In this document: in pieces, positions 1 through 64,000 of the stretch
Numbering within the stretch: the stretch's first letter is position 1
Layout: every line of letters starts with the position of its first letter
Translations under genes and position numbers: made by a program
The notes under the pieces: model-generated
What the model was told of the DNA's origin: nothing
Databases searched by the model: none
The model's input: the letters and a program-made list of their open reading frames with translations, nothing else
From: a virus
Lineage: Duplodnaviria > Caudoviricetes
DNA length: 64,000 bases
Virus record (IMG/VR): IMGVR_UViG_3300020576_005620
Location: 1 to 64,000 of that record
Direction: 5' to 3' (one strand)

Positions 1-1
1 T

Positions 2-319
2 AAAACTCTTAACTTAGAATTAAGAGAGCAGTTTACTTCTATATCTCCATCAGAGTCTAAGAAACGTGGTCGTTCTTTAACTCTCAGAGATGATTGGGAT
101 AAAGTAAAGATCGGCATTATGTACAAGCTTTTGCAAAAGAAATTTGCCAAACAGTCAATGAAGATTAAACTTCTTGAAACAGGTGATAGAGAGCTGATTG
201 AGGGTAACTACTGGAAAGATACTTTCTGGGGTGTTTACAAAGATCCTCTTGGACATAAACATGGTTTAAACCATCTTGGAAAGCTTCTTATGAGGATAAG
301 ATTTGAAATTAAGGAATAA
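2..319 (+). CDS. NADAR (YbiA-like) protein, 5' truncated by the window edge
   Basis: Frame is open from position 2; motifs K.RGR..LR.DWD..K..IM, KF, LL.TGD.ELIEGN.W.D.FWG, G.N.LGKLLM..R. Confidence 0.9.
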   Translation, partial: KTLNLELREQFTSISPSESKKRGRSLTLRDDWDKVKIGIMYKLLQKKFAKQSMKIKLLETGDRELIEGNYWKDTFWGVYKDPLGHKHGLNHLGKLLMRIRFEIKE

Positions 320-911
320 TGAAATGATCCATACTTTTATTGACATGACAGATGATTCAGAAGTTTATGCCGTTTTACTTTCTGAATTTCAAGATAATGC
401 CGAAGTACAGTCTCAATTTTCTAAACTTGTTGATATTTGGGCACCAACTCTTCTAAGTGCTTCAAACCATCTAGCAAAAGATTCTTGGTTGATCTACTCT
501 AAATGTCAAATTGACTTTCTAACAAAACAAGAGATTTTACAAGCTCCTTTTGAAATGACTCGAGAAAGATTAGAGATGATTCTTTCTGAAGTCTCTTATT
601 TAGATTGGAAATTCAAGATTGATGAATCTAAAACAGAAGTTCATCTTATCCAAGGTGTTTGGACGGGATTTGATACGGATACTAACACAGAATGTGTTTT
701 AAAAAGCAGAAAGCATTTTATCAGTAACTTCGCCACTGCTGATGAAGTTGTCAAAACCTGTTGGCTGCTTGTTGAATTAGCTTTAAAACATGAAGCTATG
801 GAAACATTCAAGTATCTTGGAACCGCTCCCTTCCACCCCCACAATGATGTCCACGGTCTTTTAGAAGCACCTAAAGTCTACCGTTTTGACAATCATCCAG
901 AGCCAAAATAA
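303..911 (+). CDS. Conserved phage hypothetical protein
   Basis: 202-aa ORF; C-terminal RK..IS...T..EVV.T......HEA.E.F.Y....F.PH.DV pattern recalled from phage hypotheticals. Confidence 0.6.
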   Translation: MKLRNNEMIHTFIDMTDDSEVYAVLLSEFQDNAEVQSQFSKLVDIWAPTLLSASNHLAKDSWLIYSKCQIDFLTKQEILQAPFEMTRERLEMILSEVSYLDWKFKIDESKTEVHLIQGVWTGFDTDTNTECVLKSRKHFISNFATADEVVKTCWLLVELALKHEAMETFKYLGTAPFHPHNDVHGLLEAPKVYRFDNHPEPK

Positions 912-1054
912 AATCTAAGATGTTCTTCTGACGTAGAACAATAGAATCTACTTGTTTTCAGGTAGAATGTTACAGTTGGTAGTAGCCTCCAGACTAGGCG
1001 ATTAGAACTTCAATCTATTCACGAATATGACTACCTTCCCACTTTTGGTGACTA

Positions 1055-1570
1055 ATGAATACTCTTGAAAAAACTCTCGGTGCCGATTTTCTTCTTTTTA
1101 TTGAGAAGATCTCTAATAAATATGCTGTTTCTTACAGTGATGCTGAGCTTTTAAAGAGTATCTGTATTGAGAAATACTATACTATCATGTCTAGCAATAC
1201 AGACTCCATCGGCTTAAAAGACAATTTTCTTAGAAAAGCAATTTCAAGAACTTGTATAGATTTTGCCAGAGCTCATTCTCGTTTAGAGAAACGTAATGTT
1301 TCTTACCATGATCCTTATTTTGCTGAAGGACAACTGGCCGCATCTGCAAACATTGATGAATTTTTAGAATTTCATTCTATTGTTACATACATAGAAAAAC
1401 TTCCTTGTTTAGAAAAGGAATGGATAAACTGTTTTCTTGAAGGGATGACTTATAAGGACATTTCTGTTAAATACAATCTCCCCATGGGAACAGTAAAGAA
1501 AAGAATACTTCAAGCAAGATCTCGCTGGATGCGAGATCTTGGTCTTAACTATTCACTAGCTAAGTTTTAG
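1055..1570 (+). CDS. ECF-type RNA polymerase sigma-70 factor
   Basis: Region 2-like FLRKAISRTCIDFAR and region 4 HTH LEGMTYKDISVKYNLPMGTVKKRILQAR. Confidence 0.85.
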   Translation: MNTLEKTLGADFLLFIEKISNKYAVSYSDAELLKSICIEKYYTIMSSNTDSIGLKDNFLRKAISRTCIDFARAHSRLEKRNVSYHDPYFAEGQLAASANIDEFLEFHSIVTYIEKLPCLEKEWINCFLEGMTYKDISVKYNLPMGTVKKRILQARSRWMRDLGLNYSLAKF

Positions 1571-1715
1571 TAGTTCATCTACTAAAAAGTCAGAATGTAC
1601 TTTAGTATAACTGACACAAGAACACAAACAAAAATCTAAAAGAGGTAAAAAATCATGAAGAACGTTTAAACCTAAATAACTATTAGTGTTTTCCAGATTA
1701 AAATTGAGTTATTCT

Positions 1716-1739
1716 AGGGCTGCTGAAAAGCAGCCCTTT
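1716..1739 (+). terminator. Intrinsic terminator-like hairpin
   Basis: AGGGCTGCT-GAAA-AGCAGCCCT followed by TT. Confidence 0.6.
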
Positions 1740-1743
1740 AAAT

Positions 1744-2232
1744 ATGAAATTCTACCACTCATCCCCGCATAACTTTAAACCTGGTGATTATATCAATCCC
1801 ATTCTAGCTGTTAAAAGAGCTAACTATAAAGCTTCTGAAGACAATTTAATCTATCTTACTGACAGCCCTTATCCACACTTTACACTCCACGATAAAATAG
1901 ATGAAGATTGGAATGTGTATGAAGTTAAACCTGTAATGAAAGGCTTGAAAGTAGGTATGTGGGATGACTTTACGACACCCCACCCTGTTTTAGTTTTGAA
2001 GAGAGTTGGTTCGATGAAGGGACTAGCTACTAGATCCCACCACTCTAAAAGATCCCTAAAGCGTGCTCAAGAAGCTCACAATGAAACAAAACAATACTTA
2101 GAGAAATGGAAAGCTGAATACGAAGAAACTAAAGATCTGTGTTTGCTAGAATGTATCAAAAGAGCAGAAAGAGATCTTAAAAATTTAAGAGCTTTCATGA
2201 AATTTTCTAGTGTAAAACCAAGAAGAAGATAA
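1744..2232 (+). CDS. Arr-like ADP-ribosyltransferase-fold protein
   Basis: FYH.S...FKPGD.I.P, NY, IYLT and VYEV.P motifs resemble rifampin ADP-ribosyltransferase Arr. Confidence 0.55.
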   Translation: MKFYHSSPHNFKPGDYINPILAVKRANYKASEDNLIYLTDSPYPHFTLHDKIDEDWNVYEVKPVMKGLKVGMWDDFTTPHPVLVLKRVGSMKGLATRSHHSKRSLKRAQEAHNETKQYLEKWKAEYEETKDLCLLECIKRAERDLKNLRAFMKFSSVKPRRR

Positions 2233-2236
2233 ATAA

Positions 2237-3004
2237 ATGGTTTCTGAACTAAAAAAATACATAAATCGTATAACTACGAGGAATGTGACATTTCATAGTA
2301 TCAAGCATAGTGAATATCTTCATCCAAAAGATCCGACAAAATTTCTTATTATTGTTTATGGAATGGGGAGATTTAGTACAACAGAAACTCTTGATGTTAC
2401 ACTTCTTAGTCATTGGCAAGATTTTACTCCATCACTTGTTCAACATGAAGGGTTATTTTATTTTCTTACTATCGAAAAACCTTTTATAGTGGCTACTTTA
2501 GTATGAGTCAAATTCCTAATTTAAAAGATTTTCTTAATCCTCTTCTTGACAACTGTACTTTTCATAGTATCCACAAAGGTATATATAAAACACGTATAGC
2601 ACTTATTACATATAACTCTTGCCTCTCCTTTTGTCATACTTGGGATATAAAAAAATCAGTAGATACAGTATTAGTAGAGTACGATAATGATATATACATA
2701 CTTAGAGTTGATAAGAACAGCCAAATAATTTTAGACCCTTTTTAACATGAACGAAATTTCTGAATTAAGACCTTATATAAATTCTCTTACCCCGCCTGAT
2801 TTAGCTTTTATAGGAATAACCAAAATTTTTGGTACTGATGAGTTTTGTGTTTCTGTTCGGGGTGGTGGTGGTCCACTACGAATAATTAGAAATACTGATC
2901 TACTTCCTGGCTGTAAAATAAACTTAACACTTGCTAGCCACAATAAAGCTATTTTCCAAATTACTCCACATCCTGAGAAAGTTTTAATCCTGACACCTTT
3001 TTAA
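2237..3004 (+). repeat. Tandem array A of the small orphan paralog family (ORFs at 2237, 2503, 2747)
   Basis: 80-89 aa ORFs with shared I.EL..Y.N start and a LV.H/Y....Y.L.......L.PF-type C-terminus. Confidence 0.55.
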
Positions 3005-3006
3005 CT

Positions 3007-3408
3007 ATGTATATTGAAGTTCCTTTTATAGTATTCCCTAAACATTGCAATCATTATGGAGAAATAATTTTCGGCGGAGAATTTATGGCCCAGCTTGATC
3101 TTGCTGCGGCCCACTGTGTTAGAAAAATTCTCGATTCTAAACCAGAAGACAGTGAAGCTAATGGTGCTGTCACCCATAAAGCTGCCTTTGAATTTTTAAA
3201 ACCTGCCTATAGGGGTGATTATCTTACCATCAAAGCACATGTTTTTTCTTTAGGAAAGAAATCTATTGAAATTAAGGTTGATGCTTTTAGGGGCAAAGAA
3301 CATATTGCCACATCTTCTTTTGTCTTTATTACAATAAGAAATGAAAAAGTTAATTCCCACCCTGTCTACCTCCCGTATGTAGAACATAAGCTAGAACTAC
3401 CGGATTAA
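3007..3408 (+). CDS. Hotdog-fold acyl-CoA thioesterase (YciA-like)
   Basis: VFP.H.N.YG.IFGG..M...D.AA, F.KP...GD and GKKSI.IKV motifs. Confidence 0.85.
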   Translation: MYIEVPFIVFPKHCNHYGEIIFGGEFMAQLDLAAAHCVRKILDSKPEDSEANGAVTHKAAFEFLKPAYRGDYLTIKAHVFSLGKKSIEIKVDAFRGKEHIATSSFVFITIRNEKVNSHPVYLPYVEHKLELPD

Positions 3409-3409
3409 A

Positions 3410-3898
3410 ATGGAATTTTTCAAGATAATAACAGAATTCTCAACCATTCCAAAAACAGATGACATAACTCTTGATTTTTTCAACTTTCTAGAGCAAAATT
3501 ATCCTATCACTTACAATAAGCTGTCTATGTTTTATTCTGATAATACTTCTCATGATATGGATGTAAATCCTAGAATAGCTTTGTATGACTGGGATGATCT
3601 TCTAAAAAAGGAAAATTTCAATAAATTTCTTTTTGCTATCCATCATAATTGGAATGATTTTACTTCTCAGGAGTACATTTGCTGTAGATGTAAAGACCCT
3701 CTAGAATTTGCTTGTAAAGAGCATAAACTATACAATTCTTATGAGGATCATATTTCAATCTCTTCTTATACTCATTTAGGTTTTGATGGGGCATATTTTG
3801 AAGAGAATCTGTACTGTAGGAGTTGTATAGTTAAAAGATTCAAAAAGATTATTGAGAAGATTGAACTTGACGAAGACGGAGTAAATTTCTATGTTTAA
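3410..3898 (+). CDS. Hypothetical protein with CxxC pairs
   Basis: 162-aa ORF with CCRC and CRSC. Confidence 0.5.
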   Translation: MEFFKIITEFSTIPKTDDITLDFFNFLEQNYPITYNKLSMFYSDNTSHDMDVNPRIALYDWDDLLKKENFNKFLFAIHHNWNDFTSQEYICCRCKDPLEFACKEHKLYNSYEDHISISSYTHLGFDGAYFEENLYCRSCIVKRFKKIIEKIELDEDGVNFYV

Positions 3899-4151
3899 AC
3901 AAATTATCCCTTTTACTTTACTAATTGGTTTTATGCTTTGTGGTTGTGATCCAAGGGTACCTACTCAGCCAGATAGCCCACAGGCTAGGTCATACGCAGA
4001 AGAGTACCTCCCAGCAGGGGCTAAAAATATAGTAAACCGAGGCAATAATTGGGTTACTTTTGATTTAGAAATTGATGGTAGGGTTAGAAGGTTCCTTTTT
4101 AAAAGAGTTCCATCCGGTGGCAGTAATGATATTACTGAATTAAAGGATTAA
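3891..4151 (+). CDS. Putative lipoprotein
   Basis: Signal peptide with lipobox LCGC. Confidence 0.5.
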   Translation: MFKQIIPFTLLIGFMLCGCDPRVPTQPDSPQARSYAEEYLPAGAKNIVNRGNNWVTFDLEIDGRVRRFLFKRVPSGGSNDITELKD

Positions 4152-4635
4152 TTAAGTGCTTACGAACACTTCTCTAAAATGTCAAATTAGGGAACTGCAT
4201 AATGTTATTGTTATTAACGGACCTACTTCTTTCCTTCAAAAGAAGATAGATTCTAAAGAGATTTCTATTCGAATTGAAGATGGGTTAGTAAAGGAATTTA
4301 TCTGCCTAGGGAGAACTTTTCCAGTTAGGTATATTTCTGTAGATGAAGATTCCATTATGATATACATATGAAGCTTATTTTTAATGAAATTGTAGTAGGA
4401 AAGTGGATTTTTCTTCACATAATTTTAGAGAATAAATTTAGAAGAAAACTTACTTTAAAGGATCTATCAAATATTGGTCTTCTAAAAAGTGAACATAATG
4501 TTCTTGTGTTTAGGATTTGTGGAAGAAAGTTTAAAACTACTAGAGACTTATGTATCAAAAAAACAACAACCAGTGCTTTCAGCGAACTTATATTTAAAAT
4601 ACCCCTCTAAACCGCAGCCTTTACTAGGGTAAAAA

Positions 4636-5007
4636 ATGTCAATATCCTCAAACAAAAGATTCAAGATTTTTACAAGAGACAATTTTACTTGTCAATACTG
4701 CAACAGATCAAGTATCCTACACGGAGTTGTATTGACTATAGATCATATAGACCCTAAAAGTGTTAAAGATGATAACTCTATAGAGAATCTTATTACTTGT
4801 TGTTCTGAGTGCAATGCTGATAAATCTCATGACATTTTAGATGAAGGTATTAAGAAAGTTCTTGTGTTTAGGGTAGAGAATATCTCCTCTCCTCCTTTAA
4901 CAAAAAACCAAAAGAAAAACGCAACTCTTCGAACTAATTTCGAAAAAGTATGTTTATCTAATAAAACTCTTAAAAATCGAGAAAAGAATCTCGAGAAAAA
5001 AGGTTAA
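4636..5007 (+). CDS. HNH endonuclease (C-terminal coiled coil continues in the +1 frame to 5176)
   Basis: RF.IF.RDNFTCQYC...L.IDHI.PKS......ENL.TCC.ECN..K; paralog of 5182-5730. Confidence 0.85.
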   Translation: MSISSNKRFKIFTRDNFTCQYCNRSSILHGVVLTIDHIDPKSVKDDNSIENLITCCSECNADKSHDILDEGIKKVLVFRVENISSPPLTKNQKKNATLRTNFEKVCLSNKTLKNREKNLEKKG

Positions 5008-5181
5008 AGAACTTCGGAAACAAGAGAAACTTTCCGCACAACATATAGTAAATTTGGAAAGAAAGCTTGAGTTCTATAAAAAATCTTACAATCAAGTATT
5101 CCAAAATTTGCAAAATACTGTTGAAGTCTGTAACTCTACTAGAGAGGCATACTTCAAATTGTTAGAAGAGGAGTAAAAAAT

Positions 5182-5730
5182 ATGTCAATATCTACACGTA
5201 AAAGATTTAGAGTCTTTACACGAGATAACTTTACATGTAGATACTGTAACAGATCTGCTTTTAATGATGGTGTAATTCTTCATGTAGATCATGTTCATCC
5301 TAAATCGAAATTGGGCAGTGATGAACTAGAGAACTTAGTCACTGCCTGTAAGGAATGCAACCTTGGCAAAAAGGATGAGATTATAGATCTTCCTTTCAAT
5401 AAAGAAAGTAAGTCCCCAAATCTTTCCCAAACATTTGATAAATTTTTAACTTCTCATCCTTTATTCAAGAAACAGGTTAAAGATCTAGAATTTAATCTCA
5501 GAAGGGAAACTGCGGCTCTAGAAGAAAAAATAGAAAGGCTTGAAAGAGAGATCATTTCTTTAAAAGAAGAGACTAGTACTCTCAAGAAAAGTGTTTCATT
5601 CTATAAAAAAGCTTATGACCAAAATAGCGAATATCTAAAGGCTGAATACACAAGAAGTTTTAGATACTGTTCAATGTTCTTTGATATATACCTAAAATAT
5701 CAAGAACTTCTTTCTAAGAAGAATTCTTAG
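5182..5730 (+). CDS. HNH endonuclease with C-terminal coiled coil
   Basis: RDNFTCRYC, LHVDHVHPKS, ENLVTACKECNLGK. Confidence 0.9.
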   Translation: MSISTRKRFRVFTRDNFTCRYCNRSAFNDGVILHVDHVHPKSKLGSDELENLVTACKECNLGKKDEIIDLPFNKESKSPNLSQTFDKFLTSHPLFKKQVKDLEFNLRRETAALEEKIERLEREIISLKEETSTLKKSVSFYKKAYDQNSEYLKAEYTRSFRYCSMFFDIYLKYQELLSKKNS

Positions 5731-5748
5731 CTCTGAAGGAAAATAACT

Positions 5749-6093
5749 ATGGAAACCTTAGAGAAATTCATAAAATATCCTGAAACTAGATTAGTTTCTT
5801 TAACTAACCTAGTTCTTAAAGAAGGTGTTGGGTTGGAAATACTGATCAAAACAGAAAACCAGCTTCTAAAGTTTTCTTTAGATTCAGACATCCCAATCAC
5901 AATTTCTGAGATTACCCAGAAACAGATATATCAGGATCCACTTACTGAGGTATACTTAAAACCAATTACTAATGATTCTGGATTAAGATCTTCCTACTGG
6001 CTTTATATAAGAACTACTGTTTCTTGTATGATACTAAGTATAAGACCTCTTAATCAAGTTAACTCTTTTAACTTAGAATTAACTCAGATTTAA
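5749..6093 (+). CDS. Hypothetical protein
   Basis: 114-aa ORF with AAGGA RBS. Confidence 0.5.
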   Translation: METLEKFIKYPETRLVSLTNLVLKEGVGLEILIKTENQLLKFSLDSDIPITISEITQKQIYQDPLTEVYLKPITNDSGLRSSYWLYIRTTVSCMILSIRPLNQVNSFNLELTQI

Positions 6094-6094
6094 T

Positions 6095-6170
6095 GGATCG
6101 TTAGCTCAACGGTTAGAGCAACTGCCTTTTAAGCAGTAGGTCCTGGGTTCAAATCCCAGACGGTCCACCA
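6095..6170 (+). tRNA. tRNA-Lys(UUU)
   Basis: GGATCGT/ACGGTCC acceptor, ACTGC-CTTTTAA-GCAGT anticodon arm, TTCAAAT T loop, encoded CCA. Confidence 0.95.
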
Positions 6171-6958
6171 AAATTATGGAAATTTCCCAAGAAAAACCAG
6201 CCAACTCTACGAAAGAATCTTGGACTTGTCAATACTGTCATAATACTTTCTCTGCCTTTACTAAAAGGCACTTTTATAGTTTTTTTGATGGGGGCCGAAC
6301 TATTTCTTTTTCAAGATGTCTTCGCTGCGAAAGCATAGCTTCACAGTTCAATATAGATGTTTTCGAATCCTATACTGAGAAGGACTGCCTGGAAACTATT
6401 TCTATTCTTTTTGAGTAATAATAAAGTGAGCAACGCATGAAAAAATTGTTTCTGAATTCTAAACTTCATATCTCTCTAGGATTTTGTTTAGCTTTGTCTA
6501 TTTTACAGGCAATCCTAGTATCTCATCTTGACAAGTACAGTCATCTTCAACCGGCACCCACTTTGTTGATAAGTTCTCTTCAAGTGGCAAATTTTACAAA
6601 CATTGTACTACTGATACTCTTGTTCATCTACATTACCTTCAAGATAGTAGTACCCACCTTGAAAAAAGATTCTGACGTTACCGTAAGTTAATCTTACCCT
6701 GACCGCCCATTGCGGCAAAGAGAAAGAATGATATTCTTTATATTACCCGGACTCGTGCTAAACTACCTTACAATTGGGGTTGTTGTATTTAGCATTGACA
6801 TTATAAATGATCTCAACTGTGTAAAAGTTGGGAGAACGGACACCACTAAAGAAAGGATTCTTGTAACTTTATTTGGATGGCCCGCACTTGTTACAGACGT
6901 AGTGAGTGAGGGTGTTTCTAGAGCAAAACAGATTAAAAAAATCTAAAGGATTAAACAA

Positions 6959-7708
6959 ATGGCAAACTCACGTCTATCGCAAATCTTATCCATTGCAGCT
7001 GTTATAGTTGATGGCAACTATGCCAAACTTACAGAAATCTACCAAGGCTTGAAAAACACTGCAAGTTTTACTGGCCATACAAAAGTTTACACCCCTACTA
7101 CCGAGGATGGGACAAAACTTCCAAGCGACAACAAAAATGTTGCGAAGAGCGTTTATCAAATTCTTCGCACCGTTACCAAGTGTTCGTCTGAAATTCTGAA
7201 TCACAAACTTCTTTGGGAATCAGGAAACACTGTTGCTAAGGCAAGTGTTACTTGGAACGGACAGGTGGTTCTTGAAAACGCTCCCGTAGGTTTTCTTCTA
7301 GCCTTTGAAAAGCATCTTGACAGACTTCGAGCTGTTGCTGGCGATCTTCCAACTTACGATCCTGAAAAGAAATGGGACTTTGATCAAGCTTCAGAGAAAT
7401 GGACATCTGAACCTGTTCGGTCTAACCGAGAAGTTTCCAGGAATACTTGGATTGCAGTTCCTGATTCTGGCAACCCAGATAAGGGAGTTCCAAATGAAGT
7501 CAGAGAAGTTTCTCAGCTGGTTTTGGAAGGAAGTTGGGAAAAGATTGAGCTTTCAGCATCTCTCTCACCTGTTCAAAAAGCAAAGCTTTTGGAAAACATT
7601 GATTCTCTCAAAGTTGCAGTTAAGTCTGCCAGAGAAGAAGCAAATGCAAAAGAGATTGCTCCTGTAGCAGACCTGACTCCATTGATGACTAAGGTCTTCT
7701 CTGTATAA
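6959..7708 (+). CDS. Conserved uncharacterised ~240-aa protein (recalled as DUF7873-like), directly upstream of the permuted-tRNA-like ncRNA
   Basis: AAGGA RBS; motifs L.QI..I, G..KVY.P..EDG..LP, P..FLL..EK.L..L......LP..DP...W, AVK.AREEAN; family name recalled from memory, not searched. Confidence 0.65.
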   Translation: MANSRLSQILSIAAVIVDGNYAKLTEIYQGLKNTASFTGHTKVYTPTTEDGTKLPSDNKNVAKSVYQILRTVTKCSSEILNHKLLWESGNTVAKASVTWNGQVVLENAPVGFLLAFEKHLDRLRAVAGDLPTYDPEKKWDFDQASEKWTSEPVRSNREVSRNTWIAVPDSGNPDKGVPNEVREVSQLVLEGSWEKIELSASLSPVQKAKLLENIDSLKVAVKSAREEANAKEIAPVADLTPLMTKVFSV

Positions 7709-7740
7709 CGATTTCCCACCGAAAAATCGGTGGGGCGAGG

Positions 7741-8185
7741 CAGACTCATAATTAGCCTCATTGTCAAAACCTTCGGATAGGGTCAACCACTTTAAATGCC
7801 TTTTAAGGCCTTCTAGGTTCGAATCCTAGTGGGGACACCAAAAGCATCTTAGAAATAGGATGTTTCTGATGTCCCTCATGGGCAAATTGGTAACGCCGTT
7901 TAAAGTGTATATCCATGTTAGATTATCCTCACAGAATCATAAACAGTTAGTGTCTTTAATCAAGTAGTTTGAGCAATTGTATTCTACATCAGTTCGAATC
8001 TGATCACCCTCTCCAAAAACTTTAGCATGAGGGTGTAGTTTAGTGGTAAAATGGAATAACGACCTGTTGACTCACTCTTTAAAACGTGTAAAGACATAAA
8101 ACGAAAGAGAACAAAATATTGTCTTGTAAACAATAGTATCTAACATATTATCGCCCCCATCTTCGGATACTAGGTGGGGGCACTT
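7741..8185 (+). ncRNA. Large structured ncRNA with two circularly permuted tRNA-like domains
   Basis: T-arm + acceptor 3' strand + NCCA precede the matching acceptor 5' strand + D-arm twice (7788-7907 and 7980-8058); nested long-range helices 7915-7923/8138-8146 and 7951-7958/8089-8096; closing GC hairpin 8153-8181. Confidence 0.85.
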
Positions 8186-8269
8186 AAACCTTCTACGGGT
8201 TTACTAACACATTTTGATTTAACGTGGCTGTATGGGCATCCTAGAGCCAAATAAAGGCATTCTAGAGAG

Positions 8270-9109
8270 ATGCATATGACCAAGGTAAAAGATCTTCTTG
8301 ACAAAAAAGTAATAGGCACTGGTGATGTCCCAGAACATTTCCCTGACTCAATTCATTACGAAGTCATAATGGGAAGTTATGCTTATGGTGTCAGCGAAGG
8401 ATCTTCTGATCTAGATATCTATGGCTTTGCTATACCACCAAAGGAGATTTTATTTCCCAGCCTGGCAGGTTATATTCCTGGATTTGGTCAACAGCCTGAG
8501 AAATTTGAGCAGTGGCAGATGCACCATTTGGTTGATGAATCTACTGAATATGATTTTTCAATCTATAGCATAGTGAAGTACTTCTCACTAGTGATGAGCA
8601 ACAACCCAAACATGGTTGACAGTCTTTTCGTGCCAGATCATTGTGTACTCTATGAGTCTTCAATTGCTAAAATGATCAGGGAAAAAAGACTTTTGTTCTT
8701 ACACAAGGGGTCTTACCATACCTTTAAAGGCTATGCTTATCAGCAGTTAAGCAAATTAAGAGTTAAGAATCCTACTGCTGGTCCAAGATTAGAGTCAGTT
8801 CAAAAATATGGTTACGATGTTAAATTCGCTTATCATATAGTTAGACTGATTGACGAAGTAGATCAGATTTTGAATGATACTACTCTAGTTCTTGGGCGAA
8901 ATGCTGAAGACATGAAAGCTGTAAGAAATGGGGAATGGTCTCTAGAGCGAGTTGAAAAATTCTTTGAAGACAAACTTGCCTATCTAGAGAAAAGCTACAT
9001 ATCTTCCACGCTTCCGCATAGCCCAGATGAAGCTAAAATAAAGTCTCTATTACTTGATTGTTTAGAGGAACATTATGGCAGCTTAAAAGACTGCGGAAAT
9101 TTTAGGTAA
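8270..9109 (+). CDS. Pol-beta superfamily nucleotidyltransferase (RlaP/YcgL-like)
   Basis: GSYAYG...SSDLD.YG motif, NPN...LF, GYA..QL, YD.K.AYH.VRL. Confidence 0.85.
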   Translation: MHMTKVKDLLDKKVIGTGDVPEHFPDSIHYEVIMGSYAYGVSEGSSDLDIYGFAIPPKEILFPSLAGYIPGFGQQPEKFEQWQMHHLVDESTEYDFSIYSIVKYFSLVMSNNPNMVDSLFVPDHCVLYESSIAKMIREKRLLFLHKGSYHTFKGYAYQQLSKLRVKNPTAGPRLESVQKYGYDVKFAYHIVRLIDEVDQILNDTTLVLGRNAEDMKAVRNGEWSLERVEKFFEDKLAYLEKSYISSTLPHSPDEAKIKSLLLDCLEEHYGSLKDCGNFR

Positions 9110-9235
9110 GAAAATGAAATTTATCTATTCGGCTATCTTTGTTCTTTCTGTTATCTTTGGGATAATTCTTTATTTCTCCCTCAAAGAACCAAAACAGATT
9201 AAGAAAACAAGTAGTTTTCCTTTATGGTAATAAGG

Positions 9236-9321
9236 GGGAGATTGCCTGAGTGGTCAAAAGGAGCGGGCTGTAACCTCGCCGGTATTCACCTACGTAGGTT
9301 CGAATCCTACATCTCCCACCA
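9236..9321 (+). tRNA. tRNA-Tyr(GUA)
   Basis: GGGAGAT/ATCTCCC acceptor, CT-GTA-AC loop, long variable arm, CCA. Confidence 0.93.
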
Positions 9322-9335
9322 AAATAGAAAATCAA

Positions 9336-10052
9336 ATGGAACACGTTTACAATGCTAACGGTTTGCCTTTTTGGGGTGAACAAGAAATTCTAACAAGAAA
9401 CTACTTGATTGAATCTTTTGCAGGGCAAGTTAAACATATACTTTTGTCTGCAAATAAAGCGTGGTCTTTTCACAGAATTGAATCCCCTTGTTTAATTCCA
9501 CAAGAGCTGATTAATAGTGAGTATACAGAGGAACAGGTTTTTGTTACCAGCAATAGCTTTGTTCTTAAACCCGAAACTACTCCAGCTAGTTATGCTTATG
9601 CGGAAAAGCTGTTAGGATCTCAACAAATCCTCCCACCCTTTGTAGTATGGCAAGCTTCTAAAAGCTTTAGAAGAGAGCAGGATCAGGCTACAAAGAATAT
9701 GCGTCTTAAGGAATTCTACCAACAGGAGTTTCAATGTATTTTTACAGAAGATACAAAGAATGATTACTTCTCCTACTGTTTGGAATTTCTAAGAGAAGCT
9801 ATTCTTACACATCTTTGTCTTGATACTAGAATAGTAGAAAGTGACAGGCTTCCATCGTATAGTTTAAAAACTATGGATATTGAAGTTTTAAGCAAAGATA
9901 AGTGGATGGAGGTAGTAAGCATCTCTCTTCGGAAAGATGTACCCTTTAAAGTTAGGTTTAAAGATCAAGAAAAATCTCTACTTAACTTGGAGATCGCTAT
10001 AGGTCTCGATAGGTGCGTCTACAATAAGCTAAGGCTTTTTAATAATGTTTGA
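9336..10052 (+). CDS. Stand-alone class II aaRS catalytic core, GlyRS (alpha2-type)-like, no anticodon-binding domain
   Basis: LKPETT, KSFRRE (motif 2), RLKEFYQQEFQ, PSYS..T.DIE, W.EVVSIS.R, EIAIGLDR (motif 3) in only 238 aa. Confidence 0.8.
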   Translation: MEHVYNANGLPFWGEQEILTRNYLIESFAGQVKHILLSANKAWSFHRIESPCLIPQELINSEYTEEQVFVTSNSFVLKPETTPASYAYAEKLLGSQQILPPFVVWQASKSFRREQDQATKNMRLKEFYQQEFQCIFTEDTKNDYFSYCLEFLREAILTHLCLDTRIVESDRLPSYSLKTMDIEVLSKDKWMEVVSISLRKDVPFKVRFKDQEKSLLNLEIAIGLDRCVYNKLRLFNNV

Positions 10053-10401
10053 CAAAACAGAGTTAAAAAAGCTTTAAAGCTTTAAACGATTTGGTGTCAC
10101 AAGCACCAAAAATACAAGTGAAATAAAACAAGTGCAGACATGGAAGTGTCAGTACTCTTGTAGAAAACCTTTGGTTGCGTGAGTTTAGTTTTATGGTTAC
10201 AAGCCATTTAAGCTAGATAACAGCGTACAAAAAAACCGGAACAACATTAAGGAGAAATACTTCTCTTTTACCCAACGGAAGTGCTTCATGCACATAATTC
10301 CACTTAAGGGAAAAAAATGCCAAAACTCTAATGGCAAGCTAATAAGCTAAATAAAATCAGACGTTTTCCCCCTTTACGGTGAATAAAGGGGAACTAATTT
10401 A

Positions 10402-10476
10402 GGCGGGGTGGCGCAGTGGCAGCGCGTTGGTCTCATAAACCAAAGGTCAGTGGTTCAAGTCCACTTCCCGCACCCA
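10402..10476 (+). tRNA. tRNA-Met(CAU), initiator-like acceptor
   Basis: GGCGGGG/TCCCGCA with 1:72 mismatch, CT-CAT-AA loop, CCA. Confidence 0.8.
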
Positions 10477-10551
10477 GGGCGATTAGCTCAGCGGTAGAGC
10501 AGGTCCTTTACACGGACAAGGCCAGGGGTTCGAATCCTCTATTGCCCACCA
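10477..10551 (+). tRNA. tRNA-Val(UAC)
   Basis: GGGCGAT/ATTGCCC acceptor, TT-TAC-AC loop, CCA; abuts the previous tRNA. Confidence 0.92.
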
Positions 10552-10823
10552 GTTTTACAGCGAAAGCTGTATTATTTAGCAGTTAAGTGTTTCTTTTTGT
10601 GGGCTGACAGTTGTCGGCTGGCTTTAAGAAAATAGAGATACAAATATGTAAACTCGAACTTAGCGTGTCCTTCGCTAAATAAAATAATGAAGGACATTTC
10701 TTTTGCTATTTTAGTAAAAATAGCTGGTGGACGGTGCAGATTTGACCCTGCTCCCCCAGCTCCTATCTCTGGGGGAGTTGAAACAAACCAGAGATTTTTT
10801 TAAAAAGAACAGACGGTGGCATA

Positions 10824-12884
10824 TTGCAAGTACCTAAGCTAACTGATATTTTAATTGGCAAACCATCTACTACTTTTGGTCAAAAGATTAGAGGGCTGTA
10901 TCTATTAAGAAACGGTTTTCTAGCGTATTATGATACAGATACTTCAAATCTTTTGTCTGAAATTCGTTGTGAAATAGAGTTTCTCTCTGAAATAACAATC
11001 TCTATTTCAGCTAATTCTGTATATCTTTTAAACGATATTCCATACTTTTTACGTATTAGAGAATCCACTTATAAAAATATTATCTACATAATTTTGGAAC
11101 CTGTTTAATGGAAGAAATTCAAGATTTAGACCATCTATTTGTAGGAAAAACTATGCCTATATATTCTATCAAGAGTTTAGGTATAATAATTAAGGATTTA
11201 ATACTTTTAGGTGAATCAGATCGCCCCCTTTTGCGTTATATGTATGACGCTCAATTTACCGTTTCTGCTTGTTTTTCAAAAAAATTTTTAGATACATATG
11301 TAGTTTCTGGTAATGTATACAAACTAAGAAATACATTGTATCTTTTAACTATAGAAGAAGACGAACCAGATGACTGTGCTTACGTATTTTTAGAGGCTAT
11401 TTAATATGGAAGAAGTGAAAAGCTTAGAAGAAGTATTAGTGGGGAAGACTCTTCAACTACCAGATGGAAGATCTACAACTATAGTACGTTTAGCTCTTGA
11501 TAGAGCAGGCTACTTAGCATATTTTGGTTCATTATTTCGAGATCAACACCTCTACCTCTTCCAAGATGATTTCATCAAAGAGCATCTTAATTTCCATTCA
11601 ATTTTTTCTCTAGGTGATAAATTCTATGTACTTACTTACAATAAGGTAAAACTAAATTACTACCCAGAAACTGCAGGGTTTACTATTACTTTAGAGGCAA
11701 TTTAATGGAAATACCTGATTTAGAATCGCTGTTACAAGGTTGTGTAATCTACCAAACACTGACTATAAAATACCTTAGTGTTAGAGAGTTTAGAACTCGC
11801 TATGGTACCCAAAAATTTTTAACCTACTATGCGTCTGAAAAATACAGAGCTTATCTTACTGAAGATAGTGAGTTTCCACTTTCGTTAATAAATGAACGTT
11901 TATCAGGTATTTCAATTTTCTCTTTGAATGGTACGGTATATTATATCGTTAAAATGCATAAATACGATTCTCATTCTAGAGTAATAATAGTCGAAGAACT
12001 TTAAATGGAAGATTTGCAAAAGATATTCGAAGGGAAAACAGTTACACTTGGCGGTTCTTATGCTAGAGCTGGAAAGATAGTTGTAGAAATAGAAACTGTA
12101 GATAAAGATACGGATAATTTTTTATGTTTTTACCCCGCTAAAAATGATCAAATTGATGATTCAACTATACATTACTACCTCTTTCCAGAAGATATAGCAA
12201 GAAAGCATAATCTTTTACATTCTGTATGTTCCCTTCATGGAAACGTCTATTTTATAAGCCGTATTGTTAATCATCAGGATAATGTTTGTAACATAGAAAT
12301 TTCTCCAGTGTAATATGGATAAAATACAAGATTTAGAGAAACTACTAATAGGTAAAGTTGTTAGAACATTAGTTCGTGGTGATAAAAAAATATCGTCTGT
12401 AGCCGTTCAATACGGATGCTTACGTGTAGAGTGGATTGAAATTCCTCCCACTATCTATGACTACTCTTTCACAATAAGTAAAGACTTTATAGAAAAAAAT
12501 CTGATACCAGGTAAGCTTTACTCACTTAAGGGGCAGATTTTTTTAGTAGAAATAGATGTCAATCCAGAAAAACATTTTAGATATGTTAACCTAATCCCGA
12601 TTTAAATGGAAGAAATTCAAGACTTAAAAAAACTTCTGATTCGTAGGAAAATTACTACATCAGAGGGTGTTTGGGGAATAATCAAACACATAGAGGTTGA
12701 TCACGATGGTTTCTTGTGTTACTTTACAGGCAGTAGTGGCCCTGATTTCTTCTTTAGTAAGGAGTTTGCAGATCGTTACTTTAAGGAGAATAGTGTTTAC
12801 TATATTGATAATACCCCAGTTTTGTTAATTTTAGAAGAAACTAGATCTACTTTTGGATTTTACGTACTATTGGAGCCTATATGA
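10824..12884 (+). repeat. Tandem array B of the small orphan paralog family (7 ORFs: 10824, 11108, 11406, 11705, 12005, 12315, 12606)
   Basis: 92-102 aa ORFs starting MEE(I/V).DL..L..GK and ending VY.L....Y.L......(I/L)LE(P/A)I-like; translationally coupled. Confidence 0.8.
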
Positions 12885-13102
12885 AAAAAGCGTTCACACT
12901 CATAGAACTAATCGTCGTTGTTGTAATAGTTTGTATTTTAGCTGCAATTATTACACCTATCTTTATCCAGGCAAAGAAAGCAGCCGATACAAAGAAAGGC
13001 ACAGTTTCTGCACCTGCTACAGAAAAGATTATCACTGATGAAAAAGGAAGAACTTTTCGAATAAAATCTGATGGAACTCTTGAAGAGATAATCAAAAAGT
13101 AG
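12881..13102 (+). CDS. Small prepilin-type (N-terminal cleavage/methylation) protein
   Basis: MKKA|FTLIELIVVVVIVCILAAIITPIFIQAKKAA class III signal. Confidence 0.85.
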   Translation: MKKAFTLIELIVVVVIVCILAAIITPIFIQAKKAADTKKGTVSAPATEKIITDEKGRTFRIKSDGTLEEIIKK

Positions 13103-13116
13103 TACATTACCAACAT

Positions 13117-13190
13117 TGCCTCATCGTCTAACGGTAGGACACCGCCCTTTGGAGGCGTTTGTCTAGGTTCGAATCCTAGTGAGGCAGCCA
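13117..13190 (+). tRNA. tRNA-Gln(UUG)
   Basis: TGCCTCA/TGAGGCA acceptor, CT-TTG-GA loop, GCCA. Confidence 0.93.
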
Positions 13191-13215
13191 ACTTTAATAA
13201 TAATAAGGAAGTGTT

Positions 13216-13788
13216 ATGACACAATCGCTAAACTTTAAAACCATTTCTATCATTGGTGCAGCAGTACTCGTTGCCGTAGTAATAATGTCTATCTTCTCCA
13301 TGAATATTGGAGCCCATAATCGTGAAGCTGAACTTCGTGCTTTGTTTGAGGCTAAGCAGCAGGAAACAAAGATCAACTATGATGCTGCTTGGAAGATCAT
13401 TGCAGAGGTTGCTGAGGTTCCTACTCAGTATTCCCAGGACTTCAAGGATGCGTATACATCCATTGTAAGTTCAGACAAGGGTGTTTCTACTGGTACAGTC
13501 AAAGGTCTCTTTGCTGTAGCCACTGGAATGAATCCACCCCAGCTTGATCCTTCTCTTTATAAAGCTGTTCAAAATGCTGTCACATCTCAGAGAACTAAAA
13601 TGGCTAATCAACAAGCAGCCCTTTTGGATGTCAAAAGGGAGCATGATAAGCTGAGAACAACTTGGCCGTCTAGTATGTTTCTTGGTGGTGTTAAGCCTCT
13701 AGAAGCAAAAACAGTTACTTCCACAAAAACCGAAGCCGCATTCGAAAGTGGAAGAGATGATGATGTAGGACTCTACAAGAAGAAGTAA
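13216..13788 (+). CDS. LemA-like membrane-anchored helical protein
   Basis: N-terminal TM, NPPQLD..LY..VQ..V...R......Q..L.D..R.H......WPS..FL pattern. Confidence 0.55.
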   Translation: MTQSLNFKTISIIGAAVLVAVVIMSIFSMNIGAHNREAELRALFEAKQQETKINYDAAWKIIAEVAEVPTQYSQDFKDAYTSIVSSDKGVSTGTVKGLFAVATGMNPPQLDPSLYKAVQNAVTSQRTKMANQQAALLDVKREHDKLRTTWPSSMFLGGVKPLEAKTVTSTKTEAAFESGRDDDVGLYKKK

Positions 13789-13790
13789 AC

Positions 13791-14960
13791 ATGCCAGTCT
13801 ATCTTTGGTTACCCGTCGTTCTGTCAATTGCCGTTACTTTAGGAGTTAAGTATTACTTCCAAAAAGAGATTACTCTTTGGGAGATGGCTTTACCTCCTAT
13901 TGTAACTCTTATTACAGTGTTAGTTGTAAATTCTATTGCACTTAACCTTACAACAAGAGATACGGAATATTGGGGTGGATGGGTAACCAAGGCTGTTTAC
14001 TACGAAAGATGGGATGAAGAAGTTCCCTGTATTCATGCCAGATATAGAACAGAAACCTATGATTGTGGTACTTCGGACAAACCAGCAACCTGTTCTAGAC
14101 AAGTTTTTGATGGCTGGGAACATATGTATGATGTTGATGATCACCCTGAGCATTGGGTTGCAGAAACTTCTAATGATACCGAGTACGAAATAACAAGAAA
14201 CTACTTTACTCTTCTCTGTTCGCAGTTTAACAATAAATCCTTCCAAGATATGCATAGGGATTATCATAGAATTGACGGAGATGCATACGTAACAGAATGG
14301 GATAGTAAGTTTGACACTGTTGAGTCTGTTGTTGAGAAGCATACATACACAAACAAGGTTGCGAATTCTACCTCTTTGTTTAAGTTTCCAGAAATTGATC
14401 CCAAAACAACTCCAGTATTTGCCTATCCAGATGTTAATGGGTTTTCCTGTCCTTCAGTACTAGGTGCCCCTGGTCTCCCCAATTCAGAAGACATTGACAA
14501 AGTTAATTCTCTCCTAGGAGCCTCTTCAAAAATTAAAGTATGGGTGCTTATTTGGGAAGGATATTTTGATAGACAAGTAGCTTTTGATCAAAAGGCTTTT
14601 TGGAAGGGAAGTAACAAAAACGAACTTGTTATCTGTATCAATATCAATTCTGTTAAAGATCCAAAAGTGAATTGGTGTGAAGTTTTTTCTTGGTCTGACT
14701 CTGAAGAGTTAAAAACTTCTATTGTTTCTTTTGTTTCTGAGGAAAATAAGACTCTTGATCTTAAAGAGTTAGCAAACTATCTTTACAAGAACATCCCTTC
14801 AAAATGGACTAAAAAGAACTGGCATGATTTTGATTACATCTCTGTTGATATTCCACCACTTGGTTTATTCTTTATCTGGCTAGTGGCAGTTTTATCTACT
14901 GGTGGAACTCTTTATTGGTCTATAGTTAACGAACACCGAGAAAATGACAGAACAAGCTGA
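13791..14960 (+). CDS. Membrane protein partnering the LemA-like gene (possibly TPM-like extracellular domain)
   Basis: Two N-terminal TMs, one C-terminal TM, W.G.NKNELVICI motif. Confidence 0.5.
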   Translation: MPVYLWLPVVLSIAVTLGVKYYFQKEITLWEMALPPIVTLITVLVVNSIALNLTTRDTEYWGGWVTKAVYYERWDEEVPCIHARYRTETYDCGTSDKPATCSRQVFDGWEHMYDVDDHPEHWVAETSNDTEYEITRNYFTLLCSQFNNKSFQDMHRDYHRIDGDAYVTEWDSKFDTVESVVEKHTYTNKVANSTSLFKFPEIDPKTTPVFAYPDVNGFSCPSVLGAPGLPNSEDIDKVNSLLGASSKIKVWVLIWEGYFDRQVAFDQKAFWKGSNKNELVICININSVKDPKVNWCEVFSWSDSEELKTSIVSFVSEENKTLDLKELANYLYKNIPSKWTKKNWHDFDYISVDIPPLGLFFIWLVAVLSTGGTLYWSIVNEHRENDRTS

Positions 14961-16178
14961 CACTAACTCTATTCTTTCTATTCTTTCAAAAGGTTTTCCC
15001 GAATACAAAATAATAGATGTAGTAGTTAAGCCACAGAAAAATTGCAAAAAGTATTTAATTGCTCTTTGGTTTTTAAGGGGAAAATACAAGTACTTTAAAT
15101 CAACATTTGATATAGAAGCAAACAATCTTTCCTTTTTTGAGGGTAAGATCTGCTGTTATGGTTCATCTACATTTATTCTTTCTGTAGATATATATAATCG
15201 AAGATTTGCATCTATTATGTGTGAAGAGATATGAGTATGGTTACACTAGAGTCTCTTCTCAAGAAAGCCTGTCCAGGATTAGAATTCACTGAACCTATTT
15301 TTCTCGATGAACAGTACTTAGCTTTTTGGAAAACAGTTAAAACTAATCCTCCAACAGTTCGTCTTACTTTTATTTCAGTAGAGCCTCATAACTATTTTAA
15401 TCCAACTATATGTTCGTATAAAGATCTAACTTACTATGTAAAGTTAGAACAAATAAATAGTACTAGATACTATATAAAATACACATGTCTTTAAAAATAT
15501 GGAATCTGCTCTGACTCTCGAAGAAACTATTACAGGATACGTAAAACTCCTTGGAACATATTCTGATAAGAACAGTAGAATAAACTCCTGGCTTTCTCGT
15601 CGTATAGCATATAAGAAGCTTCTTATTGAGGCGACCCCCGGTGAAGAACTTTTCCCAAATCCTGAAGAAGGTATTTTATTCTTTAGAGTAAGGATTCTAG
15701 AGAAATGCAAAGACGGTAACAAAATAACTAGAATAAAGTTCTACAAAGATAAAATAGGTAATCTCCTTAACAAAGTAGTTGTATACAGGGGTGTACATTG
15801 GATAATTACTTGGCATAGTGACCTTAAATTGAAACTTTACCCAATCTAGAAATGAATCAAAATCAAGAATTTGAAGAAATTATCCTGGAGTATATTAAAG
15901 TTGTAGCTCTTAACAGCAAAAAAACAACTTTACTAAGCACCTGGAATAGAGTAGATCCACAGAACAAATCCCTTCAAATTAATATCCAGAAGATTGAAGG
16001 AAAATTTATCTGCTCTGTTCTTTTATGTAGAAAAGGAAAAGATAAACAAAGCGTACTGCACCTGCTTTTCCGGGAAAGTCTTTTTAATCTTTTAGCTGGG
16101 AAGGTAATTATGTATAACCAAGTACCTTACACTATTCAATGGTGGTCTAAAAGATTTTTTGAAATAGCTCCAATTTAA
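14944..16178 (+). repeat. Tandem array C of the small orphan paralog family (14944, 15231, 15499, 15852)
   Basis: 87-116 aa ORFs with C-terminal GK(I/V)..Y....Y/F.I......(EEI/YPI/API). Confidence 0.55.
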
Positions 16179-16715
16179 ACTTTAGAAGTACCTAGTTATA
16201 CTCATTTCTATGGTATACTAACTTTCTATGGTTCTTTTCAAGCCCACTCTTCTGCATTTTGGTTTCAATAATCAGACTGGTACAGTATTTCTTTTTCCTA
16301 AAGAAGCTCTTAGAGATAATGTTAAAAAATTTGAGCAAACCTGCAATGATCTATCTCTTTCTTCCTATATAGATTATCTGTCAGAGACACAAATTGCATA
16401 TACTCTTGTTGAAAAGGATTTGGAAGATTTGATATTCACCCTAGAACAACGAGGCTTCGAGGTTAGATGTAAAAATGAGTAAGTCGTTTAAAACTAGAAA
16501 CTTAAAAAGGTATGGAATTTCTAACCTAAGACCTGGAGATGTAATTCAAGTACCTATGTCCAACGAATGGTTTGTTGTCAGAACAGTATTTACAGGTTCA
16601 CCAATTCTTGTGGAAACTGTTATGTACAATAACGAAGATGTAAAGGGACCAACTCTTACGGAAACTGGGCTTTACGGTTACAAGATTATTATTTTTCAAT
16701 AAAGGTCCTAGACCA

Positions 16716-16744
16716 TTGATTTTCTTTAGACTCCAAAGTATAAT
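16716..16744 (+). promoter_or_regulatory. Sigma70-type promoter
   Basis: TTGATT-17 nt-TATAAT upstream of 16751. Confidence 0.6.
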
Positions 16745-16750
16745 CAACTT

Positions 16751-18319
16751 ATGGAGTCTAAAGAACAAACTCTAATTGTGAACTTATTTGCTGGCCCAGG
16801 CGCCGGAAAATGTTTTTCAAGGGACATTGCTATTTTAATGCACGATGGGACCACTAAATTATCTCAAGATATAGTTATTGGTGATAGTGTAATGGGAAGA
16901 GATGGTACAGCAAGAAAAGTTGTAAAACTATTCAGAGGAATAGACCATATGTACCAAGTAACACCAGTAAAAGGCTCTCCGTTCAATGTAACAAGAGACC
17001 ATAAACTAGTTTTAGATTATACTAAAGCAAATTCTAAAGAGTTGTTACTTTCTCCAGAAGAAATTTTAGAATTATCAAATAGTAAGCAATCAAGGCTAAA
17101 ACTTAAGAGATCAGAATTAATAGAATTTGATTTTAGTGATGTTAAAATAGATCCTTATTTTCTAGGTATTTGGTTAGGGGACGGGCACAGTGATAATCAA
17201 ATAGTTACAACTGCCGACCTAGAAATTAAGAACTACTTAACGGAATATGGTGATTCATTAGGATTATCTACTAAAGTTCATGCAAAAAAAGGTTCTGCAT
17301 ACAGCTATAGCCTTTCTGTGCCTAATACTTGGACTAAGAATCCTTTGAGACAATCTTTAACAAAATATTCCTTAAAAAATAATAAACATATTCCCAAAGA
17401 GTATTTAACAAATCATAGTTCTATACGTCTTCAGCTGTTAGCTGGATTAATTGATAGTGATGGTTGGGTGGATAGTAACTGTGTTTTTATAGTTCAGAAG
17501 AGAAAAAAATTAGCTGAAGATATCACTTTTCTCGCAAGATCTCTTGGATTTGCAACCTACATAAGAAAAATAAATAAAACATGTGTGAATAACGGTGTTG
17601 TTGGAGAATATTGGAATGTTTCTGTAAGTGGTGACTTAAGTATTATTCCAACTAAGTTGAAAAGAAAACAATTTTCACCAAGGAAGCAAGTAAAAAATAC
17701 TCAACATACTGGTTTTAGCTTAAATTATCTTGGCTTGCAAAATTATTATGGATTCGAACTTGATGGAGATCATATTCATCTATTAGGAGATTTTACCTTA
17801 ACCCATAATAGTAGTTATGCTTCTGGGATTCAATACAGATTAAAAGTATCTGGCTACAATTCAGAGTACATACAAGAGTATGCTAAAGATAAAACTTGGT
17901 CAGAGGATAAACAAACCCTTCTTTGTCAACCATATGTTACCGGAAAACAGTTTTATAGAACAACAAGAATTATGAACAAAGTTGAGGTTGCTGTAACAGA
18001 TTCCCCAATTTTAACAGGTATTCTGTACCAACAGAAGAAAAGTAAACATTTTGAGTCTTGGGTTGTTGAAGCATTCAAAGAATGCAACAACTTAAATTTC
18101 TTTTTAGTCAGAAACACTGAACATCACCCGTATAATCCTGCAGGTAGAAGTCAAAGTTTGGAAGAGGCTATTGCAAAAGACAAAGAAATGAAAGATGTTC
18201 TTGATAAATATGACATCCCATATTTTGAAGTTCCGATACAAGCAGTTGATTTAGATACCTGGAGTGATCCCACTTTAGACTTTATATATTCGAAAATAAA
18301 AGAAACCCTAATTAAATAG
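16751..18319 (+). CDS. P-loop nucleotide kinase/ATPase (AAA_28/NadR-like) interrupted by an intein
   Basis: Exteins VNLFAGPGAGK|SSYA..., EYAKD..W, VTDSPIL, YNP.GR.Q. Confidence 0.85.
   Translation: MESKEQTLIVNLFAGPGAGKCFSRDIAILMHDGTTKLSQDIVIGDSVMGRDGTARKVVKLFRGIDHMYQVTPVKGSPFNVTRDHKLVLDYTKANSKELLLSPEEILELSNSKQSRLKLKRSELIEFDFSDVKIDPYFLGIWLGDGHSDNQIVTTADLEIKNYLTEYGDSLGLSTKVHAKKGSAYSYSLSVPNTWTKNPLRQSLTKYSLKNNKHIPKEYLTNHSSIRLQLLAGLIDSDGWVDSNCVFIVQKRKKLAEDITFLARSLGFATYIRKINKTCVNNGVVGEYWNVSVSGDLSIIPTKLKRKQFSPRKQVKNTQHTGFSLNYLGLQNYYGFELDGDHIHLLGDFTLTHNSSYASGIQYRLKVSGYNSEYIQEYAKDKTWSEDKQTLLCQPYVTGKQFYRTTRIMNKVEVAVTDSPILTGILYQQKKSKHFESWVVEAFKECNNLNFFLVRNTEHHPYNPAGRSQSLEEAIAKDKEMKDVLDKYDIPYFEVPIQAVDLDTWSDPTLDFIYSKIKETLIK
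16811..17809 (+). mobile_element. Intein with LAGLIDADG homing endonuclease (333 aa)
   Basis: Begins CFSRD, block B VT.DH, YFLGIWLGDG, LAGLIDSDG, ends LTHN followed by Ser. Confidence 0.92.
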
Positions 18320-18328
18320 GCATTACAA

Positions 18329-18787
18329 ATGAATGACAACTTTTCACAATGCAATCTGATTGAAACTTACCCAGAAACTCCCTATCTAGTTTTAATAGAT
18401 AACGGAGATGGGAAATTAAGTCCTCCAAGATTTATAATTCATAATCAGTTAGATACGAATTCTTATTTTATAGGATTAGGCTCTAAAATCTTTAGATACG
18501 AAACGGTAGCTAATCAATATGCAAAAACTTTGACTTCGATTGTTCATAGAAGAGGTTATAATCTAGAAGCAAAGGTAGAGAGGTTTGACTTTGATGATCT
18601 TTGTTCTCTAATTAAAGAGGATTTACTGGATGCAGAACGCAGAAATAAAACTCAAATTGACGAAGAAAAATTCAAGATTCAGAGAAGAGCTCCAAAAGCT
18701 GAATTTACTGTTGGTGTAGGTCTTATGCTTATTGAAAGCATGGTCCACACTAATAACCCCGCTTTTAAGTGGATCCATATAACTTAG
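18329..18787 (+). CDS. Hypothetical protein
   Basis: 152-aa ORF in operon. Confidence 0.5.
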   Translation: MNDNFSQCNLIETYPETPYLVLIDNGDGKLSPPRFIIHNQLDTNSYFIGLGSKIFRYETVANQYAKTLTSIVHRRGYNLEAKVERFDFDDLCSLIKEDLLDAERRNKTQIDEEKFKIQRRAPKAEFTVGVGLMLIESMVHTNNPAFKWIHIT

Positions 18788-18796
18788 AGTAAGACT

Positions 18797-19084
18797 ATGC
18801 CGAAACCCTCATCTTTTATAAAACCAATAATTGTAGTAGAAGATGGGGAATCTTGGTTCTTTTATTACAATAAGAAAGTTCTAGCTAAAGTTCAGAAGGT
18901 TTGGTTTTTCTATAAAGTTGATCTTGTTAATACAAAGCTTTATTCTTTAACCAAACCCTCTGCATTCAAAAAAGTTCAAAACTATTTTGAAACATCCATT
19001 CTTCCACCAAACAATCCTTTTATAACCTTAAGTCTTCCTTTCAGTGATTTGAAAAAAACTTTAGGAAGAAAGAAGGGCCTGTAG
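18797..19084 (+). CDS. Hypothetical protein whose stop codon lies inside the downstream tRNA
   Basis: TAG at 19082-19084 equals tRNA positions 8-10. Confidence 0.5.
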   Translation: MPKPSSFIKPIIVVEDGESWFFYYNKKVLAKVQKVWFFYKVDLVNTKLYSLTKPSAFKKVQNYFETSILPPNNPFITLSLPFSDLKKTLGRKKGL

Positions 19085-19151
19085 CTCAGTAGGTTAGAGC
19101 AAGCAGCTCATAACTGCTCTGTCGGGAGTTCAAGCCTCTCCAGGCCCACCA
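19075..19151 (+). tRNA. tRNA(CAU), probably Ile2 (lysidine-type) or elongator Met
   Basis: GGGCCTG/CAGGCCC acceptor, AGCAG-CTCATAA-CTGCT, ACCA; body resembles bacterial Ile2. Confidence 0.85.
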
Positions 19152-19177
19152 ATTTTTTTTACTCTATAACTATTATT

Positions 19178-20224
19178 ATGAAAAGACATATTAATTTTCC
19201 ATCTATTGAACAATTTAACCAGATTTGTAAATATATTGCTGATAAAACATCTTTTGTTGGTATAGACGATGACGGCAACGTAATTCGAGATTATCTTGCA
19301 AAGAAACCTAAATTAACCTTTAAAGGAACTGTCAAGATCCACGGTACAAATGCAGGTGTTTCCTATAATGCTGTAGATGGTATTTGGTATCAATCTCGAA
19401 ACAACATAATTACACCAACTCAGGATAACACTGGATTTGCTTTCTTTGCAGACTGTAGGAAAGAAGCATTTACTTCTATGATTCTTCAACTAGCTGAAGA
19501 GAATAGCATTGATCTTAATGAGTTTACAATCACTATCTATGGTGAATGGGCTGGTGGCAGTATTCAGAAAGGTGTAGGTGTCTGTCAACTTCCTAAGAAG
19601 TTTTATATCTTTGGCGCAAAGGTAAGCCAAGTAGAAAAGACTGAAGAGTTTAAGAATTACTGGATTGATCATACTAATCTTCACAATAACCAAGAAGATA
19701 TATACAATGTAAATCAGTTTACTGTATGGTCAGTTGACATTGATTTTGAAAATCCAGGCTACAGCCAGCCAACCCTTTCTGAACTAACAATGGCAGTAGA
19801 AGAACAATGCCCTGTTGCTAAGCATTTTGGTGTTGAAGGGGTAGGTGAAGGAATTGTTTGGATCTGCAATGTTTTTGAAGAACAGATACGGTTTAAAGTC
19901 AAAGGTGAAAAACATTCTGCATCTAAGGTTAAAGTTCTTGCCCCAGTAAATATTGAAAAACTTGAATCAATAGATGCATTTGTAGATTATGCTGTTACAC
20001 CAGCTAGATTTGAGCAAGCCATTCAAACGGTGTTTGGTATTAATGAAAGAGTTGACATTAAAAAGCTCGGTGAAGTAATCAAGTGGATGATGACCGATAT
20101 TGTTAAGGAAGAGACTGATTCTATGAAGGAAAGCGGTCTTGATGTCAGAGATATTTCAGGCAAGGTTGCTGTCAAAACTAAATCTATGTTTTCAGATCTC
20201 TGGAACGAGCAGTGCAGCTTGTAG
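19178..20224 (+). CDS. RNA ligase, Rnl2-like
   Basis: Motif I KIHGTNAG, QSRN, IYGEW.G..IQKGV, GEGIVW, FKVKGEKH. Confidence 0.88.
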   Translation: MKRHINFPSIEQFNQICKYIADKTSFVGIDDDGNVIRDYLAKKPKLTFKGTVKIHGTNAGVSYNAVDGIWYQSRNNIITPTQDNTGFAFFADCRKEAFTSMILQLAEENSIDLNEFTITIYGEWAGGSIQKGVGVCQLPKKFYIFGAKVSQVEKTEEFKNYWIDHTNLHNNQEDIYNVNQFTVWSVDIDFENPGYSQPTLSELTMAVEEQCPVAKHFGVEGVGEGIVWICNVFEEQIRFKVKGEKHSASKVKVLAPVNIEKLESIDAFVDYAVTPARFEQAIQTVFGINERVDIKKLGEVIKWMMTDIVKEETDSMKESGLDVRDISGKVAVKTKSMFSDLWNEQCSL

Positions 20225-20231
20225 TTTTAAA

Positions 20232-20651
20232 ATGAAACAATCAGATATAATTAAGGATACATTAAAACTATGGTTTATTCCTTCATTTTATAAACCATTT
20301 CAGTTTTTTATCTTTGTGATAATAGTTAGTTTACTAGGAGCTGTTTTTCCTGTACCCCTTTCAAGTTTAGTTATCTTTAGGGTTATCGCTGTTTTTGGTG
20401 TTGCTTTGATACTTTACACTAATCTTGGTATTATTGAAGCCCATGGAGCTGAGCAAAGAAGGAAAAAGGACGAAGAACAATTAACTGAATTCGATTATAG
20501 GGTAAAGTGGAAAGCTTATATTGAAAGTTTAGACGAAAAAACTACTGATGAAATCTTTGAAAAGGCTGATTATTGTAAAGTCAAAGCAATGAAATTTACC
20601 CTTATAAAGATTCCACCAAACAATTACAAAGATTACTTAGATAATGATTAG
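20232..20651 (+). CDS. Two-TM membrane protein
   Basis: ATG at 20232; two hydrophobic segments. Confidence 0.5.
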   Translation: MKQSDIIKDTLKLWFIPSFYKPFQFFIFVIIVSLLGAVFPVPLSSLVIFRVIAVFGVALILYTNLGIIEAHGAEQRRKKDEEQLTEFDYRVKWKAYIESLDEKTTDEIFEKADYCKVKAMKFTLIKIPPNNYKDYLDND

Positions 20652-20654
20652 CTA

Positions 20655-21485
20655 ATGCGGTACTATTTTTCTGTTAGTGATATCCATGGAGACTTTGAGC
20701 AGTTCTTATTTCATTTAAAGAATTACACAGTTATTGATAAAGACCATAAGTGGTCGGCTGGTGATTCCAAGCTTTTGGTGTTAGGTGATGCTACAGACAG
20801 AGGTTTCTATGGATATGAAACACTTTCCTTTATAAAAAACTTACAAGAAGAGGCTTTCCTTCGAGGAGGTGAGGTTCACTATATTTTAGGGAATCATGAT
20901 GCTTTATTGTTAAGTCAAGTTTATGGTATGAAGGAAATGTTTGGCAATCATATCTACAATACCCAACATATGTTTAAGTCTGTTGGTGGAAGGGAGAGGG
21001 ATGTCAATCTCTTATCTATGGATTTACCTCTTATAACTTGGTTAGAGGAATGCCCCTTTATACACAAAGAAGGAAGAACTCTTTTTCAGCACTGTGATTC
21101 TGTAATGTACTATGAGCTTATTCCAATAGAACAAAGACTATACATTCCATCTTCAGAATTATGCGAACACATAAACACTGCTCTTAAATTTTACCTAAGC
21201 AAGTTTTCTATTAAATCAGATGGTTACTTCATGCTATTTGATATTTTGTGTTCGTGGAGAGGTCTACAAAACGAAGAAATTGTAGATGACTACTTAGAAA
21301 AGTTTCAATGTTCTAGAATTATTCATGGCCATAGTGTTACCCCAAGTAAAAAAATAGAAACACATTTTGGTGGCAAAGTAATTTCTATTGATTGTGAAAT
21401 GAATTACAACAAACAAAACAAGTCCCCAAATCGGGGAGATATACTTGTCTTGACAGAGAAGGAGATAAATGAGCTACTTTACTGA
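20655..21485 (+). CDS. Calcineurin-like metallophosphoesterase
   Basis: SDIHG, LGDATDRG, LGNHD, HGHS. Confidence 0.9.
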   Translation: MRYYFSVSDIHGDFEQFLFHLKNYTVIDKDHKWSAGDSKLLVLGDATDRGFYGYETLSFIKNLQEEAFLRGGEVHYILGNHDALLLSQVYGMKEMFGNHIYNTQHMFKSVGGRERDVNLLSMDLPLITWLEECPFIHKEGRTLFQHCDSVMYYELIPIEQRLYIPSSELCEHINTALKFYLSKFSIKSDGYFMLFDILCSWRGLQNEEIVDDYLEKFQCSRIIHGHSVTPSKKIETHFGGKVISIDCEMNYNKQNKSPNRGDILVLTEKEINELLY

Positions 21486-21924
21486 GGAAAAAGGTGATGC
21501 TACAGAGGCTTTGCAGTCTGTAAAAACTGGTATTGTCCATTGTGTTAATAACGCAGGTCTTTGGGGATCTGGGTTTGTTATACCTCTGGGTATAAAATAC
21601 CCTAAGGCACGGGACCATTACAAAGCTAATTTCAAGTATTACAGTCTTGGGCAAGTTCAAGCTGTCAAAATAACAGATGATCTTGTTATTTATAACCTTT
21701 TTGGGCAAGATGGGGTTAAGAGTTCTTCAAATCCAACCCCAATTGTACACGATAAATTCTACTCCGGTTTAGAGGCTATTTATAAGGCAGTAACTAATGA
21801 TACTGTTTTGTTAATGCCAGCTATTGGTTCTGATAGAGCCGGTGGCAATTGGAAAGAGATTAAACAGAAGATTAAAGATTTAGCAGAAAAGTATAGAATC
21901 AAAACGGTGGTTAGATACTTATGA
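21469..21924 (+). CDS. Macro domain protein (ADP-ribose processing)
   Basis: GDAT, IVHCVN..G.WG.GF, NLFGQ, MPAIG...AGG.W. Confidence 0.88.
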   Translation: MSYFTEEKGDATEALQSVKTGIVHCVNNAGLWGSGFVIPLGIKYPKARDHYKANFKYYSLGQVQAVKITDDLVIYNLFGQDGVKSSSNPTPIVHDKFYSGLEAIYKAVTNDTVLLMPAIGSDRAGGNWKEIKQKIKDLAEKYRIKTVVRYL

Positions 21925-22129
21925 TACTTTTAGTATCATTGCTAGCTTATCTAGCTATAGGTTTTATGATGTTTCTGAAAGTCTACTTTTCAGAGTACTC
22001 TGAAACCGATATGACTTTCTTACAAAGTCATAAATACTCCATATTTTTCTTTCTCGTCTTATTTTGGCCTGTAGTATTACTTGCAGGCTACGCCCATTTA
22101 ACATTCTAACGTAAAAAAGAGTCTAACAA

Positions 22130-23509
22130 ATGAAGTTCGTAAATTCAGGTGATTTCCTTTATCCGGTGTCTGACAATCAGCCACCAGTCCTAGATACCAT
22201 CCCGGCAAATGTCTACAATCTTAGATTTGAGCCGTTACAGCAAAAATTCTTTCTAGAATTTGCTCCGACCCCAGTCCTTCCGCCTAAGATTTACGGAAAT
22301 GTTGTTGACCGTACTGAGAAAATTCTTCATACTTTCTCAGAAAGGCCCTCCTCTACAGGTATCTTGCTGTACGGTTTGAAGGGAACAGGTAAGACACTTC
22401 TTTCTAAGAATATCTGTATTACAGCTCTGGAAAGAGGGGTACCTGTTATCTCTGTTAGTGAAGCCTTTAGTGGGCCACTTTTCGATACATTCATTCATTC
22501 TATCGAACAGCCTGTTGTAATTCTGGTTGATGAATTCGAAAAGATCTATAGCACAGAAAGTCAGAAACTTTTGCTTAGTCTTTTAGACGGTGCTTTTTCT
22601 AGCCAAAAACTATTTCTTTTCACGAGTAATGAAAGATATAGTATTTCCAACTTTATGTTGAACAGACCTGGCAGAATTTTCTATGCTTTTGAATACGATA
22701 GAATTGAGGATTCCGCCATCGTTGGCTATCTTGATGATAACGTTGCCAAAGAAGATGTAAGAAAGATTCTACTTCCAATCCTTCAGGATATGGGTGGAGA
22801 ATTGAGTTTCGATATTCTTAAGGCAGTTTCTGAAGAAGTAAATCGGTATCCCAATGTAAACCTTTCTGATCTTCTAGGCGATCTTAATATCCCACTACCA
22901 ACTTCTGATGTTAATGTTTCTTGTGAGTTGGAGTTCTTTGGTTTGCCAGAGAAATTCACAACAACTTTCTACGAACATTTGGATCGAAGTGAAGATACTT
23001 CTTTGTTTGCATATTATCATATTCTTGAGATAAACAAGGATATAGTCCATATTTGTCCTAGTGATAATATTGAACCAATTTCACAACTTTACAGCAATTC
23101 TGGCTACGCCTCTGATGATCCAGGTCTATTAGAGAGTGCTATAATACATCTTGGAAGAATTGCTGCTGGAGAAATTGGGGATAGAATTGGCAATAATGGA
23201 CTCTTCAATCAAACAAAGTATAGAACCTCTTTGAGAGAATTTAACAAAGAAATTCTTAATGGTAAGAAAGTCTGCATGGAAACTCTTACAGGTTTCTGTA
23301 AGATTCTAGAACAGCTTGCTCTTCAAGAAGCACTTTCTGTTGATTATAAGCTGTATTGTGCCAGCGATCAGTTGAATATGACAGATGAATTTAGCTGGGG
23401 TAAGGATAGAAAGCTCTCTTTCCTATCTACCAAGAATACTGCGAAGCTTATAGCCTCAAAAAGAGAATACAAGCTTGTTAAGTACAACCACACCAGTATG
23501 TATATGTAA
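22130..23509 (+). CDS. AAA+ ATPase
   Basis: GILLYGLKGTGKT, VILVDEFEK, LLSLLDG, TSN, NRPGRIFY. Confidence 0.9.
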   Translation: MKFVNSGDFLYPVSDNQPPVLDTIPANVYNLRFEPLQQKFFLEFAPTPVLPPKIYGNVVDRTEKILHTFSERPSSTGILLYGLKGTGKTLLSKNICITALERGVPVISVSEAFSGPLFDTFIHSIEQPVVILVDEFEKIYSTESQKLLLSLLDGAFSSQKLFLFTSNERYSISNFMLNRPGRIFYAFEYDRIEDSAIVGYLDDNVAKEDVRKILLPILQDMGGELSFDILKAVSEEVNRYPNVNLSDLLGDLNIPLPTSDVNVSCELEFFGLPEKFTTTFYEHLDRSEDTSLFAYYHILEINKDIVHICPSDNIEPISQLYSNSGYASDDPGLLESAIIHLGRIAAGEIGDRIGNNGLFNQTKYRTSLREFNKEILNGKKVCMETLTGFCKILEQLALQEALSVDYKLYCASDQLNMTDEFSWGKDRKLSFLSTKNTAKLIASKREYKLVKYNHTSMYM

Positions 23510-24192
23510 TGAAAATCAACGTTGTTATCCCAACCAAACTCTCTGAAAAGGATTATGTAAAAACAGAAGCTGGGGCTCTCCTTATGAAGCTTCTAAAACA
23601 TTATCCATCTGTTGGAGTAACTGTAGAGTCAGAAAATTCAAGAGGATTAGTTGAAATATTCCAAGAACATTTGGATGATAAGAACTTTGATTATGTTCTT
23701 TTTATCCACGATGATGTCCTTTTACGTGATGTTTTAACATTTGACGTACTTCAGAAAGCTTTTGAAGTTTATGATATTGTAGGACTTGCTGGTTCTTCAT
23801 ATCAAGTCTATAATTCTTTAGACTCTACAAGGTGGGATACAGGTTCTTACACAAGAGGAGATTGGGGTGGTTTTGTAGCCCACACCCAGAACAGTGGAAA
23901 TATTACTTCAAACTATTTTGGTGTTACACCAAAACAAGTAGTTGTAATTGATGGGCTCTTTATGGGATTTAATTCTAAGAAATTTAGAAAACTGGGGATT
24001 AAACTTGATCCCCAGTTTAAATTCCATCACTACGATCTAGATACTTCTATTACCTGTTACTCTGCAGGGATGAGATTAGGAGTAGTTCCTTTATTTGTAA
24101 TTCACGAAAGTATTGGTGAATTAGATGAGGGCTGGAAAGAAAGTGCCTCTCTTTTCTTTAAGAAACACTACAAAAAAACATATAAGGTGTAA
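23509..24192 (+). CDS. GT-A fold glycosyltransferase
   Basis: VLFIHDDV, DIVGLAG, VVIDGLFM, FHHYDLD, HESIG. Confidence 0.8.
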   Translation: MKINVVIPTKLSEKDYVKTEAGALLMKLLKHYPSVGVTVESENSRGLVEIFQEHLDDKNFDYVLFIHDDVLLRDVLTFDVLQKAFEVYDIVGLAGSSYQVYNSLDSTRWDTGSYTRGDWGGFVAHTQNSGNITSNYFGVTPKQVVVIDGLFMGFNSKKFRKLGIKLDPQFKFHHYDLDTSITCYSAGMRLGVVPLFVIHESIGELDEGWKESASLFFKKHYKKTYKV

Positions 24193-24193
24193 T

Positions 24194-24754
24194 ATGGATC
24201 TCCAAACATTTGAAACATTGACTCAAGAACAAAAAATAATCTTTGAAGAAGCATACAATTCAGCACTATACTATCATAAAGAGGCTGGAAAGTCGTACAG
24301 CGGCTATGATTACAAATTACATATTGATGGTGTTTTGAATGTTGCAAGGAAATATATTCATCTTCTACCTGAGAAGGACCATCTCCAAGTTTATCTAGCT
24401 ATCTGTTACCATGATGTTATTGAAGATTGTGGACAGTCTTATAACACCGTGAAAGATGAGGTTGGAGAAGAAGCAGCCGATATTGTTTACAATGTTACTA
24501 ACGAGTTAGGCAGGAACAGACGGGAGAAAGTTTCAAAGACCTTTCCAAAAATCAAAGCTTGTATTAAATCAACATTTGTCAAACTTTGTGATAGAATTGG
24601 CAATGTTAGATTTTCATACTATATTGGTGATTCTACTGGTATGTTTAAAAGATATATCAAAGAAAATCCTGAGTTTTACAAAGAGCTTCACAACTCCAGC
24701 CACCCGTTCCAACCTATGTGGGATGAACTAATGAAATTAGCAACTATTGAATAA
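24194..24754 (+). CDS. HD-domain hydrolase (RelA/SpoT-HD/Mesh1-like)
   Basis: H....Y...Y..H, HDVIED, V..VT, VKLCDRI.N. Confidence 0.8.
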   Translation: MDLQTFETLTQEQKIIFEEAYNSALYYHKEAGKSYSGYDYKLHIDGVLNVARKYIHLLPEKDHLQVYLAICYHDVIEDCGQSYNTVKDEVGEEAADIVYNVTNELGRNRREKVSKTFPKIKACIKSTFVKLCDRIGNVRFSYYIGDSTGMFKRYIKENPEFYKELHNSSHPFQPMWDELMKLATIE

Positions 24755-24756
24755 CC

Positions 24757-25128
24757 ATGCGAAAACTAATTTTCAATCTCTACACTTTACTTTTCAATAG
24801 TGGTTCTGCTGGAAGAAATGTTAAACTCTTATTACGAGAGTTTAAATTCTTCTGGCAAAGACTGACTCGTGGATTTGGTGACGATGAACTTTGGTCTCTT
24901 GATGATACAATAGCTGAGTTTATTCTCCCTAGATTGAAAGCTTTTACCAAACAAAGGACTTCTCATCCTACAGGTTTAACTGAGGAGGAGTGGAATAATA
25001 TGCTCGAAGAGATGATCCTATCCTTCCAACTTATCAAAGATGACGAAGCTCATAACATAGAAAAAAGAGACACAGCCCTTCATGGTCTTGAACTCTTTTC
25101 TAAGTACTTTTTTCATTTATGGGATTAA
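24757..25128 (+). CDS. Conserved phage hypothetical protein
   Basis: WSLD.TIA.FILPRLK.F, EW...L.EMI..F, GLELF.KYF..LWD. Confidence 0.65.
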   Translation: MRKLIFNLYTLLFNSGSAGRNVKLLLREFKFFWQRLTRGFGDDELWSLDDTIAEFILPRLKAFTKQRTSHPTGLTEEEWNNMLEEMILSFQLIKDDEAHNIEKRDTALHGLELFSKYFFHLWD

Positions 25129-25679
25129 TTATGGAACGTATAGTTGTTACATTTGAAGAAGCAGAACACTGTATGAAAACATCCTCGGATGTTTTAGTAG
25201 AACACGATGGTAAACGTTTCTACTTTTCTCAACAGAAAGGAAGAATAGTTAGTTGTTTTTATGAAAAAGCTTCCACATCTTGGAAGAACACAAACACACC
25301 GTATGTTATTATTTCTGACCCCTTCTGTACGTACAAAAGACTATACAAGGGGTACAAAGTCCTCACTTTATGTGAAGCAGAGGTAAAATTAGAAAAAGGT
25401 AATATTCTTCTTCTTATTAGAGGTGGAAATTGGTTTTCTCTTTACTCTCTTGGAAAAGTAACAATTTGTAGCTCAATTTCCAAGAATGCTTCAGACCCAA
25501 GCACAGAGATTTTCTATTACCACCAGTATAGGGATATTATTCTTTCTACAGGGAATGATACTTTACAAAAAATTTTACCCCCTATAGGCTATATACAGTA
25601 TTTTATTGATTTAAAGAAAAGAGAATTAAAATCTTATGAAGATGCTCTATTAGAGCTTCAAAACCAAATGCGCCCGTAG
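25119..25679 (+). CDS. Hypothetical protein whose stop codon lies inside the downstream tRNA
   Basis: TAG at 25677-25679 equals tRNA positions 8-10. Confidence 0.5.
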   Translation: MGLIMERIVVTFEEAEHCMKTSSDVLVEHDGKRFYFSQQKGRIVSCFYEKASTSWKNTNTPYVIISDPFCTYKRLYKGYKVLTLCEAEVKLEKGNILLLIRGGNWFSLYSLGKVTICSSISKNASDPSTEIFYYHQYRDIILSTGNDTLQKILPPIGYIQYFIDLKKRELKSYEDALLELQNQMRP

Positions 25680-25703
25680 CTCAGTGGATAGAGCAACTCT
25701 CTT

Positions 25704-26339
25704 TGATAGGGGCTTTTATGGAGAAGAATAATCTATAAAATGCACTACACCATATCGGTGAACTCTTAACAGGTAATGCTGATGACAATACCGAGCAAAC
25801 TAAACAATAACTAAACACTTGCTCTATTAGTATGTGAGACATCATACGAAAGATAAAGGTGATTTAGCTGTCTTGAAAGTCATGGCTTCTTTAGGGGAAC
25901 AAGACTTTCTGATTTTAAATCCATTAACTGAACATTCTCCATTTGATCTAGTTATATATAAAAATGGTACTTTTAAGCGAGTACAAGTTAAGTATAGAAA
26001 AGAAAAAAATGGAGTTATTACAGTAGATTTAAGATCTTCCTGGGCTGATAAAAATGGAAGTCATACTCTACCATTTAAAAGGGAAGAAGTTGATTTAATA
26101 GCAATTTACTGCCCCCAAACTGATACTTGTTATTACGTTGATGTTAATCAATGTCTAAGTGGAATTGCGTTAAGAACGCAGCTCCCAAAAAATAATCAAG
26201 TAGCAGGAATCAGACTGGCAAAAGATTTTGTGAAGGTTGCGTAGAGACTAAACGTGTAGCACCTGAAATGGTGAAGTTATAGTCCAGACCACAAACACTT
26301 AAATTTATACTAAGTGGTAGTGAAAACTATAGTGGTATG
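25704..26339 (+). mobile_element. Group I intron (tRNA-type, IC3-like)
   Basis: P1 with U25703.G25709, ATCGGTGAAC/AATACCGAG (P/Q), GTAGAGACTA (R), AAGTTATAGTCC (S), terminal G. Confidence 0.9.
25834..26244 (+). CDS. Intron-encoded PD-(D/E)XK homing endonuclease (I-Ssp6803I-like)
   Basis: TKDKGDLA, P..E..PFDLV, RVQVK, D.IAIYCP.TD.CY, LR...PKNNQ..GI..A.DF. Confidence 0.9.
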   Translation: MRHHTKDKGDLAVLKVMASLGEQDFLILNPLTEHSPFDLVIYKNGTFKRVQVKYRKEKNGVITVDLRSSWADKNGSHTLPFKREEVDLIAIYCPQTDTCYYVDVNQCLSGIALRTQLPKNNQVAGIRLAKDFVKVA

Positions 26340-26658
26340 CTAAAGAGTAGGTCGGAGGTTCGAATCCTCTCGGGCGTGCCAAACTTTAAGGAAACTAACT
26401 AATGATACTTTCGATTATACTAATCATTCTAACGGCTTATGTGCTAATCGCTCTTTTCTATTTCTTTTCCCTTGTAAAAGAGCTTAATAGCCAGAAAGGA
26501 ACTTTTAGTACTGACGAAGAGGATACATTGAAGGGGCAGCTGTTTCTTCTTTTTCTCTGTGTGCTTATCTCTTGGCCTAGTGTTGCTTTTAGTAAAATTA
26601 CTCAAGAGTATGACGAAAAATAAAGAATTCGTACATGTATGGTAGGCACTAAGGTTGT

Positions 26659-29600
26659 ATGATTACGCACTTCGAATCCTTTGAACATCTTTACTATACA
26701 TTAATAGAAAGTAAACCCCTTTCAGACAGATACATATATAACCAAAAAACAAAACGATTAGAGTCTCGTATAGCTAGTTCAGTATGTATAGTATTCTGCG
26801 ACAGAAAAACTATTAATGTTTACAATAATAGTGTTGTAACTGTAGCAGAAATACCCTATGTGGTAAAACTAGAGACAAAAACTAACTACACTGGTATGTG
26901 TAAATCTGTTTATGTAGAGCTATTTCCGTTATGAAATTTGAATTTGAGTCTTTAGAGGAGTTTATTCATTTCCATGGCATAAATACAAAAGGTTATAAAA
27001 AGTGGGATCGAACATTTGTTATTGCACCCTACACCCAAATAGTTTCTACAGCGAATAAGGACTATTCATCTTATGGATTAGTTGGATTTCATAAAAATAT
27101 TAATCATTATAGTGGAAAAGTGATTTCTATCAGTACTTCTAAATTTTTGCTATCCACTATCAAAACTAATGGTGTAGTTAAAGTTCTAGTTATTCTCGAA
27201 GAACTGTAGGATAAAGTTGCAGATGAAACTTAAATTCAAAGATTTTACTCACTTTGTTTTTAGGATAGATGGTTCTTTAGCCTATACTTGGACATATGAT
27301 TCTGTAGCTTTTAAGTGCTTTACCCCCCCCTCCAAAAAATTATATACTTTATCTTTGGGTTTAGAAGTCTCTACTATACTGTGTGGGGAAATGTTCTTTA
27401 TTCAAGTACAGTACCTTCTGTCCCTTTGCCATACTCAGAGACTTTAAGAGTAGTTTTTCCTGCAGAGAAGTGTGAGAAGTACAATAACAAAATACTTACC
27501 ATAGATTCTACTCCTTATCTTTTAAAAATTGATTTTACAGAACCAAGATTCTCATATGAAGGAGGTGATCCTCCAATGTGTGCAGACAAGTTTTATCTTT
27601 TTACACTAGAAGCTATATAAAATTTGATTTTTCATAACTAAAGGTATCAGACAATGATTACTAACATAATTCTAACTGTTCTAGCGGTAGTACTTATCCA
27701 CATAATTATTACCTTTCTTTACTTCTTTAGTTTTGTAGTCAAGATTAAAGAAGTTCCGGTCTCTATATTGGAAGGATGGAGATGGAAATGTTAGAACATA
27801 ATCATTTTCTTTTGTTCTTGTTGTTTCTGTTTTTCTGGCCAACCCTTGCGTATAGACAGATCACTGGAAAACTTTAATGAAACGTAGATTTAATTCTCTA
27901 GAGTATTTCTGCTACCTTTTAAAGGTTCATTACATTGATGGGTTTTATTATCCCTGTACTGTATTTAAATTTAGGAATCTATTCAGTATACTTTTTGGGT
28001 TGCAAAAAGAGAAATTTGTAATAACTCCAGATAATTCTCTCCACTTTTTAGGTAAAAATGGTCGTACAGCTTTTAACGGATTTGGGGACCTACTAGCTCT
28101 TCCTAAAAAATTTGCTGACAAATACGACAAGAAAATAGTTTCTATCTTTAACGCTAACTACCTTGTATTGGTACAGTGGGATACTTCATATAAAGAAAAA
28201 AATGGAAGTTCGTACTTCACATTTACACTGCAAGCCGTTTAATAAGGGTTTAGAAAGAAAAAAATGAAACTTCGCTATAAATCATTTTACAATCTTGCTA
28301 GGAAGATATTCAATAAAACTAATCCAACTCTTATAGATGTTATACAGGAAGGCGAAAGGTTGATTGGTGTGTATCATTATGAGTCTTCTAGTAATTCAAG
28401 TTCCTCGAAACGAACAGTAGTATCTCGAGAAATTACTTTTATACCACCATACTACACAGATTATTCTTTTCATGGCAAAATGGTATTTGTTGAGGATACA
28501 CCATATATGGTAGAGATTAATCTTTGCCCCCAAAATCTCCAATATGATTTAAAGGTCTATCCAATATGATTGCTGAATTTAAGACTTTAAGGGAGTATTT
28601 AAGGTATGATTTTCCAAACAAAAGAATTACTCCTTCTACAACTCCGCATATCTCATCAAGCGGAAAAGTAGTTGTAGAGAGCACATTAATTTCTTCTTTT
28701 CTTTCTCCTTCTTTATCAAACTTTGTCATTTCTTCAGCAGGTAAATTTGAAGGAAAGGTAATCACAATTGATAACGAATATTATTTGGTGTCCTATAGGG
28801 GAAATGATTACACAGAAGTATGCTGGGTATATCTTAATAAAATATGAAAGTAGAGTTCGATAGTTTAGAAGAATTTGTTCTTGAATACTCTAATTTTCTA
28901 GAGTCTGAAATTGATCTTAACTACTTTGAAATGTATATTGGTGAATCAAATAAAATACTTAGATATGTAATGTTTTATAATCGCCTACCAAAGAAGTTTC
29001 TAAGTACCCCAAAGCTACAGTCTCTTAATAACCGCATTATTACTGCAGCTCATATTACTTATTTAGTAGAAGTAGGTAAATCTTTCTATGCTGCAAAACA
29101 AAACAATCGCTTCCACTATGTTTATTTACATGCAATATGAAAACTAAGTTTGCTACTCTTCATCAGTTTGCTGCTTATTTAGATCTTTTTTGGTACATTG
29201 ATGGGGTTCCCTTCTATAACTTTACCTTTCACAGACTTTTTATTAATTCTGATAGATTTTTCTTTATCTTACTTCCATTCCTCAGATCTGATACTGTTTT
29301 TATTATTAAAGAAGGATCTATTTTTACATACTTTACGTTTGAAACACACCCTTGCCACACAAGGGTTTGTGTAAAAGGATCATTATCACAAAAATACGAT
29401 GGGAAAATTGTTATAATAGACAAGACACCATATATATTTAAAGCTAATACTACACAGCTTGTTCACCGTATAGATCCTAACGAATCTATGAGAACTTTTA
29501 CTTTAGAGGCTATATGAGGTTCAATTTTGATAGTGTCTATGCTTTAAGATCTTATTGGGTATTCCCCTTTGAAGAACCAGTTGTTCTTATAAGAGAGGAA

Positions 29601-31119
29601 AATTATGACTACCTTCTTTTGAAAAAATACAATTCCATTTCTTTGAATTATAAAGATGTTCTTTTTTACGGAAATTTTCTAGAAAAGTATTTAGGTAGAG
29701 TAGTTACCATAGAGGGTACTCAATATTTAGTAAGCAGTATTGATATCGGTGTTACAGATCAACTTTCATTTGTTCCTATTTAACATGCAAACATTCCTTC
29801 CATACTCGTCTTTTCGTGAATCAGCTAAATGCCTTGATAAAAGAAGGCTTAGTAATCAAATAAAAGAATGCCAACAAATCCTAAATGCCTTACTTAATCC
29901 AGAGGCTAAAGGCTGGAAGAATCATCCAGCTGTGTTAATGTGGAGGGGGAGTGAGGATTATCTTTTCTACTATGCTACTGAATGTTATATAGTCTGGCAC
30001 GCTCAAACTTTTAAAAGTCATTTATCTTACGAGAAAATTCTAATGATGGAGATTCCTCGTGATGATAAAAAACCTTCTTGGCTTGGTAACCAGTCTTTCC
30101 ACGACTCACATAAAAGCAATCTTCTCAGAAAAGACTTTGAGTTTTATTCTCAATATGGGTGGAATGTACCCGATAATCTTGAATATGTCTGGCCAACTAA
30201 AACCCTATGAATTTCTAACATTAAGGGATTTACTGCTAACTCTTTTTCCAGGTAGTAGAGATCAACAAATTTGGGGACAGCTTTCTCTTAACAAGAAAAA
30301 TTTTATTTGTGCTAATTCTAGTAGACTTTCTTTCTATTGTGAAATTAACGAATACTACAACAATTCAATTGTTACAGTTGATGGCCTTACATACCAACTG
30401 TCATTTCAAGAATTTCTCCCTGTTACTGGCGGAACTACACAATCCTTTTATTCTAAAAATACACATACAAGAACACAATACTCCAATAGTGCTTTTTATT
30501 GTTTTAAATTGGATCCAATCTAATATGTATTCTTTTGATACTTTAGCAGAGTTTGTTTGTACTATAGCACCCTTGACTGATAAAACAATTTTTATCAATC
30601 GTACACTATCTCTGTATAGTAGTTTTATTTTCGTGGAGTTGGAAGTTTTAGAAGTATACTGTCCCTACAACCTAGAATATGTAGGGAAAGTAGTCTTTAT
30701 AGATGATATTCCATATATGTTTGACATGACAAAGAGAATAATGTTTTCAGAACACCTTTTAAAAAACCTTAATGACTCCCAGTACTATATGCTAAAACTA
30801 ACCCCGATATAACGTGGAAGAAGTTTTTGAATTCAACACCTTAATGGATTTTGTAAGAGAAATTATGGCAGATTCTTCACTAGATTTTCTTACTTATGAA
30901 TACTCTATTAAACCTATTCAATTTCCAATAAATTCTAATCTTAATCGTACAAGAAGAACTTGGTGTATTAATACTAAGTATCAAAACAAAATTGTAAAAA
31001 TAGAGGGACTTTTCTTTTTGTTTTATGTAGATCTTTCTTCTGTTTCTGGTAACATAGATTGGATTATGAAGTATAATAGACAATATGCTCAAGCATTTAT
31101 AGTTTTGGAACCAATTTAA
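26659..31119 (+). repeat. Tandem array D of the small orphan paralog family (~12 ORFs, interrupted by a glycosylase gene)
   Basis: ORFs at 26659, 26931, 27223/27315, 27877, 28264, 28566, 28844, 29137, 29514, 30185, 30525, 30814; start M...F.SL..F, end Y.GK(I/V)V.I...PY......L.(A/P)I. Confidence 0.8.
29785..30210 (+). CDS. Pyrimidine-dimer DNA glycosylase-like protein (MSMEG_6728/DenV-related)
   Basis: MQTFLPY..F..SA..LD..RL..Q..E..QIL, GW.NHPA..MW.G, PSWLG...FH.SH.SNLLRKD. Confidence 0.85.
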   Translation: MQTFLPYSSFRESAKCLDKRRLSNQIKECQQILNALLNPEAKGWKNHPAVLMWRGSEDYLFYYATECYIVWHAQTFKSHLSYEKILMMEIPRDDKKPSWLGNQSFHDSHKSNLLRKDFEFYSQYGWNVPDNLEYVWPTKTL

Positions 31120-31120
31120 C

Positions 31121-31411
31121 ATGGATATTTCAATCATAGGTGTCGTTCTTGTATTAGTAGGTTACTTACTAATAACATTTAAAAAGTGTAATTTATTCAC
31201 CTTTCATTCGTTAAATTTGGTTGGCAGTTCTATACTTGCCTACTTCGCTTTTACCAAAGGAATGTATGCCTATACTTTTCTTAACGCCTTTATGGTCGTA
31301 GCTGCCTTTATCTTTATAATGACTCTTCCTAACGAAGAACAGAGAAAAGAAAGAGCTAGAGTTAAGATCAAAACACTAAAGTCAAAATACCCGGAATTAT
31401 CAAATGAATAA
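31121..31411 (+). CDS. Small three-TM membrane protein
   Basis: IG..LVL.GY.L, LNLVGS.IL..FA hydrophobic pattern. Confidence 0.55.
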   Translation: MDISIIGVVLVLVGYLLITFKKCNLFTFHSLNLVGSSILAYFAFTKGMYAYTFLNAFMVVAAFIFIMTLPNEEQRKERARVKIKTLKSKYPELSNE

Positions 31412-31921
31412 CAAACAAGGTTTCGAATTTCCAGCTTTTCTATTTGGGATTGGAGTAGGTGCTGTATTATTTGCTGTATTTGCACCTCTTAGTTCCAGAT
31501 CTTGTTCTGATCCTACTATTGCAAAAGTTGATATTAAGAAAAGTATGAAACTAATTCCTTCAAAAGTCCCTGAAACTACTTTGAAATACACATATTCTTT
31601 AGACTGTAAAGAACAAGATCTGGAACTAAACCTTCCAAAAACATTAGAGGAGTTTTCAAAGAGATGAGAGATTCTTTTATCTATCTTCTTATTCCTTTAA
31701 TCTGTGGAATTGCTATTGGTTTAATAATCGGTTTTGCTGTACCAAGTGCTAATCCTTTAACTTGCAGCGACCCTCAAATTCAAAGAGTTGATATTCGATA
31801 CTTCTTCCAAGAGAACTCTAATAAGACTACACGCTATACAACAGTAATAGAGTGTAATGGGGGACGAATGACTTATACTCTAGACACTGATAAACCTCTA
31901 AAGGAAGTTTTACAAAAATAA
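31404..31921 (+). CDS. Two paralogous single-TM proteins (31404-31667, 31664-31921)
   Basis: Both contain CSDP.I..VDI...YT...C......K.L.E. Confidence 0.55.
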
Positions 31922-32184
31922 TGGAATTAATAGGCTTCTCACTGTTTATAGTGTATGTTTTGATAGAATTCTTTCTTTTTCTTTCATTTCTTACAAAGAA
32001 GAAGAAATCAACAGAAGAGGAGGAAGAATCACAATGACTTTTTCTGTAAACTTGGTAATTTTCTTGATATTAGCTATCTGTATTGTTTTAACTATTAAAG
32101 TAGTTAGAATTTTAATCTCTAATTCAGAATTATCACCACCTATTGACGACCAAGAACTTCTATTAAACGAAAAAGATTACTCAA

Positions 32185-33252
32185 ATGAAAGATACGAAAA
32201 TTACAAATAAAAAGATCTTAGATCTTTTGTTTTTAGACCCAATTAACGCTGATAAATTTCTGAATCAAAATACTGATGCTGTGCTAATTACACAGAACGG
32301 TTATAAGGTACTATCTACACAGGCCTCTCATAGAAATCCTCCAACAGGATTTGCTGCTTCTATTCCAAATGAACTTGGAACTAATTGGCAGGTTCTAGCT
32401 GAACATGGTGGAAGGTTTTCTCTGCATTCTGGTGTTAAGTGCCCAAATGTACGCAGGGCATTTTTAGAAACTTTGGGCTGTGTATACGAACCCATAACAC
32501 TTACTGCTATTCAAGAAGTGGCAAATAATTTGCTTAGTGAGTCTAGAGTAATTGCATCTATTGTTTCTAAGCCTATTACACAAGAATATCTCTCAGAAAA
32601 AGAACTTAGGGAATTAAAAGAATTCCAGATGTCCCTGTTCAATGTTCCTCATATACATCCAATTAACAAGGAAAAGGCTCTTAAAGTTCTTGAACAAAGC
32701 ACAAATGAAGATTTAATAAATTCTTTAGGCAGGTTTTTCAAAGAAAATGGAGTAACTGTTATAGCTCCAGAAGTATATGAGAATAATCCATTCTTTACCC
32801 AAAAAGCTATATGCGACGGGGGCTACTCACAACTTAGGGAAGCTTATCTTATAGTTAAGTTTAATCTTTTTGATGGAGATAAGCAGCTAGACGATACTTT
32901 TTACGCTGTAGTATACCACAAAGGTAGGCCAAATATTTCTTTTGCCTATTACGATGCAGAAAGGGAACTTCTCCTACCTAAGGGAGAATTTCAAGTTAAT
33001 AATGTTTGTACAGCTATTAAGAGTATTCTTCATTATGCAGAGAACGGAGATTTTAAATTACCTATAGTAGATGTAACAGTGCAGACTTTTCTGAATCCTA
33101 TTATTGGTTTTAAACAAAATACTCCACAATTCACATCCTTCTCTGGCGGTGTAACTGAAGCACAACTAGCTGCGTCTCTAAACCCAATACCATCTTCACA
33201 AGTCAAATATCTTTCTTTGAAACTTGAAAAAGAGAACATTTCCTTTCCATGA
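32185..33252 (+). CDS. Hypothetical protein
   Basis: 355-aa ORF, no recognised motif. Confidence 0.55.
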   Translation: MKDTKITNKKILDLLFLDPINADKFLNQNTDAVLITQNGYKVLSTQASHRNPPTGFAASIPNELGTNWQVLAEHGGRFSLHSGVKCPNVRRAFLETLGCVYEPITLTAIQEVANNLLSESRVIASIVSKPITQEYLSEKELRELKEFQMSLFNVPHIHPINKEKALKVLEQSTNEDLINSLGRFFKENGVTVIAPEVYENNPFFTQKAICDGGYSQLREAYLIVKFNLFDGDKQLDDTFYAVVYHKGRPNISFAYYDAERELLLPKGEFQVNNVCTAIKSILHYAENGDFKLPIVDVTVQTFLNPIIGFKQNTPQFTSFSGGVTEAQLAASLNPIPSSQVKYLSLKLEKENISFP

Positions 33253-34052
33253 TTAGCTTTACTTCAAAACCAGAAGTCGAATATATCCAGCATGTGGGCA
33301 ATGATTTAACTTTTGCTAGAGCAGCATGGGTGAGTACAAATCAAGATGGTTTAATTCCTCCATGTACTTGTAATAGAGTTATTCATGAAGAGGAATGTGC
33401 TGTTACAAAGTTCGAAAAGAAGTATGCCGGTGTTATCAATTTCTTAATGAAACATCGGCATGGATCTCCTTTTGAACATGCTTCTCTTACTATAAGAGTT
33501 AAAGCCTCTTTATTTCTTTTTAGGGAATGGCACAGGCATAGAGTAGGATTCAGCTATAACGAACTTTCTGCTAGATATACAGTTCTGCCTCCTGAGTTTT
33601 ATATACCGTCTAGTGATAGACCTATGTTTAAACCAGATAAATGGAAACCATCTGCTCCTACATTCTTAACACTCGATGATCTTTTAGAAATTGATCCTAC
33701 TGGAAAACTTCACAAAGAAAAAGAACAATCATTTGAGGAATGGGTTGAAGAATGTTGTATATTCTATCAGAAATCTTACGAACTATATGAAAGAGGTCTT
33801 GATATGGGTCTTGATCCAGGTCTTGCAAGAATGGTAAATCCAGTTGGGATGCAGACAGTATGTTGGGTTACTTGTAATCCAAGATCTATTATGCATTTCT
33901 TATCTCTCAGAACCCACGATGAAGATGCATCATTTGTTTCGTATCCATTGTATGAAATCAATGAAGCTGCCAACATGTTGGAAGATCTATTTAAGGAACT
34001 TTGGCCAGATACTCACAAAGCTTTTTGTGATAATGGCAGAGTTTCACCGTAG
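33249..34052 (+). CDS. thyX: FAD-dependent thymidylate synthase
   Basis: HGSPFEH, REWHRHRVGFSYNELSARY, N.RS..HFLSLR, EI. Confidence 0.95.
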   Translation: MISFTSKPEVEYIQHVGNDLTFARAAWVSTNQDGLIPPCTCNRVIHEEECAVTKFEKKYAGVINFLMKHRHGSPFEHASLTIRVKASLFLFREWHRHRVGFSYNELSARYTVLPPEFYIPSSDRPMFKPDKWKPSAPTFLTLDDLLEIDPTGKLHKEKEQSFEEWVEECCIFYQKSYELYERGLDMGLDPGLARMVNPVGMQTVCWVTCNPRSIMHFLSLRTHDEDASFVSYPLYEINEAANMLEDLFKELWPDTHKAFCDNGRVSP

Positions 34053-34064
34053 TTGGGGATAAAA

Positions 34065-34211
34065 ATGTACAAATGTCCTAATTGTGGTCAATCATTCAAT
34101 TTAGCGGACACAGATACCTGCTATTGCAGTGAGTGTCAAGAACTAATTAGTGTTACTGAATGTTGTGAAAAACTCATTCAGTACCCCGAAAAATCCAAAA
34201 TTATACACTAA
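34065..34211 (+). CDS. Small Zn-ribbon protein (not in the ORF track)
   Basis: MYKCPNCG...CYCSEC...CC with GGGG RBS. Confidence 0.45.
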   Translation: MYKCPNCGQSFNLADTDTCYCSECQELISVTECCEKLIQYPEKSKIIH

Positions 34212-34215
34212 TCAC

Positions 34216-35763
34216 ATGAATTACTTTACATCCCCTTTTGAAAGAGAAGACTTCTACAAACTGAGTCATATTCTATTCTACACTGGTATCTCTGGGACTT
34301 ATGCTACATATACCCCAAGAGTATCAAGAAGACCAGGTATTGACAAAATGGTTGTGTTTGGTCTACAAGCTTTTATTGTAGATCTTCAAGAATCTTTTCA
34401 AACTCAATTCTTTAATCTTACTAAGGAAGAAGCTCTTTCTAGGTTTATTCAATTCAATGAAGAAACAGGTAGAGTTGTAGATGAAAGATTTACAACAGCT
34501 CTTGAAAAACTTCACGATCTTGGATATCTTCCAATTAAGATAAAGGCTTTAAAAGAGGGGACGCTAATTCCGCACAATCTTCCTATGTCTACTATTCAGT
34601 CAACACATACGGATCATTTGTGGGTAGCACAGTGGGTAGAAACATGGATGTCTACGGAAACATGGAGAATGTGTACATCAGCTACCACAGCTTACTATTA
34701 CAGAAAAATTCTTAATGAATATAGGGAAGCAACATCAGAAATTGATTGGTTAGGTGACTGGCAGTGTCATGACTTCTCTGCACGAGGTATGGCTGGTTGG
34801 GATGATGCAAGTATGTCAGGAGCAGGTCACTGCCTCTTCTTTACTGGAAGTGACACTTGTTCAGTTGTTCCTTTTGTAAGAAAGTTTTACCCCGGTAATA
34901 ATGGACTAGTTTTAAGTTCAGTTCCTGCAACAGAGCACTCTATACAGCAGTCATTTATGGCTATGCATAAAAATATCACAACTGCAGAATCTGACCTTAT
35001 GTACACGAAGAATACTTTAGAAAAGGTTCCTACTGGTGTTGTTTCTCAAGTATCTGATGGATACGATTACTACAGATTCTTAAGAGAGACTCTTCCTGCA
35101 GTCAAGGATATGATCATGGCTAGAGATGGCAAGTTTGTGATCAGGCCTGATTCTTCTCCTAAGACTCCATATGAAATTCTGTTAGGTGATCCTGATGCCC
35201 CTGAGGGCTCTATCGAAAGAATGGGTACTATTCCTTATCTTGCAGAGCTGTTTGGAACAAGTCTTAACAAGAAGGGGTATAAAGTACTTGATCCCCATAT
35301 CGGAGTTATCTATGGTGAGGCTATTACTCTCCTTCTTTGGAAGAAGATTCTACAGGGTCTAAAGGATCTTGGCTTCTCTTCTGATAACATTGTAGTAGGT
35401 GTGGGTTCTGCCAGCTATACAGGCTATGGTGGTGGAATTGAAGAAAGAGATACTTATCAGCCTTATGGTATTTCAAGAGACACCCACGGTCTTGCGATTA
35501 AGGAAACAGGTGTTCTTATTGAACAAGAGGACGAACTAAATTGGGAACCAACTTACAAAGATCCTGTAACAGATACAAGTGGTAAGAAATCTCACTTTGG
35601 TTTAGTACAGATTTTGGAAGAGGATGGGGAGTTCATTGTCAAGCAAGATGTCACCCCTGAAGAAGAAGCTTCTGGCTTGCTAGAAACTATCTTTGAAGAC
35701 AGCAAGATTACAAGAATGCAGTCTTATGCTGAAGTTCGAGAAATTGCAAAGAGTTACTTATGA
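34216..35763 (+). CDS. nadV: Nicotinamide phosphoribosyltransferase-like protein (NadV/Namat)
   Basis: DFYKLSH, HDFSARG, GSDT, VPATEHS, VSDGYD, VIRPDS, IYGEAIT, KDPVTD..KKS. Confidence 0.9.
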   Translation: MNYFTSPFEREDFYKLSHILFYTGISGTYATYTPRVSRRPGIDKMVVFGLQAFIVDLQESFQTQFFNLTKEEALSRFIQFNEETGRVVDERFTTALEKLHDLGYLPIKIKALKEGTLIPHNLPMSTIQSTHTDHLWVAQWVETWMSTETWRMCTSATTAYYYRKILNEYREATSEIDWLGDWQCHDFSARGMAGWDDASMSGAGHCLFFTGSDTCSVVPFVRKFYPGNNGLVLSSVPATEHSIQQSFMAMHKNITTAESDLMYTKNTLEKVPTGVVSQVSDGYDYYRFLRETLPAVKDMIMARDGKFVIRPDSSPKTPYEILLGDPDAPEGSIERMGTIPYLAELFGTSLNKKGYKVLDPHIGVIYGEAITLLLWKKILQGLKDLGFSSDNIVVGVGSASYTGYGGGIEERDTYQPYGISRDTHGLAIKETGVLIEQEDELNWEPTYKDPVTDTSGKKSHFGLVQILEEDGEFIVKQDVTPEEEASGLLETIFEDSKITRMQSYAEVREIAKSYL

Positions 35764-36638
35764 ACGAAAAATTAACTAACCTCTGTAACGATCAAATCAG
35801 GATAAAAACAAAAAGACTAAATCCTTTAGATTCAGTAAGAGTTAGATTTGGTGTCTATAGGTTCCCTGATGGGCAACTACAGGTTATATTCCATAAGAAT
35901 GATATTGATCAAGTTTTAACTAATCATTTATTCATTGAAGCTTCCTGCTATACTCCAGAACTTCTTCACATTTTAGAGCAAATTTTGTTTCTTTTAACAA
36001 AAAAAGGCTGTACTATGTCCATAAAAGTTCAATATCTTTACGGAGCTAGGTCTGATAAAGATGAATCAGAAGAGTTTTATACTTGTAATGTTTCAGAATT
36101 AGCTATTGAAACTATCGGAAATTACTCAAAATATGGTTTTAACTACTTAGCACCGCACTGTGCTATGCACAGTGACAATACAGATTTCTCCCTACCTGAA
36201 GCTATGGATATGTCTAAGTACAATTGTATTTTGTTTCCTGACAAAAGCGCAAATTTAAGGTACAAGAAAACTACTGATGTTTTCAACTATCCTTATATCA
36301 TTGCATCAAAAAGAAGGGATCAAGATTCTGGAAAAATTGTATCCTATGAAGTACCTGAACTAAGTCCCCCTCATAACCGAGTTTTAGTTATTGATGATCT
36401 TTGTGATTACGGTACGACTTTCAAGCTTCTTGCGGAAAATCTTGGTGATAATGTAAAGAAGGATCTTTTCATTCATCATGGTGTGTTCACAGAAAATGCT
36501 CCATCAAGATTGTTAGAGCACTACGAGAACATTCATGTCACTAACTCTCTTCCATTTCCAGAAATGTGGAAGCAGCAACTCTCTCAAGAGCAAAAAGACA
36601 GACTTCATATACATAATGTCTGGATAATAGAAAAATAA
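35760..36638 (+). CDS. Ribose-phosphate pyrophosphokinase-like protein (Prs/Adps)
   Basis: RFPDGQ, YL.GARSD, FPDK.A..RY, K.RD..SGKI, VIDDLCDYGTTF, HGVF, TNS. Confidence 0.88.
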   Translation: MNEKLTNLCNDQIRIKTKRLNPLDSVRVRFGVYRFPDGQLQVIFHKNDIDQVLTNHLFIEASCYTPELLHILEQILFLLTKKGCTMSIKVQYLYGARSDKDESEEFYTCNVSELAIETIGNYSKYGFNYLAPHCAMHSDNTDFSLPEAMDMSKYNCILFPDKSANLRYKKTTDVFNYPYIIASKRRDQDSGKIVSYEVPELSPPHNRVLVIDDLCDYGTTFKLLAENLGDNVKKDLFIHHGVFTENAPSRLLEHYENIHVTNSLPFPEMWKQQLSQEQKDRLHIHNVWIIEK

Positions 36639-37021
36639 TGAAACTAACTTCATTCCAAATTGCATTCTTAATTCACCAGGTAACATCTCAGATACCTAGA
36701 CCAGATGGTTCTAAAGTATCTCCATGGGCTGCTTTACCTGAAAGTGCAAAACAGAATGCAGCGAATGCAGTTAGAGAATTAATGCGCACTCCTCTTTCTT
36801 CCCCAAAAGAACATCATGATCTCTGGATGAGACCACTCCTAGAAGATGGTTGGACAAAGGGGGAGTATAGTGCTGAAAACAAAACCCATCCCTGTATTTG
36901 TAAGTATGAGGAACTAATCCCTTCAGAACAATTAAAAGATGAACTTTGGCAAACACTAATAGAAGTATTCAGAAAGTATTATAGTGAAGAAGAAAGTTCT
37001 AATCTTATTATAGGTATTTAG
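36638..37021 (+). CDS. RyR-domain protein
   Basis: H..W......GW..G......KTHPC...Y.EL...EQ.KD. Confidence 0.8.
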   Translation: MKLTSFQIAFLIHQVTSQIPRPDGSKVSPWAALPESAKQNAANAVRELMRTPLSSPKEHHDLWMRPLLEDGWTKGEYSAENKTHPCICKYEELIPSEQLKDELWQTLIEVFRKYYSEEESSNLIIGI

Positions 37022-37500
37022 AATGAAACTAAAGAAATTGTTCTGCAAGCATAAGTTTATTGTTAAAGAGGCTAAATTTGATTACGGGTATTCAATACCT
37101 GCAGTTTCTTCTTTAGGCTTAACGGAGTATGCATATTGTTATTCATATTCTACTGACCTCTACGCTGTTCCTAACACAATTATACATACGTACTTTAAAG
37201 TGAAAAAACCGTATGTTTATTTGTATGCAAAACAGTGTGTTCATTGTGGTAAGGTACTAGCTTGTGATGCCTTTGAAGCGCAACAGAAAGAAAGAGAAAA
37301 TGAGATTCTTAAGATAGAGGGATTCTAAGCTCTATTTGGTATAACAAAATGAAAGAAGACGATATTGATGATCTTGATTCTCAGGAGTATTTAGATTCTT
37401 TAAAGAAGATTGAAGAGAAAGGTACTGAGAAGTTAAGTGAAGATATAAAAAAGCTTAATTAGGAATCTATTGAAAGATTTTCTAAGCTAAATAAGTTTAC

Positions 37501-37575
37501 ACGGCAATAAGTTAAGGATAAAGACTACCGGGGGCGCACCCGGCAAAGTAGTTTCGAGTACTACATGCCGTACCA
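37501..37575 (+). tRNA. Aberrant tRNA-like gene (6-nt anticodon loop)
   Basis: ACGGCA/TGCCGT acceptor, CCGGG-GGCGCA-CCCGG, GTAGT-TTCGAGT-ACTAC, ACCA. Confidence 0.6.
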
Positions 37576-37579
37576 ATTT

Positions 37580-37662
37580 GGGGATGTGATCCGAGTGGTA
37601 AGGAGCTAGACTGCAAATCTTGTGTGAAAACAACGAAGGTTCGATTCCTTCCATCCTCTCCA
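37580..37662 (+). tRNA. tRNA-Cys(GCA) with extended variable arm
   Basis: GGGGATG/CATCCTC, CT-GCA-AA loop, U73, TGT-GAAA-ACA extra arm. Confidence 0.85.
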
Positions 37663-37685
37663 ATTTCATCAGTTAAGAATCCAAT

Positions 37686-37775
37686 TTTGCAAAGAAAGGG
37701 TAATGAGCGGAGCAGAAACTCTCGTTATTACATCGCCTGTTGTCTGTAACTTCATATCAAGACAGCCTTTGCAAA
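37686..37775 (+). ncRNA. ~90-nt structured RNA, copy 1
   Basis: TTTGCAAAG/CTTTGCAAA closing stem with two internal hairpins; near-copy at 40157-40250. Confidence 0.7.
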
Positions 37776-37783
37776 CAATTTAA

Positions 37784-37874
37784 GGATAGGTGGCCGAGAG
37801 GCTTAAGGCACTAGTCTTGAAAACTAGCGACCCCCTCAAGGGGTCCGTGGGTTCAAATCCCACTCTATCCTCCA
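37784..37874 (+). tRNA. tRNA-Ser(UGA)
   Basis: GGATAGG/TCTATCC, CTAGT-CTTGAAA-ACTAG, long variable arm, CCA. Confidence 0.93.
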
Positions 37875-37893
37875 AAATAATAAAAGTGAACCA

Positions 37894-38481
37894 ATGTATA
37901 ACTACGGCTTTATAGTAGACTTAACTAATTACAATTGCGAATTAGATTTAGCTACTTTTGTCTTTGATTTAGAGGGTGATTTTGATTTTCTTGAACAAGA
38001 AGGTTATGAAGAAATTGAAGCATTGAAATCAAAATCAGTTTTTGTTTCTATTAGTTTTATAGATCAGATAACTAGTGATACTGGCTTTGCGGTACGAAAT
38101 GCTTTTTTGGAAAACTCTCCCTATGTTTTTGAGTGCGATGACTCTGGTATAACATTTTTTAAAGATGAAGACATGTCTAAGGTATTAGAAAGGCATATTG
38201 AAAAATTAAAAACTCTTGAAGGTACTATTGTTATTGAAAAGGGCCAACCCAAAGTTAGAACATTTGAGAAAGGTAAGCCTATGACTTTTCATCCAGCTAA
38301 TTTCTCTGTAAAGTTTTTATTTTTTGAAAAACCTTCTGATAATTTAATAGAATTTCTAAAAGAAAGGTGTAGAGAGTATTTTTATCAGCTAGCAATACTT
38401 TTCAGAAAAACTAATAGTGATCCTACACGAATAATTGGTTTTAGGGAAGAATTTACCACAAAAACCTACAAAGATATATAG
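37894..38481 (+). CDS. Hypothetical protein
   Basis: 195-aa ORF. Confidence 0.5.
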   Translation: MYNYGFIVDLTNYNCELDLATFVFDLEGDFDFLEQEGYEEIEALKSKSVFVSISFIDQITSDTGFAVRNAFLENSPYVFECDDSGITFFKDEDMSKVLERHIEKLKTLEGTIVIEKGQPKVRTFEKGKPMTFHPANFSVKFLFFEKPSDNLIEFLKERCREYFYQLAILFRKTNSDPTRIIGFREEFTTKTYKDI

Positions 38482-38486
38482 CTTTA

Positions 38487-38750
38487 ACTAACCCATAAGC
38501 GGCTATAGGGTTAGTAGTCCAGCCTGAGCAATGTTCTACGAGGTGTTGACGATTCACCTGGCGTCACATTGATCTAGTAAATATGGTAGAATAAACCTAG
38601 ATAATCTCAGGATCATAACAATTTAGGTAATCCCCGGTAAACGGGAGAGGAAGTTTAGTAAGAATAGGTGATTTCCTTTCGGAAGTCTGACCACTGCGCC
38701 AGCCCTGCAGCCCTTGGATAAATTACTACACCGCATAATGGGATTACTTA
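38487..38750 (+). ncRNA. Candidate pseudoknotted ncRNA
   Basis: ORF-free, GC-richer; helices 38523-28/38606-11, 38627-34/38740-47; crossing pairings 38547-51/38562-66 and 38534-39/38586-91. Confidence 0.55.
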
Positions 38751-38757
38751 AACAAAT

Positions 38758-38833
38758 GGCGGCAAATACAAAGGGTCGAGTGAGCAGTTTTTCAGGCTGT
38801 TATTAGCGGGTTCGAGCCCCGCTGCCGCTCCCA
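38758..38833 (+). tRNA. Atypical tRNA-Glu(UUC)-like gene
   Basis: GGCGGCA/TGCCGCT, loop TT-TTC-AG, canonical T arm, CCCA; lacks U8 and has a weak D stem. Confidence 0.6.
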
Positions 38834-38967
38834 ATTTTAGAGAAATAAACTTATGGAAAATGTAGTATACTTACTAGCACTGGGATTGTTTATGTTTGTT
38901 ATGTTTAATGCAGACAAAATTTTAGACATTATCCACGATTCGGTAAGAAAAAAGAAATAAAGCTCGT

Positions 38968-39044
38968 GGTGGTTATAGCTCAATTGGCAGAGCATATGCT
39001 TGTGGTGCATACTGTTGTGGGTTCGAGTCCCACTAATCACCCCA
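38968..39044 (+). tRNA. tRNA-His(GUG)
   Basis: G-1:C73, GTGGTTA/TAATCAC, TT-GTG-GT loop, CCA. Confidence 0.93.
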
Positions 39045-39051
39045 AAATTTA

Positions 39052-39522
39052 GTGAATACTATGACTATAAAAGAAACTATTGTAGGCTCTCATTGCTTTA
39101 CATTTAACAAAAAAGATAACGGTGGAGAAGCTTTATCTTTAAGATCTACTTTTTTCACTAATGGTGATCCAGGTATATTTTTAAGACAGGAATTATCTTT
39201 AAATTCTTATTGTAATACAGCTACCTTCCATATAAATTTTGAAATTACACCTGATATATTAAGAAATTTAGCTGATGAGTTGGAAGAGGCGATTAAGACT
39301 ACCCTTTCTGTTCAATCTACCAACTATACACATGAAACGTTAGTAGGATCAGTTTTTAAATCATCTAAATTTTCTCAAGATTATCAAGTCTGTTTTCTAG
39401 AAGAAGGCAGTCACTATTTATTAGCTAATTGTGTTACAGGAGTAGTGCCCGAAAACTTCATATTCGCTGATTTTGAAGATCTAGTTAAAGAGTTAAAAGG
39501 AAATTGGACACCTTGTGATTAG
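39052..39522 (+). CDS. Hypothetical phage protein
   Basis: 156-aa ORF with KDNGGE.L.L.S and QEL.L.SYCN.A.F motifs. Confidence 0.5.
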   Translation: MNTMTIKETIVGSHCFTFNKKDNGGEALSLRSTFFTNGDPGIFLRQELSLNSYCNTATFHINFEITPDILRNLADELEEAIKTTLSVQSTNYTHETLVGSVFKSSKFSQDYQVCFLEEGSHYLLANCVTGVVPENFIFADFEDLVKELKGNWTPCD

Positions 39523-39994
39523 TATGGATATAACAGAACTTGAAAGACAAAAAGAACAACTAGAAAAACAATTAGCTGAAATCAATCAAAAGCTTCAAAC
39601 AGATCCAGTTTTTCTTGAATCTTTCTTAAGTTTAGTGGATAAACTAGGTTTTGTTAAACATACTGAGCACAGTAAAAATTCATATAAATTGTTTTCTGAA
39701 GATAGAAGTGTAGTGTGTATTTTGGAAGCCGATTTAGAGAGAGATATATACACTTTTAGCTTTACAGAGATTGAAACTTGTGGCGGTATAAAATCTTATA
39801 CATTAATTTCAAAAGAAAAGTTACTTGACTATCTTAACACACCTTTAACTTTTACTCATTACGAAATTACTGTGAAAGAGAAGTATGAAGAATGGGAACC
39901 TGAAGAAGAGTTTCAAAATACTTTAAAAAACGCATCTAATAATGATGATGAGGAAATAGAAGTCATCAAAACGGTTACTTTCTTTAAAGAGTAA
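39515..39994 (+). CDS. Hypothetical protein
   Basis: 159-aa ORF with N-terminal coiled coil. Confidence 0.5.
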   Translation: MISMDITELERQKEQLEKQLAEINQKLQTDPVFLESFLSLVDKLGFVKHTEHSKNSYKLFSEDRSVVCILEADLERDIYTFSFTEIETCGGIKSYTLISKEKLLDYLNTPLTFTHYEITVKEKYEEWEPEEEFQNTLKNASNNDDEEIEVIKTVTFFKE

Positions 39995-40004
39995 CATTTA
40001 CAAT

Positions 40005-40157
40005 TTCCTATGATCTCGAAAGAGAGTGAAATGGCTCATGCTATGGGTTTACTAGCATACTAAAAACCCTGCATTTTCTACCCTACGAGAACCTTTTGCC
40101 AAAGTTGGGTACAAGCATCCGTATGCAGGTTGATCTTGTAAATTTCTCTCATAGGAA
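40005..40157 (+). ncRNA. Candidate ~150-nt pseudoknotted ncRNA
   Basis: TTCCTATGA/TCATAGGAA closing helix; crossing pairings GGGTTT/AAACCC and TACAAG/CTTGTA. Confidence 0.55.
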
Positions 40158-40250
40158 TAATTGCAAAGAAAGGGTAATGAGCGGGATAGCAAGCTCTCGT
40201 TATTTCCAACCTGTGTCTGTAACTTCATATCAAGACACCTTTGCAGTTAT
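40157..40250 (+). ncRNA. ~90-nt structured RNA, copy 2
   Basis: Near-identical to 37686-37775, with stem-preserving changes. Confidence 0.7.
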
Positions 40251-40252
40251 CT

Positions 40253-40328
40253 GGCCTTGTAGCATAGCGGTTAGTGCGCCATCCTGTCACGGTGGAGTGC
40301 GAGGGTTCGAATCCCTTCAAGGTCGCCA
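40253..40328 (+). tRNA. tRNA-Asp(GUC)
   Basis: GGCCTTG/CAAGGTC, CT-GTC-AC loop, GCCA. Confidence 0.93.
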
Positions 40329-40363
40329 AGTTTTGATTCCCCTAAGTTAGTTGCCTTCTTATA

Positions 40364-40573
40364 ATGAAAGTATACTTAACTTTTTTTCATATTGATTATG
40401 AGAGCACTGTCTGCCTTTCGGTTCACTCCTCTAAAGAGGGTGCAATAAAAAGAATAGAAGAGAGCTTAGTGTCAGATGATAATGGTGACAAATATGAATT
40501 TGACTCTGAATATTGTACGTGGTATCTTAACGGATATTCATATTCAATAGAAGAAGAAGATTTGTTAGACTAG
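40364..40573 (+). CDS. Small acidic phage protein
   Basis: MKVY......DYE......V.SSKE.A pattern. Confidence 0.5.
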   Translation: MKVYLTFFHIDYESTVCLSVHSSKEGAIKRIEESLVSDDNGDKYEFDSEYCTWYLNGYSYSIEEEDLLD

Positions 40574-40860
40574 GGGAATCGAAGGTTTAAGGAGTTGCCA
40601 CTCCTTAGATGAGTTTACGTAGATCTCATACAACTACGAGCCGTGTAAGCTGGCACAAGCTGCCTTTTTGACTCAGGGTTAAGTCTAACTCTAGCGTCCG
40701 CACTCGCGTTAAAGTGATAAGTTGTTTCCTGATTTCTTGCATTAAAGGAAATTAGATCGCTCCCCTAGCGTTCAAGAAAAAAGGGTCGTTTACGTAGGGT
40801 TCTAGAACAACCTGCGTATCTTTGGGGGAATAAATAGTGGCAACTATCCCCCTTACGATT
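40570..40860 (+). ncRNA. Candidate ~290-nt ncRNA with serial pseudoknots
   Basis: CTAGGGGA/TCCCCTAG closing helix; several hairpins whose loops pair with the next segment; 10-nt complement 40593-40602/40836-40845. Confidence 0.65.
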
Positions 40861-40862
40861 TT

Positions 40863-40949
40863 GGAAGGTTGGCTGAGTGGTTAAAGCAACGGTTTGGAAA
40901 ACCGTCACCTCTTAGGGGTGCATAGGTTCGAATCCTATACCTTCCGCCA
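40863..40949 (+). tRNA. tRNA-Ser(GGA)
   Basis: GGAAGGT/ACCTTCC, TT-GGA-AA loop, long variable arm, GCCA. Confidence 0.93.
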
Positions 40950-40960
40950 AGGAGTTACAA

Positions 40961-41359
40961 GTGGAATTAAAAAATCTAAACAAAGAATCAATCGTTTCAA
41001 TAGATGAAATCACAAAAAAGACAGTTGGTGGATTTCTTATAAGGGGTATCGGGTCTCTACTTATTCCCTTTGTTTTGTGGCTCACCTATTGCTGGTTCTG
41101 CAACAAATATAGTACGCCGCAATTTTTTAGCTTTTCAGATTTTATCATAGCTACTACTGCTCTTCTTCTTTTGCAAAATACAGGATATAGCCCTACTCAA
41201 GCAGGTACTGTTGATGTTGCTTCTGATGATCCAAATCAACTGATTAGTAACGTTAAAAAGTACGTAACTCAAGCTTATATGGCACTAGCTATTAAATGGA
41301 TTGTCTCTCCATTAGTGGGCTTAGGAGCTATCTATCTCCTTTTTACTTTCACAAAATGA
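40961..41359 (+). CDS. Three-TM membrane protein
   Basis: GGAG RBS + GTG; three hydrophobic segments. Confidence 0.5.
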   Translation: MELKNLNKESIVSIDEITKKTVGGFLIRGIGSLLIPFVLWLTYCWFCNKYSTPQFFSFSDFIIATTALLLLQNTGYSPTQAGTVDVASDDPNQLISNVKKYVTQAYMALAIKWIVSPLVGLGAIYLLFTFTK

Positions 41360-42168
41360 ATATTCAAAAAGAGATCGTTGAGCATTATAACGAAAAAGTT
41401 TCCAAGAGAGTAGATACAAGAATCAGACGAAGAATTACCTATTGGCAAATGCGGGTTGATTTAGGTGTCTATATAGCTGCGATTATTCTTCTTGGAATCT
41501 TCACAGGTAATGCTGCCTTTTTTGTACTTGCAATATTCATAGCTACTATGGGGGCACTTGCAGTTGGTATTTCATGTTCTGGAGTACGCGTACACTGGGA
41601 TTCTTATTTTGTCCCCATAGGTATATTTTCTTTCTTAGTACCCACTCTCGAAATTAAGAAAGAGAAGAAAAAAGTAGCTATTACACCTAAATCTTTAGCA
41701 GAACCTAGTATTTATTCTAGGGCATTCTGCTACTATTCTGATAAACTAGTTAATGATTATGATTACATCATTAAATCAATAACTAACAAGATCCAAGAAT
41801 GTAATTCTCATCTTGAATCAACTAATGCTTTCTTAAGCAATCCTAATCTGGAAGATAGGCAGGAACTTGCCCAGTTGTTAAAAACCAAGATTGAAGGACA
41901 TCTACAAATTCTTCAAGAGCAAAAAGATTCTGCTGAGTTAGGTCAGGCAGAGCTTAAGAAGGAACTTGGACAATTAAGAGCATCTATTGACCAAAGAGAG
42001 TCTTTGTATGGGCTGGCCGCTACGTACAATTTAGTTGTGTCTACAGAAGAAGATATAGCTCTCTTTTCTAAGAGTCTTGAGAGATTAAATCAAATCAAAC
42101 AAGAGGTCTTTGTCAAGATTAACACAGAGAAAGAGCTTCAAGTATTAAATCTTAAAGCTTTATCTTAA
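41356..42168 (+). CDS. Membrane + coiled-coil protein (paralog 1)
   Basis: MNIQ.EIVE.YN.KV, EPSI.S.AF..YS.KL.NDY.Y.IK and EEDIAL shared with 42185. Confidence 0.6.
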   Translation: MNIQKEIVEHYNEKVSKRVDTRIRRRITYWQMRVDLGVYIAAIILLGIFTGNAAFFVLAIFIATMGALAVGISCSGVRVHWDSYFVPIGIFSFLVPTLEIKKEKKKVAITPKSLAEPSIYSRAFCYYSDKLVNDYDYIIKSITNKIQECNSHLESTNAFLSNPNLEDRQELAQLLKTKIEGHLQILQEQKDSAELGQAELKKELGQLRASIDQRESLYGLAATYNLVVSTEEDIALFSKSLERLNQIKQEVFVKINTEKELQVLNLKALS

Positions 42169-42184
42169 CAGGTGAAATACACAA

Positions 42185-43018
42185 GTGAATATACAGCAAG
42201 AAATCGTCGAGTATTACAATAAGAAAGTACTAGAGGAAAGAAAATCCCTTACGTACTACATAGATATCTATACTATGATATCAGATGTTCTTCTTTACAC
42301 ATTAGTACTTAACTTCCTTATCCCCTCTGGAACAACTGAATGGTGGGTAAACTATATGATTAAACCTGTTGTAATCTTTATGGTTTCTCTTATTGTCTGC
42401 ATAGTAATTTCCTCAGCATCAGGAAAAGTTGTTGGTAGTGGGGGTGGTGACGGCCCATGTGGACCAGTTAGTTACTTTTCTTCTTTCTTTAAAAGAGAAA
42501 AGCAAATTAAAAAAGCTCAAATTACTTCTTTATCTAGTGTAGAACCAAGCATTTTTTCTAATGCTTTTGAGTTCTATTCTTCTAAGTTGGATAATGATTA
42601 TACTTATGTCATTAAACAACTAGGAGAGAAACTTGCTAATATTGATGAACATCAAAAGAAAATAAGAAACTTTAAGCATTTAGATACAAAAAAGGAAGTC
42701 GTTCAACAACTTAATGAAAGACTTTCTTCTCAAAAAGATGTTTTTCTACAACAGCTTACTATTGCGAATCAAGCACGAAGTGAACTGCAAAAAGAGCTAA
42801 ATTCTGTGTTATCTATGTGTCAAGAATCAGAAGAACTTTACTCTATTACACAGACGTATAATCTAATTCATAACAATGAAGAAGATATTGCTCTGATCAC
42901 TAGTGCATTAGAGAGATTAAGCTCTATTAAAGAAGAGGTTATTCTGAAGATTAAATCTGAAGAAGAAGCTATGGCACTTTCTATTATTGAAATGCCACAA
43001 TTAGAGAGAGTTGGCTGA
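42185..43018 (+). CDS. Membrane + coiled-coil protein (paralog 2); stop codon lies inside tRNA-Ser
   Basis: Paralog of 41356; TGA at 43016-43018 is inside the tRNA. Confidence 0.6.
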   Translation: MNIQQEIVEYYNKKVLEERKSLTYYIDIYTMISDVLLYTLVLNFLIPSGTTEWWVNYMIKPVVIFMVSLIVCIVISSASGKVVGSGGGDGPCGPVSYFSSFFKREKQIKKAQITSLSSVEPSIFSNAFEFYSSKLDNDYTYVIKQLGEKLANIDEHQKKIRNFKHLDTKKEVVQQLNERLSSQKDVFLQQLTIANQARSELQKELNSVLSMCQESEELYSITQTYNLIHNNEEDIALITSALERLSSIKEEVILKIKSEEEAMALSIIEMPQLERVG

Positions 43019-43093
43019 GTTGGCTTAAGGCACCGGTCTGCTAAACCGGAGGAGTTTCGGCTCCCACTGGTTCGAATCCAGTACTCTCTGCCA
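43005..43093 (+). tRNA. tRNA-Ser(GCU)
   Basis: AGAGAGT/ACTCTCT, CCGGT-CTGCTAA-ACCGG, long variable arm, GCCA. Confidence 0.93.
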
Positions 43094-43118
43094 ATACTTA
43101 ACTAGAGAGGATAACAAA

Positions 43119-44029
43119 ATGAACTCGCAGGACGCATACTAGGGGTAGTTAACAAACATTTCCTAGAATTTAACTACCCCCTAATAACTAAAAACACTAA
43201 CATACTGCCAGAAGACAAATCTACTTTATTTGTTTGTAGCGGTATGCAGGTAATACAAGATAACTTTACTGATCCGGTTTTGGAAAGGTGTTCTAGTTTA
43301 CAGTCTTGTATCAGAACAAATGACATTGATCTAGTAGGTGATGGGTCGCATCTTACCTACTTTGAAATGTTAGGAAACTTTTCCTTCCAAAACAATGACT
43401 ATGATTCCGCATGTCTAATGTGGAATAGAATCATAAGAGAGCTTCATCTTCCAGTTAGTCATATAACAGTTCATCCTACACAACAAACTCATTCTCTTCT
43501 GTGGAAGGGATTGGGATATCTTGTTGTTGAAGATGATTCTTGTGTATGGTCTAATGGAAATATAGGGGGCTATTGCTGTGAAGTCTTTTGTGATGATCTA
43601 GAAATAGGGAATCTTGTTAACCCATTAGAACACTCTGTGGATGTTGGATTTGGGTTTGAGAGACTTGTTCAAGTCCTTGAAGGCAAGGAAAGAGTTGATG
43701 AAACCTCTATTTTTGATACCTCCCTCCCACCAATATTAAGAGACCATATAAGAACACTGACTTCATTTAACAATGCAAGTGTAGAACCAGGATCTAAAGG
43801 TCCTAACAGTATTTGCAGACAATTAGTGAGAAGAATCATTCAATATGAATCTCCTAATTTACCAAGTTGGTTGAATGTTTGGATTGAAAAGGAGCAAAAA
43901 CTCCTAGAACAAAAGCAGAGTCTTTTAATTAAGTACAAAGATCAATTTGTAAACAAACCATTTGAGTACTGGTACCAAACTTATGGCTTAACTGAGGAAG
44001 AAATAACTCAGTATCTTGGCTCTATTTAG
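43119..44029 (+). CDS. Miniature alanyl-tRNA synthetase catalytic core; N-terminus split across two frames
   Basis: LPEDKSTLFVCSGMQ, SLQSCIRTNDID.VG.GSHLTYFEMLGNFSF, EIGNLV, VDVGFGFERL, DH.RT, PG.KG...I.R.L.RR; no editing or C-Ala domain. Confidence 0.85.
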
Positions 44030-44062
44030 TAGAACTATTTTTAGTTCAAAAGGTAGAGCAAT

Positions 44063-46171
44063 ATGCCAGAACCAAATACTAGTTACGCAAATATACATAT
44101 TGATAATAATGGCAACGTTGCTATTAGTACTACTCAACCGATGACAAACTTCACGGTTGGTGCTCCTTCAGGTATTGTTCTACAGATAGATGGAACAGCC
44201 TCTTTCCGTGATTTAATAGGTGCCGGTACCCGCCTTACCGCCGCATCCAGCGGTGGTGTACTTGTACCTATTAATCTTAGCAGTGCTTCTTTAGCTGTTT
44301 CTGGTACTAACCTTGTTGTTTCAAATCTTGAAGCTTCCAGTTTTAGCACCAATCTAAAAGCAGAGATGAGAGATAACTCTTTCTCAGATCTTGCACTAAG
44401 AAATACAGTAAGTCAAGTTAACCGTGGTCCAGTTGTTATTAGAAACAATTCGGATGTTTATGATGTCTATATCAAAGCTGGTCAGTATGAGTGGTCAAAG
44501 TGGTCCATTAGTCAGAGTGCAGCTGGACGAAGACATGGCATCAAAGAAATCCACATTGAGAATTGGTTTAACTGGGCACCTCTTATGTCTTCAAGCACAG
44601 CTTGGAGAACTGCAGGAAGCAATGTAAGATACAGTGTTAATACCTACGCTATTGGTGGTATTCAGCCTTACTTTACTGATGGCTGTTCTTGTGATGTAAC
44701 TATCACAGGTGAAGGCCCACTCTTCATGTATTTGATGGCAAGAAGTGGTACAGGAAGTAGTGGTACTGTTCAAGCAGCTCTTGTGTCTGGTCCTACTGTG
44801 GACTACGATAACTGGGAGCTCTATCACCACGTTCAGAGTACTGACTCTTATGCACCTGCATTTAGTAGGATTCATCCATATCTTCCATATGGTACATACA
44901 CTGTAAGATTGACACACACCTCGAGTGGTGCTTCTTACCCAGCTGAAGCGTTCCCAATTGCTTTAGGCTTTGCTAATGGTACTCCATATGAGAAAGCAAA
45001 TACTATAGTAAAACACGCACCTACGCTTGCAGGATTCTGCAAGGAAGATGGATCTAGCTATACAAGTATTGTAGCTACAGATATGACTTCTGGTGGTTTA
45101 ACAAACACCGTTAACCACGATTCTCCTAAGGATTTTGACACAGGTGGTCCTTACTACTTTGTTGTTGGTTCACCGACTGGTCACCATGTAAACAAAATAG
45201 AATTGGAGTTCATTGTTGCTAACTCTGGCGGTGGTACGCTTAAGGTGTATTACTGGAATGGATCTGCTTTAGCAGAAGCCAGTCTCCATATGAACACCAT
45301 GGGGTCAATGAACAATGATGGTTATGTGTCATTCTACACCCCTACAGACATTGTTGCAAACACTGTTAATAGTCACACAGGATATCATTACTACTTAAGA
45401 AGTTCTACATCCATGGGTGGTGTGCAGTTCAACAATGTTTGGCTTCATTCACAGGTACCATTCTACCAAGAAGTTAAATATCTCAATCATGAGACTAATT
45501 CTGAATTGGAAATGGTAACTTGTAGATATGAGAATGGTCCTACAAGTAACGAACAGGACATGGGTGGTGGACATGATAACGAAGCTAGAACTTCTTTTGA
45601 TATCCTTGCCGATGGAGTAAGTATTGTTTCTTCACTCACAAATGGAAAGGCTCAGAAAGCACAATCTATTGTCTTTAAGCAGGAACTAAGTTTGTTTACA
45701 AACTTCCAAGTTACTGGATCTGCTGTAGCTCAGTATTCGTTGAGACATGAGATTGGAAGTGGTGGAATTGCTGTTGACTGGTACATGACATACCTTGCAC
45801 AGTCAACTCTTAATCCATTCTACTATCCTTACATGCTCCCCTCAAACATTAATGTGTTTAGCCACATTAACTGGGTTTACTCAGATAGAATAGTAACAAC
45901 CACCCTTCCAACAACTGGTGAAGTTTCTAAAGTTGGTGGAGAGGCAGTTGGTGCTTTCTTTACTTCTACTGAACATAAGTACAGACTAGGTATTTCAACC
46001 CAGTTTGCACAGGAATCAGCGTATAATTATAGAAGTGGTGATACTTGGTTTGTTCTTACTATAAACCCGTATTCCAAGATTTACTGTCATGGATCTGGAA
46101 ACACTAATGGTTACATTACTGTTCCAGCTAACCATACAATCTTTGGTAAATCTTTCTATTATTGTTATTAA
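44063..46171 (+). CDS. Large beta-rich protein, possibly a tail fibre or receptor-binding protein
   Basis: 702 aa, rich in G/S/T/N/Y; N-terminal IDNNGNVAI.TT.P segment typical of fibre-like proteins. Confidence 0.45.
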   Translation: MPEPNTSYANIHIDNNGNVAISTTQPMTNFTVGAPSGIVLQIDGTASFRDLIGAGTRLTAASSGGVLVPINLSSASLAVSGTNLVVSNLEASSFSTNLKAEMRDNSFSDLALRNTVSQVNRGPVVIRNNSDVYDVYIKAGQYEWSKWSISQSAAGRRHGIKEIHIENWFNWAPLMSSSTAWRTAGSNVRYSVNTYAIGGIQPYFTDGCSCDVTITGEGPLFMYLMARSGTGSSGTVQAALVSGPTVDYDNWELYHHVQSTDSYAPAFSRIHPYLPYGTYTVRLTHTSSGASYPAEAFPIALGFANGTPYEKANTIVKHAPTLAGFCKEDGSSYTSIVATDMTSGGLTNTVNHDSPKDFDTGGPYYFVVGSPTGHHVNKIELEFIVANSGGGTLKVYYWNGSALAEASLHMNTMGSMNNDGYVSFYTPTDIVANTVNSHTGYHYYLRSSTSMGGVQFNNVWLHSQVPFYQEVKYLNHETNSELEMVTCRYENGPTSNEQDMGGGHDNEARTSFDILADGVSIVSSLTNGKAQKAQSIVFKQELSLFTNFQVTGSAVAQYSLRHEIGSGGIAVDWYMTYLAQSTLNPFYYPYMLPSNINVFSHINWVYSDRIVTTTLPTTGEVSKVGGEAVGAFFTSTEHKYRLGISTQFAQESAYNYRSGDTWFVLTINPYSKIYCHGSGNTNGYITVPANHTIFGKSFYYCY

Positions 46172-46188
46172 CAAAGACTACTAAATTT

Positions 46189-46537
46189 GGGGCTGTCAGG
46201 CTTCGATGGTGTACTAGATACCTTAGTTGCAGGGCGTGGATGTATCCTTGGCCACGTAAAAATGGATATAAAAAATAAGCGACAAATCATACGCTTTCTT
46301 GGGTTAATTACCTAAGCCGCTGAAAGATGGACGAGTTAGAGTACTCTGATGCGGACGAATTGAACTAACTAAGCTCAAAAACTTTTGTTTAAGGTTGGGA
46401 GTCGAAAATTGAATTAAACAAGACTTCAGATAGGTTTGTCCTTCCCAAAATCTGATTTTACTAAATAAGGAAAAACTCTGTAGTAGCTGACGTTGAAGGT
46501 AGATCAGAAGGGGGTTCGATTCCCCCCAGCTCCACCA
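46189..46537 (+). ncRNA. ssrA: tmRNA
   Basis: GGGGCTG...TTCGA 5' end, GGGGG-TTCGATT-CCCCC-CAGCTCC-ACCA 3' end with G3.U70; tag frame GAC AAA TCA TAC GCT TTC TTG GGT TAA (46281-46307). Confidence 0.95.
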
Positions 46538-46568
46538 AATTTTAAATGGTTAAAATCCATTAAACTTT

Positions 46569-46596
46569 AGGGGTCCCAATTGGGACCCCCTTTTTT
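46569..46596 (+). terminator. Intrinsic terminator after the tmRNA
   Basis: GGGGTCCC-AATT-GGGACCCC followed by C and T6. Confidence 0.85.
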
Positions 46597-46599
46597 ATC

Positions 46600-49431
46600 A
46601 TGGAGACCTATGTAGAACTAGACCCCAACCATCTTTGGTCGGAACCTGAAAAAGTAACTTTAGAAAATCTATTTGTAGAAGAAGATTATCTATGGGCTGA
46701 GTATAAATCAGAAGCATTTCTTGTAATTATGAAGCTGGATTATTGTGCTTTATACCATGAAAAAATAGTCTTATTTAAGGGAGATTACTACTTTTGTACT
46801 ATTGATACTAGAAAATATCTTAATGGTGAAGTAAATGATGTTGAACTTAAGGCTATATAATGGAGTTACCACCAACTAACGATACTTTTTCTGTGGAAGA
46901 ATTGATAGAAAAAGGTATCTTTATTAGTCCTTTTGGGTTAATAACTAGAAAAGATAGAGAAACATTGTTTTTACATCACCTTTCTTCTCGTAAAACTAAT
47001 AACAGTTTTGACTTACTAGTAAGAGTTTCTGAAGAACAAAATGTTGTTAGAAGTGTAGGCTGTAACTATAAAAATATGAAGAAATACCAGAATAAAATAG
47101 TTTTCTTTAAAGGTTCTCCTTATATTTTTTCATCTGAGGGACCTACCTATCATGGGTTTCATTCAATCTCCCTAGAACCTATATGATTAACTTAGAAGAC
47201 TATGCAGATTCTTTTGTTGTCTCAAGCGTGTCACTTCATCCAATACCTTTGATTCCTTCTAACTTTGAAATATCAGAGGGGAGTTTTATGCGGGTAAGAG
47301 ATAAACTTGGAATTTTTGATATACTTCTAATTCTCAATATAGACCCAAACTTCCAAAAGTTTAATGGGCAAGTTGTTTCTTTTAAAGATGCTCCTTATTT
47401 CGTTTCTTTGGAAAAGTATAAAGGATTTATACCTATAATTAATCAAATGGATCCTTCTGTGACTGGTTATATGTTAAAATTAGAGGCTGTGTAATGGACA
47501 TAATAGAACTGAACATTAAACATCTTGAGTGCCAATCTAATCGTCTTTTTACTCTTGATGACCTTTCTATTGACCCCTCTACTGGCCAGCTTACGTACTA
47601 TACCGGTATTACCCGTTTTATAGTAAACATAGGCACTAATTTTACTTTTCTTTACAACGGCAAAATTGTTTTCTTTAAAGAAGTAGCCTATTTTTGCACT
47701 ACTTCTAAAATTCCACTCAAACTATGTGGTATTACTGCCCTTAGAGGGTGCACAAGGTTTTCTCCGATTTGACATGGAAGACTTTTTTGATTACTTAGAC
47801 TTTCTTTTTATAGAGATCCGGGCTCAGGATAATGAAGATCACTTTGGTTTTACAAAACTTGTCTCTCTTTCAACACATATTTATGTATCTGAGGGTGGCT
47901 ACAAGGGTGCAGCTAATATAAGATTTAGAGTTATATACAATATTCACCCCTCAAAAGCCTTTTTGTTTTCTTATTACAGAGTTGGTGAAGCAGAGAGTGG
48001 TTACTTTGTCTGTACAGATTCTGATCATTATCTCCTATTCCATGGAAAAGTTTTTAGTGTTAGGAATAAACCATACATAGTTGTGTGTGAAGAAGACACT
48101 GTTGCTAAAATGTATTACTTTTATTTAGAGGCTATATAGTGTCAATAATACAATTAGATGTAAGACATCTTCAGTGTTACAATTATAATTTTTACACCCT
48201 TAAAGACCTTATTATTGATCCTAATACCTGGCATCTTTACTGCTGTATGGGGAGAAGTCGTTTAATTATATCTATAAGCAATCCATATACAGAGCTATAC
48301 CATAGTAAAGTTGTCATCTTTAGGGGGCAACATTACTTATGTAATGTTATGAAAACAAAAAACCAGCTTGGTAGTTTTGATGTTAATACGACTTTTTACG
48401 TAATCTGATTATGGAAGATTTTTTTCGACTACTTAACCTATCTCTATATAGAGTATCAGTATGATGAGGACTGTCCTGCTTTTGCAAAATTGGATTTGTT
48501 AGCAGACTCTAGTTATGTTTCTATAGGAGGGTATAGAGAATGTGTTAATTTATGGTTTTCATCACATAGAAATAATATTATTAAGAAAACCTTTCTAAAA
48601 GCTTACTATAAACCTGGAAAAATACAAGGATACTATGTCTGTACATATTTTAAGTACTGTCACATATTCCACGGAAAAATTTTTAGCATTAAAGGTATAC
48701 CATATTTAGTTCAATGTGAAGAGAATGTTATAGATAATATGTATTACCTTTGTATAGAGGCTGTTTAATATGTCCTGTATTAATATCAATCCTTCTCATT
48801 TTTTTATAGTGTTTAATTGTAAGCCCCCACAGATAGAGAATATTTTTATCAATGAACAGGGGTATCTTAGAACTAATTCTACTGGTATTAATAATAGAAT
48901 ATTTCTTAATCCTCTGTTTGTCTCTCATTATGACAAGAAGATAGTTTCCTTTAATCGCAGTTCTTACTATTGTTCAGTACAGACTACTTATCAAAGTTTA
49001 CTTGACTTTGTTGTTCTTACAAGAAATCCATACTACTATCTTAAGTTAGAAGAAATATGAACGAAGAACAACTATTCAATTCGTTTGATGCACAGGAACT
49101 AAAGCAATTTTTAAAACTATGTCAACTTCCTGTGGATAAAAAAGTTCAAAAAGAAGATTTTAAAGTATATGATGAGTACTTTGATCCCTGGCCCTTCTTA
49201 TCAGGAAGGTTTCTAAGAATTTTCATTAATAACTCAACTGTCTCTGATTTATGGGGCACACCAGTAGTTCCACAAAGTATTGCTAAGGCTTTGCAAAATA
49301 AGGTTATTTTTTTAAATGGTATTCCGTTCTATGTAAAAACTATTGCAACTGCGGAACCAAGTAATTTGCGTGATTTAGAGTCAAGTGAACGTTGTCGTTC
49401 CTTCTACTCTGTAACAGTAGAAGAAATTTAA
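46600..49431 (+). repeat. Tandem array E of the small orphan paralog family (9 ORFs: 46600, 46860, 47183, 47494, 47774, 48139, 48411/48490, 48770, 49057)
   Basis: Shared C-terminal (Y/F).(G/N)K(I/V)V.FKG..Y......L(E/K)(A/P/E)(I/V). Confidence 0.8.
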
Positions 49432-49651
49432 CTATTAAAGAGGTTCTATAGTAATGAGTATAATGATATGTAGTACATGTGACAGACAACCAGACACAGA
49501 TTTCCAAGATTTTGATTATTCTACAATGCAGTGTGAACAATGCATTTCAAAGGGGGTAGAACCTGTAGAATTTCATCCTGAATATAAATCTTAAGTTCTT
49601 TATAAAACAAAACAGATTTAAAAACTTTCCTAAAAGGAATTTAGAAAATAC

Positions 49652-49987
49652 ATGAAACGAATCCAACATAATGGAACTGAATATTCAGTTACCTTTACTT
49701 ATGAGCGGAAAGTGACTAAGAAGAAGGTTCGAGGCAAGGTTGCACCAACCGATCTCGAGCGTACTACTTGCACAATTCTTGAAGGTCAAATTGGGTCTAA
49801 GGATACTGAAAAGACTGTTGCTCATAAAGGCAGCTGTTCTCAGTTTATCAAAGACAACCCTAATAGAAATGTCGGAAGACATGAGTCTTTATCTAAGGCG
49901 TTGAGTAATGTACCAAATGGTCCAGAACTTCGTAAAGCAATTATTGAAGGTCTTAAACTAAGATCTTCAGGTTGTTCTACGGAATAA
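49652..49987 (+). CDS. Conserved phage hypothetical protein
   Basis: AAAGGA RBS; T.C.I......G.C.....D..NR..GR..SL.KAL motif. Confidence 0.55.
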   Translation: MKRIQHNGTEYSVTFTYERKVTKKKVRGKVAPTDLERTTCTILEGQIGSKDTEKTVAHKGSCSQFIKDNPNRNVGRHESLSKALSNVPNGPELRKAIIEGLKLRSSGCSTE

Positions 49988-49999
49988 GGACACTAGTTA

Positions 50000-50338
50000 A
50001 TGAACATTTCATCAGAAGTAAAAAGCCTAAGAGAATTTTTGGACAGTACAGATCTTTCTGTTAGAGACGCAGCTCACGCAATGGGCCTCCATAGAGATAC
50101 TATCTATAGTTGGTTTAGAAAGGGTGCTGTGCCGAAGCCAGAAAATATTGCCCAAATTAGAAGTTTCGTTGTTGGTAGTAAGAGCTCCAAATCAGAGACT
50201 GTATCTTCAGCTTCTGCAGCCCCTAAAAAGGCTACTTCTCCAGCCCCTTCCAAATCAACAAGAGCTCTGCTAAATGAAGCTAAACAGCTCACAAGCAGAC
50301 TTCACGAAATTTACTCTATCTTAGAATACAACAGCTGA
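50000..50338 (+). CDS. XRE/Cro-type HTH DNA-binding protein
   Basis: LSVRDAAHAMGLHRDTIYSWFR.G..P. Confidence 0.8.
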   Translation: MNISSEVKSLREFLDSTDLSVRDAAHAMGLHRDTIYSWFRKGAVPKPENIAQIRSFVVGSKSSKSETVSSASAAPKKATSPAPSKSTRALLNEAKQLTSRLHEIYSILEYNS

Positions 50339-50366
50339 TAAGAGTGTAAAAAAATCATATAATCTA

Positions 50367-50885
50367 ATGACTTCCACAACTACTACTGAACCACAATATC
50401 AACAGCTGATTGCAGAGTTGATGACTCTTGCTGGCTCACCCTCTCACGCTCCATACGTTGAGAGGGTGCCTGTAAGGTTGAAAGAGGCCTTTGAAGGTAA
50501 AGACATTATTCCTCTTGATACTTGGCTGGTCCAAGCAGCACTTGGAAACCTTCTAGCAGTTAAACCTCTTTCCCCGAGTCTTGATCCTACTACTATGAAT
50601 CAAGAAGTTATTGAAAGTGGTTTTCACGATCAGAAAACCATACAACAACTAGCAAACCTGGGTGTTGAATCTGGTCTTTTCACACCAACAAAAGCGGATG
50701 TTGGACTGTCTCCTGCAGACTTAATTGTCCAAGATCCTTCATTACTAGGAGCAGCTAATGCTTTCCGGGAAAAATATCTCTCTACTTTTGCAGCATATGT
50801 TAAGGAGGATGATCCAGACCCTATAAGTGTTAGATTGATTGAACTAGCTCATATTCTTAAAACTAATGGGTATTCACCTAGCTAG
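50367..50885 (+). CDS. Hypothetical protein
   Basis: 172-aa ORF. Confidence 0.55.
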   Translation: MTSTTTTEPQYQQLIAELMTLAGSPSHAPYVERVPVRLKEAFEGKDIIPLDTWLVQAALGNLLAVKPLSPSLDPTTMNQEVIESGFHDQKTIQQLANLGVESGLFTPTKADVGLSPADLIVQDPSLLGAANAFREKYLSTFAAYVKEDDPDPISVRLIELAHILKTNGYSPS

Positions 50886-50920
50886 TTTTAAATGACTAAT
50901 TCGTCAATCGTTCCAAGTAA

Positions 50921-51460
50921 ATGATAACGAACGAAACGAAAACTACCGGAAATTCACGAAGATATTACGTCAAGCCTAAGACTGGATCATTGACTGCCTC
51001 TTTCAGAGGTGAAAATGGTTTTGAAGATGCTGGACAGTTTAATTCTGTAAGTGGTAACCTGGTGTATGTCACTATTGTCAGAGACCCTGGTACGCAGAAA
51101 AGTAAAACTACCAAGGGATATGACGCTTACGATGCTCTTCAAATTCTTCTAGTTGATGAAACTACTAAAGAAGAATATGTAATTAGAAGTGATGTAAAGA
51201 GAACCTTTGCATGGCTTTTAGCTTCTAGACTTGCTGGTGTTAAAGCTGGTGATTTGGTGAAGCTAACCACAAGACCTGGAGACAAAGAAGAGGTAACTCT
51301 TCCAACACTTTATGTCTTTAGCGAAGTTACTGAAGAGTGGGTACGCGTAGAAGCTGAACAATTTCCTGAAGGTAGGGATGAGAAAGTAGCTCTCGGAATA
51401 CAGAGAGTTAAAGAACATCCTTCCTATAAGGACTTTGATGAACCTGCTACAAGTGCCTAG
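50921..51460 (+). CDS. Hypothetical beta-rich protein, possibly ssDNA-binding
   Basis: OB-like beta pattern, acidic tail, own terminator; function is a guess. Confidence 0.35.
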   Translation: MITNETKTTGNSRRYYVKPKTGSLTASFRGENGFEDAGQFNSVSGNLVYVTIVRDPGTQKSKTTKGYDAYDALQILLVDETTKEEYVIRSDVKRTFAWLLASRLAGVKAGDLVKLTTRPGDKEEVTLPTLYVFSEVTEEWVRVEAEQFPEGRDEKVALGIQRVKEHPSYKDFDEPATSA

Positions 51461-51473
51461 TCTATAAGACTAC

Positions 51474-51496
51474 AAAGGGGGTGAAAACCCCCTTTT
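51474..51496 (+). terminator. Intrinsic terminator
   Basis: AAAGGGGGT-GAAA-ACCCCCTTTT. Confidence 0.8.
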
Positions 51497-51509
51497 AGGA
51501 ATAAAAGAT

Positions 51510-52019
51510 ATGATGAATGTTTTAATTGTCGCTGCACTCGTTTTGAATTTTCAGAACTCTGCAGTCGAAGTAAAGGGTCAAGAAATTGACCAAGCAGCTA
51601 AGAAACAAATTGTTTCTCTCTTCCCCGGTACGAAAGCACCGCCTAAACAAACTCCTTTACAGGAAAAGTACAGGTCCTTTCTAAAGGGAGATGTCAATGC
51701 TGTCAAACCAAGAATTATGAATTCTACTGCCTACCTTCCCACAGATGGTTCTTCAAGAAGTCTTACTGCTTCTGGTAGAACTGCTAGAAGAGGCATTATT
51801 GCAGTAGACCCAAGACAAATTCCCATGCATTCTCTAGTTTATGTAGAGAATTATGGATGGGCTGTTGCGGGGGATACAGGTGGGGCAATCAAGGGAAACA
51901 TTATTGATGTTTGTATTGAGAGCAGATCCTCTTGTATGAATTGGGGTAGAAGAAAAGTTAAAGTTTGGGTGTATCCACAAAAAATTACTTCTGACCTGAA
52001 AAGAAGAAAAACACGCTAA
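51510..52019 (+). CDS. Secreted 3D-domain (MltA-like) cell-wall protein
   Basis: STAY, TASG, IIAVDPR.IP, YGWAVAGDTGGAIKGN.IDV, WGRR.V.V. Confidence 0.9.
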   Translation: MMNVLIVAALVLNFQNSAVEVKGQEIDQAAKKQIVSLFPGTKAPPKQTPLQEKYRSFLKGDVNAVKPRIMNSTAYLPTDGSSRSLTASGRTARRGIIAVDPRQIPMHSLVYVENYGWAVAGDTGGAIKGNIIDVCIESRSSCMNWGRRKVKVWVYPQKITSDLKRRKTR

Positions 52020-52053
52020 TATATGGGGAGACTTCTCCCCATTAAAATTACTT

Positions 52054-52989
52054 ATGAAAATCCTGAAATTTAACGAGTTCAACAAATTTATTAGTCTTTT
52101 CAAATGCCACGCTGAAACAAAACAACTTCCTACTTTTTCTCAAGCTCAAGCTCATTGTAAGGATTTAACTGAAGAGTCTTATAAAGAAATTATGTTGGAC
52201 CTCGCACTTACCAACATGTCTGCGTCAAGAACTTCTTGGGCTCTATTGAAAAATATAGAAACTTTTGGTTCTCTATCCTATTCTAAGGATTTCGAACCTG
52301 AGATTGGAAAATTATCTATTCTGGATCTTTATGAGCATAGTACGGTTTCAAGTAATCATATTTCTCATAGATCTTACTTCTTGCAAGCTAACGAAGATAT
52401 TTCCACCATGGCTTTAAATGTATCCAATATAAAAAGAAGAATAGAAAAACAGCTGATATTCTCAGGTGTTACAATTGTATCTATTTATTTTGGTACTTTT
52501 AAACAAACTGCCTCTGTCTTTCCAGACTATCAAAAAGAACACTCTATGTATTCTCAGGTGTTTGGCGGCGTTCCTTACATGTTAAATGAAGCAGATGGTG
52601 GTTATTACAGTTATCTAGGCCCGGCATTTTTGGTTGAGTTCCAAATGGAGCTTGAAGATGGACGAAAAACACGTCAAACAGTTTGTGTAACTACTATTGA
52701 ATTGGTAAATGAGGTTATTAAACGCTACCCGAACTACTACCAAAAAACTGGGTACCCACATTCTAACCACGATGTAATTGCTCTTTGTACAGACTATTGT
52801 GAAAGAGAAGAACTACCGGGTGCAGTTGACGGACAGTTAACAAACATTTTTTCCAACCCTAGAAGCTTAACACAATGGTTTCTTAGTTCTTGCCTGTTGG
52901 CTCAGGCACAAAAAGGAAACAAACTTAAAGGTTTAGATGTAAGTAATTCTTCAAAGGTAAAGAGGCTGAAGGAACTGCTTGATGTATAG
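52054..52989 (+). CDS. Hypothetical protein, paralog 1 of a Cys-motif trio
   Basis: C-terminal YCER..LPG..DG.L..IFS.P.SL..W...GL...K...LKELL. Confidence 0.55.
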   Translation: MKILKFNEFNKFISLFKCHAETKQLPTFSQAQAHCKDLTEESYKEIMLDLALTNMSASRTSWALLKNIETFGSLSYSKDFEPEIGKLSILDLYEHSTVSSNHISHRSYFLQANEDISTMALNVSNIKRRIEKQLIFSGVTIVSIYFGTFKQTASVFPDYQKEHSMYSQVFGGVPYMLNEADGGYYSYLGPAFLVEFQMELEDGRKTRQTVCVTTIELVNEVIKRYPNYYQKTGYPHSNHDVIALCTDYCEREELPGAVDGQLTNIFSNPRSLTQWFLSSCLLAQAQKGNKLKGLDVSNSSKVKRLKELLDV

Positions 52990-53629
52990 CATTGGGATAA
53001 ACGGTTACTTCTTTCCACTAGAAGAGAAGAATGACTTAGAAAATAAAAGCTTTCAGGATTTGTTAGCTAAGAAATTGGAAATTTTTCCAGTTAGTATAGA
53101 ATCTGTTACTCGTGGGTTTTATATTCAACTCTTCAATACTTTATCAGAGTATGAAGAATCATTCTATCCATCTGAATCTAAGAGAAGAAAGCTTTATAAG
53201 TCTTTGTATAAGCACATAAATCGCAAAGATTTTGAGAATTTTCATGTTGATTATGAGGGAAATGATTTTGGTTACCAATATTTTTCTTCGGCTTTTGATG
53301 TTAAGTTAGTATGTGAAAAAAGATTCTTTAATGTAATTGTTGCAACTAAAGAAGACATTAATCTTTACTTAACAGAATATGAGAAACCAGAAAACTACAC
53401 TATACCGAGTGATACAGTATTTGTCGCATCTACATGGTGCCAAAGATGTTCCTATCCTGGTTCTGAAGATGGGGATATAATGAGCATTTTCTCAGATCCA
53501 ATGTCTGTTGAAACATGGATTATGAATCACGCCCTTCCAAAACTCCAAAGAGATGGATTAACTGTTCCTGGTCTAGAGACATCTTCTAGGGCAAACATAA
53601 GCAAACTTAAAAAACTACTTGAAACCTAA
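52979..53629 (+). CDS. Hypothetical protein, paralog 2 of a Cys-motif trio
   Basis: WCQR..YPG..DG.I..IFS.P.SV..W...PGL...KLKKLL. Confidence 0.55.
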   Translation: MMYSIGINGYFFPLEEKNDLENKSFQDLLAKKLEIFPVSIESVTRGFYIQLFNTLSEYEESFYPSESKRRKLYKSLYKHINRKDFENFHVDYEGNDFGYQYFSSAFDVKLVCEKRFFNVIVATKEDINLYLTEYEKPENYTIPSDTVFVASTWCQRCSYPGSEDGDIMSIFSDPMSVETWIMNHALPKLQRDGLTVPGLETSSRANISKLKKLLET

Positions 53630-53721
53630 ATTGTAAGATATGAAACTATGTATATATCAAGGAGAGTGCATATGGTAGACGTTAGGTAGGACTTAGTTTC
53701 CTACCGTTCCGAAAAAATACC

Positions 53722-54213
53722 ATGACAAACGAAGCACGCGTTCTTCTTAATTCATCACAGATTGGTCCTGACTGCATGGTCCTGATCAACCTCTCAAACA
53801 ACGACAACTCTAGCAAGAGAATCAACGTAAACGAAAGTATTACGCTGAAGGATCTTGGTCTGGGTGGCGGTTCTACCGCACAGGCCCCTAACTGGGCTGA
53901 CGCTCAGGCAAAGATGACCGTTGTTTGTGCAAACCCAGCTCTGTCAGCTTCTGAAAAGGCTGCTGCTGTGCAACAGATTACGAAGGACTTCACCGACGCT
54001 AGCGCCAAGTACCAGGAGGTAAATGGCGGTAACATCACCGACATGGTTGCTGTAAAGGCAGCCTCTTTCATCTGCGAAAAGTACGGCTTTTCGTCAACCG
54101 ATAAGGACGGTACTGTTGTCCTGAAGGCCGAAAACCTTCTTGTTTCAACAATGATTACTCCTAAGGGCGAACTGCTCTTCAGTGTCACCGGCACTGCTGT
54201 TTGGGGTAAGTAA
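53722..54213 (+). CDS. Putative ubiquitin-like (beta-grasp) protein with a helical insertion
   Basis: MVLINLS...SKRINVNESITLKDL N-terminal pattern; C-terminal strand LLFSVTGTAVWG-K; GC-richer codons and its own terminator. Confidence 0.35.
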   Translation: MTNEARVLLNSSQIGPDCMVLINLSNNDNSSKRINVNESITLKDLGLGGGSTAQAPNWADAQAKMTVVCANPALSASEKAAAVQQITKDFTDASAKYQEVNGGNITDMVAVKAASFICEKYGFSSTDKDGTVVLKAENLLVSTMITPKGELLFSVTGTAVWGK

Positions 54214-54217
54214 TCTT

Positions 54218-54246
54218 TTTGGCTGGGGGAAACCCCAGCCAAATTT
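54218..54246 (+). terminator. Intrinsic terminator
   Basis: TTTGGCTGGGG-GAAA-CCCCAGCCAAA followed by TTT. Confidence 0.8.
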
Positions 54247-54265
54247 CTATTTTTTATAAACCCAA

Positions 54266-55702
54266 ATGAAAACTATTGACCTTAAGGAAAAACTTCAGAA
54301 TTTCAAAGAAAACCACTTCTGGGGGGCTCCGACATATAATACAAGAGCTTTGTCATCAGGTGGTTATTCTTTCGCTTTAACCCTACCTAAAGAATTTGTT
54401 GAGAAAAAGTTTGGAATTCCTAGTGTACTAGCTGCTAGGTTTTATTCTCAAAACGCACCCTCTGGACGAGTTAATCTACATAACCTAGATCTTTCTCATA
54501 TTTCCGTGGAGGAGGGTGTATGTAAGGTTAAAAAGCCGACTCAAAAACCAAACCTTACACCACAAAACTACTCAGCAATAAGAGAAGAATTTATTGAGAA
54601 ATTCCCCGAGGCAAATGTTTCTCAATTCTTAAACATTATTTCTCCATATGCAAATTCAAGCTATGCTTCAATTTTTGTAAACTGGATAGTAGAAAACTAC
54701 ACGTCTCAAACTTCTTCAGAAGTTTCTGAAGAATTGGATTTTCAAAATGATATGATTTCTAAGGAAAATCCTGGTTTCAGAGTAAGATTTAGAAAGAAGT
54801 CACATGATACTGGTTCTGAAGTCTACAGTGTAGGTGCAGAAATTGTTAATCTTATCACTGAAATCTTTGGTGTTTCTAATTACTACGTCTCTAGTTATCT
54901 ACAAACAAAAACAAAAGTAAATCCGCTTGCTGTAAGTCCCCTGGATCTTAAGTCATTTAGGGTTCCAAAGCCTGGTGAGCTTACAGACAAACAAATTAGT
55001 GAATATCTTTCTCTACCAGCACGAAGAATCTCAAGCTGGGTTACTGTGTATTCACATAAATGTGAACTTGATTTTGAAGAAAGAGAAAGGGTTCTTGAAA
55101 TTGTAAAACAAGAACTAGCTTTGGTTCCTGATGTAGAAGTTACTGACATCTCTCAAAGATACATTATGTATGTATCTGACGAATCAGGTGAAAAGAGATG
55201 GGAGCTTACGCAGGATGCCTTCAATCACCCTAAATTTGGCAAGAAGATCTTTGAAAATACAAAGATGGCTGGCCATGATGTAAGTGGAAGCGTAGTCAGT
55301 CCTGCAGTAATTTACATTGGCAGGGCATGGGCTGTTCACTATACTGTTGGTGGTCTTGATCCTTTAGCTGGAAACCACGTTCTTGTTGCTACTGAAGAAC
55401 AAGTAAGAGAAGCTTTTAGTCAATATAGACCTGACCTTCTTCCTAGCGATTGGAAACCATGGGCTCCGCTTATGTATATTGCCAATCCTCAGTGGTGTGA
55501 ACGAAATGGTTCTCATAACTATCATCGAGGCTACGACCTATCTTCACCTATGCAGAGAAGAAACTCCCTTCTTACTTGGACACTAGGTTCTCTTGCTAGC
55601 AGGTACAGAGAAAAGACTGGTAGTGAGCTTCCAGGTATTATGACAACTAATGGTGTCAGTAATAAAGCTAAGCTCGCTAAACTAGAACAACTATTGAAAT
55701 AA
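54266..55702 (+). CDS. Hypothetical protein, paralog 3 of a Cys-motif trio
   Basis: PLMYIANPQWCER...SLLTW.L...PGI...KL.KLEQLL; IYIGRAW.V matches YLGPAF.V of 52054. Confidence 0.55.
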   Translation: MKTIDLKEKLQNFKENHFWGAPTYNTRALSSGGYSFALTLPKEFVEKKFGIPSVLAARFYSQNAPSGRVNLHNLDLSHISVEEGVCKVKKPTQKPNLTPQNYSAIREEFIEKFPEANVSQFLNIISPYANSSYASIFVNWIVENYTSQTSSEVSEELDFQNDMISKENPGFRVRFRKKSHDTGSEVYSVGAEIVNLITEIFGVSNYYVSSYLQTKTKVNPLAVSPLDLKSFRVPKPGELTDKQISEYLSLPARRISSWVTVYSHKCELDFEERERVLEIVKQELALVPDVEVTDISQRYIMYVSDESGEKRWELTQDAFNHPKFGKKIFENTKMAGHDVSGSVVSPAVIYIGRAWAVHYTVGGLDPLAGNHVLVATEEQVREAFSQYRPDLLPSDWKPWAPLMYIANPQWCERNGSHNYHRGYDLSSPMQRRNSLLTWTLGSLASRYREKTGSELPGIMTTNGVSNKAKLAKLEQLLK

Positions 55703-55710
55703 AGAACAAA

Positions 55711-56451
55711 ATGTATAAACTAATTGTAGTAGGGGCTGGCTCTCTTGGCGAAGACTTCTGTATTGAAGCTGCCAGGAGAGCTTTTGCTCAACAAATGCCA
55801 CTTCAAATAACACTTATTGATTTCGACACTATTGAAGAGAGAAATCTGGCTTCTCAAGGATTCCTTCCTTCAGAAGTTGGAACTTTGAAAGCAGAGAGCG
55901 TTATCAACCGAATATCACAGTTTCCTCTTATTACTGCGAAAGCAGTAACAGAAAAGGTTACTGAGGAGAATTGGGAGTCCCTACTGGAAGTAGATGAGAA
56001 TACAACTATTGTTGACGTAGTAGATAACTATCCTACTCGTGTTCTTCTATGGACAGCTGGACAGGCTCTTAATGTTCCAGTATTGCACGCAGGAATGGCT
56101 ACTGATGGAAATGGCCAAGTAAGTTGGAATTATAAAGAAATGGATTCCTTCTCGTTGTCTCCTAAAAATACTTCACCTGATATGCAGGCTAAGTTGAAGG
56201 AGGCACCTGATGTTAAACTTCCTCCGTGCCAGCTTAATGCTTTTAGGCAGTTGATTAGAAATACAGCCATGGCTGCAGTCACTGCTTACTTTATCTCCAT
56301 TGGTTGTGACAACACTAAGACTTTTATGAGTGATGGTGAAAATGTTGCAGAAAGAGGCCTTTTCTCTACTTGGAAGACAAGTATTAATTCTATGAACTAC
56401 TGGAAAGAAATGACTTTCTACATTGACCCTAATGGAGCACCAAGTGAGTAA
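55711..56451 (+). CDS. ThiF/E1-like adenylating enzyme
   Basis: VVGAGSLG, LIDFDTIEERNLASQ, GTLKA, DVVDN..TR; candidate catalytic Cys in LPPCQL. Confidence 0.9.
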   Translation: MYKLIVVGAGSLGEDFCIEAARRAFAQQMPLQITLIDFDTIEERNLASQGFLPSEVGTLKAESVINRISQFPLITAKAVTEKVTEENWESLLEVDENTTIVDVVDNYPTRVLLWTAGQALNVPVLHAGMATDGNGQVSWNYKEMDSFSLSPKNTSPDMQAKLKEAPDVKLPPCQLNAFRQLIRNTAMAAVTAYFISIGCDNTKTFMSDGENVAERGLFSTWKTSINSMNYWKEMTFYIDPNGAPSE

Positions 56452-58819
56452 CGATTCTCCTGGAATGAAAATTATTAATGGTAAGCCTTTCTATTTAGAA
56501 GAAGACGTAACCTACACGCCGGAACATTCAAAGACACCAATTCTTGCAAAAATAGCAAGCTTCTTTGAGAATGATAGAATTTATCTTACCTATTCTTCAC
56601 CAACTGGTGAAGTTTATACATCAGTTTCTCCAAACACAATCAAGAAGTTGACAGAGGACAACTCTGTTTTAAATCCTGGAGAACTGACTGCGAGGGCAAT
56701 TGAGGATATCTTTGAAGAGCAGTTTTCCAAAGAAGTTGAGGAATCTGTAATAGAGAAGAAGTTTGAATTAGATCAAAACTCCTTTATGTACTACAAAAAC
56801 CTTAAGATTGGGGATCATGTTATATTCAGGGATAACCCTGGTGATTACACAGGTTCGTGGTCTGGTTTTGGAAAGACAGCTGTTGTTACTGCAATAAATC
56901 GGAAGGAGGAGGGGTTTACTGCGAAGATTGTTGATGGCGGTAGTTATGTCAATGCCTGGTCAAATCAAATCTTCAGAGTTCTCACCCCAATTAAGGACGA
57001 TGATAAGCCAGCAACACCAAAGGCTCTCCCTATTTATGAATCTGGTAAGGTTCTTTTCCTAGACAAGCAGTATGTTCCTCTAGGATTTAGCAGCAACTTA
57101 GTAAAGGTTAATTACTATAATGCTGAGACAGATACTTACTGTGTAGATTTCATTAAAACATCGGATCTTCCTAAGGAAGCTTTGGCTTTAGCCAAGGATT
57201 TTCTGGTGCCTAATGGTACTATTAAGAGCTATGTAGATGGTGGTCAGGACATGAACTACCAGCCTACCACTAGCAGTAGCTCATCTAAGTCCACCCCTTC
57301 CACATCATATAATACAAAGGTGTATTTTAAGGTGTATGGCGGAAATATCCTCTATCCAACTTACTTTAACAAAGATGAGATGGATAAAGCCATGGCTAAG
57401 ATAAGCTATGAATCTGAGACGGTTGATGGTCAACTGTCAAAAGTCTTTACCATTAAACCTGAGCATACTGCTTGGAAAAAGGATACTTCTAAGAATCCTT
57501 TAATGTGTGCCTATGATGCTACCTCAAAGTTCTTAGATTCGATCTTAGGTGTTAAGATTGACTCTGATGATGCCTCGTGGTATAAATCTCATCCGTTAAT
57601 TACAACTAACGGTCTTCCACAGGAGCACACTATTACTGTATTGAATGATCTTGTATCTATTTACGGTATTGGTATTAAGAAGGTTTACTGTAGAAAGGGC
57701 ACTTCTGCATTCCCAGAAACTCTTAAATGGCAGCAGGTACTAGGTATTAATCCAACTGCTCAAATGACTCGAGATGCATCTAATGAAGAATTCCTAAGCT
57801 CTCTTCCAGAAGAAGCTAGAGAATTTCTTAATGCGTCTTCTTGGGATTTTGAGTATGTGGACGAACTTCCGAAAGTTCCACTTGTTATTATGAATGGTGG
57901 TTCAGGTTCAACAACTTGGGCTGCTGGTTTGGGACATGCTAGTTATTCCTCTCCTAGGGGATATAAAGGCAATGGTTGGTATATTGCACTTTCTTACGAT
58001 AGAATCGAAAACTGTAATAGATTTGTAGATCCACCAACAACAGCTGGTACAGAAGGTACTAACGATATTCTTGATATTTCCAACTGTAAGGATGATGAGG
58101 GCAACCTTATTAAAACTAGTGTCGAAAAATCCTATAGTTGGCAGAACTCTTCTAATAGTGGATATAAGTCATCCGAAGGAGGCCCCCAATCGGGAACCCC
58201 TTTTCAAAACAGCCAAAAGAAGAATTCAGCCAAGAAACCTTCTGGAATGGATACTTCGACTACTACGATAGATACCGCTCTTAGATATGCTTCGGGTGAT
58301 ATTAAGAGATTCAAAGCAGCTGGTGGGATTGGTCTTTCTAAGAAAGGTGCCCATCCTCTGATGCAAGGTTTTACTCATTTTTTAAAAACCTTGGGTTTAA
58401 AAAAAACTGACTTAACCAACTGTGATCTCAAATATTCATCGCCCCAAATTAGGAAGATAGCTGCCTATTTTGCTGAGAACTTCTGCAATGCAGAATTCGA
58501 ATATCCATACCCAAATGTGGAGGATGGTCTTATGTATCTTGCAGATTGTGCTAGCTCTCTCCCTGTTGGACCAAATAAGGAAGTTCTTTCTTATTCGGAA
58601 GTCTATGAAAGGTTCGAAGATAAGGTTGAGAAATTTCTTGATTTCTTAATCATTGATTGTGGGTATCTAAACACTTACGCATTTCTTTGCGCTATCTACA
58701 CAAAAGTGAAGTTGATTCATCCTAAGTCTTCAAAAGAAGACTTTACAGATGAACACTATCAACTTATGTTAAATGATTTGTGGGAAGCTTTGCATCCTAG
58801 TGACGATACTCTTTACTAA
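56444..58819 (+). CDS. Large multidomain protein with a candidate papain/C39-like cysteine peptidase domain
   Basis: MCAYDA...NGLP.....VL....GI...LPKVPLVI...GHA spacing; GTG start with GGAG RBS. Confidence 0.4.
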   Translation: MSNDSPGMKIINGKPFYLEEDVTYTPEHSKTPILAKIASFFENDRIYLTYSSPTGEVYTSVSPNTIKKLTEDNSVLNPGELTARAIEDIFEEQFSKEVEESVIEKKFELDQNSFMYYKNLKIGDHVIFRDNPGDYTGSWSGFGKTAVVTAINRKEEGFTAKIVDGGSYVNAWSNQIFRVLTPIKDDDKPATPKALPIYESGKVLFLDKQYVPLGFSSNLVKVNYYNAETDTYCVDFIKTSDLPKEALALAKDFLVPNGTIKSYVDGGQDMNYQPTTSSSSSKSTPSTSYNTKVYFKVYGGNILYPTYFNKDEMDKAMAKISYESETVDGQLSKVFTIKPEHTAWKKDTSKNPLMCAYDATSKFLDSILGVKIDSDDASWYKSHPLITTNGLPQEHTITVLNDLVSIYGIGIKKVYCRKGTSAFPETLKWQQVLGINPTAQMTRDASNEEFLSSLPEEAREFLNASSWDFEYVDELPKVPLVIMNGGSGSTTWAAGLGHASYSSPRGYKGNGWYIALSYDRIENCNRFVDPPTTAGTEGTNDILDISNCKDDEGNLIKTSVEKSYSWQNSSNSGYKSSEGGPQSGTPFQNSQKKNSAKKPSGMDTSTTTIDTALRYASGDIKRFKAAGGIGLSKKGAHPLMQGFTHFLKTLGLKKTDLTNCDLKYSSPQIRKIAAYFAENFCNAEFEYPYPNVEDGLMYLADCASSLPVGPNKEVLSYSEVYERFEDKVEKFLDFLIIDCGYLNTYAFLCAIYTKVKLIHPKSSKEDFTDEHYQLMLNDLWEALHPSDDTLY

Positions 58820-58972
58820 AATTTGTTACTAGGTACTTTAGGTTTTTCTTCATTTTGTCCTAAAGTATCTGGTAACATACCTATGTGGACAGCATACTAA
58901 ATATCCTGAAACTACTAATGTCAATAGGAAATGTACTTTCTGATATAGTGAGAGCTGTATCAATGGCATACA

Positions 58973-59695
58973 ATGCTTATTGCAGCTCGCATACGGATGA
59001 TAGCTATTGCCAGTCCAACTAGTGATGACAAATGTGGGGTGGCAACACCCCAACAGATCTTTTTTTTAATTATGGAACCCCCGAAGCTCTTTAAAATGGC
59101 GGAAGCCGCAGTCCGCAGTGCAAATTTTAAATCTAGATTTAATCTGGATGTCTGCGATGATGCTGTTTCTATCGTCTATGGTAATCTTTTAAAAGCTTCT
59201 TCTTCAGATTCTTTACAGGGTGATCCTTATAATTATTTGAAGAGGTGTGCTACTAGAATGGCTAATAAAGTCTATACTCGTTCTACTCTACCTGGATACC
59301 TAGCCGTTGAGCCTAACTGGGTCCCAAACGGTTTGACAGAGCAAACTGTAGAACTTTATACTTGCAAAAGTACCTATTCAGAAGAAACTTACAGAAATTG
59401 TTTGAGAGAACCTTTAATGGTTGAAACTCTTACAGAAGCTGTTTACGAAAAGACAGAATTAGAAAAACTTCTTAAGAGAGTTAACTCTATAAATAACAAT
59501 AACTACGATAAAGTTTTTAATAAAGACAAGTTTTTCCTAAAAGTAGCTCCTCTAGTACTTTCCTGTCTTATTGATAATGGTAGTTTGGAAGATATTAAGG
59601 CTGAGTTTTTTAGAAATAAATTATCTGAGCTGACTAAATTTTCAGAAAAAATAATTCCTAGAATAGAAAGAATAGAGAAGTATTTAGAAAAATGA
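58973..59695 (+). CDS. Possible divergent sigma-factor-like protein
   Basis: DDAVSIVY..LL......DP.NYL.R.A.R.A resembles sigma region 2; true start is probably the ATG of MEPPK. Confidence 0.3.
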   Translation: MLIAARIRMIAIASPTSDDKCGVATPQQIFFLIMEPPKLFKMAEAAVRSANFKSRFNLDVCDDAVSIVYGNLLKASSSDSLQGDPYNYLKRCATRMANKVYTRSTLPGYLAVEPNWVPNGLTEQTVELYTCKSTYSEETYRNCLREPLMVETLTEAVYEKTELEKLLKRVNSINNNNYDKVFNKDKFFLKVAPLVLSCLIDNGSLEDIKAEFFRNKLSELTKFSEKIIPRIERIEKYLEK

Positions 59696-59888
59696 GCACA
59701 CCCAATTCAGAAGCTATAAAGATAATAAGGGGAGCTGTACCTTTTCATGATGGTTTTTTGCTTACTGCAAAGACAACTGTTTTTGAGAAGGATTTCGATG
59801 TAGAAAACCAGTCTCTTTTTTCTCTTAATAATTTCTTTCTAATTTGTACACATAAAACTAAAATGAGCAACGGAGACATACTCTTAGA

Positions 59889-60170
59889 ATGCGTCAAAAT
59901 CTAAAACTACACTGTCAAAGTTTCCTCCACTGTGAGGGATCTGAAATTACATGTTCTTGCGGGGCATATACGCCCGCACTTATCCATACCGAATGTCTTG
60001 TTGAAACTGCTGGAAAGCATGTCAACGAACTAACGAAAGAAGACTTCGACGATAAAGAACAAAAAACAATAGACACAGTTTGGGAATGTGCTTGCGGCAA
60101 CCAGCACACTTCCACTATTCATCCACCAACCATTGATAAAATCACAATTGAGACCAAACTAGACAAATGA
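59889..60170 (+). CDS. Small Zn-binding protein
   Basis: CSCG and WECACG motifs. Confidence 0.45.
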   Translation: MRQNLKLHCQSFLHCEGSEITCSCGAYTPALIHTECLVETAGKHVNELTKEDFDDKEQKTIDTVWECACGNQHTSTIHPPTIDKITIETKLDK

Positions 60171-61432
60171 GCACTTCCCTTAAAATCGAACAAGAAGCAA
60201 CTTACACAATGACTGGCCGAGAGGCTGCGCAAGCCTTAATGTGGGCTTATGATGTCGAAAGGACTGAGGGTGAAAGATGCGTTATGAATCTGATCGGCGC
60301 ACCTGGCAATGCTAAGACCAGTATTGTTCAACAGTTTACGGAGAAACTTCGTAAAGTCAGAGAAGATCAACAGCTTGGTACAACAGCTTTGTATTCCCTT
60401 CGACTAAACCAGGCAGACCCTACAGACTTGAAGGGTGTTCCCTGCTTTATCGAAGTTGACGGAAAACAAATGTGTACTTTTGCTTCTCCAGAAGTTTTTC
60501 CTCTAGTAGGATGTCCAACTTCTGGCAAAGCTGATTTTGTGGTAATTCACCTTGATGAAATGCCACAAGCACCAAAGAGTATGCAAAATCTTGCTGCTAA
60601 TATCATTGACGGAGTTATTGGTGACAATACCCTAGACTTTTCTAGAACTCTTATTATCACATCTGGAAACAGAAAGCAGGATAACGCTGCTACTTACGAT
60701 ACACCATCAAACGTAAAAACTCGACTAACAACTATTAACATTAATTTGACATATGATGAATGGCGAACATGGGGTATCGAAACTCAAAAAATCTCAGGTG
60801 TTGTACTTGGTTTTCTGGAAAATTACCACGGTACTTACTTCCAACACCCTAATCCACCTGCTGACCTGGTTACTTATCATAATCCAAGAACGTGGCATAA
60901 GGTAAGTTCTTTTATCAAGGCTTGGCCAGGAACTCTTACGGAGTGGGCTAAGTCACCTTTAACACCTTCAATTGTTTCTGGAACAATTGGCGCAGGAGCT
61001 GCAGGACCCTTCCTAGAATTCTGCAAAACTCTTGATTCGCTCAATATTGAGAGTGTTTGTGCAGGTCACAGTCCGGCAGCACCGTCCTCAGAGAAGATGG
61101 ATGTATGGTACATGGCTTGCGGTGAATTTGCATTCCGAATCAGCAAGATGGGAAGCTATCTAGAAAAGATAGTAGAGCAGAAGAAGGTTGAACCTAATGC
61201 TTCGATGCTGACTGAGGAAGACAGAAAGGTTCTCAAGAATATTGGTGACTGGATGCTCAAAGCCTATAAGGATGGCAATGCAGACGTAGCCTTTATTACT
61301 CTTGTACATAGACTTCAAAGCAAGGCGGCTATTAATACAATCAGAAAGATTACTAATACTACCGAAGAGTTTAAGTCTTGGAGGGAGTTGATTAACATTC
61401 TTGCAAGTACTGCTAATACTAGGACCGGATAA
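60167..61432 (+). CDS. MoxR-like AAA+ ATPase
   Basis: GAPGNAKT, LRL.Q.DPTDLKG.P, IHLDEM.QA, GNR..D.A, PR.W..VS. Confidence 0.85.
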   Translation: MSTSLKIEQEATYTMTGREAAQALMWAYDVERTEGERCVMNLIGAPGNAKTSIVQQFTEKLRKVREDQQLGTTALYSLRLNQADPTDLKGVPCFIEVDGKQMCTFASPEVFPLVGCPTSGKADFVVIHLDEMPQAPKSMQNLAANIIDGVIGDNTLDFSRTLIITSGNRKQDNAATYDTPSNVKTRLTTININLTYDEWRTWGIETQKISGVVLGFLENYHGTYFQHPNPPADLVTYHNPRTWHKVSSFIKAWPGTLTEWAKSPLTPSIVSGTIGAGAAGPFLEFCKTLDSLNIESVCAGHSPAAPSSEKMDVWYMACGEFAFRISKMGSYLEKIVEQKKVEPNASMLTEEDRKVLKNIGDWMLKAYKDGNADVAFITLVHRLQSKAAINTIRKITNTTEEFKSWRELINILASTANTRTG

Positions 61433-61681
61433 TTGTGAGCAACAAAGTAGTAATAGTGCCCGTTATAGATAAAAATAAGGGGCACTATCCCGAAAGCATA
61501 CTAGTCTTTAACAATAAGATGGTATACTTTGTTGATAAAGAAATCGGCAAAGAATTTCTTAGGAAACAGATTGGTAATGATAAAGCATTTTTTAAGGCCT
61601 ATGATGCTGGATTTATTTCCTTAAAAGTCATTGAGGATGAAGATAGTGTAGAAGACATTATCCAAAAAGGAGAACTATACA

Positions 61682-63034
61682 ATGGATGAAGCAACGTTAG
61701 AAAAAGTAGAAACTAAACCGGAAAATAAAGCACCTGATGCTACACCAGAGGAGCTTAGGGCAATTAAGGAAACATATTCTAGTGACAGAAATCAGCTTCT
61801 TCTTCAACATCCATGGTTTGGCATGATTATTATGGGGCTTTCTCTTAATGCAAGCCAAGAAATTCCTATTGCTGGAGTCACCTATACTAAAATCTTCTTC
61901 AACCCAATCCACTCCTCTAGAAGAAAAAATGGCTGTAAGAGCTATCCAGAACTAAAATCTGACACAAGATTGTTTCTTTTGTGTCACGAGCTTCTACATC
62001 CATCGTTAGGGCACTGCTCCTACCCAGCAAGTAATGCCTATAACCACAGGCTTCAAAATATTGCAATGGACGCTGTTATTAACAGAATTCTTTGTGACAA
62101 GGGTGGCAAGTTTTCTTCCTATAAGGAAGCAATTAGAACTGATATTGCTGGTGGTGTATTTATAGGATCAGATACTGATGTCCTAGAAATTGGGATCCCA
62201 GGTTCTGATACTTTTTACTCCATCAAAATTCCAGGTCTTTTAAATGCAGATTGGCCCTATATTTACGAGTGCCTAATTAAGGCTTCTCAAGGCTCTGATG
62301 CTGGAAAACTAAAGATAGCGGCGGAGGCTTTTGGTGATAAATTTCTCGATACACTAGAAGATCCAGAAGCAGATTCTTCTTCTTTGTCTACAGATAGAAC
62401 CAGCTTTTTGACCAGAGTAAGCGGAATTTCCCAAAATCATTCTTCTACTCCAGGCTCTTGTCCAGGTGAGGTTGAAATGTACATTAGTGCCCTTTTCTCT
62501 CCTAAGATCTCCTGGACAAGAAGATTGAGATCTTCTGTTGAACAAAGCATAGTTAAGGAAGATTTCTCATTTAGAGTAAATTCAAGAAAAGCTCATATTG
62601 CTATCCTTCCACTCTTAGATCCCAAGCCTGTTTACAATGTCTACGTTGCTCTAGATACTTCTGGTTCAATGTCGGACAGGGATATTTCAGAGGCTTTGGG
62701 TGAGTTGAAAGGTTTGAGAGATACCTACCCTATGACTTTAACAGTTATTCAATGTGACTATGCAATCAGTGACGTTAAAGTCTATGATGATTCGCAGGAT
62801 ATTAACTGGGAAAAATTTTCAATAGCTGGTAGGGGCGGCACTACTTTTGTTCCGCCAATTACTTATGTAAATGAGCTGTATGAAAACGGAGAGATTGCGC
62901 CTCCGTCAGTATTTGTCTATTTTACAGATGGCTATGGAGACTTTCCAGAACAACCCGAGTACCCTGTTATTTGGGTAAGAGCTAAAAATGGTTACAAAGA
63001 TTTTCCATTTGGGGAGATAATTGATATTGAGTAG
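61682..63034 (+). CDS. Metallopeptidase-vWA protein (DUF2201-type)
   Basis: HELLH...H, NIAMD.VIN, ALDTSGSMS (MIDAS), GRGGTTF, YFTDGYG. Confidence 0.88.
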   Translation: MDEATLEKVETKPENKAPDATPEELRAIKETYSSDRNQLLLQHPWFGMIIMGLSLNASQEIPIAGVTYTKIFFNPIHSSRRKNGCKSYPELKSDTRLFLLCHELLHPSLGHCSYPASNAYNHRLQNIAMDAVINRILCDKGGKFSSYKEAIRTDIAGGVFIGSDTDVLEIGIPGSDTFYSIKIPGLLNADWPYIYECLIKASQGSDAGKLKIAAEAFGDKFLDTLEDPEADSSSLSTDRTSFLTRVSGISQNHSSTPGSCPGEVEMYISALFSPKISWTRRLRSSVEQSIVKEDFSFRVNSRKAHIAILPLLDPKPVYNVYVALDTSGSMSDRDISEALGELKGLRDTYPMTLTVIQCDYAISDVKVYDDSQDINWEKFSIAGRGGTTFVPPITYVNELYENGEIAPPSVFVYFTDGYGDFPEQPEYPVIWVRAKNGYKDFPFGEIIDIE

Positions 63035-63401
63035 TAATCCTGACGAACATTTAACCGAAACCCCTATTGATATTACTGGTAAACAGCAGACTGTTTTTGG
63101 ATATGGGGGTCTTTATCTTAAACTCACTGCTACTAAATCTGGATTTGGTTACACAGTTACTTTAGACACAAACCTTCCTACTATTGAGGCAAAGAGTTTA
63201 ATGGTAAAGGATAGTGATGAAGTAGATGACTGTTTCCATGGCTTGGTAGAGATATGGAAAACTGCTCACTCAGCCTATTTCAAAGATAGCGGTCGAGTAA
63301 ATAAACCCTCTAAGGTAACAATTGTAAATGGGAAACACAGAGATGTTATGTCTTTCTTAGATATTGATTTCCCTTCAACAGACGATGAGCAACCTATATA
63401 A
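63021..63401 (+). CDS. Hypothetical protein
   Basis: 126-aa ORF. Confidence 0.4.
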   Translation: MILSSNPDEHLTETPIDITGKQQTVFGYGGLYLKLTATKSGFGYTVTLDTNLPTIEAKSLMVKDSDEVDDCFHGLVEIWKTAHSAYFKDSGRVNKPSKVTIVNGKHRDVMSFLDIDFPSTDDEQPI

Positions 63402-64000
63402 TAAACTTTTTAAGAAAGGTTTGAAGGAGATTAGATCTTCTACTTCAGGGTCTAAGTTAATTGACAGAGCTGTACACCTGCAATCTGGTGGGTTCACTCT
63501 TGTAAAAGGTGAACCCTATGTAGGTATTACAGCTTTCTGTCTGCAAATTGCAGAACACTTTTCAAAAAAGAACCTTGTTGTATATGTTGATGTAAATAAA
63601 AATCTTAACTCAGATCGGACTCAACATATAAAAACAGACAATTTTATCTTTGTGCAGCCTTCTTCGCATCTCCCTGTCATAGAACTGGCTTCAGCTATTT
63701 TTCAAGAATTTGGTGAACCAATAATATTTATCTTTGATCAAGGGAGCCTGATGCCAGATGGGGGAAGTTTAGAACAGACGGCGGTTTCTTTAAGAAAGAT
63801 CAATCCGCTTAACACTGTTATAGCCGCAGAGAGAGAAAAGTACAAGGCTACTGACTTATGGGGAGAAAGGATCTTTTTAAGTTTTGGAAAGAGGTTCTAT
63901 TATGACAGAGAACTTTATGGCCACCAAATCTTAGTGAAAGGTGGGAAAGGCAAAAGTGAACATTTTGTCTCCCATTTTACTGGGAGATTGTCTCCTGGCT
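63385..64000 (+). CDS. RecA-fold protein with degenerate Walker A, 3' truncated by the window edge
   Basis: Open to window end: SGS..ID......GGFTLVKGEPYVGIT, VVYVDV, FVQP, IFIFD. Confidence 0.5.
   Translation, partial: MSNLYNKLFKKGLKEIRSSTSGSKLIDRAVHLQSGGFTLVKGEPYVGITAFCLQIAEHFSKKNLVVYVDVNKNLNSDRTQHIKTDNFIFVQPSSHLPVIELASAIFQEFGEPIIFIFDQGSLMPDGGSLEQTAVSLRKINPLNTVIAAEREKYKATDLWGERIFLSFGKRFYYDRELYGHQILVKGGKGKSEHFVSHFTGRLSPG

What the first reader, a model, noticed from the sequence alone, without database searches (positions are those of the whole stretch)
6959..8185. Protein gene plus a ~450-nt ncRNA carrying two circularly permuted tRNA-like domains
Seen in sequence: after the 249-aa ORF and a hairpin (7715-7734) lies an ORF-free RNA in which tRNA halves appear in reversed order twice. 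Domain 1: CACTTTAAA (7788-96), variable arm GCC-TTTTAA-GGC, T arm CTAGG-TTCGAAT-CCTAG (7813-29), TGGGGAC-A-CCA (7830-40), a GAAA-capped linker hairpin, then GTCCCTCA (7871-78), D arm GGC-AAATTGGTAAC-GCC and TTTAAAGTG (7899-7907), which closes the 'anticodon' stem. It looks Leu-like (long arm, A73). Domain 2: TATTC, T arm ATCAG-TTCGAAT-CTGAT (7988-8004), CACCCTC-T-CCA (8005-15), a 13-nt linker, GAGGGTG-TA-GTTT-AGTGGTA-AAAT, GAATA. It looks Gly-like (U73). Neither has an anticodon loop; both stems run into a scaffold held by perfect long-range helices (ATGTTAGAT 7915-23/ATCTAACAT 8138-46; TGTCTTTA 7951-58/TAAAGACA 8089-96). Established: this permuted order occurs in bacterial YrlA Y RNAs and two-piece tmRNAs, with one domain each; no Ro60 gene is visible here. 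Inference: the upstream conserved protein and this RNA form an RNP. RNase P cleavage plus 3' trimming could expose two chargeable CCA ends on one scaffold, or the RNA could act as a tRNA decoy against anticodon nucleases or other sensors.
Basis: partly seen in the sequence, partly recalled or inferred. Interest (0 to 1): 0.95.

Follow-up and report, generated by a model that had tools for sequence, protein, structure and literature searches.

The report
Two-headed tRNA-mimic RNA beside DUF7873
This phage carries an unstudied protein gene (DUF7873) followed by a folded RNA of about 450 bases with two back-to-front, anticodon-less tRNA look-alikes; the same gene-RNA pair recurs in most related phage and bacterial loci I sampled and I found it in no RNA library or paper, so it is probably an undescribed RNA-protein particle built on tRNA mimicry.

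Summary
The 249-aa ORF is a DUF7873 protein. The ORF-free 7709-8181 is one structured RNA with two circularly permuted tRNA bodies.

It is not a one-off. A covariance model built only from other phages hits the window at 71.5 bits (E 2e-16). The same model finds the RNA downstream of DUF7873 in 76 of 83 viral sources and about 69 of 80 bacterial chromosomal loci. No other neighbouring gene is conserved. Helices covary.

Points I did not find among the earlier notes I retrieved:
- Head 1 is a tRNA-Leu mimic across the family; LeuRS ignores the anticodon. Head 2 has no clear isotype, so "Gly-like" is not supported.
- The linkers keep N73, C74 and often CCA, and end in a pre-tRNA-like leader before G+1.
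- Period-6 repeat tracks flank head 1.
- DUF7873 is predicted to form a homodimer.

Rfam YrlA and tmRNA models, the Ro60 motif, and Ro60 and RtcB genes are all negative here. Binding, processing and charging are untested.

This scan has found the same pair before on other DNA (123 notes, at least 76 genomes). I found no publication.

The parts
6959..7708 (+). DUF7873 protein gene (249 aa)
   Evidence: Pfam PF25283, E 4.8e-49. 1651 clusters at 50% identity in the protein library. AF2 model pLDDT 94.6: four long helices plus a beta sheet. Homodimer predicted.
7715..7734 (+). 5' hairpin (8 bp, AAAA loop) just after the stop codon
   Evidence: Sequence and MFE fold. A-U changes to G-C as a compensatory change in L001. 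A hairpin at this position is seen in many relatives.
7742..7771 (+). A track: five in-phase hexamers (AGACUC AUAAUU AGCCUC AUUGUC AAAACC), family pattern A-R-G-Y-U-N
   Evidence: Family lag-6 autocorrelation 0.43 and lag-12 0.34, against a baseline of about 0.22. Predicted unpaired in the RNAalifold consensus.
7769..7783 (+). Small hairpin with a UCGGAUA loop (lineage-specific)
   Evidence: U-G changes to C-G in L001. The loop motif is the same as in the 3' hairpin.
7788..7907 (+). Head 1: permuted class II, tRNA-Leu-like body. Closing stem 7788-96/7899-7907; variable-arm hairpin 7798-7809; T arm 7813-29; acceptor 3' strand 7830-36; A73 and CCA 7837-40; linker with hairpin 7841-70; acceptor 5' strand 7871-78; D arm 7880-98.
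   Evidence: ARAGORN calls the un-permuted form a class II tRNA. Compensatory U-A to C-G in the closing stem and U-G to C-G in the acceptor against L001. Family D arm best matches tRNA-Leu.
7908..7950 (+). B track, including GAUUAUCCUCACAGAAUCA, which matches the family consensus (Y)UCAGAU-UAUYGCUC-NAGAYUCAG
   Evidence: Anchored alignment of 43 relatives. Lag-6 autocorrelation 0.33.
7915..7923 (+). 5' strand of the outer 9-bp helix (partner 8138-8146); lineage-specific
   Evidence: Perfect complement and present in the MFE fold. Unchanged in L001 and no family counterpart detected.
7951..7958 (+). H_a, 5' strand (partner 8089-8096)
   Evidence: Family helix. Own-versus-cross complementarity 7.1 against 4.5 bp. 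Compensatory pairs in RNAalifold. Aligned by CM R1. G-C changes to A-U in L001.
7959..7965 (+). Conserved junction J (AUCAAGU; family AUCGACC/AUCAAGG)
7980..8058 (+). Head 2: permuted class I tRNA body. Closing stem 7980-84/8054-58; T arm 7988-8004; acceptor 8005-11/8029-35; U73 and CCA 8012-15; linker 8016-28; D arm 8038-52.
   Evidence: ARAGORN calls the un-permuted form a 73-nt tRNA. CM R1 gives 71.5 bits. Compensatory changes in the T stem, the closing stem and acceptor pair 2:71 against L001.
8078..8088 (+). Conserved junction J' (UUUAAAACGUG; family UUAAACGCC)
8089..8096 (+). H_a, 3' strand
   Evidence: As for 7951-7958.
8138..8146 (+). 3' strand of the outer helix
   Evidence: As for 7915-7923.
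8153..8181 (+). 3' terminal G+C-rich hairpin with a CGGAUA loop; probable 3' end of the RNA
   Evidence: A stable hairpin whose loop holds GGNUA occurs in 31 of 48 relatives, against 7 of 480 shuffles. Covarying stem in RNAalifold.

Best explanation
Window 7709-8181 encodes a member of a widespread structured-RNA class that I could not find published. The class is about 400-470 nt and is genetically tied to the DUF7873 protein encoded just upstream.

The RNA is a scaffold made of a 5' hairpin, two period-6 repeat tracks, helices H_a and H_b with conserved junctions, and a 3' hairpin. It displays two complete tRNA bodies whose anticodon loops are replaced by the scaffold and whose acceptor ends are joined by a variable linker. 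Head 1 imitates tRNA-Leu.

Most likely mechanism (inferred):
- The DUF7873 homodimer and the RNA form a Ro60-independent particle of the Y-RNA type, which presents tRNA-shaped heads to tRNA-handling machinery.
- In this phage the long linkers (34 and 17 nt, ACCA and UCCA, then AU before G+1) are probably cut by RNase P and trimmed. That would give a multi-piece RNA held together by base pairing, with free CCA ends, as shown for M. smegmatis YrlA and as occurs in two-piece tmRNA.
- Head 1 could then be leucylated, because LeuRS does not read the anticodon.

What is shown: sequence anatomy, conservation, covariation and synteny. What is inferred: binding, cleavage, charging and the cellular role.
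For: 1. Family membership. CM R1 was built from 21 viral sequences, none from this lineage. It matches 7948-8098 end to end at 71.5 bits, E 1.9e-16.

2. Synteny. Full-length R1 hits of at least 49.7 bits lie downstream of DUF7873 on the same strand in 76 of 83 viral sources; three of the others are cut by a contig end. Hits of at least 42.8 bits lie there in about 69 of 80 chromosomal loci of Myxococcota, Planctomycetota, Actinomycetota, Cyanobacteriota, Acidobacteriota and others. No other neighbouring gene family is conserved.

3. Structure.
- RNAalifold on a plain MAFFT alignment of 13 sequences gives 56 pairs, 39 of them with compensatory changes.
- Own-versus-cross complementarity: H_a 7.1 against 4.5 bp, H_b 7.8 against 4.0, head-2 closing stem 5.2 against 3.7. 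The head-1 closing stem gives z = 6.1.
- Against the 84%-identical relative L001, the RNA is 92% identical while the DUF7873 CDS is 83% and RlaP 78%. There are six double compensatory changes.

4. tRNA likeness. ARAGORN accepts both un-permuted heads as tRNAs.

5. Leu identity of head 1.
- Its D arm best matches tRNA-Leu in 37.6 of 49 relatives, although Leu is only 13% of the reference tRNAs. Head 2 scatters over isotypes.
- A73 is present in 38 of 50 viral and 49 of 51 bacterial head 1 copies.
- LeuRS, AlaRS, SerRS and PylRS do not recognise the anticodon (PMC11028032). [quoted passage not shown] That matches the two D-arm forms seen in head 1.

6. Processing signals.
- C74 is present in 91 of 100 viral heads and CCA in 53 of 100. 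Only about 12% of genuine tRNA genes in the same loci encode CCA.
- The linkers end in Y(-3) R(-2) U(-1) before G+1. This matches the leaders of 186 genuine tRNAs in these loci.
- M. smegmatis YrlA, which also has a 7-bp acceptor stem, is cut by RNase P and receives CCA in vivo (PMC4201824).

7. Protein. The DUF7873 model is confident, pLDDT 94.6. For two copies of DUF7873 the complex model supports binding but does not show it: score 0.71, best of 3 controls 0.00. That mark was reached by 20 of 30 proteins solved as pairs of one chain and by 1 of 23 solved as single chains. The runs agree in at least 97% of contacts and partner pLDDT is at least 88. A symmetric dimer fits a two-headed RNA; that link is my inference.
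Against:
- DUF7873 is near neutral (family median pI 6.3), although about 11 positions are conserved as basic. It has no recognisable RNA-binding fold.
- Some relatives cap the acceptor stem with only 4-6 nt. Bacterial head 1 almost never encodes CCA (2 of 51) and mostly has C at -1. Free, chargeable ends therefore cannot be the universal mode.
- Head 1 of this window has a bulged or mismatched acceptor stem, and its D arm is only weakly Leu-like (score 11).
- H_b is weak in this window, at 4 bp.
- About 4 of 80 viral and 6 of 75 untruncated bacterial loci show no RNA with this model.
- An earlier later-check in this scan (e1-2703945) priced the protein-binds-RNA reading at only 22/100.
Confidence: 0.6

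Rival explanations
1. The RNA acts on its own or in cis, for example as a structured 3' UTR or stabiliser of the DUF7873 mRNA, or as an RNA-only assembly. DUF7873 does not bind it; the two are merely co-transcribed.
For: - No promoter- or terminator-like site separates the gene from the RNA.
- The protein is not basic and has no known RNA-binding fold.
- Other large phage RNAs near tRNA clusters (GOLLD, ROOL) assemble without protein (my own knowledge).
Against: - The gene and the RNA stay linked across very distant phyla and phages with no third partner. That is the usual signature of a functional pair.
- Period-6 repeat tracks that are predicted unpaired look like protein-binding sites.
- A predicted dimer fits two heads.
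Confidence: 0.2
2. It is a decoy that soaks up host defence or toxin enzymes acting on the tRNA body or acceptor end, such as CCA-modifying or acceptor-stem-cleaving toxins, and so protects phage and host tRNAs.
For: - It lies in a phage region rich in tRNAs, next to an RlaP RNA-repair nucleotidyltransferase. RlaP adds nucleotides to damaged RNA 3' ends (bioRxiv 10.64898/2025.12.29.696909).
- The heads keep N73, C74 and CCA-like sequence.
Against: - The pair is also chromosomal in many bacteria with no phage context visible in the 1.5-kb flanks.
- RlaP and the mini synthetase accompany it only in this lineage, in 1 of 84 other loci.
- The heads lack anticodon loops, the target of most known tRNA-directed defence nucleases (my own knowledge).
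Confidence: 0.12
3. It is a member of the Ro60-bound YrlA Y RNA family whose Ro60 partner is supplied by the host or lies in the missing 16% of the phage record.
For: Same permuted plan: T arm, closed acceptor stem, D arm, and a stem in place of the anticodon arm (PMC4201824). The record is only 84% complete.
Against: - No TROVE or Ro60 match in the 194-kb record.
- No match to the YrlA Rfam family even at E up to 10.
- No GNCGAAN0-1G Ro-binding motif in 7709-8200.
- The constant neighbour is DUF7873, in phages and bacteria alike.
Confidence: 0.04
4. It is a second, two-piece (permuted) tmRNA, or a pair of permuted tRNA genes that mature into working tRNAs.
For: Weak Rfam hits of head 2 to cyano_tmRNA (18.6 bits) and to the permuted tmRNA model (14.5 bits). 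Encoded CCA ends.
Against: - The scores are far below the gathering thresholds of 70 and 47 bits.
- ARAGORN, which finds permuted tmRNAs, calls nothing here. The phage already has a standard tmRNA at 46189-46537.
- There is no G3:U70 pair; pair 3:70 is C-G in head 1 and G-C in head 2.
- Neither head of this window has an anticodon loop; both closing stems run into a conserved scaffold.
Confidence: 0.03

Closest known systems
YrlA-class bacterial and phage Y RNAs with Ro60/Rsr, especially the Mycobacterium smegmatis form (Chen et al. 2014, PMC4201824; Rfam YrlA)
   Same: - A tRNA-like module in permuted order, with T arm, D arm and an acceptor-type stem closed by a loop.
- A stem in place of the anticodon arm that leads to the protein-binding part.
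- Encoded next to its protein partner.
- The M. smegmatis RNA has a 7-bp acceptor stem, is cut by RNase P and gains CCA.
   Different: - The partner gene is DUF7873, not Ro60; there is no Ro60 gene and no Ro-binding motif.
- No Rfam YrlA match.
- Two heads on one RNA.
- Period-6 repeat tracks, the H_a/H_b junction core and a 3' GGNUA-loop hairpin.
- Head 1 is isotype-specific (Leu).
- The RNA is three to four times longer.
Two-piece (circularly permuted) tmRNA with SmpB
   Same: - Gene order is 3' acceptor half, intervening segment, 5' acceptor half.
- An anticodon-less tRNA-like domain of an isotype whose synthetase ignores the anticodon.
- Encoded CCA.
- Maturation gives base-paired pieces.
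- A small dedicated protein partner.
   Different: - Leu-like rather than Ala-like; no G3:U70 pair.
- No tag reading frame and no pseudoknot series.
- Two heads.
- Rfam tmRNA scores are far below threshold.
- The phage has a normal tmRNA as well.
Circularly permuted tRNA genes of the red alga Cyanidioschyzon merolae (my own knowledge, not checked here)
   Same: The 3' half precedes the 5' half, with a short linker between CCA-proximal sequence and position +1. RNase P and 3' processing remove the linker.
   Different: Those genes keep an anticodon loop and give normal tRNAs through a circular intermediate. Here the anticodon loop is absent, and the closing stems continue into a conserved scaffold shared by two heads.

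Membership tests
DUF7873-linked two-headed tRNA-mimic RNA (unnamed family defined here and in earlier notes of this scan) | Core of head 2 with helices H_a and H_b and junctions AUCGACC and UUAAACGCC | tested here: met
   CM R1, built without this lineage, gives 71.5 bits, E 1.9e-16, and matches the full model at 7948-8098.
DUF7873-linked two-headed tRNA-mimic RNA (unnamed family defined here and in earlier notes of this scan) | Lies directly downstream of a DUF7873 gene on the same strand | tested here: met
   PF25283, E 4.8e-49, at 6959-7708. The same arrangement is seen in 76 of 83 viral and about 69 of 80 bacterial loci.
DUF7873-linked two-headed tRNA-mimic RNA (unnamed family defined here and in earlier notes of this scan) | Leu-like first head, period-6 tracks, and a 3' hairpin with a GGNUA loop | tested here: met
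   Head 1 is class II, has A73 and its best D-arm match is Leu, though weakly. Five in-phase hexamers lie at 7742-7771. The 3' hairpin at 8153-8181 has a CGGAUA loop.
YrlA / Ro60 Y RNA | Ro60 (TROVE) partner gene nearby | tested here: not met
   No PF05731 match in the 194-kb record; the controls responded. The record is 84% complete.
YrlA / Ro60 Y RNA | Ro60-binding helix with the GNCGAAN0-1G motif (PMC4201824) | tested here: not met
   No occurrence in 7709-8200.
YrlA / Ro60 Y RNA | Match to the Rfam covariance model | tested here: not met
   The family is not among the matches at E up to 10 with permissive filters.
YrlA / Ro60 Y RNA | Permuted tRNA-like module (T arm, closed acceptor stem, D arm) | tested here: met
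tmRNA (one-piece or permuted) | Alanine identity pair G3:U70 and a tag reading frame | tested here: not met
   Pair 3:70 is C-G in head 1 and G-C in head 2. ARAGORN reports no tmRNA here.
tmRNA (one-piece or permuted) | Rfam model score at or above the gathering score | tested here: not met
   cyano_tmRNA 18.6 against 70 bits; tmRNA_permuted 14.5 against 47 bits.
Functional circularly permuted tRNA gene | Intact 7-nt anticodon loop after un-permuting | tested here: not met
   In this window both closing stems (7788-96/7899-7907 and 7980-84/8054-58) open directly into scaffold sequence.
RNase P substrate | 7-bp acceptor stem, G+1, unpaired leader with U at -1, N73 then C74/C75 | tested here: met
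   The sequence features are present in both heads. Cleavage itself cannot be tested with these tools.
Known protein folds for DUF7873 | Structural relative in the PDB or the ESM Atlas | tested here: inconclusive
   No Foldseek hit at E up to 0.001. The best VIA Z of 8.6 is to helical designs only. The Atlas returns only DUF7873 itself.

The most novel reading that the evidence does not exclude
The particle is a protein-dimer-held platform that carries two aminoacylatable tRNA heads on one RNA: a leucine-accepting head and a second head, perhaps charged in this phage by its anticodon-blind GlyRS-like mini synthetase. It would then work either as a ribosome-independent aminoacyl or peptidyl transfer device or as a double A-site/P-site mimic that manipulates ribosomes.
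Probability: 0.08. Interest if true: 0.97.

Novelty: new variant of a known kind. Interest (0 to 1): 0.8.

Why it matters
tRNA mimicry by non-coding RNAs is known from tmRNA/SmpB and from Ro60-bound YrlA, and the purpose of the tRNA-like module in YrlA is still open. Here the same design principle is joined to a different, uncharacterised protein. It is duplicated on one scaffold, and it is conserved from jumbo-type phages to myxobacteria, planctomycetes, actinomycetes and filamentous cyanobacteria.

The first head consistently copies tRNA-Leu, one of the few tRNAs whose synthetase ignores the anticodon. That makes a concrete and cheap prediction: leucylation after RNase P nicking. It also gives DUF7873, a family of more than 1600 sequence clusters, a testable partner.

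Several carriers are cultivable and genetically tractable, for example Nostoc, Anabaena and Actinomadura.

Tried and rejected
- **Rfam.** The gathering scan found only the ordinary tRNAs and the tmRNA. The permissive scan of 7650-8300 gave only sub-threshold chance-level hits (SpF41 27 bits, cyano_tmRNA 18.6).
- **DNA and protein look-ups.** DNA similarity to deposited phages found nothing.
- **Fold of DUF7873.** No relative found. Foldseek against the PDB had no hit at E up to 0.001; low-probability Cas7 and SRP9/14 rows had TM of about 0.12. VIA wide gave a best Z of 8.6 to designed helical bundles. The Atlas returned only DUF7873 itself.
- **Other libraries.** NCBIfam and PHROGs gave nothing for DUF7873.
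- **Conserved partner genes.** None found in viral or bacterial flanks. RlaP and the mini synthetase are confined to this lineage. There is no RtcB in the record.
- **Pairing between the A and B tracks, or of either with other segments.** The own-versus-cross test is inconclusive because the tracks are conserved in sequence (z at most 2.7).
- **A family counterpart of the outer helix 7915-23/8138-46.** None detected.
- **Promoter and terminator scan.** Nothing informative near the RNA.
- **False positives of CM R1.** Its hits at 10409-10548 and at G000 193878-193939 are adjacent ordinary tRNAs.
- **Literature.** Searches for DUF7873, permuted tRNA-like phage RNAs and RlaP-linked tRNA-like RNAs found no description. 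Burroughs and Aravind 2016, which proposes a tRNA-like RNA with SPFH proteins, is not held.
Full report
**Setting.** The window is the first 64 kb of a 194,459-bp IMG/VR viral record estimated to be 84% complete. All genes run on the + strand. The window carries 12 tRNA genes and a one-piece tmRNA.

The ORF at 6959-7708 is a DUF7873 protein (PF25283, E 4.8e-49). Downstream lie:
- an RlaP RNA-repair nucleotidyltransferase at 8270-9109;
- tRNA-Tyr;
- a 238-aa class II synthetase core at 9336-10052, whose best but weak matches are GlyRS.

**Observation.**
- The minimum-free-energy fold of 7709-8200 reproduces both permuted tRNA-like domains and both long-range helices. It is more stable than all 100 shuffles (z = -4.05).
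- I cut each head at the scaffold and rejoined it in normal tRNA order with an artificial 7-nt loop. ARAGORN then calls head 1 a 90-nt class II tRNA and head 2 a 73-nt class I tRNA.
- So each head is a complete tRNA body that lacks only the anticodon loop.
- Head 1's acceptor stem has one bulged or mismatched base.

**It is a family.** DUF7873 has 1651 clusters at 50% identity in the protein library.
- In the first distant relatives I fetched (about 30% protein identity), the gene was again followed by a gap of 460-530 nt holding two permuted tRNA bodies.
- A simple pattern (5-bp T stem, T loop, 7-nt strand, linker, perfect complement) finds 2.42 units per kb in the 700 nt after DUF7873 genes. 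The rate is 0.047 per kb elsewhere, 0.015 on the opposite strand and 0.004 in shuffles. 52 of 73 distinct viral loci have two strict units.
- That pattern presupposes pairing, so I built a covariance model (R1) for a test with a formal score. It covers head 2 and its surrounding junction and uses 21 viral sequences, excluding this lineage.
- R1 matches the window end to end at 7948-8098 (71.5 bits, E 1.9e-16).
- R1 finds a full-length hit downstream of DUF7873 in 76 of 83 viral sources.
- R1 also finds one in about 69 of 80 chromosomal loci from Polyangiaceae, Pirellulaceae, Gemmata, Actinomadura, Spirillospora, Nostoc, Anabaena, Blastocatellia, Trueperaceae and others. Several of the misses are contig ends.
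- No other gene family is conserved next to the pair in phages or bacteria.
- RlaP and the mini synthetase accompany it only in this phage lineage.

**Architecture and covariation.** RNAalifold on a plain MAFFT alignment of 13 relatives recovers the following (56 pairs, 39 with compensatory changes):
- the head-1 closing stem, T arm, acceptor stem and D arm;
- helices H_a and H_b;
- the head-2 T arm, acceptor stem and D arm;
- a 3' hairpin.

An alignment-free check compares each sequence's own strands with strands taken from other sequences:
- H_a 7.1 against 4.5 bp;
- H_b 7.8 against 4.0;
- head-2 closing stem 5.2 against 3.7;
- head-1 closing stem z = 6.1.

Conserved single-stranded junctions flank H_a and H_b: AUCGACC-like and UUAAACGCC-like, which are AUCAAGU and UUUAAAACGUG in this window. 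The helix 7915-23/8138-46 seems special to this lineage.

Against the closest relative, L001 (84% protein identity):
- The RNA is 92% identical, while the DUF7873 and RlaP coding sequences are 83% and 78%.
- Six changes are double and compensatory: in the 5' hairpin, the head-1 closing stem, H_a, the head-2 closing stem, the head-2 T stem and head-2 acceptor pair 2:71.
- Three changes are one-sided G-U shifts and two are disruptive.

Two stretches, before head 1 and between the heads, are predicted unpaired and have a six-base period. Lag-6 identity is 0.43 and 0.33 against about 0.22, with the pattern A-R-G-Y-U-N. The window has five in-phase hexamers at 7742-7771. The RNA ends in a G+C-rich hairpin whose loop holds GGNUA, seen in 31 of 48 relatives against 7 of 480 shuffles.

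**What the heads imitate.** Head 1's D-arm region best matches tRNA-Leu in 37.6 of 49 relatives, although only 13% of the reference tRNAs are Leu. Head 2 scatters over Gln, Arg, Leu, His and Gly.
- Head 1 comes in two forms. One is a class II form. The other is a short form whose D arm equals that of the 74-76-nt type I tRNA-Leu genes carried by the same phages. Type I tRNA-Leu is known in Streptomyces and is leucylated there (PMC6614811).
- The discriminator is fixed for each head. It is A in head 1 (38 of 50 viral, 49 of 51 bacterial) and U or G in head 2 (47 of 50 and 50 of 51).
- LeuRS is one of the few synthetases that ignore the anticodon (PMC11028032). The same logic lets tmRNA use alanine.
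- This is the strongest argument that charging of head 1 may matter. "Gly-like" for head 2 is not supported.

**Linker signals.**
- Beyond N73 the linker varies from 4 to 76 nt.
- C74 is present in 91 of 100 viral heads and position 75 is C or U. Full CCA is present in 53 of 100, against 1.6% expected by chance.
- Only about 12% of the genuine tRNA genes in the same loci encode CCA.
- The last three linker bases are Y-R-U before G+1. The 186 genuine tRNAs of these loci have the same leader signature.
- These are RNase P-type determinants. The precedent is M. smegmatis YrlA, whose 7-bp acceptor stem is cut by RNase P and gains CCA in vivo (PMC4201824).
- Against a universal role: some linkers are only 4-6 nt. 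Bacterial head 1 rarely has CCA (2 of 51) and mostly has C at -1.
- For this window the linkers are long (34 and 17 nt), carry ACCA and UCCA, and end in AU before G+1. Cleavage is therefore plausible here. I put it at about one in two.

**The protein.**
- AlphaFold gives a confident model (pLDDT 94.6) of four long helices packed on a beta sheet.
- I found no convincing structural relative (see Tried and rejected).
- The family is near neutral in charge, with about 11 conserved basic positions and invariant W139, W193, R225, E226 and N229.
- For two copies, the complex model supports binding but does not show it. The score is 0.71 and the best of 3 controls is 0.00. That mark was reached by 20 of 30 proteins solved as pairs of one chain and by 1 of 23 solved as single chains. 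The runs agree in at least 97% of contacts and partner pLDDT is at least 88.
- A symmetric dimer would suit a two-headed RNA, but that link is my inference.

**Comparison with known systems.** The plan is that of YrlA Y RNAs, but the defining features fail:
- no Ro60 gene;
- no Rfam YrlA match at E up to 10;
- no Ro-binding motif.

It is not a tmRNA:
- no G3:U70 pair and no tag;
- Rfam scores far below threshold;
- a normal tmRNA exists elsewhere in the window.

It is not a pair of working permuted tRNA genes, because there are no anticodon loops. I found no paper describing it. The 2016 proposal by Burroughs and Aravind of a tRNA-like RNA with a non-Ro partner could not be read here.

**Earlier notes of this scan.** The same pair has been reported many times on other DNA (123 notes in at least 76 genomes), with the same general reading. 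I reached the family independently before opening those notes. I therefore did not find noted before: the Leu identity of head 1, the leader and CCA statistics set against neighbouring tRNA genes, the homodimer prediction, and the absence of conserved partners in both phage and bacterial samples.

**Verdict.** It is a real, widespread and apparently unpublished RNA-protein gene pair. Its mechanism is still inferred.

Noticed in passing
window 9336-10052 (+): A 238-aa class II aminoacyl-tRNA synthetase catalytic core with no anticodon-binding domain. The best but weak matches are GlyRS (NF003211, 49 bits against a cut-off of 312; PDB GlyRS E 3e-5) and PylRS. It is 94.5% identical in L001 but absent from the flanks of all other DUF7873 loci.
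   Followed up: partly
window 8270-9109 (+): An RlaP (PF10127) RNA-repair nucleotidyltransferase lies directly after the RNA. The adjacency is seen only in this lineage (L001). In L001 an RNA ligase gene (PF09414) lies about 4 kb further on.
   Followed up: partly
window 7769-7783 and 8153-8181: Two hairpins in the same RNA carry the same loop core, CGGAUA. The 3' one is family-conserved (GGNUA). The 5' one seems lineage-specific. They may be a repeated protein-binding or loop-docking site.
   Followed up: partly
L025, L029, L059, L060, L068 (flanks of the DUF7873 locus): Several related phages carry 74-76-nt tRNA genes with Leu anticodons and a short variable loop (type I tRNA-Leu). L025 has four copies. 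L012, L053 and L076 carry normal 82-87-nt class II tRNA-Leu genes, and L059 and L068 carry both kinds. The D arm of the short ones equals that of head 1 in those phages.
   Followed up: partly
L003 2100-2140; L005 5135-5160: In some relatives head 1 keeps an anticodon-like hairpin with a 7-nt loop CU-NNN-GA and is joined to the scaffold through the variable-arm position instead. The family therefore uses two different permutation points for the Leu-like head.
   Followed up: partly
L088 1535-1622 (-) = G000 near 193.9 kb: ARAGORN calls an 88-nt tRNA-Asn(GUU) with a long extra arm inside a Pro-Phe-Asn-Ile tRNA run. A class II-shaped Asn tRNA would be unusual.
   Followed up: no
L008 1271-1360; L076 1203-1293; L053 1040-1124; L068 583-675; L013 2315-2419: CM R1 and the pattern scan give extra partial hits (28-39 bits) upstream of the DUF7873 gene in several phages. 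They may be further permuted units or merely adjacent tRNAs.
   Followed up: no
window 5182-5730 (+): An HNH endonuclease gene lies among the small ORFs just upstream of tRNA-Lys. A similar HNH gene sits upstream in L001.
   Followed up: no
L041, L042, L054: These DUF7873 loci show no R1 hit, or only weak ones, downstream. The RNA may be lost, moved or too diverged.
   Followed up: no

Follow-up and report, generated by a model that had tools for sequence, protein, structure and literature searches.

A predicted modular, structured RNA inherited with tRNA-Ser(GGA) in the tRNA island of an uncultivated phage

T4 RNA C and RNA D are located in a tRNA cluster and processed from tRNA precursors, and the GOLLD and ROOL RNAs often adjoin tRNA genes. 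Outside phages, the MALAT1/MEN-beta RNAs are directly followed by a tRNA-shaped element (mascRNA) at which RNase P sets their exact 3′ end, and the 3′ UTRs of tobamoviruses and tymoviruses carry a series of small pseudoknots directly upstream of the tRNA-shaped 3′ end of the mRNA. T-box leaders are multi-helix tRNA readers of 200 to 300 nt, whose UGGN bulge pairs with the NCCA end of a tRNA. The two T4 RNAs are small, structured, encoded among tRNA genes, and expressed in infection, and their function is still unknown (PMC9697503). In GOLLD, ROOL, and manA, complementary loops make intermolecular kissing contacts that build multimers (10.1101/2024.12.08.627333; 10.64898/2026.07.01.735769).

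The locus examined here lies in the first 64 kb (positions 1 to 64,000; "the window") of a 194,459-bp IMG/VR record (IMGVR_UViG_3300020576_005620) from an uncultivated phage. The + strand carries all large open reading frames (ORFs) and all tRNAs. The window holds 12 tRNA genes, every one with an encoded CCA, together with a tmRNA and genes for a mini alanyl-tRNA synthetase (mini-AlaRS), an RNA ligase, and a nicotinamide phosphoribosyltransferase. Like T4 RNA C and RNA D, the element is encoded within a phage tRNA cluster, between tRNA-Asp and tRNA-Ser(GGA), and its neighbors are as follows.

40253-40328, + strand: tRNA-Asp
40364..40573, + strand: 69-aa ORF (from the ORF list, with translation); the stop codon and the 5′ strand of P1 overlap
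40863..40949, + strand: tRNA-Ser(GGA), CCA encoded, found by ARAGORN and Rfam; directly 3′ of the element in every lineage

The 69-aa ORF has a weak match to DUF7336 (E = 0.0023) and a homologue at 93% identity. Eleven of the 17 nucleotide differences between the two fall at third codon positions, with five amino acid changes, and from this bias the ORF itself looks coding. The mini-AlaRS (43244-44029, 261 aa) comprises the catalytic core only. Because 339 proteins of 143-457 aa, mostly from metagenome contigs, match it at E values up to 1e-10, it represents a widespread stand-alone family; the copy in lineage L006 (see below) is 84% identical, and the next relatives are about 56% identical.

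The initial annotation, made from the letters of the window, had proposed an unrecognized noncoding RNA at this site, and the Rfam search came out as that proposal predicts. No family of Rfam 15 matches 40574-40862 at gathering thresholds, and at E values up to 10 there are two chance-level hits only (≤15 bits); the families covered include RNase P RNA, 6S, SRP, tmRNA, group I/II introns, riboswitches, ribozymes, GOLLD, ROOL, manA, Y RNA, and T-box. ARAGORN (-ps80, introns allowed) finds tRNA-Ser(GGA) alone in 40300-40960. Unlike T4 RNA C and RNA D, to which it has no sequence or Rfam relation, the element is about twice as long, modular, tied to tRNA-Ser(GGA), and known here from sequence alone. 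It resembles GOLLD, ROOL, and manA, large RNAs often carried by phages, as a conserved multi-helix RNA, but matches none of them even at E up to 10 and is far smaller than GOLLD or ROOL. With MALAT1/MEN-beta it would share the logic of the 3′ end, the cleavage being predicted for the phage element; that system, however, is eukaryotic and uses a tRNA-like structure, whereas the phage element precedes a real tRNA, and the sole hit of the mascRNA family (E = 1.9) falls on the T-arm of tRNA-Asp. Similar to the T-box bulge, UGGC occurs in two invariant loops of the element, and tRNA-Ser ends in GCCA. Yet there is no T-box model hit (E up to 10), neither a specifier loop nor a terminator/antiterminator switch was found, and what follows the element is a tRNA gene, not one for an aminoacyl-tRNA synthetase. 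In contrast to the plant RNA viruses (tobamoviruses and tymoviruses), the tRNA here is real and presumably cut off, and only one or two pseudoknots are plausible. The element is a new, lineage-restricted RNA family of a general kind already known, and it belongs to none of the families compared.

All motifs that the initial annotation had read from the window are present at, or adjoining, their assigned places. These are an 8-bp closing helix (40570-77/40761-68), a hairpin with loop UGCC (40591-95/40600-04), a hairpin with loop GGCA (40834-38/40843-47), an exact 10-nt complement (40593-40602/40836-40845), and three hairpins with downstream complements, in an element that ends where tRNA-Ser(GGA) starts (40863). 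Chance tests on the single sequence gave moderate results. The RNAfold energy is −92.5 kcal/mol (z = −2.83 against dinucleotide shuffles); compared with 1295 windows of 300 nt from the same genome, the GC-corrected residual z is −1.68 (rank 61), the GC content of the element being 44% and that of the genome 39%. Five pseudoknot-like candidates compare with 1.3 ± 1.4 in shuffles (P about 0.04, post hoc test), and the exact long-range complement of 10 nt has a P of about 0.014 against shuffles (also post hoc). The strong support for the fold comes from relatives and not from the window alone.

Relatives were scarce. Within the genome of the phage, blastn and model R1 detected no paralogue of the element, and blastn detected no relative of the spacer among GenBank phages. 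IMG/VR yielded no close relatives of the neighboring 290-aa and 702-aa proteins, and the 290-aa protein retrieved itself only from a set of 5.8 billion proteins. By these searches, close kin of the phage are absent from GenBank phages and from IMG/VR. Exact patterns also retrieved no relatives: the P2 hairpin and the tRNA-Ser arm in viral_contigs, two invariant blocks in metagenome_contigs, and a 38-base pattern invariant in four lineages in viral_contigs and genome_contigs. Contigs of the same phage (L002-L005, L019, and L021) carry an identical element and are hence uninformative. Neither nhmmer nor model R1 matched the element in the loci of mini-AlaRS relatives at about 55% identity (L010-L014) or in the locus of a 38%-identical homologue of the 69-aa ORF (L018).

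Four lineages have the element: the window and three on metagenome contigs (L006, L016, and L022). L006-L009 were reached via the 93%-identical copy of the 69-aa ORF, L016/L017 via a 40%-identical homologue of it (HMMER; model R1 match, 286 bits), and L022/L023 via cluster members of the gene downstream of the tRNA. Domain 1 of the window (defined below) is 79-85% identical to that of the other three, which are 89-93% identical to one another. Over the whole element, the window and L006 are 84% identical, which is about the level of synonymous sites in the neighboring ORF. At that level, conservation of sequence alone is no proof of selection, and the case rests on where substitutions are placed and not on their scarcity.

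Several other observations were made in these contigs. In L008, about 1825-1830 (aligned to window positions 40734-35), the 5′ strand of P6 lacks 2 nt, which reflects either a population variant or an assembly error. In L022 (196-855) and L023 (15-674), a public gene call of 219 aa crosses part of domain 1 and the entire tRNA-Ser gene and is probably an over-extended version of the downstream 128-aa gene. Upstream, the intergenic stretch 40005-40157 is 91.5% identical between the window and L006, the adjacent 159-aa gene just 58%, and this stretch is another conserved noncoding island. A 100-nt island at 38500-38600 has 95% identity to L006 amid large indels.

The element consists of two predicted domains. 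The first, of about 195 nt, contains the hairpins P2, P3a, P3b, P4, and P6 as well as a small hairpin; P1 closes it in all of the four lineages except L016.

40572..40768, + strand: domain 1 (D1), multi-helix core, in all four lineages; CM R1 matches L006, L016, and L022/L023
40572..40582, + strand: 5′ strands of P1 (40572-77 with 40761-66) and P1b (40580-82 with 40757-59)
40585..40610, + strand: P2 hairpin (40585-95/40600-10), loop UGCC (40596-99) invariant in the four lineages
40609..40638, + strand: P3a hairpin (40618-22/40634-38) and candidate stem of pseudoknot 1 (40609-13/40625-29)
40645..40663, + strand: P3b hairpin, invariant loop GGCACA (40652-57)
40675..40692, + strand: P4 hairpin (40675-80/40687-92), a G.U to A-U change; loop differs in all four lineages
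40694..40716, + strand: small hairpin (40694-96/40705-07) and pseudoknot 3 candidate; loop 40701-04 can pair with 40713-16
40728..40756, + strand: P6 hairpin, 11 bp, variable loop, two double changes and two wobble changes
40757..40772, + strand: C-rich segment, 16 nt, identical in all four lineages; contains the 3′ strands of P1b and P1

The second domain is a shorter fold that adjoins the tRNA.

40782..40862, + strand: domain 2 (D2), Y-shaped, about 81 nt, in the window, L006, and L016; absent from L022/L023
40782-89/40855-62, + strand: P7, the closing helix of D2, which uses the last 8 leader bases
40791-98/40811-18, + strand: D2 hairpin 1, double change at 40797/40812 (G-C to A-U)
40824-28/40848-52 with 40834-38/40843-47, + strand: D2 hairpin 2, loop GGCA

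Comparison of the lineages shows that this fold is under selection on the + strand. The consensus fold of the window and L006 has −73.6 kcal/mol (alifold), against −45.7 ± 4.9 in column-shuffled alignments (z = −5.7, 0 of 150), and its structure conservation index (SCI) is 0.83, against 0.61 ± 0.06 in shuffles. When the MFE fold computed from the window alone, without knowledge of L006, was confronted with the L006 substitutions, 10 of its 88 pairs were broken, compared to 17.0 ± 2.6 under random placement of the same substitutions (P = 0.005). The 10 broken pairs cluster in three helices that the consensus drops. Two parts of the MFE fold, the helix 40612-19/40644-51 and the stem 40652-55/40661-64, were rejected because they are broken in relatives.

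The refined model, applied to all four lineages, has 94.5% of its cells paired. Double changes occur in eight pairs, representing about seven events among only four closely related lineages (79-93% identity) in which many helices are invariant; this compares with 3.4 ± 1.3 such pairs in shuffles (0 of 500) and 0-3 in slid-partner controls. The alignment (A5) was fitted to the model, and the same columns occur in the MAFFT alignments A2 and A4. P6 has two of the double changes, and further ones are found in P2, P3b, P7, the small hairpin (40694-40707), and domain 2 hairpin 1; they arise on different branches, including L016-specific and L022-specific ones. Specifically, P2 has a G-C to A-U double change at 40594/40601 and an A-U to G.U change, P3b has a C-G to U-A double change at 40650/40659 in L022/L023 and three one-sided wobble changes, P6 has C-G to U-A and A-U to G-C, and P7 has U-A to A-U at 40786/40858. 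Homologue covariation, one of the checks that had been proposed for the element, is found in its hairpins.

The signal also has a strand. The + strand consensus of −73.6 kcal/mol compares with −56.3 for the reverse strand, and the SCI of 0.83 with 0.72; there are 16 G.U cells, and many changes are from G.U to A-U or G-C. The stretch does not encode a protein, given the frame-breaking indels of 1, 2, and 4 nt between lineages and the lack of any + strand ORF of at least 30 aa. Compensatory changes, strand asymmetry, and no coding potential are the generic marks of a conserved structured noncoding RNA. With compensatory changes in four lineages and no Rfam match, the proposal of an unrecognized structured + strand RNA holds.

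Within domain 1, the loops behave differently: UGCC of P2 and GGCACA of P3b are constant, whereas the loops of P4 and P6 vary freely. The closing helix, inside which the initial annotation had placed the consecutive hairpins, is retained in part. The 5′ strand of P1/P1b is kept in the window, L006, and L022, but L016 has unrelated coding sequence there and no substitute 5′ strand for P1 upstream. The 16-nt C-rich segment is unchanged even in L016, which is without its 5′ partner.

L022/L023 show the modularity of the element most directly: domain 1 and the invariant C-rich segment are followed by six T and then by the tRNA, domain 2 being gone. Domain 1 is the constant core and domain 2 an optional add-on. 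The distance between the element's end and tRNA-Ser(GGA) is 0-7 nt in every lineage. In three lineages, the 69-aa ORF lies upstream. L016 has a 161-aa gene in its place, with the homologue of the 69-aa ORF 1.1 kb downstream, and the element still ends at tRNA-Ser(GGA). The element goes with the tRNA rather than with the ORF. The 161-aa gene of L016 has its stop codon (3573-3575) within the 5′ strand of P2, so that coding sequence and element overlap by about 10 nt.

The 12-nt loop of hairpin 1 in domain 2 contains an 8-nt palindrome (40800-40807), which is the same in the window, L006, and L016; palindromic hairpin loops can mediate RNA dimerisation. The two domains also share an exact 10-nt direct repeat (40613-22 in domain 1, 40788-97 in domain 2). 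The domain 2 copy has two changes in L006, and the domain 1 copy differs at one base in L022/L023 only. Elsewhere in the window, related Y-shaped three-way junctions of 90-100 nt occur at 37686-37783 (z = −3.5) and 40157-40252 (z = −3.0), directly 5′ of tRNA-Ser(UGA) and tRNA-Asp, respectively. Both share with domain 2 a short A-rich motif that ends in GGGU. The model of domain 2 (R2) did not detect the other Y-shaped pre-tRNA leaders, and we do not claim homology among them.

The layout of the island bears on how the element would be expressed. Between 37 and 47 kb, the sole strong + strand terminator is at 46570-89, immediately after the tmRNA (46189-46589; tag peptide DKSYAFLG). A scan of 40574-40862 found no terminator-like site, and there is none between element and tRNA; likewise, this stretch has no G+C-rich hairpin with a T run that could serve as the intrinsic terminator of the upstream ORF. 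The T run that begins 6 nt past the hairpin at 40824-52 abuts the tRNA and leaves no room for a promoter. A promoter-like site at 40500-40528 was given no weight, its class being no commoner than in shuffles and the site being missing from L016. Given the + strand genes and the sole strong terminator after the tmRNA, the element most likely is part of one long tRNA/mRNA transcript. The position of that terminator, the only strong one on the + strand in 10 kb, suggests one transcription unit for the whole tRNA/ORF island.

These observations show 40572-40862 to be a conserved, modular, structured + strand RNA that is passed on as a unit with tRNA-Ser(GGA). We propose, with moderate confidence, that it is co-transcribed with this tRNA and freed by RNase P and that domain 1 persists as a stable RNA. 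In this scheme, the element would be transcribed inside the long + strand transcript of the tRNA/tmRNA island. The RNase P cut at 40862/40863 that matures the tRNA would also set the exact 3′ end of the element. The freed domain 1 would then persist as a stable RNA and could be recognized through its invariant loops, UGCC and GGCACA, and the invariant 16-nt C-rich segment. Our best guess for its cellular role is one tied to tRNA or translation during infection.

The element could also have a role in cis alone. As a leader or 3′ UTR without function in trans, it would shield the upstream mRNA's 3′ end once RNase P has cut, keep the pre-tRNA from misfolding with its neighbors, and modulate how RNase P processes tRNA-Ser by occluding leader positions −1 to −8 in P7 of domain 2. 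We regard this explanation as a tentative but serious one. Its 5′ border is always the stop codon of a protein-coding gene and its 3′ border the tRNA; the final 8 bases of the leader are paired in P7, where the U-A to A-U double change occurs; and the two further Y-shaped folds also lie directly 5′ of tRNAs. The stop codon of the upstream gene is within P1 (P2 in L016), so that terminating ribosomes must unfold the 5′ end, and a 3′-UTR role would fit this location too. In E. coli, RNase P cleavage can be controlled by structured 5′ leaders (PMC8925977). However, the six helices, invariant loops, and invariant 16-nt single-stranded segment of domain 1 far exceed what exonuclease protection or spacing needs, domain 2, which makes the contact with the leader, can be lost, as in L022, and the domain 2 model misses the other leader modules. 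Given the complexity of domain 1, the invariance of its loops, and the dispensable domain 2, we prefer a released RNA, only slightly, over a leader that acts in cis.

A further, doubtful possibility is that domain 1 is a self-contained new class of phage RNA with tertiary structure, formed by pseudoknots 1 and 3 and by a contact between UGCC(A) of P2 and (U)GGCA of P3b. Its UGGC loops would capture the 3′-terminal GCCA of tRNAs (tRNA-Ser, for example) or build multimers by loop-loop pairing between molecules, as manA, ROOL, and GOLLD do, and domain 2 may add a second UGGCA loop and the palindromic 12-nt loop. The UGCC loop of P2 does match GGCA of the P3b loop, both being in domain 1 and both invariant, and we treat this putative contact as no more than a lead. 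The island shows no enrichment of TGGCA/TGCCA motifs.

The architecture of the initial annotation, with three serial H-type pseudoknots inside the closing helix and the loops 40596-99 and 40839-42 kissing, is improbable as a whole. Every one of its motifs exists, and the pseudoknot candidates and the 10-nt complement are modestly above shuffles, but the closing helix is absent in L016 and no crossing helix covaries among the four lineages; plain hairpins alone are confirmed. In pseudoknot 1 (40609-13/40625-29 and 40618-22/40634-38), all 20 stem positions are invariant, so no covariation signal is possible, and the only three substitutions in 40609-38 fall one in each of its loops, which measure 4, 2, and 4 nt. 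A nested helix, 40611-17/40668-74, fits this region equally well, with one position unpaired in most lineages. The second pseudoknot fails: its GACU/AGUC stem is broken without compensation in two of the four lineages (AGUC, UGUU, AGUC, and AGCC in the loop segment, opposite a constant GACU), its connecting loops of 0-2 nt are sterically tight, and the region is accounted for by the plain hairpin P4. Pseudoknot 3 has partial support and is the best candidate among the three. Its first stem covaries (G.U, G-C, and A-U among L006, L016, and L022; register-shifted in the window), its second keeps 4 bp in every lineage (CACU/AGUG in the window, GCAC/GUGC elsewhere), and its third loop is A-rich in three lineages; the crossing stem, however, shows no covariation.

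The kissing pair proposed between the two domains fares worse. Both loops are invariant where present, with no covariation, but in L022/L023 the whole domain of the partner is absent while the UGCC loop stays invariant, and therefore the contact cannot be essential. The exact 10-nt complement on which it drew is real in the window, but its pair 40594/40844 is broken in the other lineages with domain 2, where the G-C to A-U change of P2 is perfectly compensated in the local hairpin and mismatched to the distant strand. The complement arises by coincidence from two stems of the window that resemble each other. More generally, pseudoknots and kissing loops read off one sequence are unreliable.

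It is very unlikely that the element is a functionless spacer that folds by chance and is conserved only through recent exchange of a block between phages. Its fold energy is unremarkable among windows of the genome, its identity is about that of synonymous sites, and the block 40000-40950 is much more alike across lineages than the flanking genes (55-77% identical), as would follow a recent exchange. Yet substitutions avoid paired positions or are compensated there, the compensation recurs on several branches, and the loops include both invariant and freely varying ones. Least credible of all is that the stretch contains a small hidden protein gene, a degenerate tRNA, or a site that acts as DNA (origin or recombination site), for although two minus-strand ORFs (38 and 47 aa) overlap it and the region is a rearrangement hot spot between lineages, the indels break any frame, relaxed ARAGORN finds no tRNA-like gene in 40300-40862, and the G.U changes and strand asymmetry point to a + strand RNA.

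In a current view, the tRNA islands of large phages sustain translation when host or phage degrades host tRNAs. Besides its tRNAs, the island of this phage encodes a tmRNA, an RNA ligase, and a mini alanyl-tRNA synthetase and includes several folded spacers that are conserved. That an RNA of about 200 nt stays with one tRNA through rearrangements, while gaining or losing a module, suggests that tRNA genes of such phages move as cassettes with RNA partners of their own. If the element is released and stable, it would join T4 RNA C/D, GOLLD, and ROOL among phage tRNA-linked RNAs, as a small and tractable example of them.

Follow-up and report, generated by a model that had tools for sequence, protein, structure and literature searches.

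Does a lytic jumbo phage carry its own system for attaching a protein tag through a C-terminal glycine? The question is raised by a gene cluster in the first 64 kb (the window hereafter) of a 194,459-bp IMG/VR virus record from an uncultured jumbo phage, where a ThiF/E1-type enzyme lies close to genes for a small Gly-tailed protein, for three proteins that share a cysteine motif and for a large protein (Table 1). The original prediction read the cluster as a phage-encoded conjugation cascade with a beta-grasp modifier, an E1, E2-like carriers and a peptidase. The present analysis bears out the E1, the glycine and the paralogous cysteine proteins, but not the beta-grasp fold, the E2 identity or the peptidase. 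What we propose, with a probability of roughly 0.4, is a phage-owned module for E1-dependent activation of a C-terminal glycine, that is, ubiquitin-style tagging, in which both the tag and the carrier would represent new families. Since CheckV estimates the record to be 84% complete, the gene absences reported below are soft evidence.

Table 1. Features of the candidate tagging locus, with positions numbered from the first base of the window.
Feature	Coordinates	Strand	Description	Basis
Cys-domain paralog 1 (P0007)	52054..52989	+	311 aa, unique N-terminal region	BLASTP, domain HMM
Cys-domain paralog 2 (P0008)	52979..53629	+	216 aa, smallest member	BLASTP, domain HMM
Tag-gene leader	53672..53706	+		read directly from sequence
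Candidate tag / E1 substrate (P0001)	53722..54213	+	163 aa, C-terminus AVWGK	codon bias, family search
Intrinsic terminator of tag gene	54218..54243	+		11-bp stem, 7 GC pairs, T-rich tail
Cys-domain paralog 3 (P0009)	54266..55702	+	478 aa, large unique N-terminal region	BLASTP, domain HMM
ThiF/E1-type adenylating enzyme (P0002)	55711..56451	+	246 aa, minimal	Pfam PF00899
Large protein (P0010)	56423..58819	+	about 798 aa	reading frame overlaps end of E1 gene

The adenylating enzyme is a genuine member of the ThiF/E1 superfamily, as predicted (E 2.4e-18, 66.6 bits against a Pfam cut-off of 28.1), and the sole ThiF protein in the genome. Its nucleotide and Mg motifs are intact: the GAGSLG motif (GxGxxG), Asp37, Lys60 and DVVDN motif (DxxDN; Asp102/Asp105) line up with those of MoeB-like proteins and Uba1. 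Cys173, located in a conserved PPC loop, corresponds to the cysteine of the PxC loop in MoeB-like proteins and does not vary across the five aligned sequences. A serine occupies the position of the arginine in the NLxRQ motif of MoeB-like proteins and Uba1, and the protein has neither an N-terminal Arg-finger helix nor a fused rhodanese or E2 domain. Sequence and profile searches of the PDB retrieve Tcd1, Uba1, ThiF, MoeB and Uba4; the top profile match of the subfamily is Tcd1 (tRNA threonylcarbamoyladenosine dehydratase 1; E 1e-7, 34.9 bits), followed by Uba1 (E 2e-6, 30.6 bits), and the E. coli-type TcdA is matched as well (E 3.5e-4). Among curated NCBIfam models the closest include those of ThiF (TIGR02356, 52.6 bits), MoeB (NF006395, 50.9 bits) and the SAMP E1, with the TcdA model at 24.3 bits (E 2.2e-5), and the leading matches in the PADLOC defence library are Cap2 E1-E2 models (E 4.3e-7), accompanied by a weak match to the BilD model (E 6.5e-4); the NCBIfam and PADLOC matches are partial only, and no NCBIfam score attains any equivalog cut-off. 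Moreover, the enzyme is not surrounded by a cofactor pathway, in agreement with the first inspection of the locus: ThiS/MoaD, rhodanese and PP-loop (ATP_bind_3) proteins have no match anywhere in the genome, and cysteine desulfurase has none among the proteins scanned.

The gene for the small protein indeed has the distinct, GC-richer codons that had been ascribed to it. Its GC content is 49%, compared with 33-42% in the neighbours, GC3 is 0.53 compared with 0.26-0.34, and among two-fold Y-ending codons the fraction with C in third position is 0.74 compared with 0.25-0.40. This fraction is the highest among the 269 ORFs of at least 90 aa in the genome (mean 0.36, sd 0.11); even the major head protein, at 0.72, and the tail sheath, at 0.61, fall below it. 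Such codon bias, the strongest in the 194-kb genome, points to very high expression. The gene also has, as had been noted, its own terminator, a strong one that lies directly 3′ of the stop codon. In its leader, a mini-ORF of five codons (53672-53689) comes after an AAGGAG, and a 7-bp hairpin (53686-53706) sits just 5′ of the tag ATG; the latter is not preceded by an obvious Shine-Dalgarno sequence.

With respect to the function of this protein, the C-terminus, correctly read as AVWG-K, offers the principal clue. With a threshold of E ≤1e-3, an exhaustive profile search for relatives recovered 67 clusters, and E was <1e-10 for 40; the members are phage proteins of 145-167 aa, and P0001 founds a new protein family. 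Conservation of the penultimate glycine, on which the original prediction had staked itself beforehand, holds up: in an alignment of 65 sequences with a mean column identity of 26%, Gly162 is the only invariant column. The tail varies among VWG, VWG-K and VFG-R, with the general form (V/A)(W/F)G; 39 sequences (~60%) end exactly at the glycine, 25 (~40%) continue for 1-10 variable residues (one residue, of ten different kinds, in 18; two or three in three; five to ten in four) and one lacks the motif. Given that the last residue is invariant and that whatever follows varies freely, the glycine carboxylate itself would be the functional element, and since the glycine end is free in 60% of the family, any covalent use would need ATP-dependent activation rather than transpeptidation. 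ATP-dependent activation of a free glycine end is what an E1 does, and an invariant glycine with absent or short variable extensions is, at the level of sequence, the pattern of a putative E1 substrate or its precursor. A Gly-exposing peptidase is not obligatory because the same 60% of the family need no trimming. Furthermore, Atg8 and Atg12, both substrates of Atg7, have an aromatic residue followed by glycine at the C-terminus, with one extra residue in Atg8, and therefore the (V/A)(W/F)G tail would be compatible with E1 chemistry.

The AlphaFold model of the tag (pLDDT 90.8) contains the anticipated N-terminal pair of strands (19-25 and 35-41), with TLKDL close behind, and a second pair near the C-terminus that precedes the tail; the last residues are ordered and do not form a free tail (DSSP strand or bridge at 160-161). 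Despite the confidence of the model, the beta-grasp identity proposed for this protein is not supported: Foldseek comparison with the PDB detected no significant fold, beta-grasp included (best E 0.07), VIA-align reached Z 6.4 at best, on a helical hairpin only, the best BFVD match was not significant (E 0.12) and the ESM Atlas returned nothing.

The three cysteine proteins around the tag gene are paralogs, and here BLASTP and the domain HMM agree with the initial reading. P0007 and P0008 match at E 4e-14, P0008 and P0009 at E 2e-6, and P0007 and P0009 at E 0.18 in the same register. They have in common a C-terminal domain of ~125 aa (at about 52594-52986 in P0007 and 55301-55699 in P0009) with an invariant Cys-x-Arg, which appears as YCER in P0007, WCQR in P0008 (Cys154 and Arg156; the database gene call for this protein begins at ATG 52982) and WCER in P0009. 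Genome-wide, an HMM of the domain detects these three proteins only (E 8.6e-60 for P0007). Cys-x-Arg is invariant in five aligned sequences at 23-55% identity, and no conserved His is found among the invariant columns. The UBC/E2 fold suggested for these products is not supported. The AlphaFold model of P0008 (pLDDT 72.5, pTM 0.73) shows the order helix, strand, helical insert, strand, strand, helix, strand, Cys loop, helix, helix; structure searches yielded Foldseek E >1 and a best VIA-align Z of 4.8, under the usual noise level, including a few non-significant RWD-domain rows (Z 3.5-4.3), Pfam and PDB profile searches of the domain returned nothing, and there is no HPN motif. P0007 has no family match in Pfam, PHROG, PADLOC or NCBIfam.

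The genes for paralog 3, the E1 and the 798-aa protein are closely packed, with an 8-nt gap between the first two followed by an overlap. The large ORF cannot begin at 56444, as first assigned, there being no start codon at that position in its frame; the candidates are TTG 56423, ATG 56432, GTG 56441 and ATG 56465. Its product consists of three blocks joined by Ser/Gly/Pro-rich linkers at about residues 276-296 and 566-615, and the middle block contains Cys362 and His505, 143 residues apart, which would form the papain-like pair first suggested for this protein, as a candidate only. The protein matches nothing among families, the PDB, phage proteins or the Atlas, and the peptidase assigned to the cascade finds no counterpart among known families, with no Prok-JAB match in the genome and no known peptidase family in the gene cluster.

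The longest contig listed is 23,282 bp for a ThiF ortholog (P0003, 76% identical), a tag homolog (P0083) and a Cys-domain homolog (P0084) alike, and 10,820 bp for both a second ThiF ortholog (P0004, 51%) and a tag homolog (P0085, 42%); these shared values link the three families circumstantially, and because related phages often keep the same gene order, synteny argues only weakly for shared function. In a distant metagenomic phage contig (L002), a Cys-domain homolog (HMM E 8.6e-14) is encoded directly upstream of a tag homolog, and no ThiF/E1 occurs within its 8.9 kb; thus, the E1 link is either not universal or not local. The gene 3′ of the tag homolog in this contig is RNA-ligase-like.

The mechanism that we favor would begin with production of the abundant 163-aa protein from its own transcription unit and loss of the single extra residue, Lys163, which has no equivalent in most relatives. 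The ThiF-type E1 would then use ATP to adenylate the free Gly162 carboxylate, and the acyl group would pass to a thiol, either Cys173 in the PPC loop of the E1 or the invariant cysteine of the Cys-x-Arg domain. The three Cys-domain proteins, with their different N-terminal regions, could act as carriers or specificity factors that bring the tag to amines of target proteins, whether from the host or from the phage, and the 798-aa protein might be an accessory, perhaps an adaptor, a target or a peptidase. All of the chemistry in this scheme, along with the choice of E1 substrate and of targets, is inferred.

An unlikely alternative is that the neighbors are functionally unrelated and that the ThiF protein acts on another substrate. 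The most plausible one is tRNA: like the TcdA/Tcd1 dehydratases, the enzyme would adenylate the carboxylate of t6A37 to yield ct6A in a phage with its own tRNAs. In that case, the abundant Gly-tailed protein would belong, together with its Cys-domain partners, to a different system, with Trp-Gly-COOH as a docking or assembly motif. Tcd1 does rank above Uba1 and likewise lacks the NLxRQ arginine at the aligned position, and TcdA is matched too, but all these matches span only the shared Rossmann part (residues 4-147) and lie few bits apart, and the NCBIfam ThiF and MoeB models outscore that of TcdA. The ordered tail in the tag model would suit a docking motif, which, however, leaves unexplained a sole invariant last residue with any 0-10 residues after it. 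Besides a tmRNA, the window encodes 12 tRNAs, with Lys(UUU), Met and Ser(GCU) among them; these tRNAs fit the alternative, as does L002, which keeps the tag and Cys-domain pair with no ThiF in 8.9 kb. A dehydratase, however, would presumably not need the invariant PPC cysteine.

We consider it improbable that the tag is a sulfur carrier on the model of ThiS, MoaD, TtuB and Urm1, with Gly162 adenylated by the E1 and converted, via a persulfide on the conserved cysteines, to a thiocarboxylate whose sulfur would go into a thio-modification, specific to the phage, of a metabolite or of its tRNA or DNA. The nearest curated models of the E1 are ThiS/MoaD adenylyltransferases, MoeB and the SAMP E1, but none is scored at an equivalog cut-off. 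The E1 retains the PxC cysteine of MoeB-like proteins, the ThiF equivalent of which serves in sulfur transfer, several single-invariant-Cys proteins flank the carrier gene and the phage is tRNA-rich; yet the incomplete record yields no rhodanese, ThiS/MoaD-family protein or PP-loop thiolase and the scanned proteins no cysteine desulfurase, the tail is Trp-Gly rather than Gly-Gly, and a carrier that works catalytically would have no need to exceed the capsid protein in expression. Similarly doubtful is a conserved core of only the tag and the Cys-x-Arg protein, with the E1 a lineage-specific addition or unrelated and the Cys domain a cysteine peptidase or transpeptidase trimming or joining the tag at Gly: L002 has just this adjacent pair, the extensions in 40% of the family must be removed by something, and the invariant Cys and Arg resemble the pair used by sortases and L,D-transpeptidases, but the 60% of tags that end in free Gly have no scissile bond and so offer nothing to such an enzyme, and in neither fold nor family does the domain match a peptidase or sortase, nor is a His conserved among its invariant columns.

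Several known systems can be compared with the proposed module. The sulfur-carrier pairs ThiF-ThiS, MoeB-MoaD, TtuC-TtuB and Uba4-Urm1 are the source of the highest curated scores for the E1 Rossmann domain and share with the phage the aligned loop cysteine and a carrier ending in Gly, but the phage lacks a family cut-off score, a ThiS/MoaD match, a Gly-Gly tail, and a rhodanese or downstream sulfur-using enzyme. Like P0002, TcdA and Tcd1 are small E1-superfamily enzymes, and they work without a Ubl, although the likeness is confined to the Rossmann part that they share and the model of bacterial TcdA gives only ~24 bits where 304 would be needed. The short extension with which Atg8 is synthesized is cut off so that its Gly becomes the C-terminus, as Gly already is in Atg12, a difference mirrored by the VWG, VWG-K and VFG-R tails of the phage family; both Atg8 and Atg12 have the beta-grasp fold, Atg7 is a large E1 that carries an N-terminal domain of its own, and the search for a sequence relation between these proteins and the phage genes found none. 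The only ubiquitin-related phage module found by literature search, the lambda/T1 tail assembly protein I (a Ubl with Gly conserved at the end of the Ubl domain) with the TAPK JAB/NlpC peptidase (PMC1779556), is unrelated to the genes described here: it has no E1, belongs to the tail module and combines a beta-grasp domain with a second domain.

In type II CBASS, an E1-type enzyme activates the C-terminus of a folded non-Ubl protein (PMC10097602; 10.1101/2022.03.31.486616), the C-terminus of the CD-NTase being the site at which Cap2 (an E2-E1 fusion) and Cap3 (JAB) act, and Cap2 models are the top PADLOC matches of the phage E1; the phage cluster, however, has no E2 fusion, JAB, CD-NTase or effector, and its proposed substrate is a dedicated, extremely abundant small protein family. 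The Bil systems (BilABCD, ISG15-like operons; 10.1101/2023.09.04.556158; PMC10557695) likewise combine an E1-type enzyme, a C-terminal-Gly protein and a partner with one essential-looking Cys in the same cluster, but reside in host defense islands rather than in a lytic jumbo phage, and differ from the phage in that the latter has no JAB deubiquitinase, a 163-aa tag with no detectable beta-grasp, a Cys protein with no detectable UBC fold, three carrier paralogs and an extra 798-aa protein. The Bub E1/E2/Ubl sets depart from the textbook, for example in their oxyester intermediates, in E1s that have no catalytic Cys and in new families of peptidases (PMC11601596), and thus unrecognizable parts do not exclude the chemistry, although Bub parts are still structurally E2 and Ubl and their operons encode peptidases, neither of which is shown in the phage. 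The tag and the putative carrier belong to new families, the module itself is the reading that we favor, and the locus, as read from its genes and models, has the look of a protein-tagging kit that would belong to the virus and be assembled from unfamiliar components.

We propose, with a probability of roughly 0.4, that the cluster tabulated below is best explained as an E1-dependent tagging module, in which an abundant protein ending in Gly (hereafter the tag) would be the substrate of the ThiF-type E1 enzyme, and three flanking proteins with a common Cys-x-Arg motif would act as carriers or specificity factors. The record that contains the window is 194,459 bp long and 84% complete according to CheckV. 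Every long ORF in the window is encoded on the + strand, and the window also carries 12 tRNAs, one tmRNA, and genes for an RNA ligase and a nicotinamide phosphoribosyltransferase, whereas the head and tail genes are remote from the cluster, at ~160-176 kb on the opposite strand. This gene content and the distant head/tail module mark the source as a large, uncultured phage with a tail, and the cluster belongs to its non-structural region.

Positions of the cluster genes, their control elements, and other genes discussed in the text
Feature	Position	Strand	Remark
P-loop protein	16751-18319		522 aa
Gene with a homolog near the tag of contig L002	50921-51460		179 aa
3D-domain protein	51510-52019		just upstream of the cluster
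Cys-domain paralog P0007	52054-52989		311 aa
Cys-domain paralog P0008	52979-53629		216 aa
Region 5' of the tag gene	53660-53721		AAGGAG, then the mini-ORF
Mini-ORF	53672-53689		5 codons, ATG GTA GAC GTT AGG TAG
Hairpin just before the tag gene	53686-53706		7 bp
Tag P0001	53722-54213	+	163 aa
Tag terminator	directly after the tag stop codon		11-bp stem
Cys-domain paralog P0009	54266-55702		478 aa
ThiF-type E1 P0002	55711-56451	+	246 aa
P0010	56423-58819	+	798 aa
MoxR-like AAA+ ATPase	60167-61432		adjoins the DUF2201 gene
DUF2201 protein	61682-63034		
Structural genes compared with the tag for codon bias	170645-171907, 163691-165472, 162872-163669	-	

With respect to the tag, whose C-terminus reads AVWGK, a word-based search returned two relatives only, ending VWGN and VWG; when 1.84 billion representatives were searched exhaustively with a profile, 67 clusters, defined at 50% identity, were recovered, 40 of them at E < 1e-10. 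Nearly all of these relatives are 145-167 aa long, and nearly all are aligned through the last position of the profile. In an alignment of 65 family members with a mean column identity of 26%, the only invariant column is Gly162, and the preceding residue is Trp (Trp161 in the tag) in 56 sequences and Phe or Met in most of the others. The protein ends exactly at the Gly in 39 of the 65 sequences and one residue past it in 18, where ten different kinds of residue occur; tails of two or three residues are present in three sequences and tails of five to ten in four, and the motif is missing from one. The original prediction had staked itself on conservation of the terminal Gly in homologs, and on this point it was clearly borne out. 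An invariant last residue combined with free variation beyond it is what would be expected if the Gly carboxylate were the functional group. Ubiquitin-like proteins and sulfur carriers likewise use a terminal Gly carboxylate. A functional C-terminal carboxylate is also present in type II CBASS CD-NTases (PMC10097602). Moreover, since a free Gly already forms the end of most members, covalent use of the tag end would need ATP-dependent activation, not transpeptidation, and ATP-dependent activation of a terminal Gly is E1 chemistry.

The tag gene was also noted to have distinct, GC-richer codons and its own terminator, and both features are present: its GC content is 49% and its GC3 0.53, against 0.26-0.34 in the neighboring genes, and a stem follows its stop codon. 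The share of C-ending codons among its two-fold codons, 0.74, is the highest of the 269 ORFs of >=90 aa in the genome, with the major head protein at 0.72, a 265-aa structural protein at 0.67, and the tail sheath at 0.61. This codon bias suggests that the tag, although encoded outside the structural module, is expressed as strongly as virion proteins or more so. The tag ATG has no obvious Shine-Dalgarno sequence; the AAGGAG upstream precedes the mini-ORF, which together with the hairpin that follows may provide leader-peptide or 5'-hairpin control or act as a stabilizing element.

The AlphaFold model of the tag, built from the 65-sequence alignment, has a pLDDT of 90.8 and a pTM of 0.72, and comprises strands at residues 19-25 and 35-41, helices at 58-70, 76-102, and 105-121, and strands at 139-145 and 151-157, with the last residues modeled as ordered. 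The order of these elements is formally compatible with a beta-grasp carrying a large helical insert. The beta-grasp fold that had been proposed for the tag nevertheless received no support from the PDB, BFVD, or the ESM Atlas: the best Foldseek match in the PDB has a non-significant E value of 0.07, VIA-align against ~48,000 PDB cluster representatives reached a Z score of 6.4 at best and with the helical hairpin alone, the best E value in BFVD is 0.12, and the ESM Atlas search gave no match. The long helical hairpin fills the match lists, and thus the sheet of the tag was barely probed by these fold searches. At the sequence level, the tag family has no match in PDB sequence and profile searches or in Pfam, PHROGs, NCBIfam, and PADLOC. 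Two other identities for the tag were considered and rejected, namely a tail tube or other virion protein, given a helical content of ~40% in the model and the long distance between the gene and the head/tail module, and a RiPP precursor served by an MccB-like enzyme, given that the substrate is a folded 163-aa protein; incorporation of the tag protein into the virion is possible.

The neighboring gene predicted to encode a ThiF/E1 enzyme does encode one, as its product scores 66.6 bits for PF00899 in Pfam (cut-off 28.1; E = 2.4e-18) and 66.7 bits in a six-frame profile search, which identified it as the sole ThiF/E1 protein of the genome. Thiamine and molybdopterin genes had been noted to be lacking nearby, and ThiS/MoaD (PF02597), rhodanese (PF00581), and PP-loop thiolase (PF01171) have no match anywhere in the record. 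In an alignment with MoeB-like proteins, the GAGSLG (8-13), Asp37, Lys60, and DVVDN (102-106) of the E1 are invariant, and these nucleotide and Mg motifs also line up with the active adenylation domain of Uba1. Furthermore, a PPC loop (KLPPCQLN) contains Cys173, which occupies the position of the PxC cysteine in the aligned MoeB-like proteins and is conserved in five of five sequences; we infer that it is the loop cysteine that would take the acyl group or sulfur. Judged from its sequence, the E1 is a minimal enzyme. It begins at the first Rossmann strand and has no N-terminal Arg-finger helix, the MoeB-like sequences extending ~29 residues further N-terminally, and in place of NLxRQ it has ERNLASQ, with Ser substituting for the Arg and Arg44 four residues before, an arrangement kept in its two orthologs (76% and 51% identity).

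None of the curated E1 subfamily equivalog cut-offs tested (ThiF, MoeB, UbaA, TcdA, PRTRC ThiF, Cap2, and BilD) is reached by the enzyme, the best subfamily score being 52.6 bits against TIGR02356 (cut-off 275; NCBIfam). A PRTRC cassette was rejected, as the match to PRTRC_ThiF reaches 41.7 bits where the cut-off is 144.75, and ParB is absent. In PADLOC, the E1 matches Cap2 (E = 4e-7) and BilD (E = 6.5e-4), each over the Rossmann part alone. Likewise, a three-sequence profile searched against the PDB has the tRNA ct6A dehydratase Tcd1 as its closest solved relative (E = 1e-7), followed by Uba1 (2e-6), ThiF, MoeB, and Uba4, all of these matches covering the Rossmann part only. By sequence, the E1 can be assigned to the superfamily but not to a subfamily, and thus not to a substrate class. 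An E1 unrelated to the tag, for example one acting on tRNA in the manner of TcdA/Tcd1 while the tag and the Cys-domain proteins do something else, would suit a tRNA-rich phage; the score against TcdA is 24.3 bits (cut-off 304), and we consider this reading unlikely. That the tag is a sulfur carrier forming a thiocarboxylate appears improbable, since no sulfur-relay or sulfur-using enzyme was found; against a carrier of the ThiS/MoaD type, moreover, stand the Trp-Gly rather than Gly-Gly tail and the lack of the corresponding families in the genome.

If the E1 does activate the tag, the Cys-x-Arg proteins could receive it in our proposed module. The claim that three paralogs with a common cysteine surround the tag was sustained by BLASTP and HMM comparisons: the three flanking proteins have in common a C-terminal domain of ~125 aa, with pairwise E values of 4e-14, 2e-6, and 0.18 (the last pair aligning in the same register), the Cys is invariant and followed two residues later by Arg, and according to the HMM the domain occurs in just these three proteins genome-wide. 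The further suggestion that they adopt a UBC/E2 fold found no backing. The model of the paralog P0008 (pLDDT 72.5, from a four-row alignment) has the order helix, strand, insert, strand, strand, helix, strand, Cys loop, helix, helix; such an order, a helix, four strands, the Cys loop, and two helices with inserts, would fit a UBC fold without amounting to evidence of one. The best matches of this model are under the noise level in both Foldseek (E = 1.3) and VIA-align (Z = 4.8), with RWD-domain structures at a non-significant Z of just 3.5-4.3 and no E2 among the best 50. UQ_con has no match in the genome at E <=1, five Cys-domain sequences match no Pfam family at E <=10 save for one DUF5891 match at 0.089, sequence and profile searches of the PDB with the Cys domain were empty, and the HPN motif is absent upstream of the invariant Cys. 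The HPN motif is also missing from many bacterial E2-like families.

The Cys domain might alternatively be a peptidase or transpeptidase that works without the E1, a possibility to which we give little credence because most tags present no bond to cleave. The dedicated Gly-exposing peptidase that the original prediction placed in the cluster found no support: no cluster protein matches a peptidase family, and Prok-JAB has no match in the record at its 84% completeness. The suggested candidate, the large protein P0010, encoded by an ORF overlapping the 3' end of the E1 gene, does contain Cys362 and His505, 143 residues apart, a spacing that alone says little. Like the other cluster proteins apart from the E1, P0010 matches no family in Pfam, PHROGs, NCBIfam, or PADLOC, even when its middle block is searched in isolation, and it has no match in the PDB, in the ESM Atlas, or, by tblastn, in GenBank phages.

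The 3D-domain protein (PF06725, E = 4.5e-17; PHROG peptidase and L-alanyl-D-glutamate peptidase families) is probably a cell-wall hydrolase. The MoxR-like ATPase (phrog_1297, E = 2e-45) and the DUF2201 protein, in which Pfam detects a putative metallopeptidase domain (E = 6e-19) and a VWA-like one (E = 5e-11), form a common phage gene pair; the PHROGs name of the latter family, 'HNH endonuclease', looks like a misnomer. A tie between this pair and the cluster was rejected, as three small ORFs lie between them and no sign of a link was found. The P-loop protein has weak, mixed PHROG matches (terminase large subunit at E = 3e-19, primase, and helicase loader) and sits far from the head genes despite the terminase-type match.

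Judging from the searches, close relatives of the cluster are rare and come from metagenomes only, and the tag family, with its 67 clusters, appears widespread in uncultured phages, with none in the GenBank phages, IMG/VR, or bacterial genomes searched. Against GenBank phages, blastn with window positions 52000-59000 and tblastn with the tag and P0008 gave no match, and tblastn with the E1 found generic ThiF/MoeB genes only, in 'Acinetobacter phage MD-2021a' (CAKLQH020000004.1) and Virus Rctr197k (KX853510.1). The moeB match in the former is surrounded by kdpA, kdpB, folB, acsA, and ubiB, and the region appears to be part of a bacterial chromosome and not of a phage. In Virus Rctr197k, another phage of ~200 kb, a 207-aa ThiF-like gene belongs to an operon of overlapping hypothetical genes (3037-6685) and adjoins a tRNA array; among its neighbors there is no match to the HMM of the tag or to that of the Cys domain, and the operon may represent a different phage E1 system. 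Related loci were found neither in IMG/VR, queried with the E1 alone and as an alignment and with the tag family as three subfamily alignments and two individual sequences, nor in one-genome-per-species bacterial contigs.

Of two metagenome scans, one was without a match and the other yielded two contigs with tag homologs, L002 and L003. L002, a JGI contig of 8.9 kb, encodes a homolog (40% identity) with the Gly as its last residue; the next gene upstream specifies a protein of 352 aa in which the Cys-domain HMM finds a C-terminal match (E = 8.6e-14) that retains the motif as CER, and an RNA-ligase-like gene lies downstream. ThiF is absent from the 8.9 kb of this contig, and the pair of tag and Cys domain is therefore the conserved core. 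Further upstream (5609-6196) is a homolog of the 179-aa window gene (35% identity, E = 8e-31), so that the conserved block may exceed the cluster as described here. On L003 (562-1553), the tag homolog ends VWGDI and is followed by two pentapeptide-repeat proteins, with no Cys-domain or E1 genes after it. In the window, the E1 lies 1.5 kb downstream of the tag. A longest contig of 23,282 bp is listed alike for the ThiF ortholog with 76% identity and for homologs of the tag (85%) and of the Cys domain (44%), and one of 10,820 bp both for the ThiF ortholog with 51% identity and for a tag homolog with 42%; these coincidences suggest, circumstantially, that the tag and the E1 are linked in two relatives. 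Other relatives are placed on contigs of 24,356 bp and 116,625 bp, the four contigs coming from Logan and JGI.

A broader version of the tagging proposal, which we regard as doubtful, is that lytic jumbo phages run their own ubiquitin-style tagging with a tag and a thiol carrier outside the ubiquitin and UBC folds, proceeding from the tag through the minimal E1 and the Cys-x-Arg carrier to the targets. An abundant 160-aa tag, its helices flanked by strands on either side, would be activated at its terminal Gly, and the variable N-terminal regions of the carrier would pick host or virion targets. Such a system would amount to an independent invention, or an unrecognizably diverged branch, of E1-driven conjugation that serves the virus instead of opposing it. 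Should the E1 activate the tag, the requirement for a beta-grasp in E1 substrates, a rule that CBASS has already relaxed, would loosen further, and a new E2-analogous carrier domain would be defined. The tag family merits attention on its own account, for a confident fold without a known match, a last residue that is its sole invariant position, and apparent expression above that of the capsid.

E1-driven tagging in prokaryotes is now studied as anti-phage defense, in the form of CBASS Cap2, Bil, and Bub. A module owned by a virus would reverse this picture and point to covalent marking of host or virion proteins by phages; alternatively, it could be used to counter conjugation-based defense of the host itself. 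The phage cluster has the same logic as Bil, Bub, and CBASS Cap2 (10.1101/2023.09.04.556158, PMC10557695, PMC11601596, PMC10097602) but differs from them in having no JAB and no recognizable E2 or Ubl, and in an E1 similarity at the Rossmann level only; membership in any of the three fails on the features tested. The only phage ubiquitin-related module in the literature searched is the tail-assembly Ubl and JAB peptidase of lambda and T1, which, unlike the present cluster, has no E1 (PMC1779556), and no paper found there describes a phage E1 accompanied by a tag of this kind. In the present cluster, a new tag family is paired with a new Cys domain.
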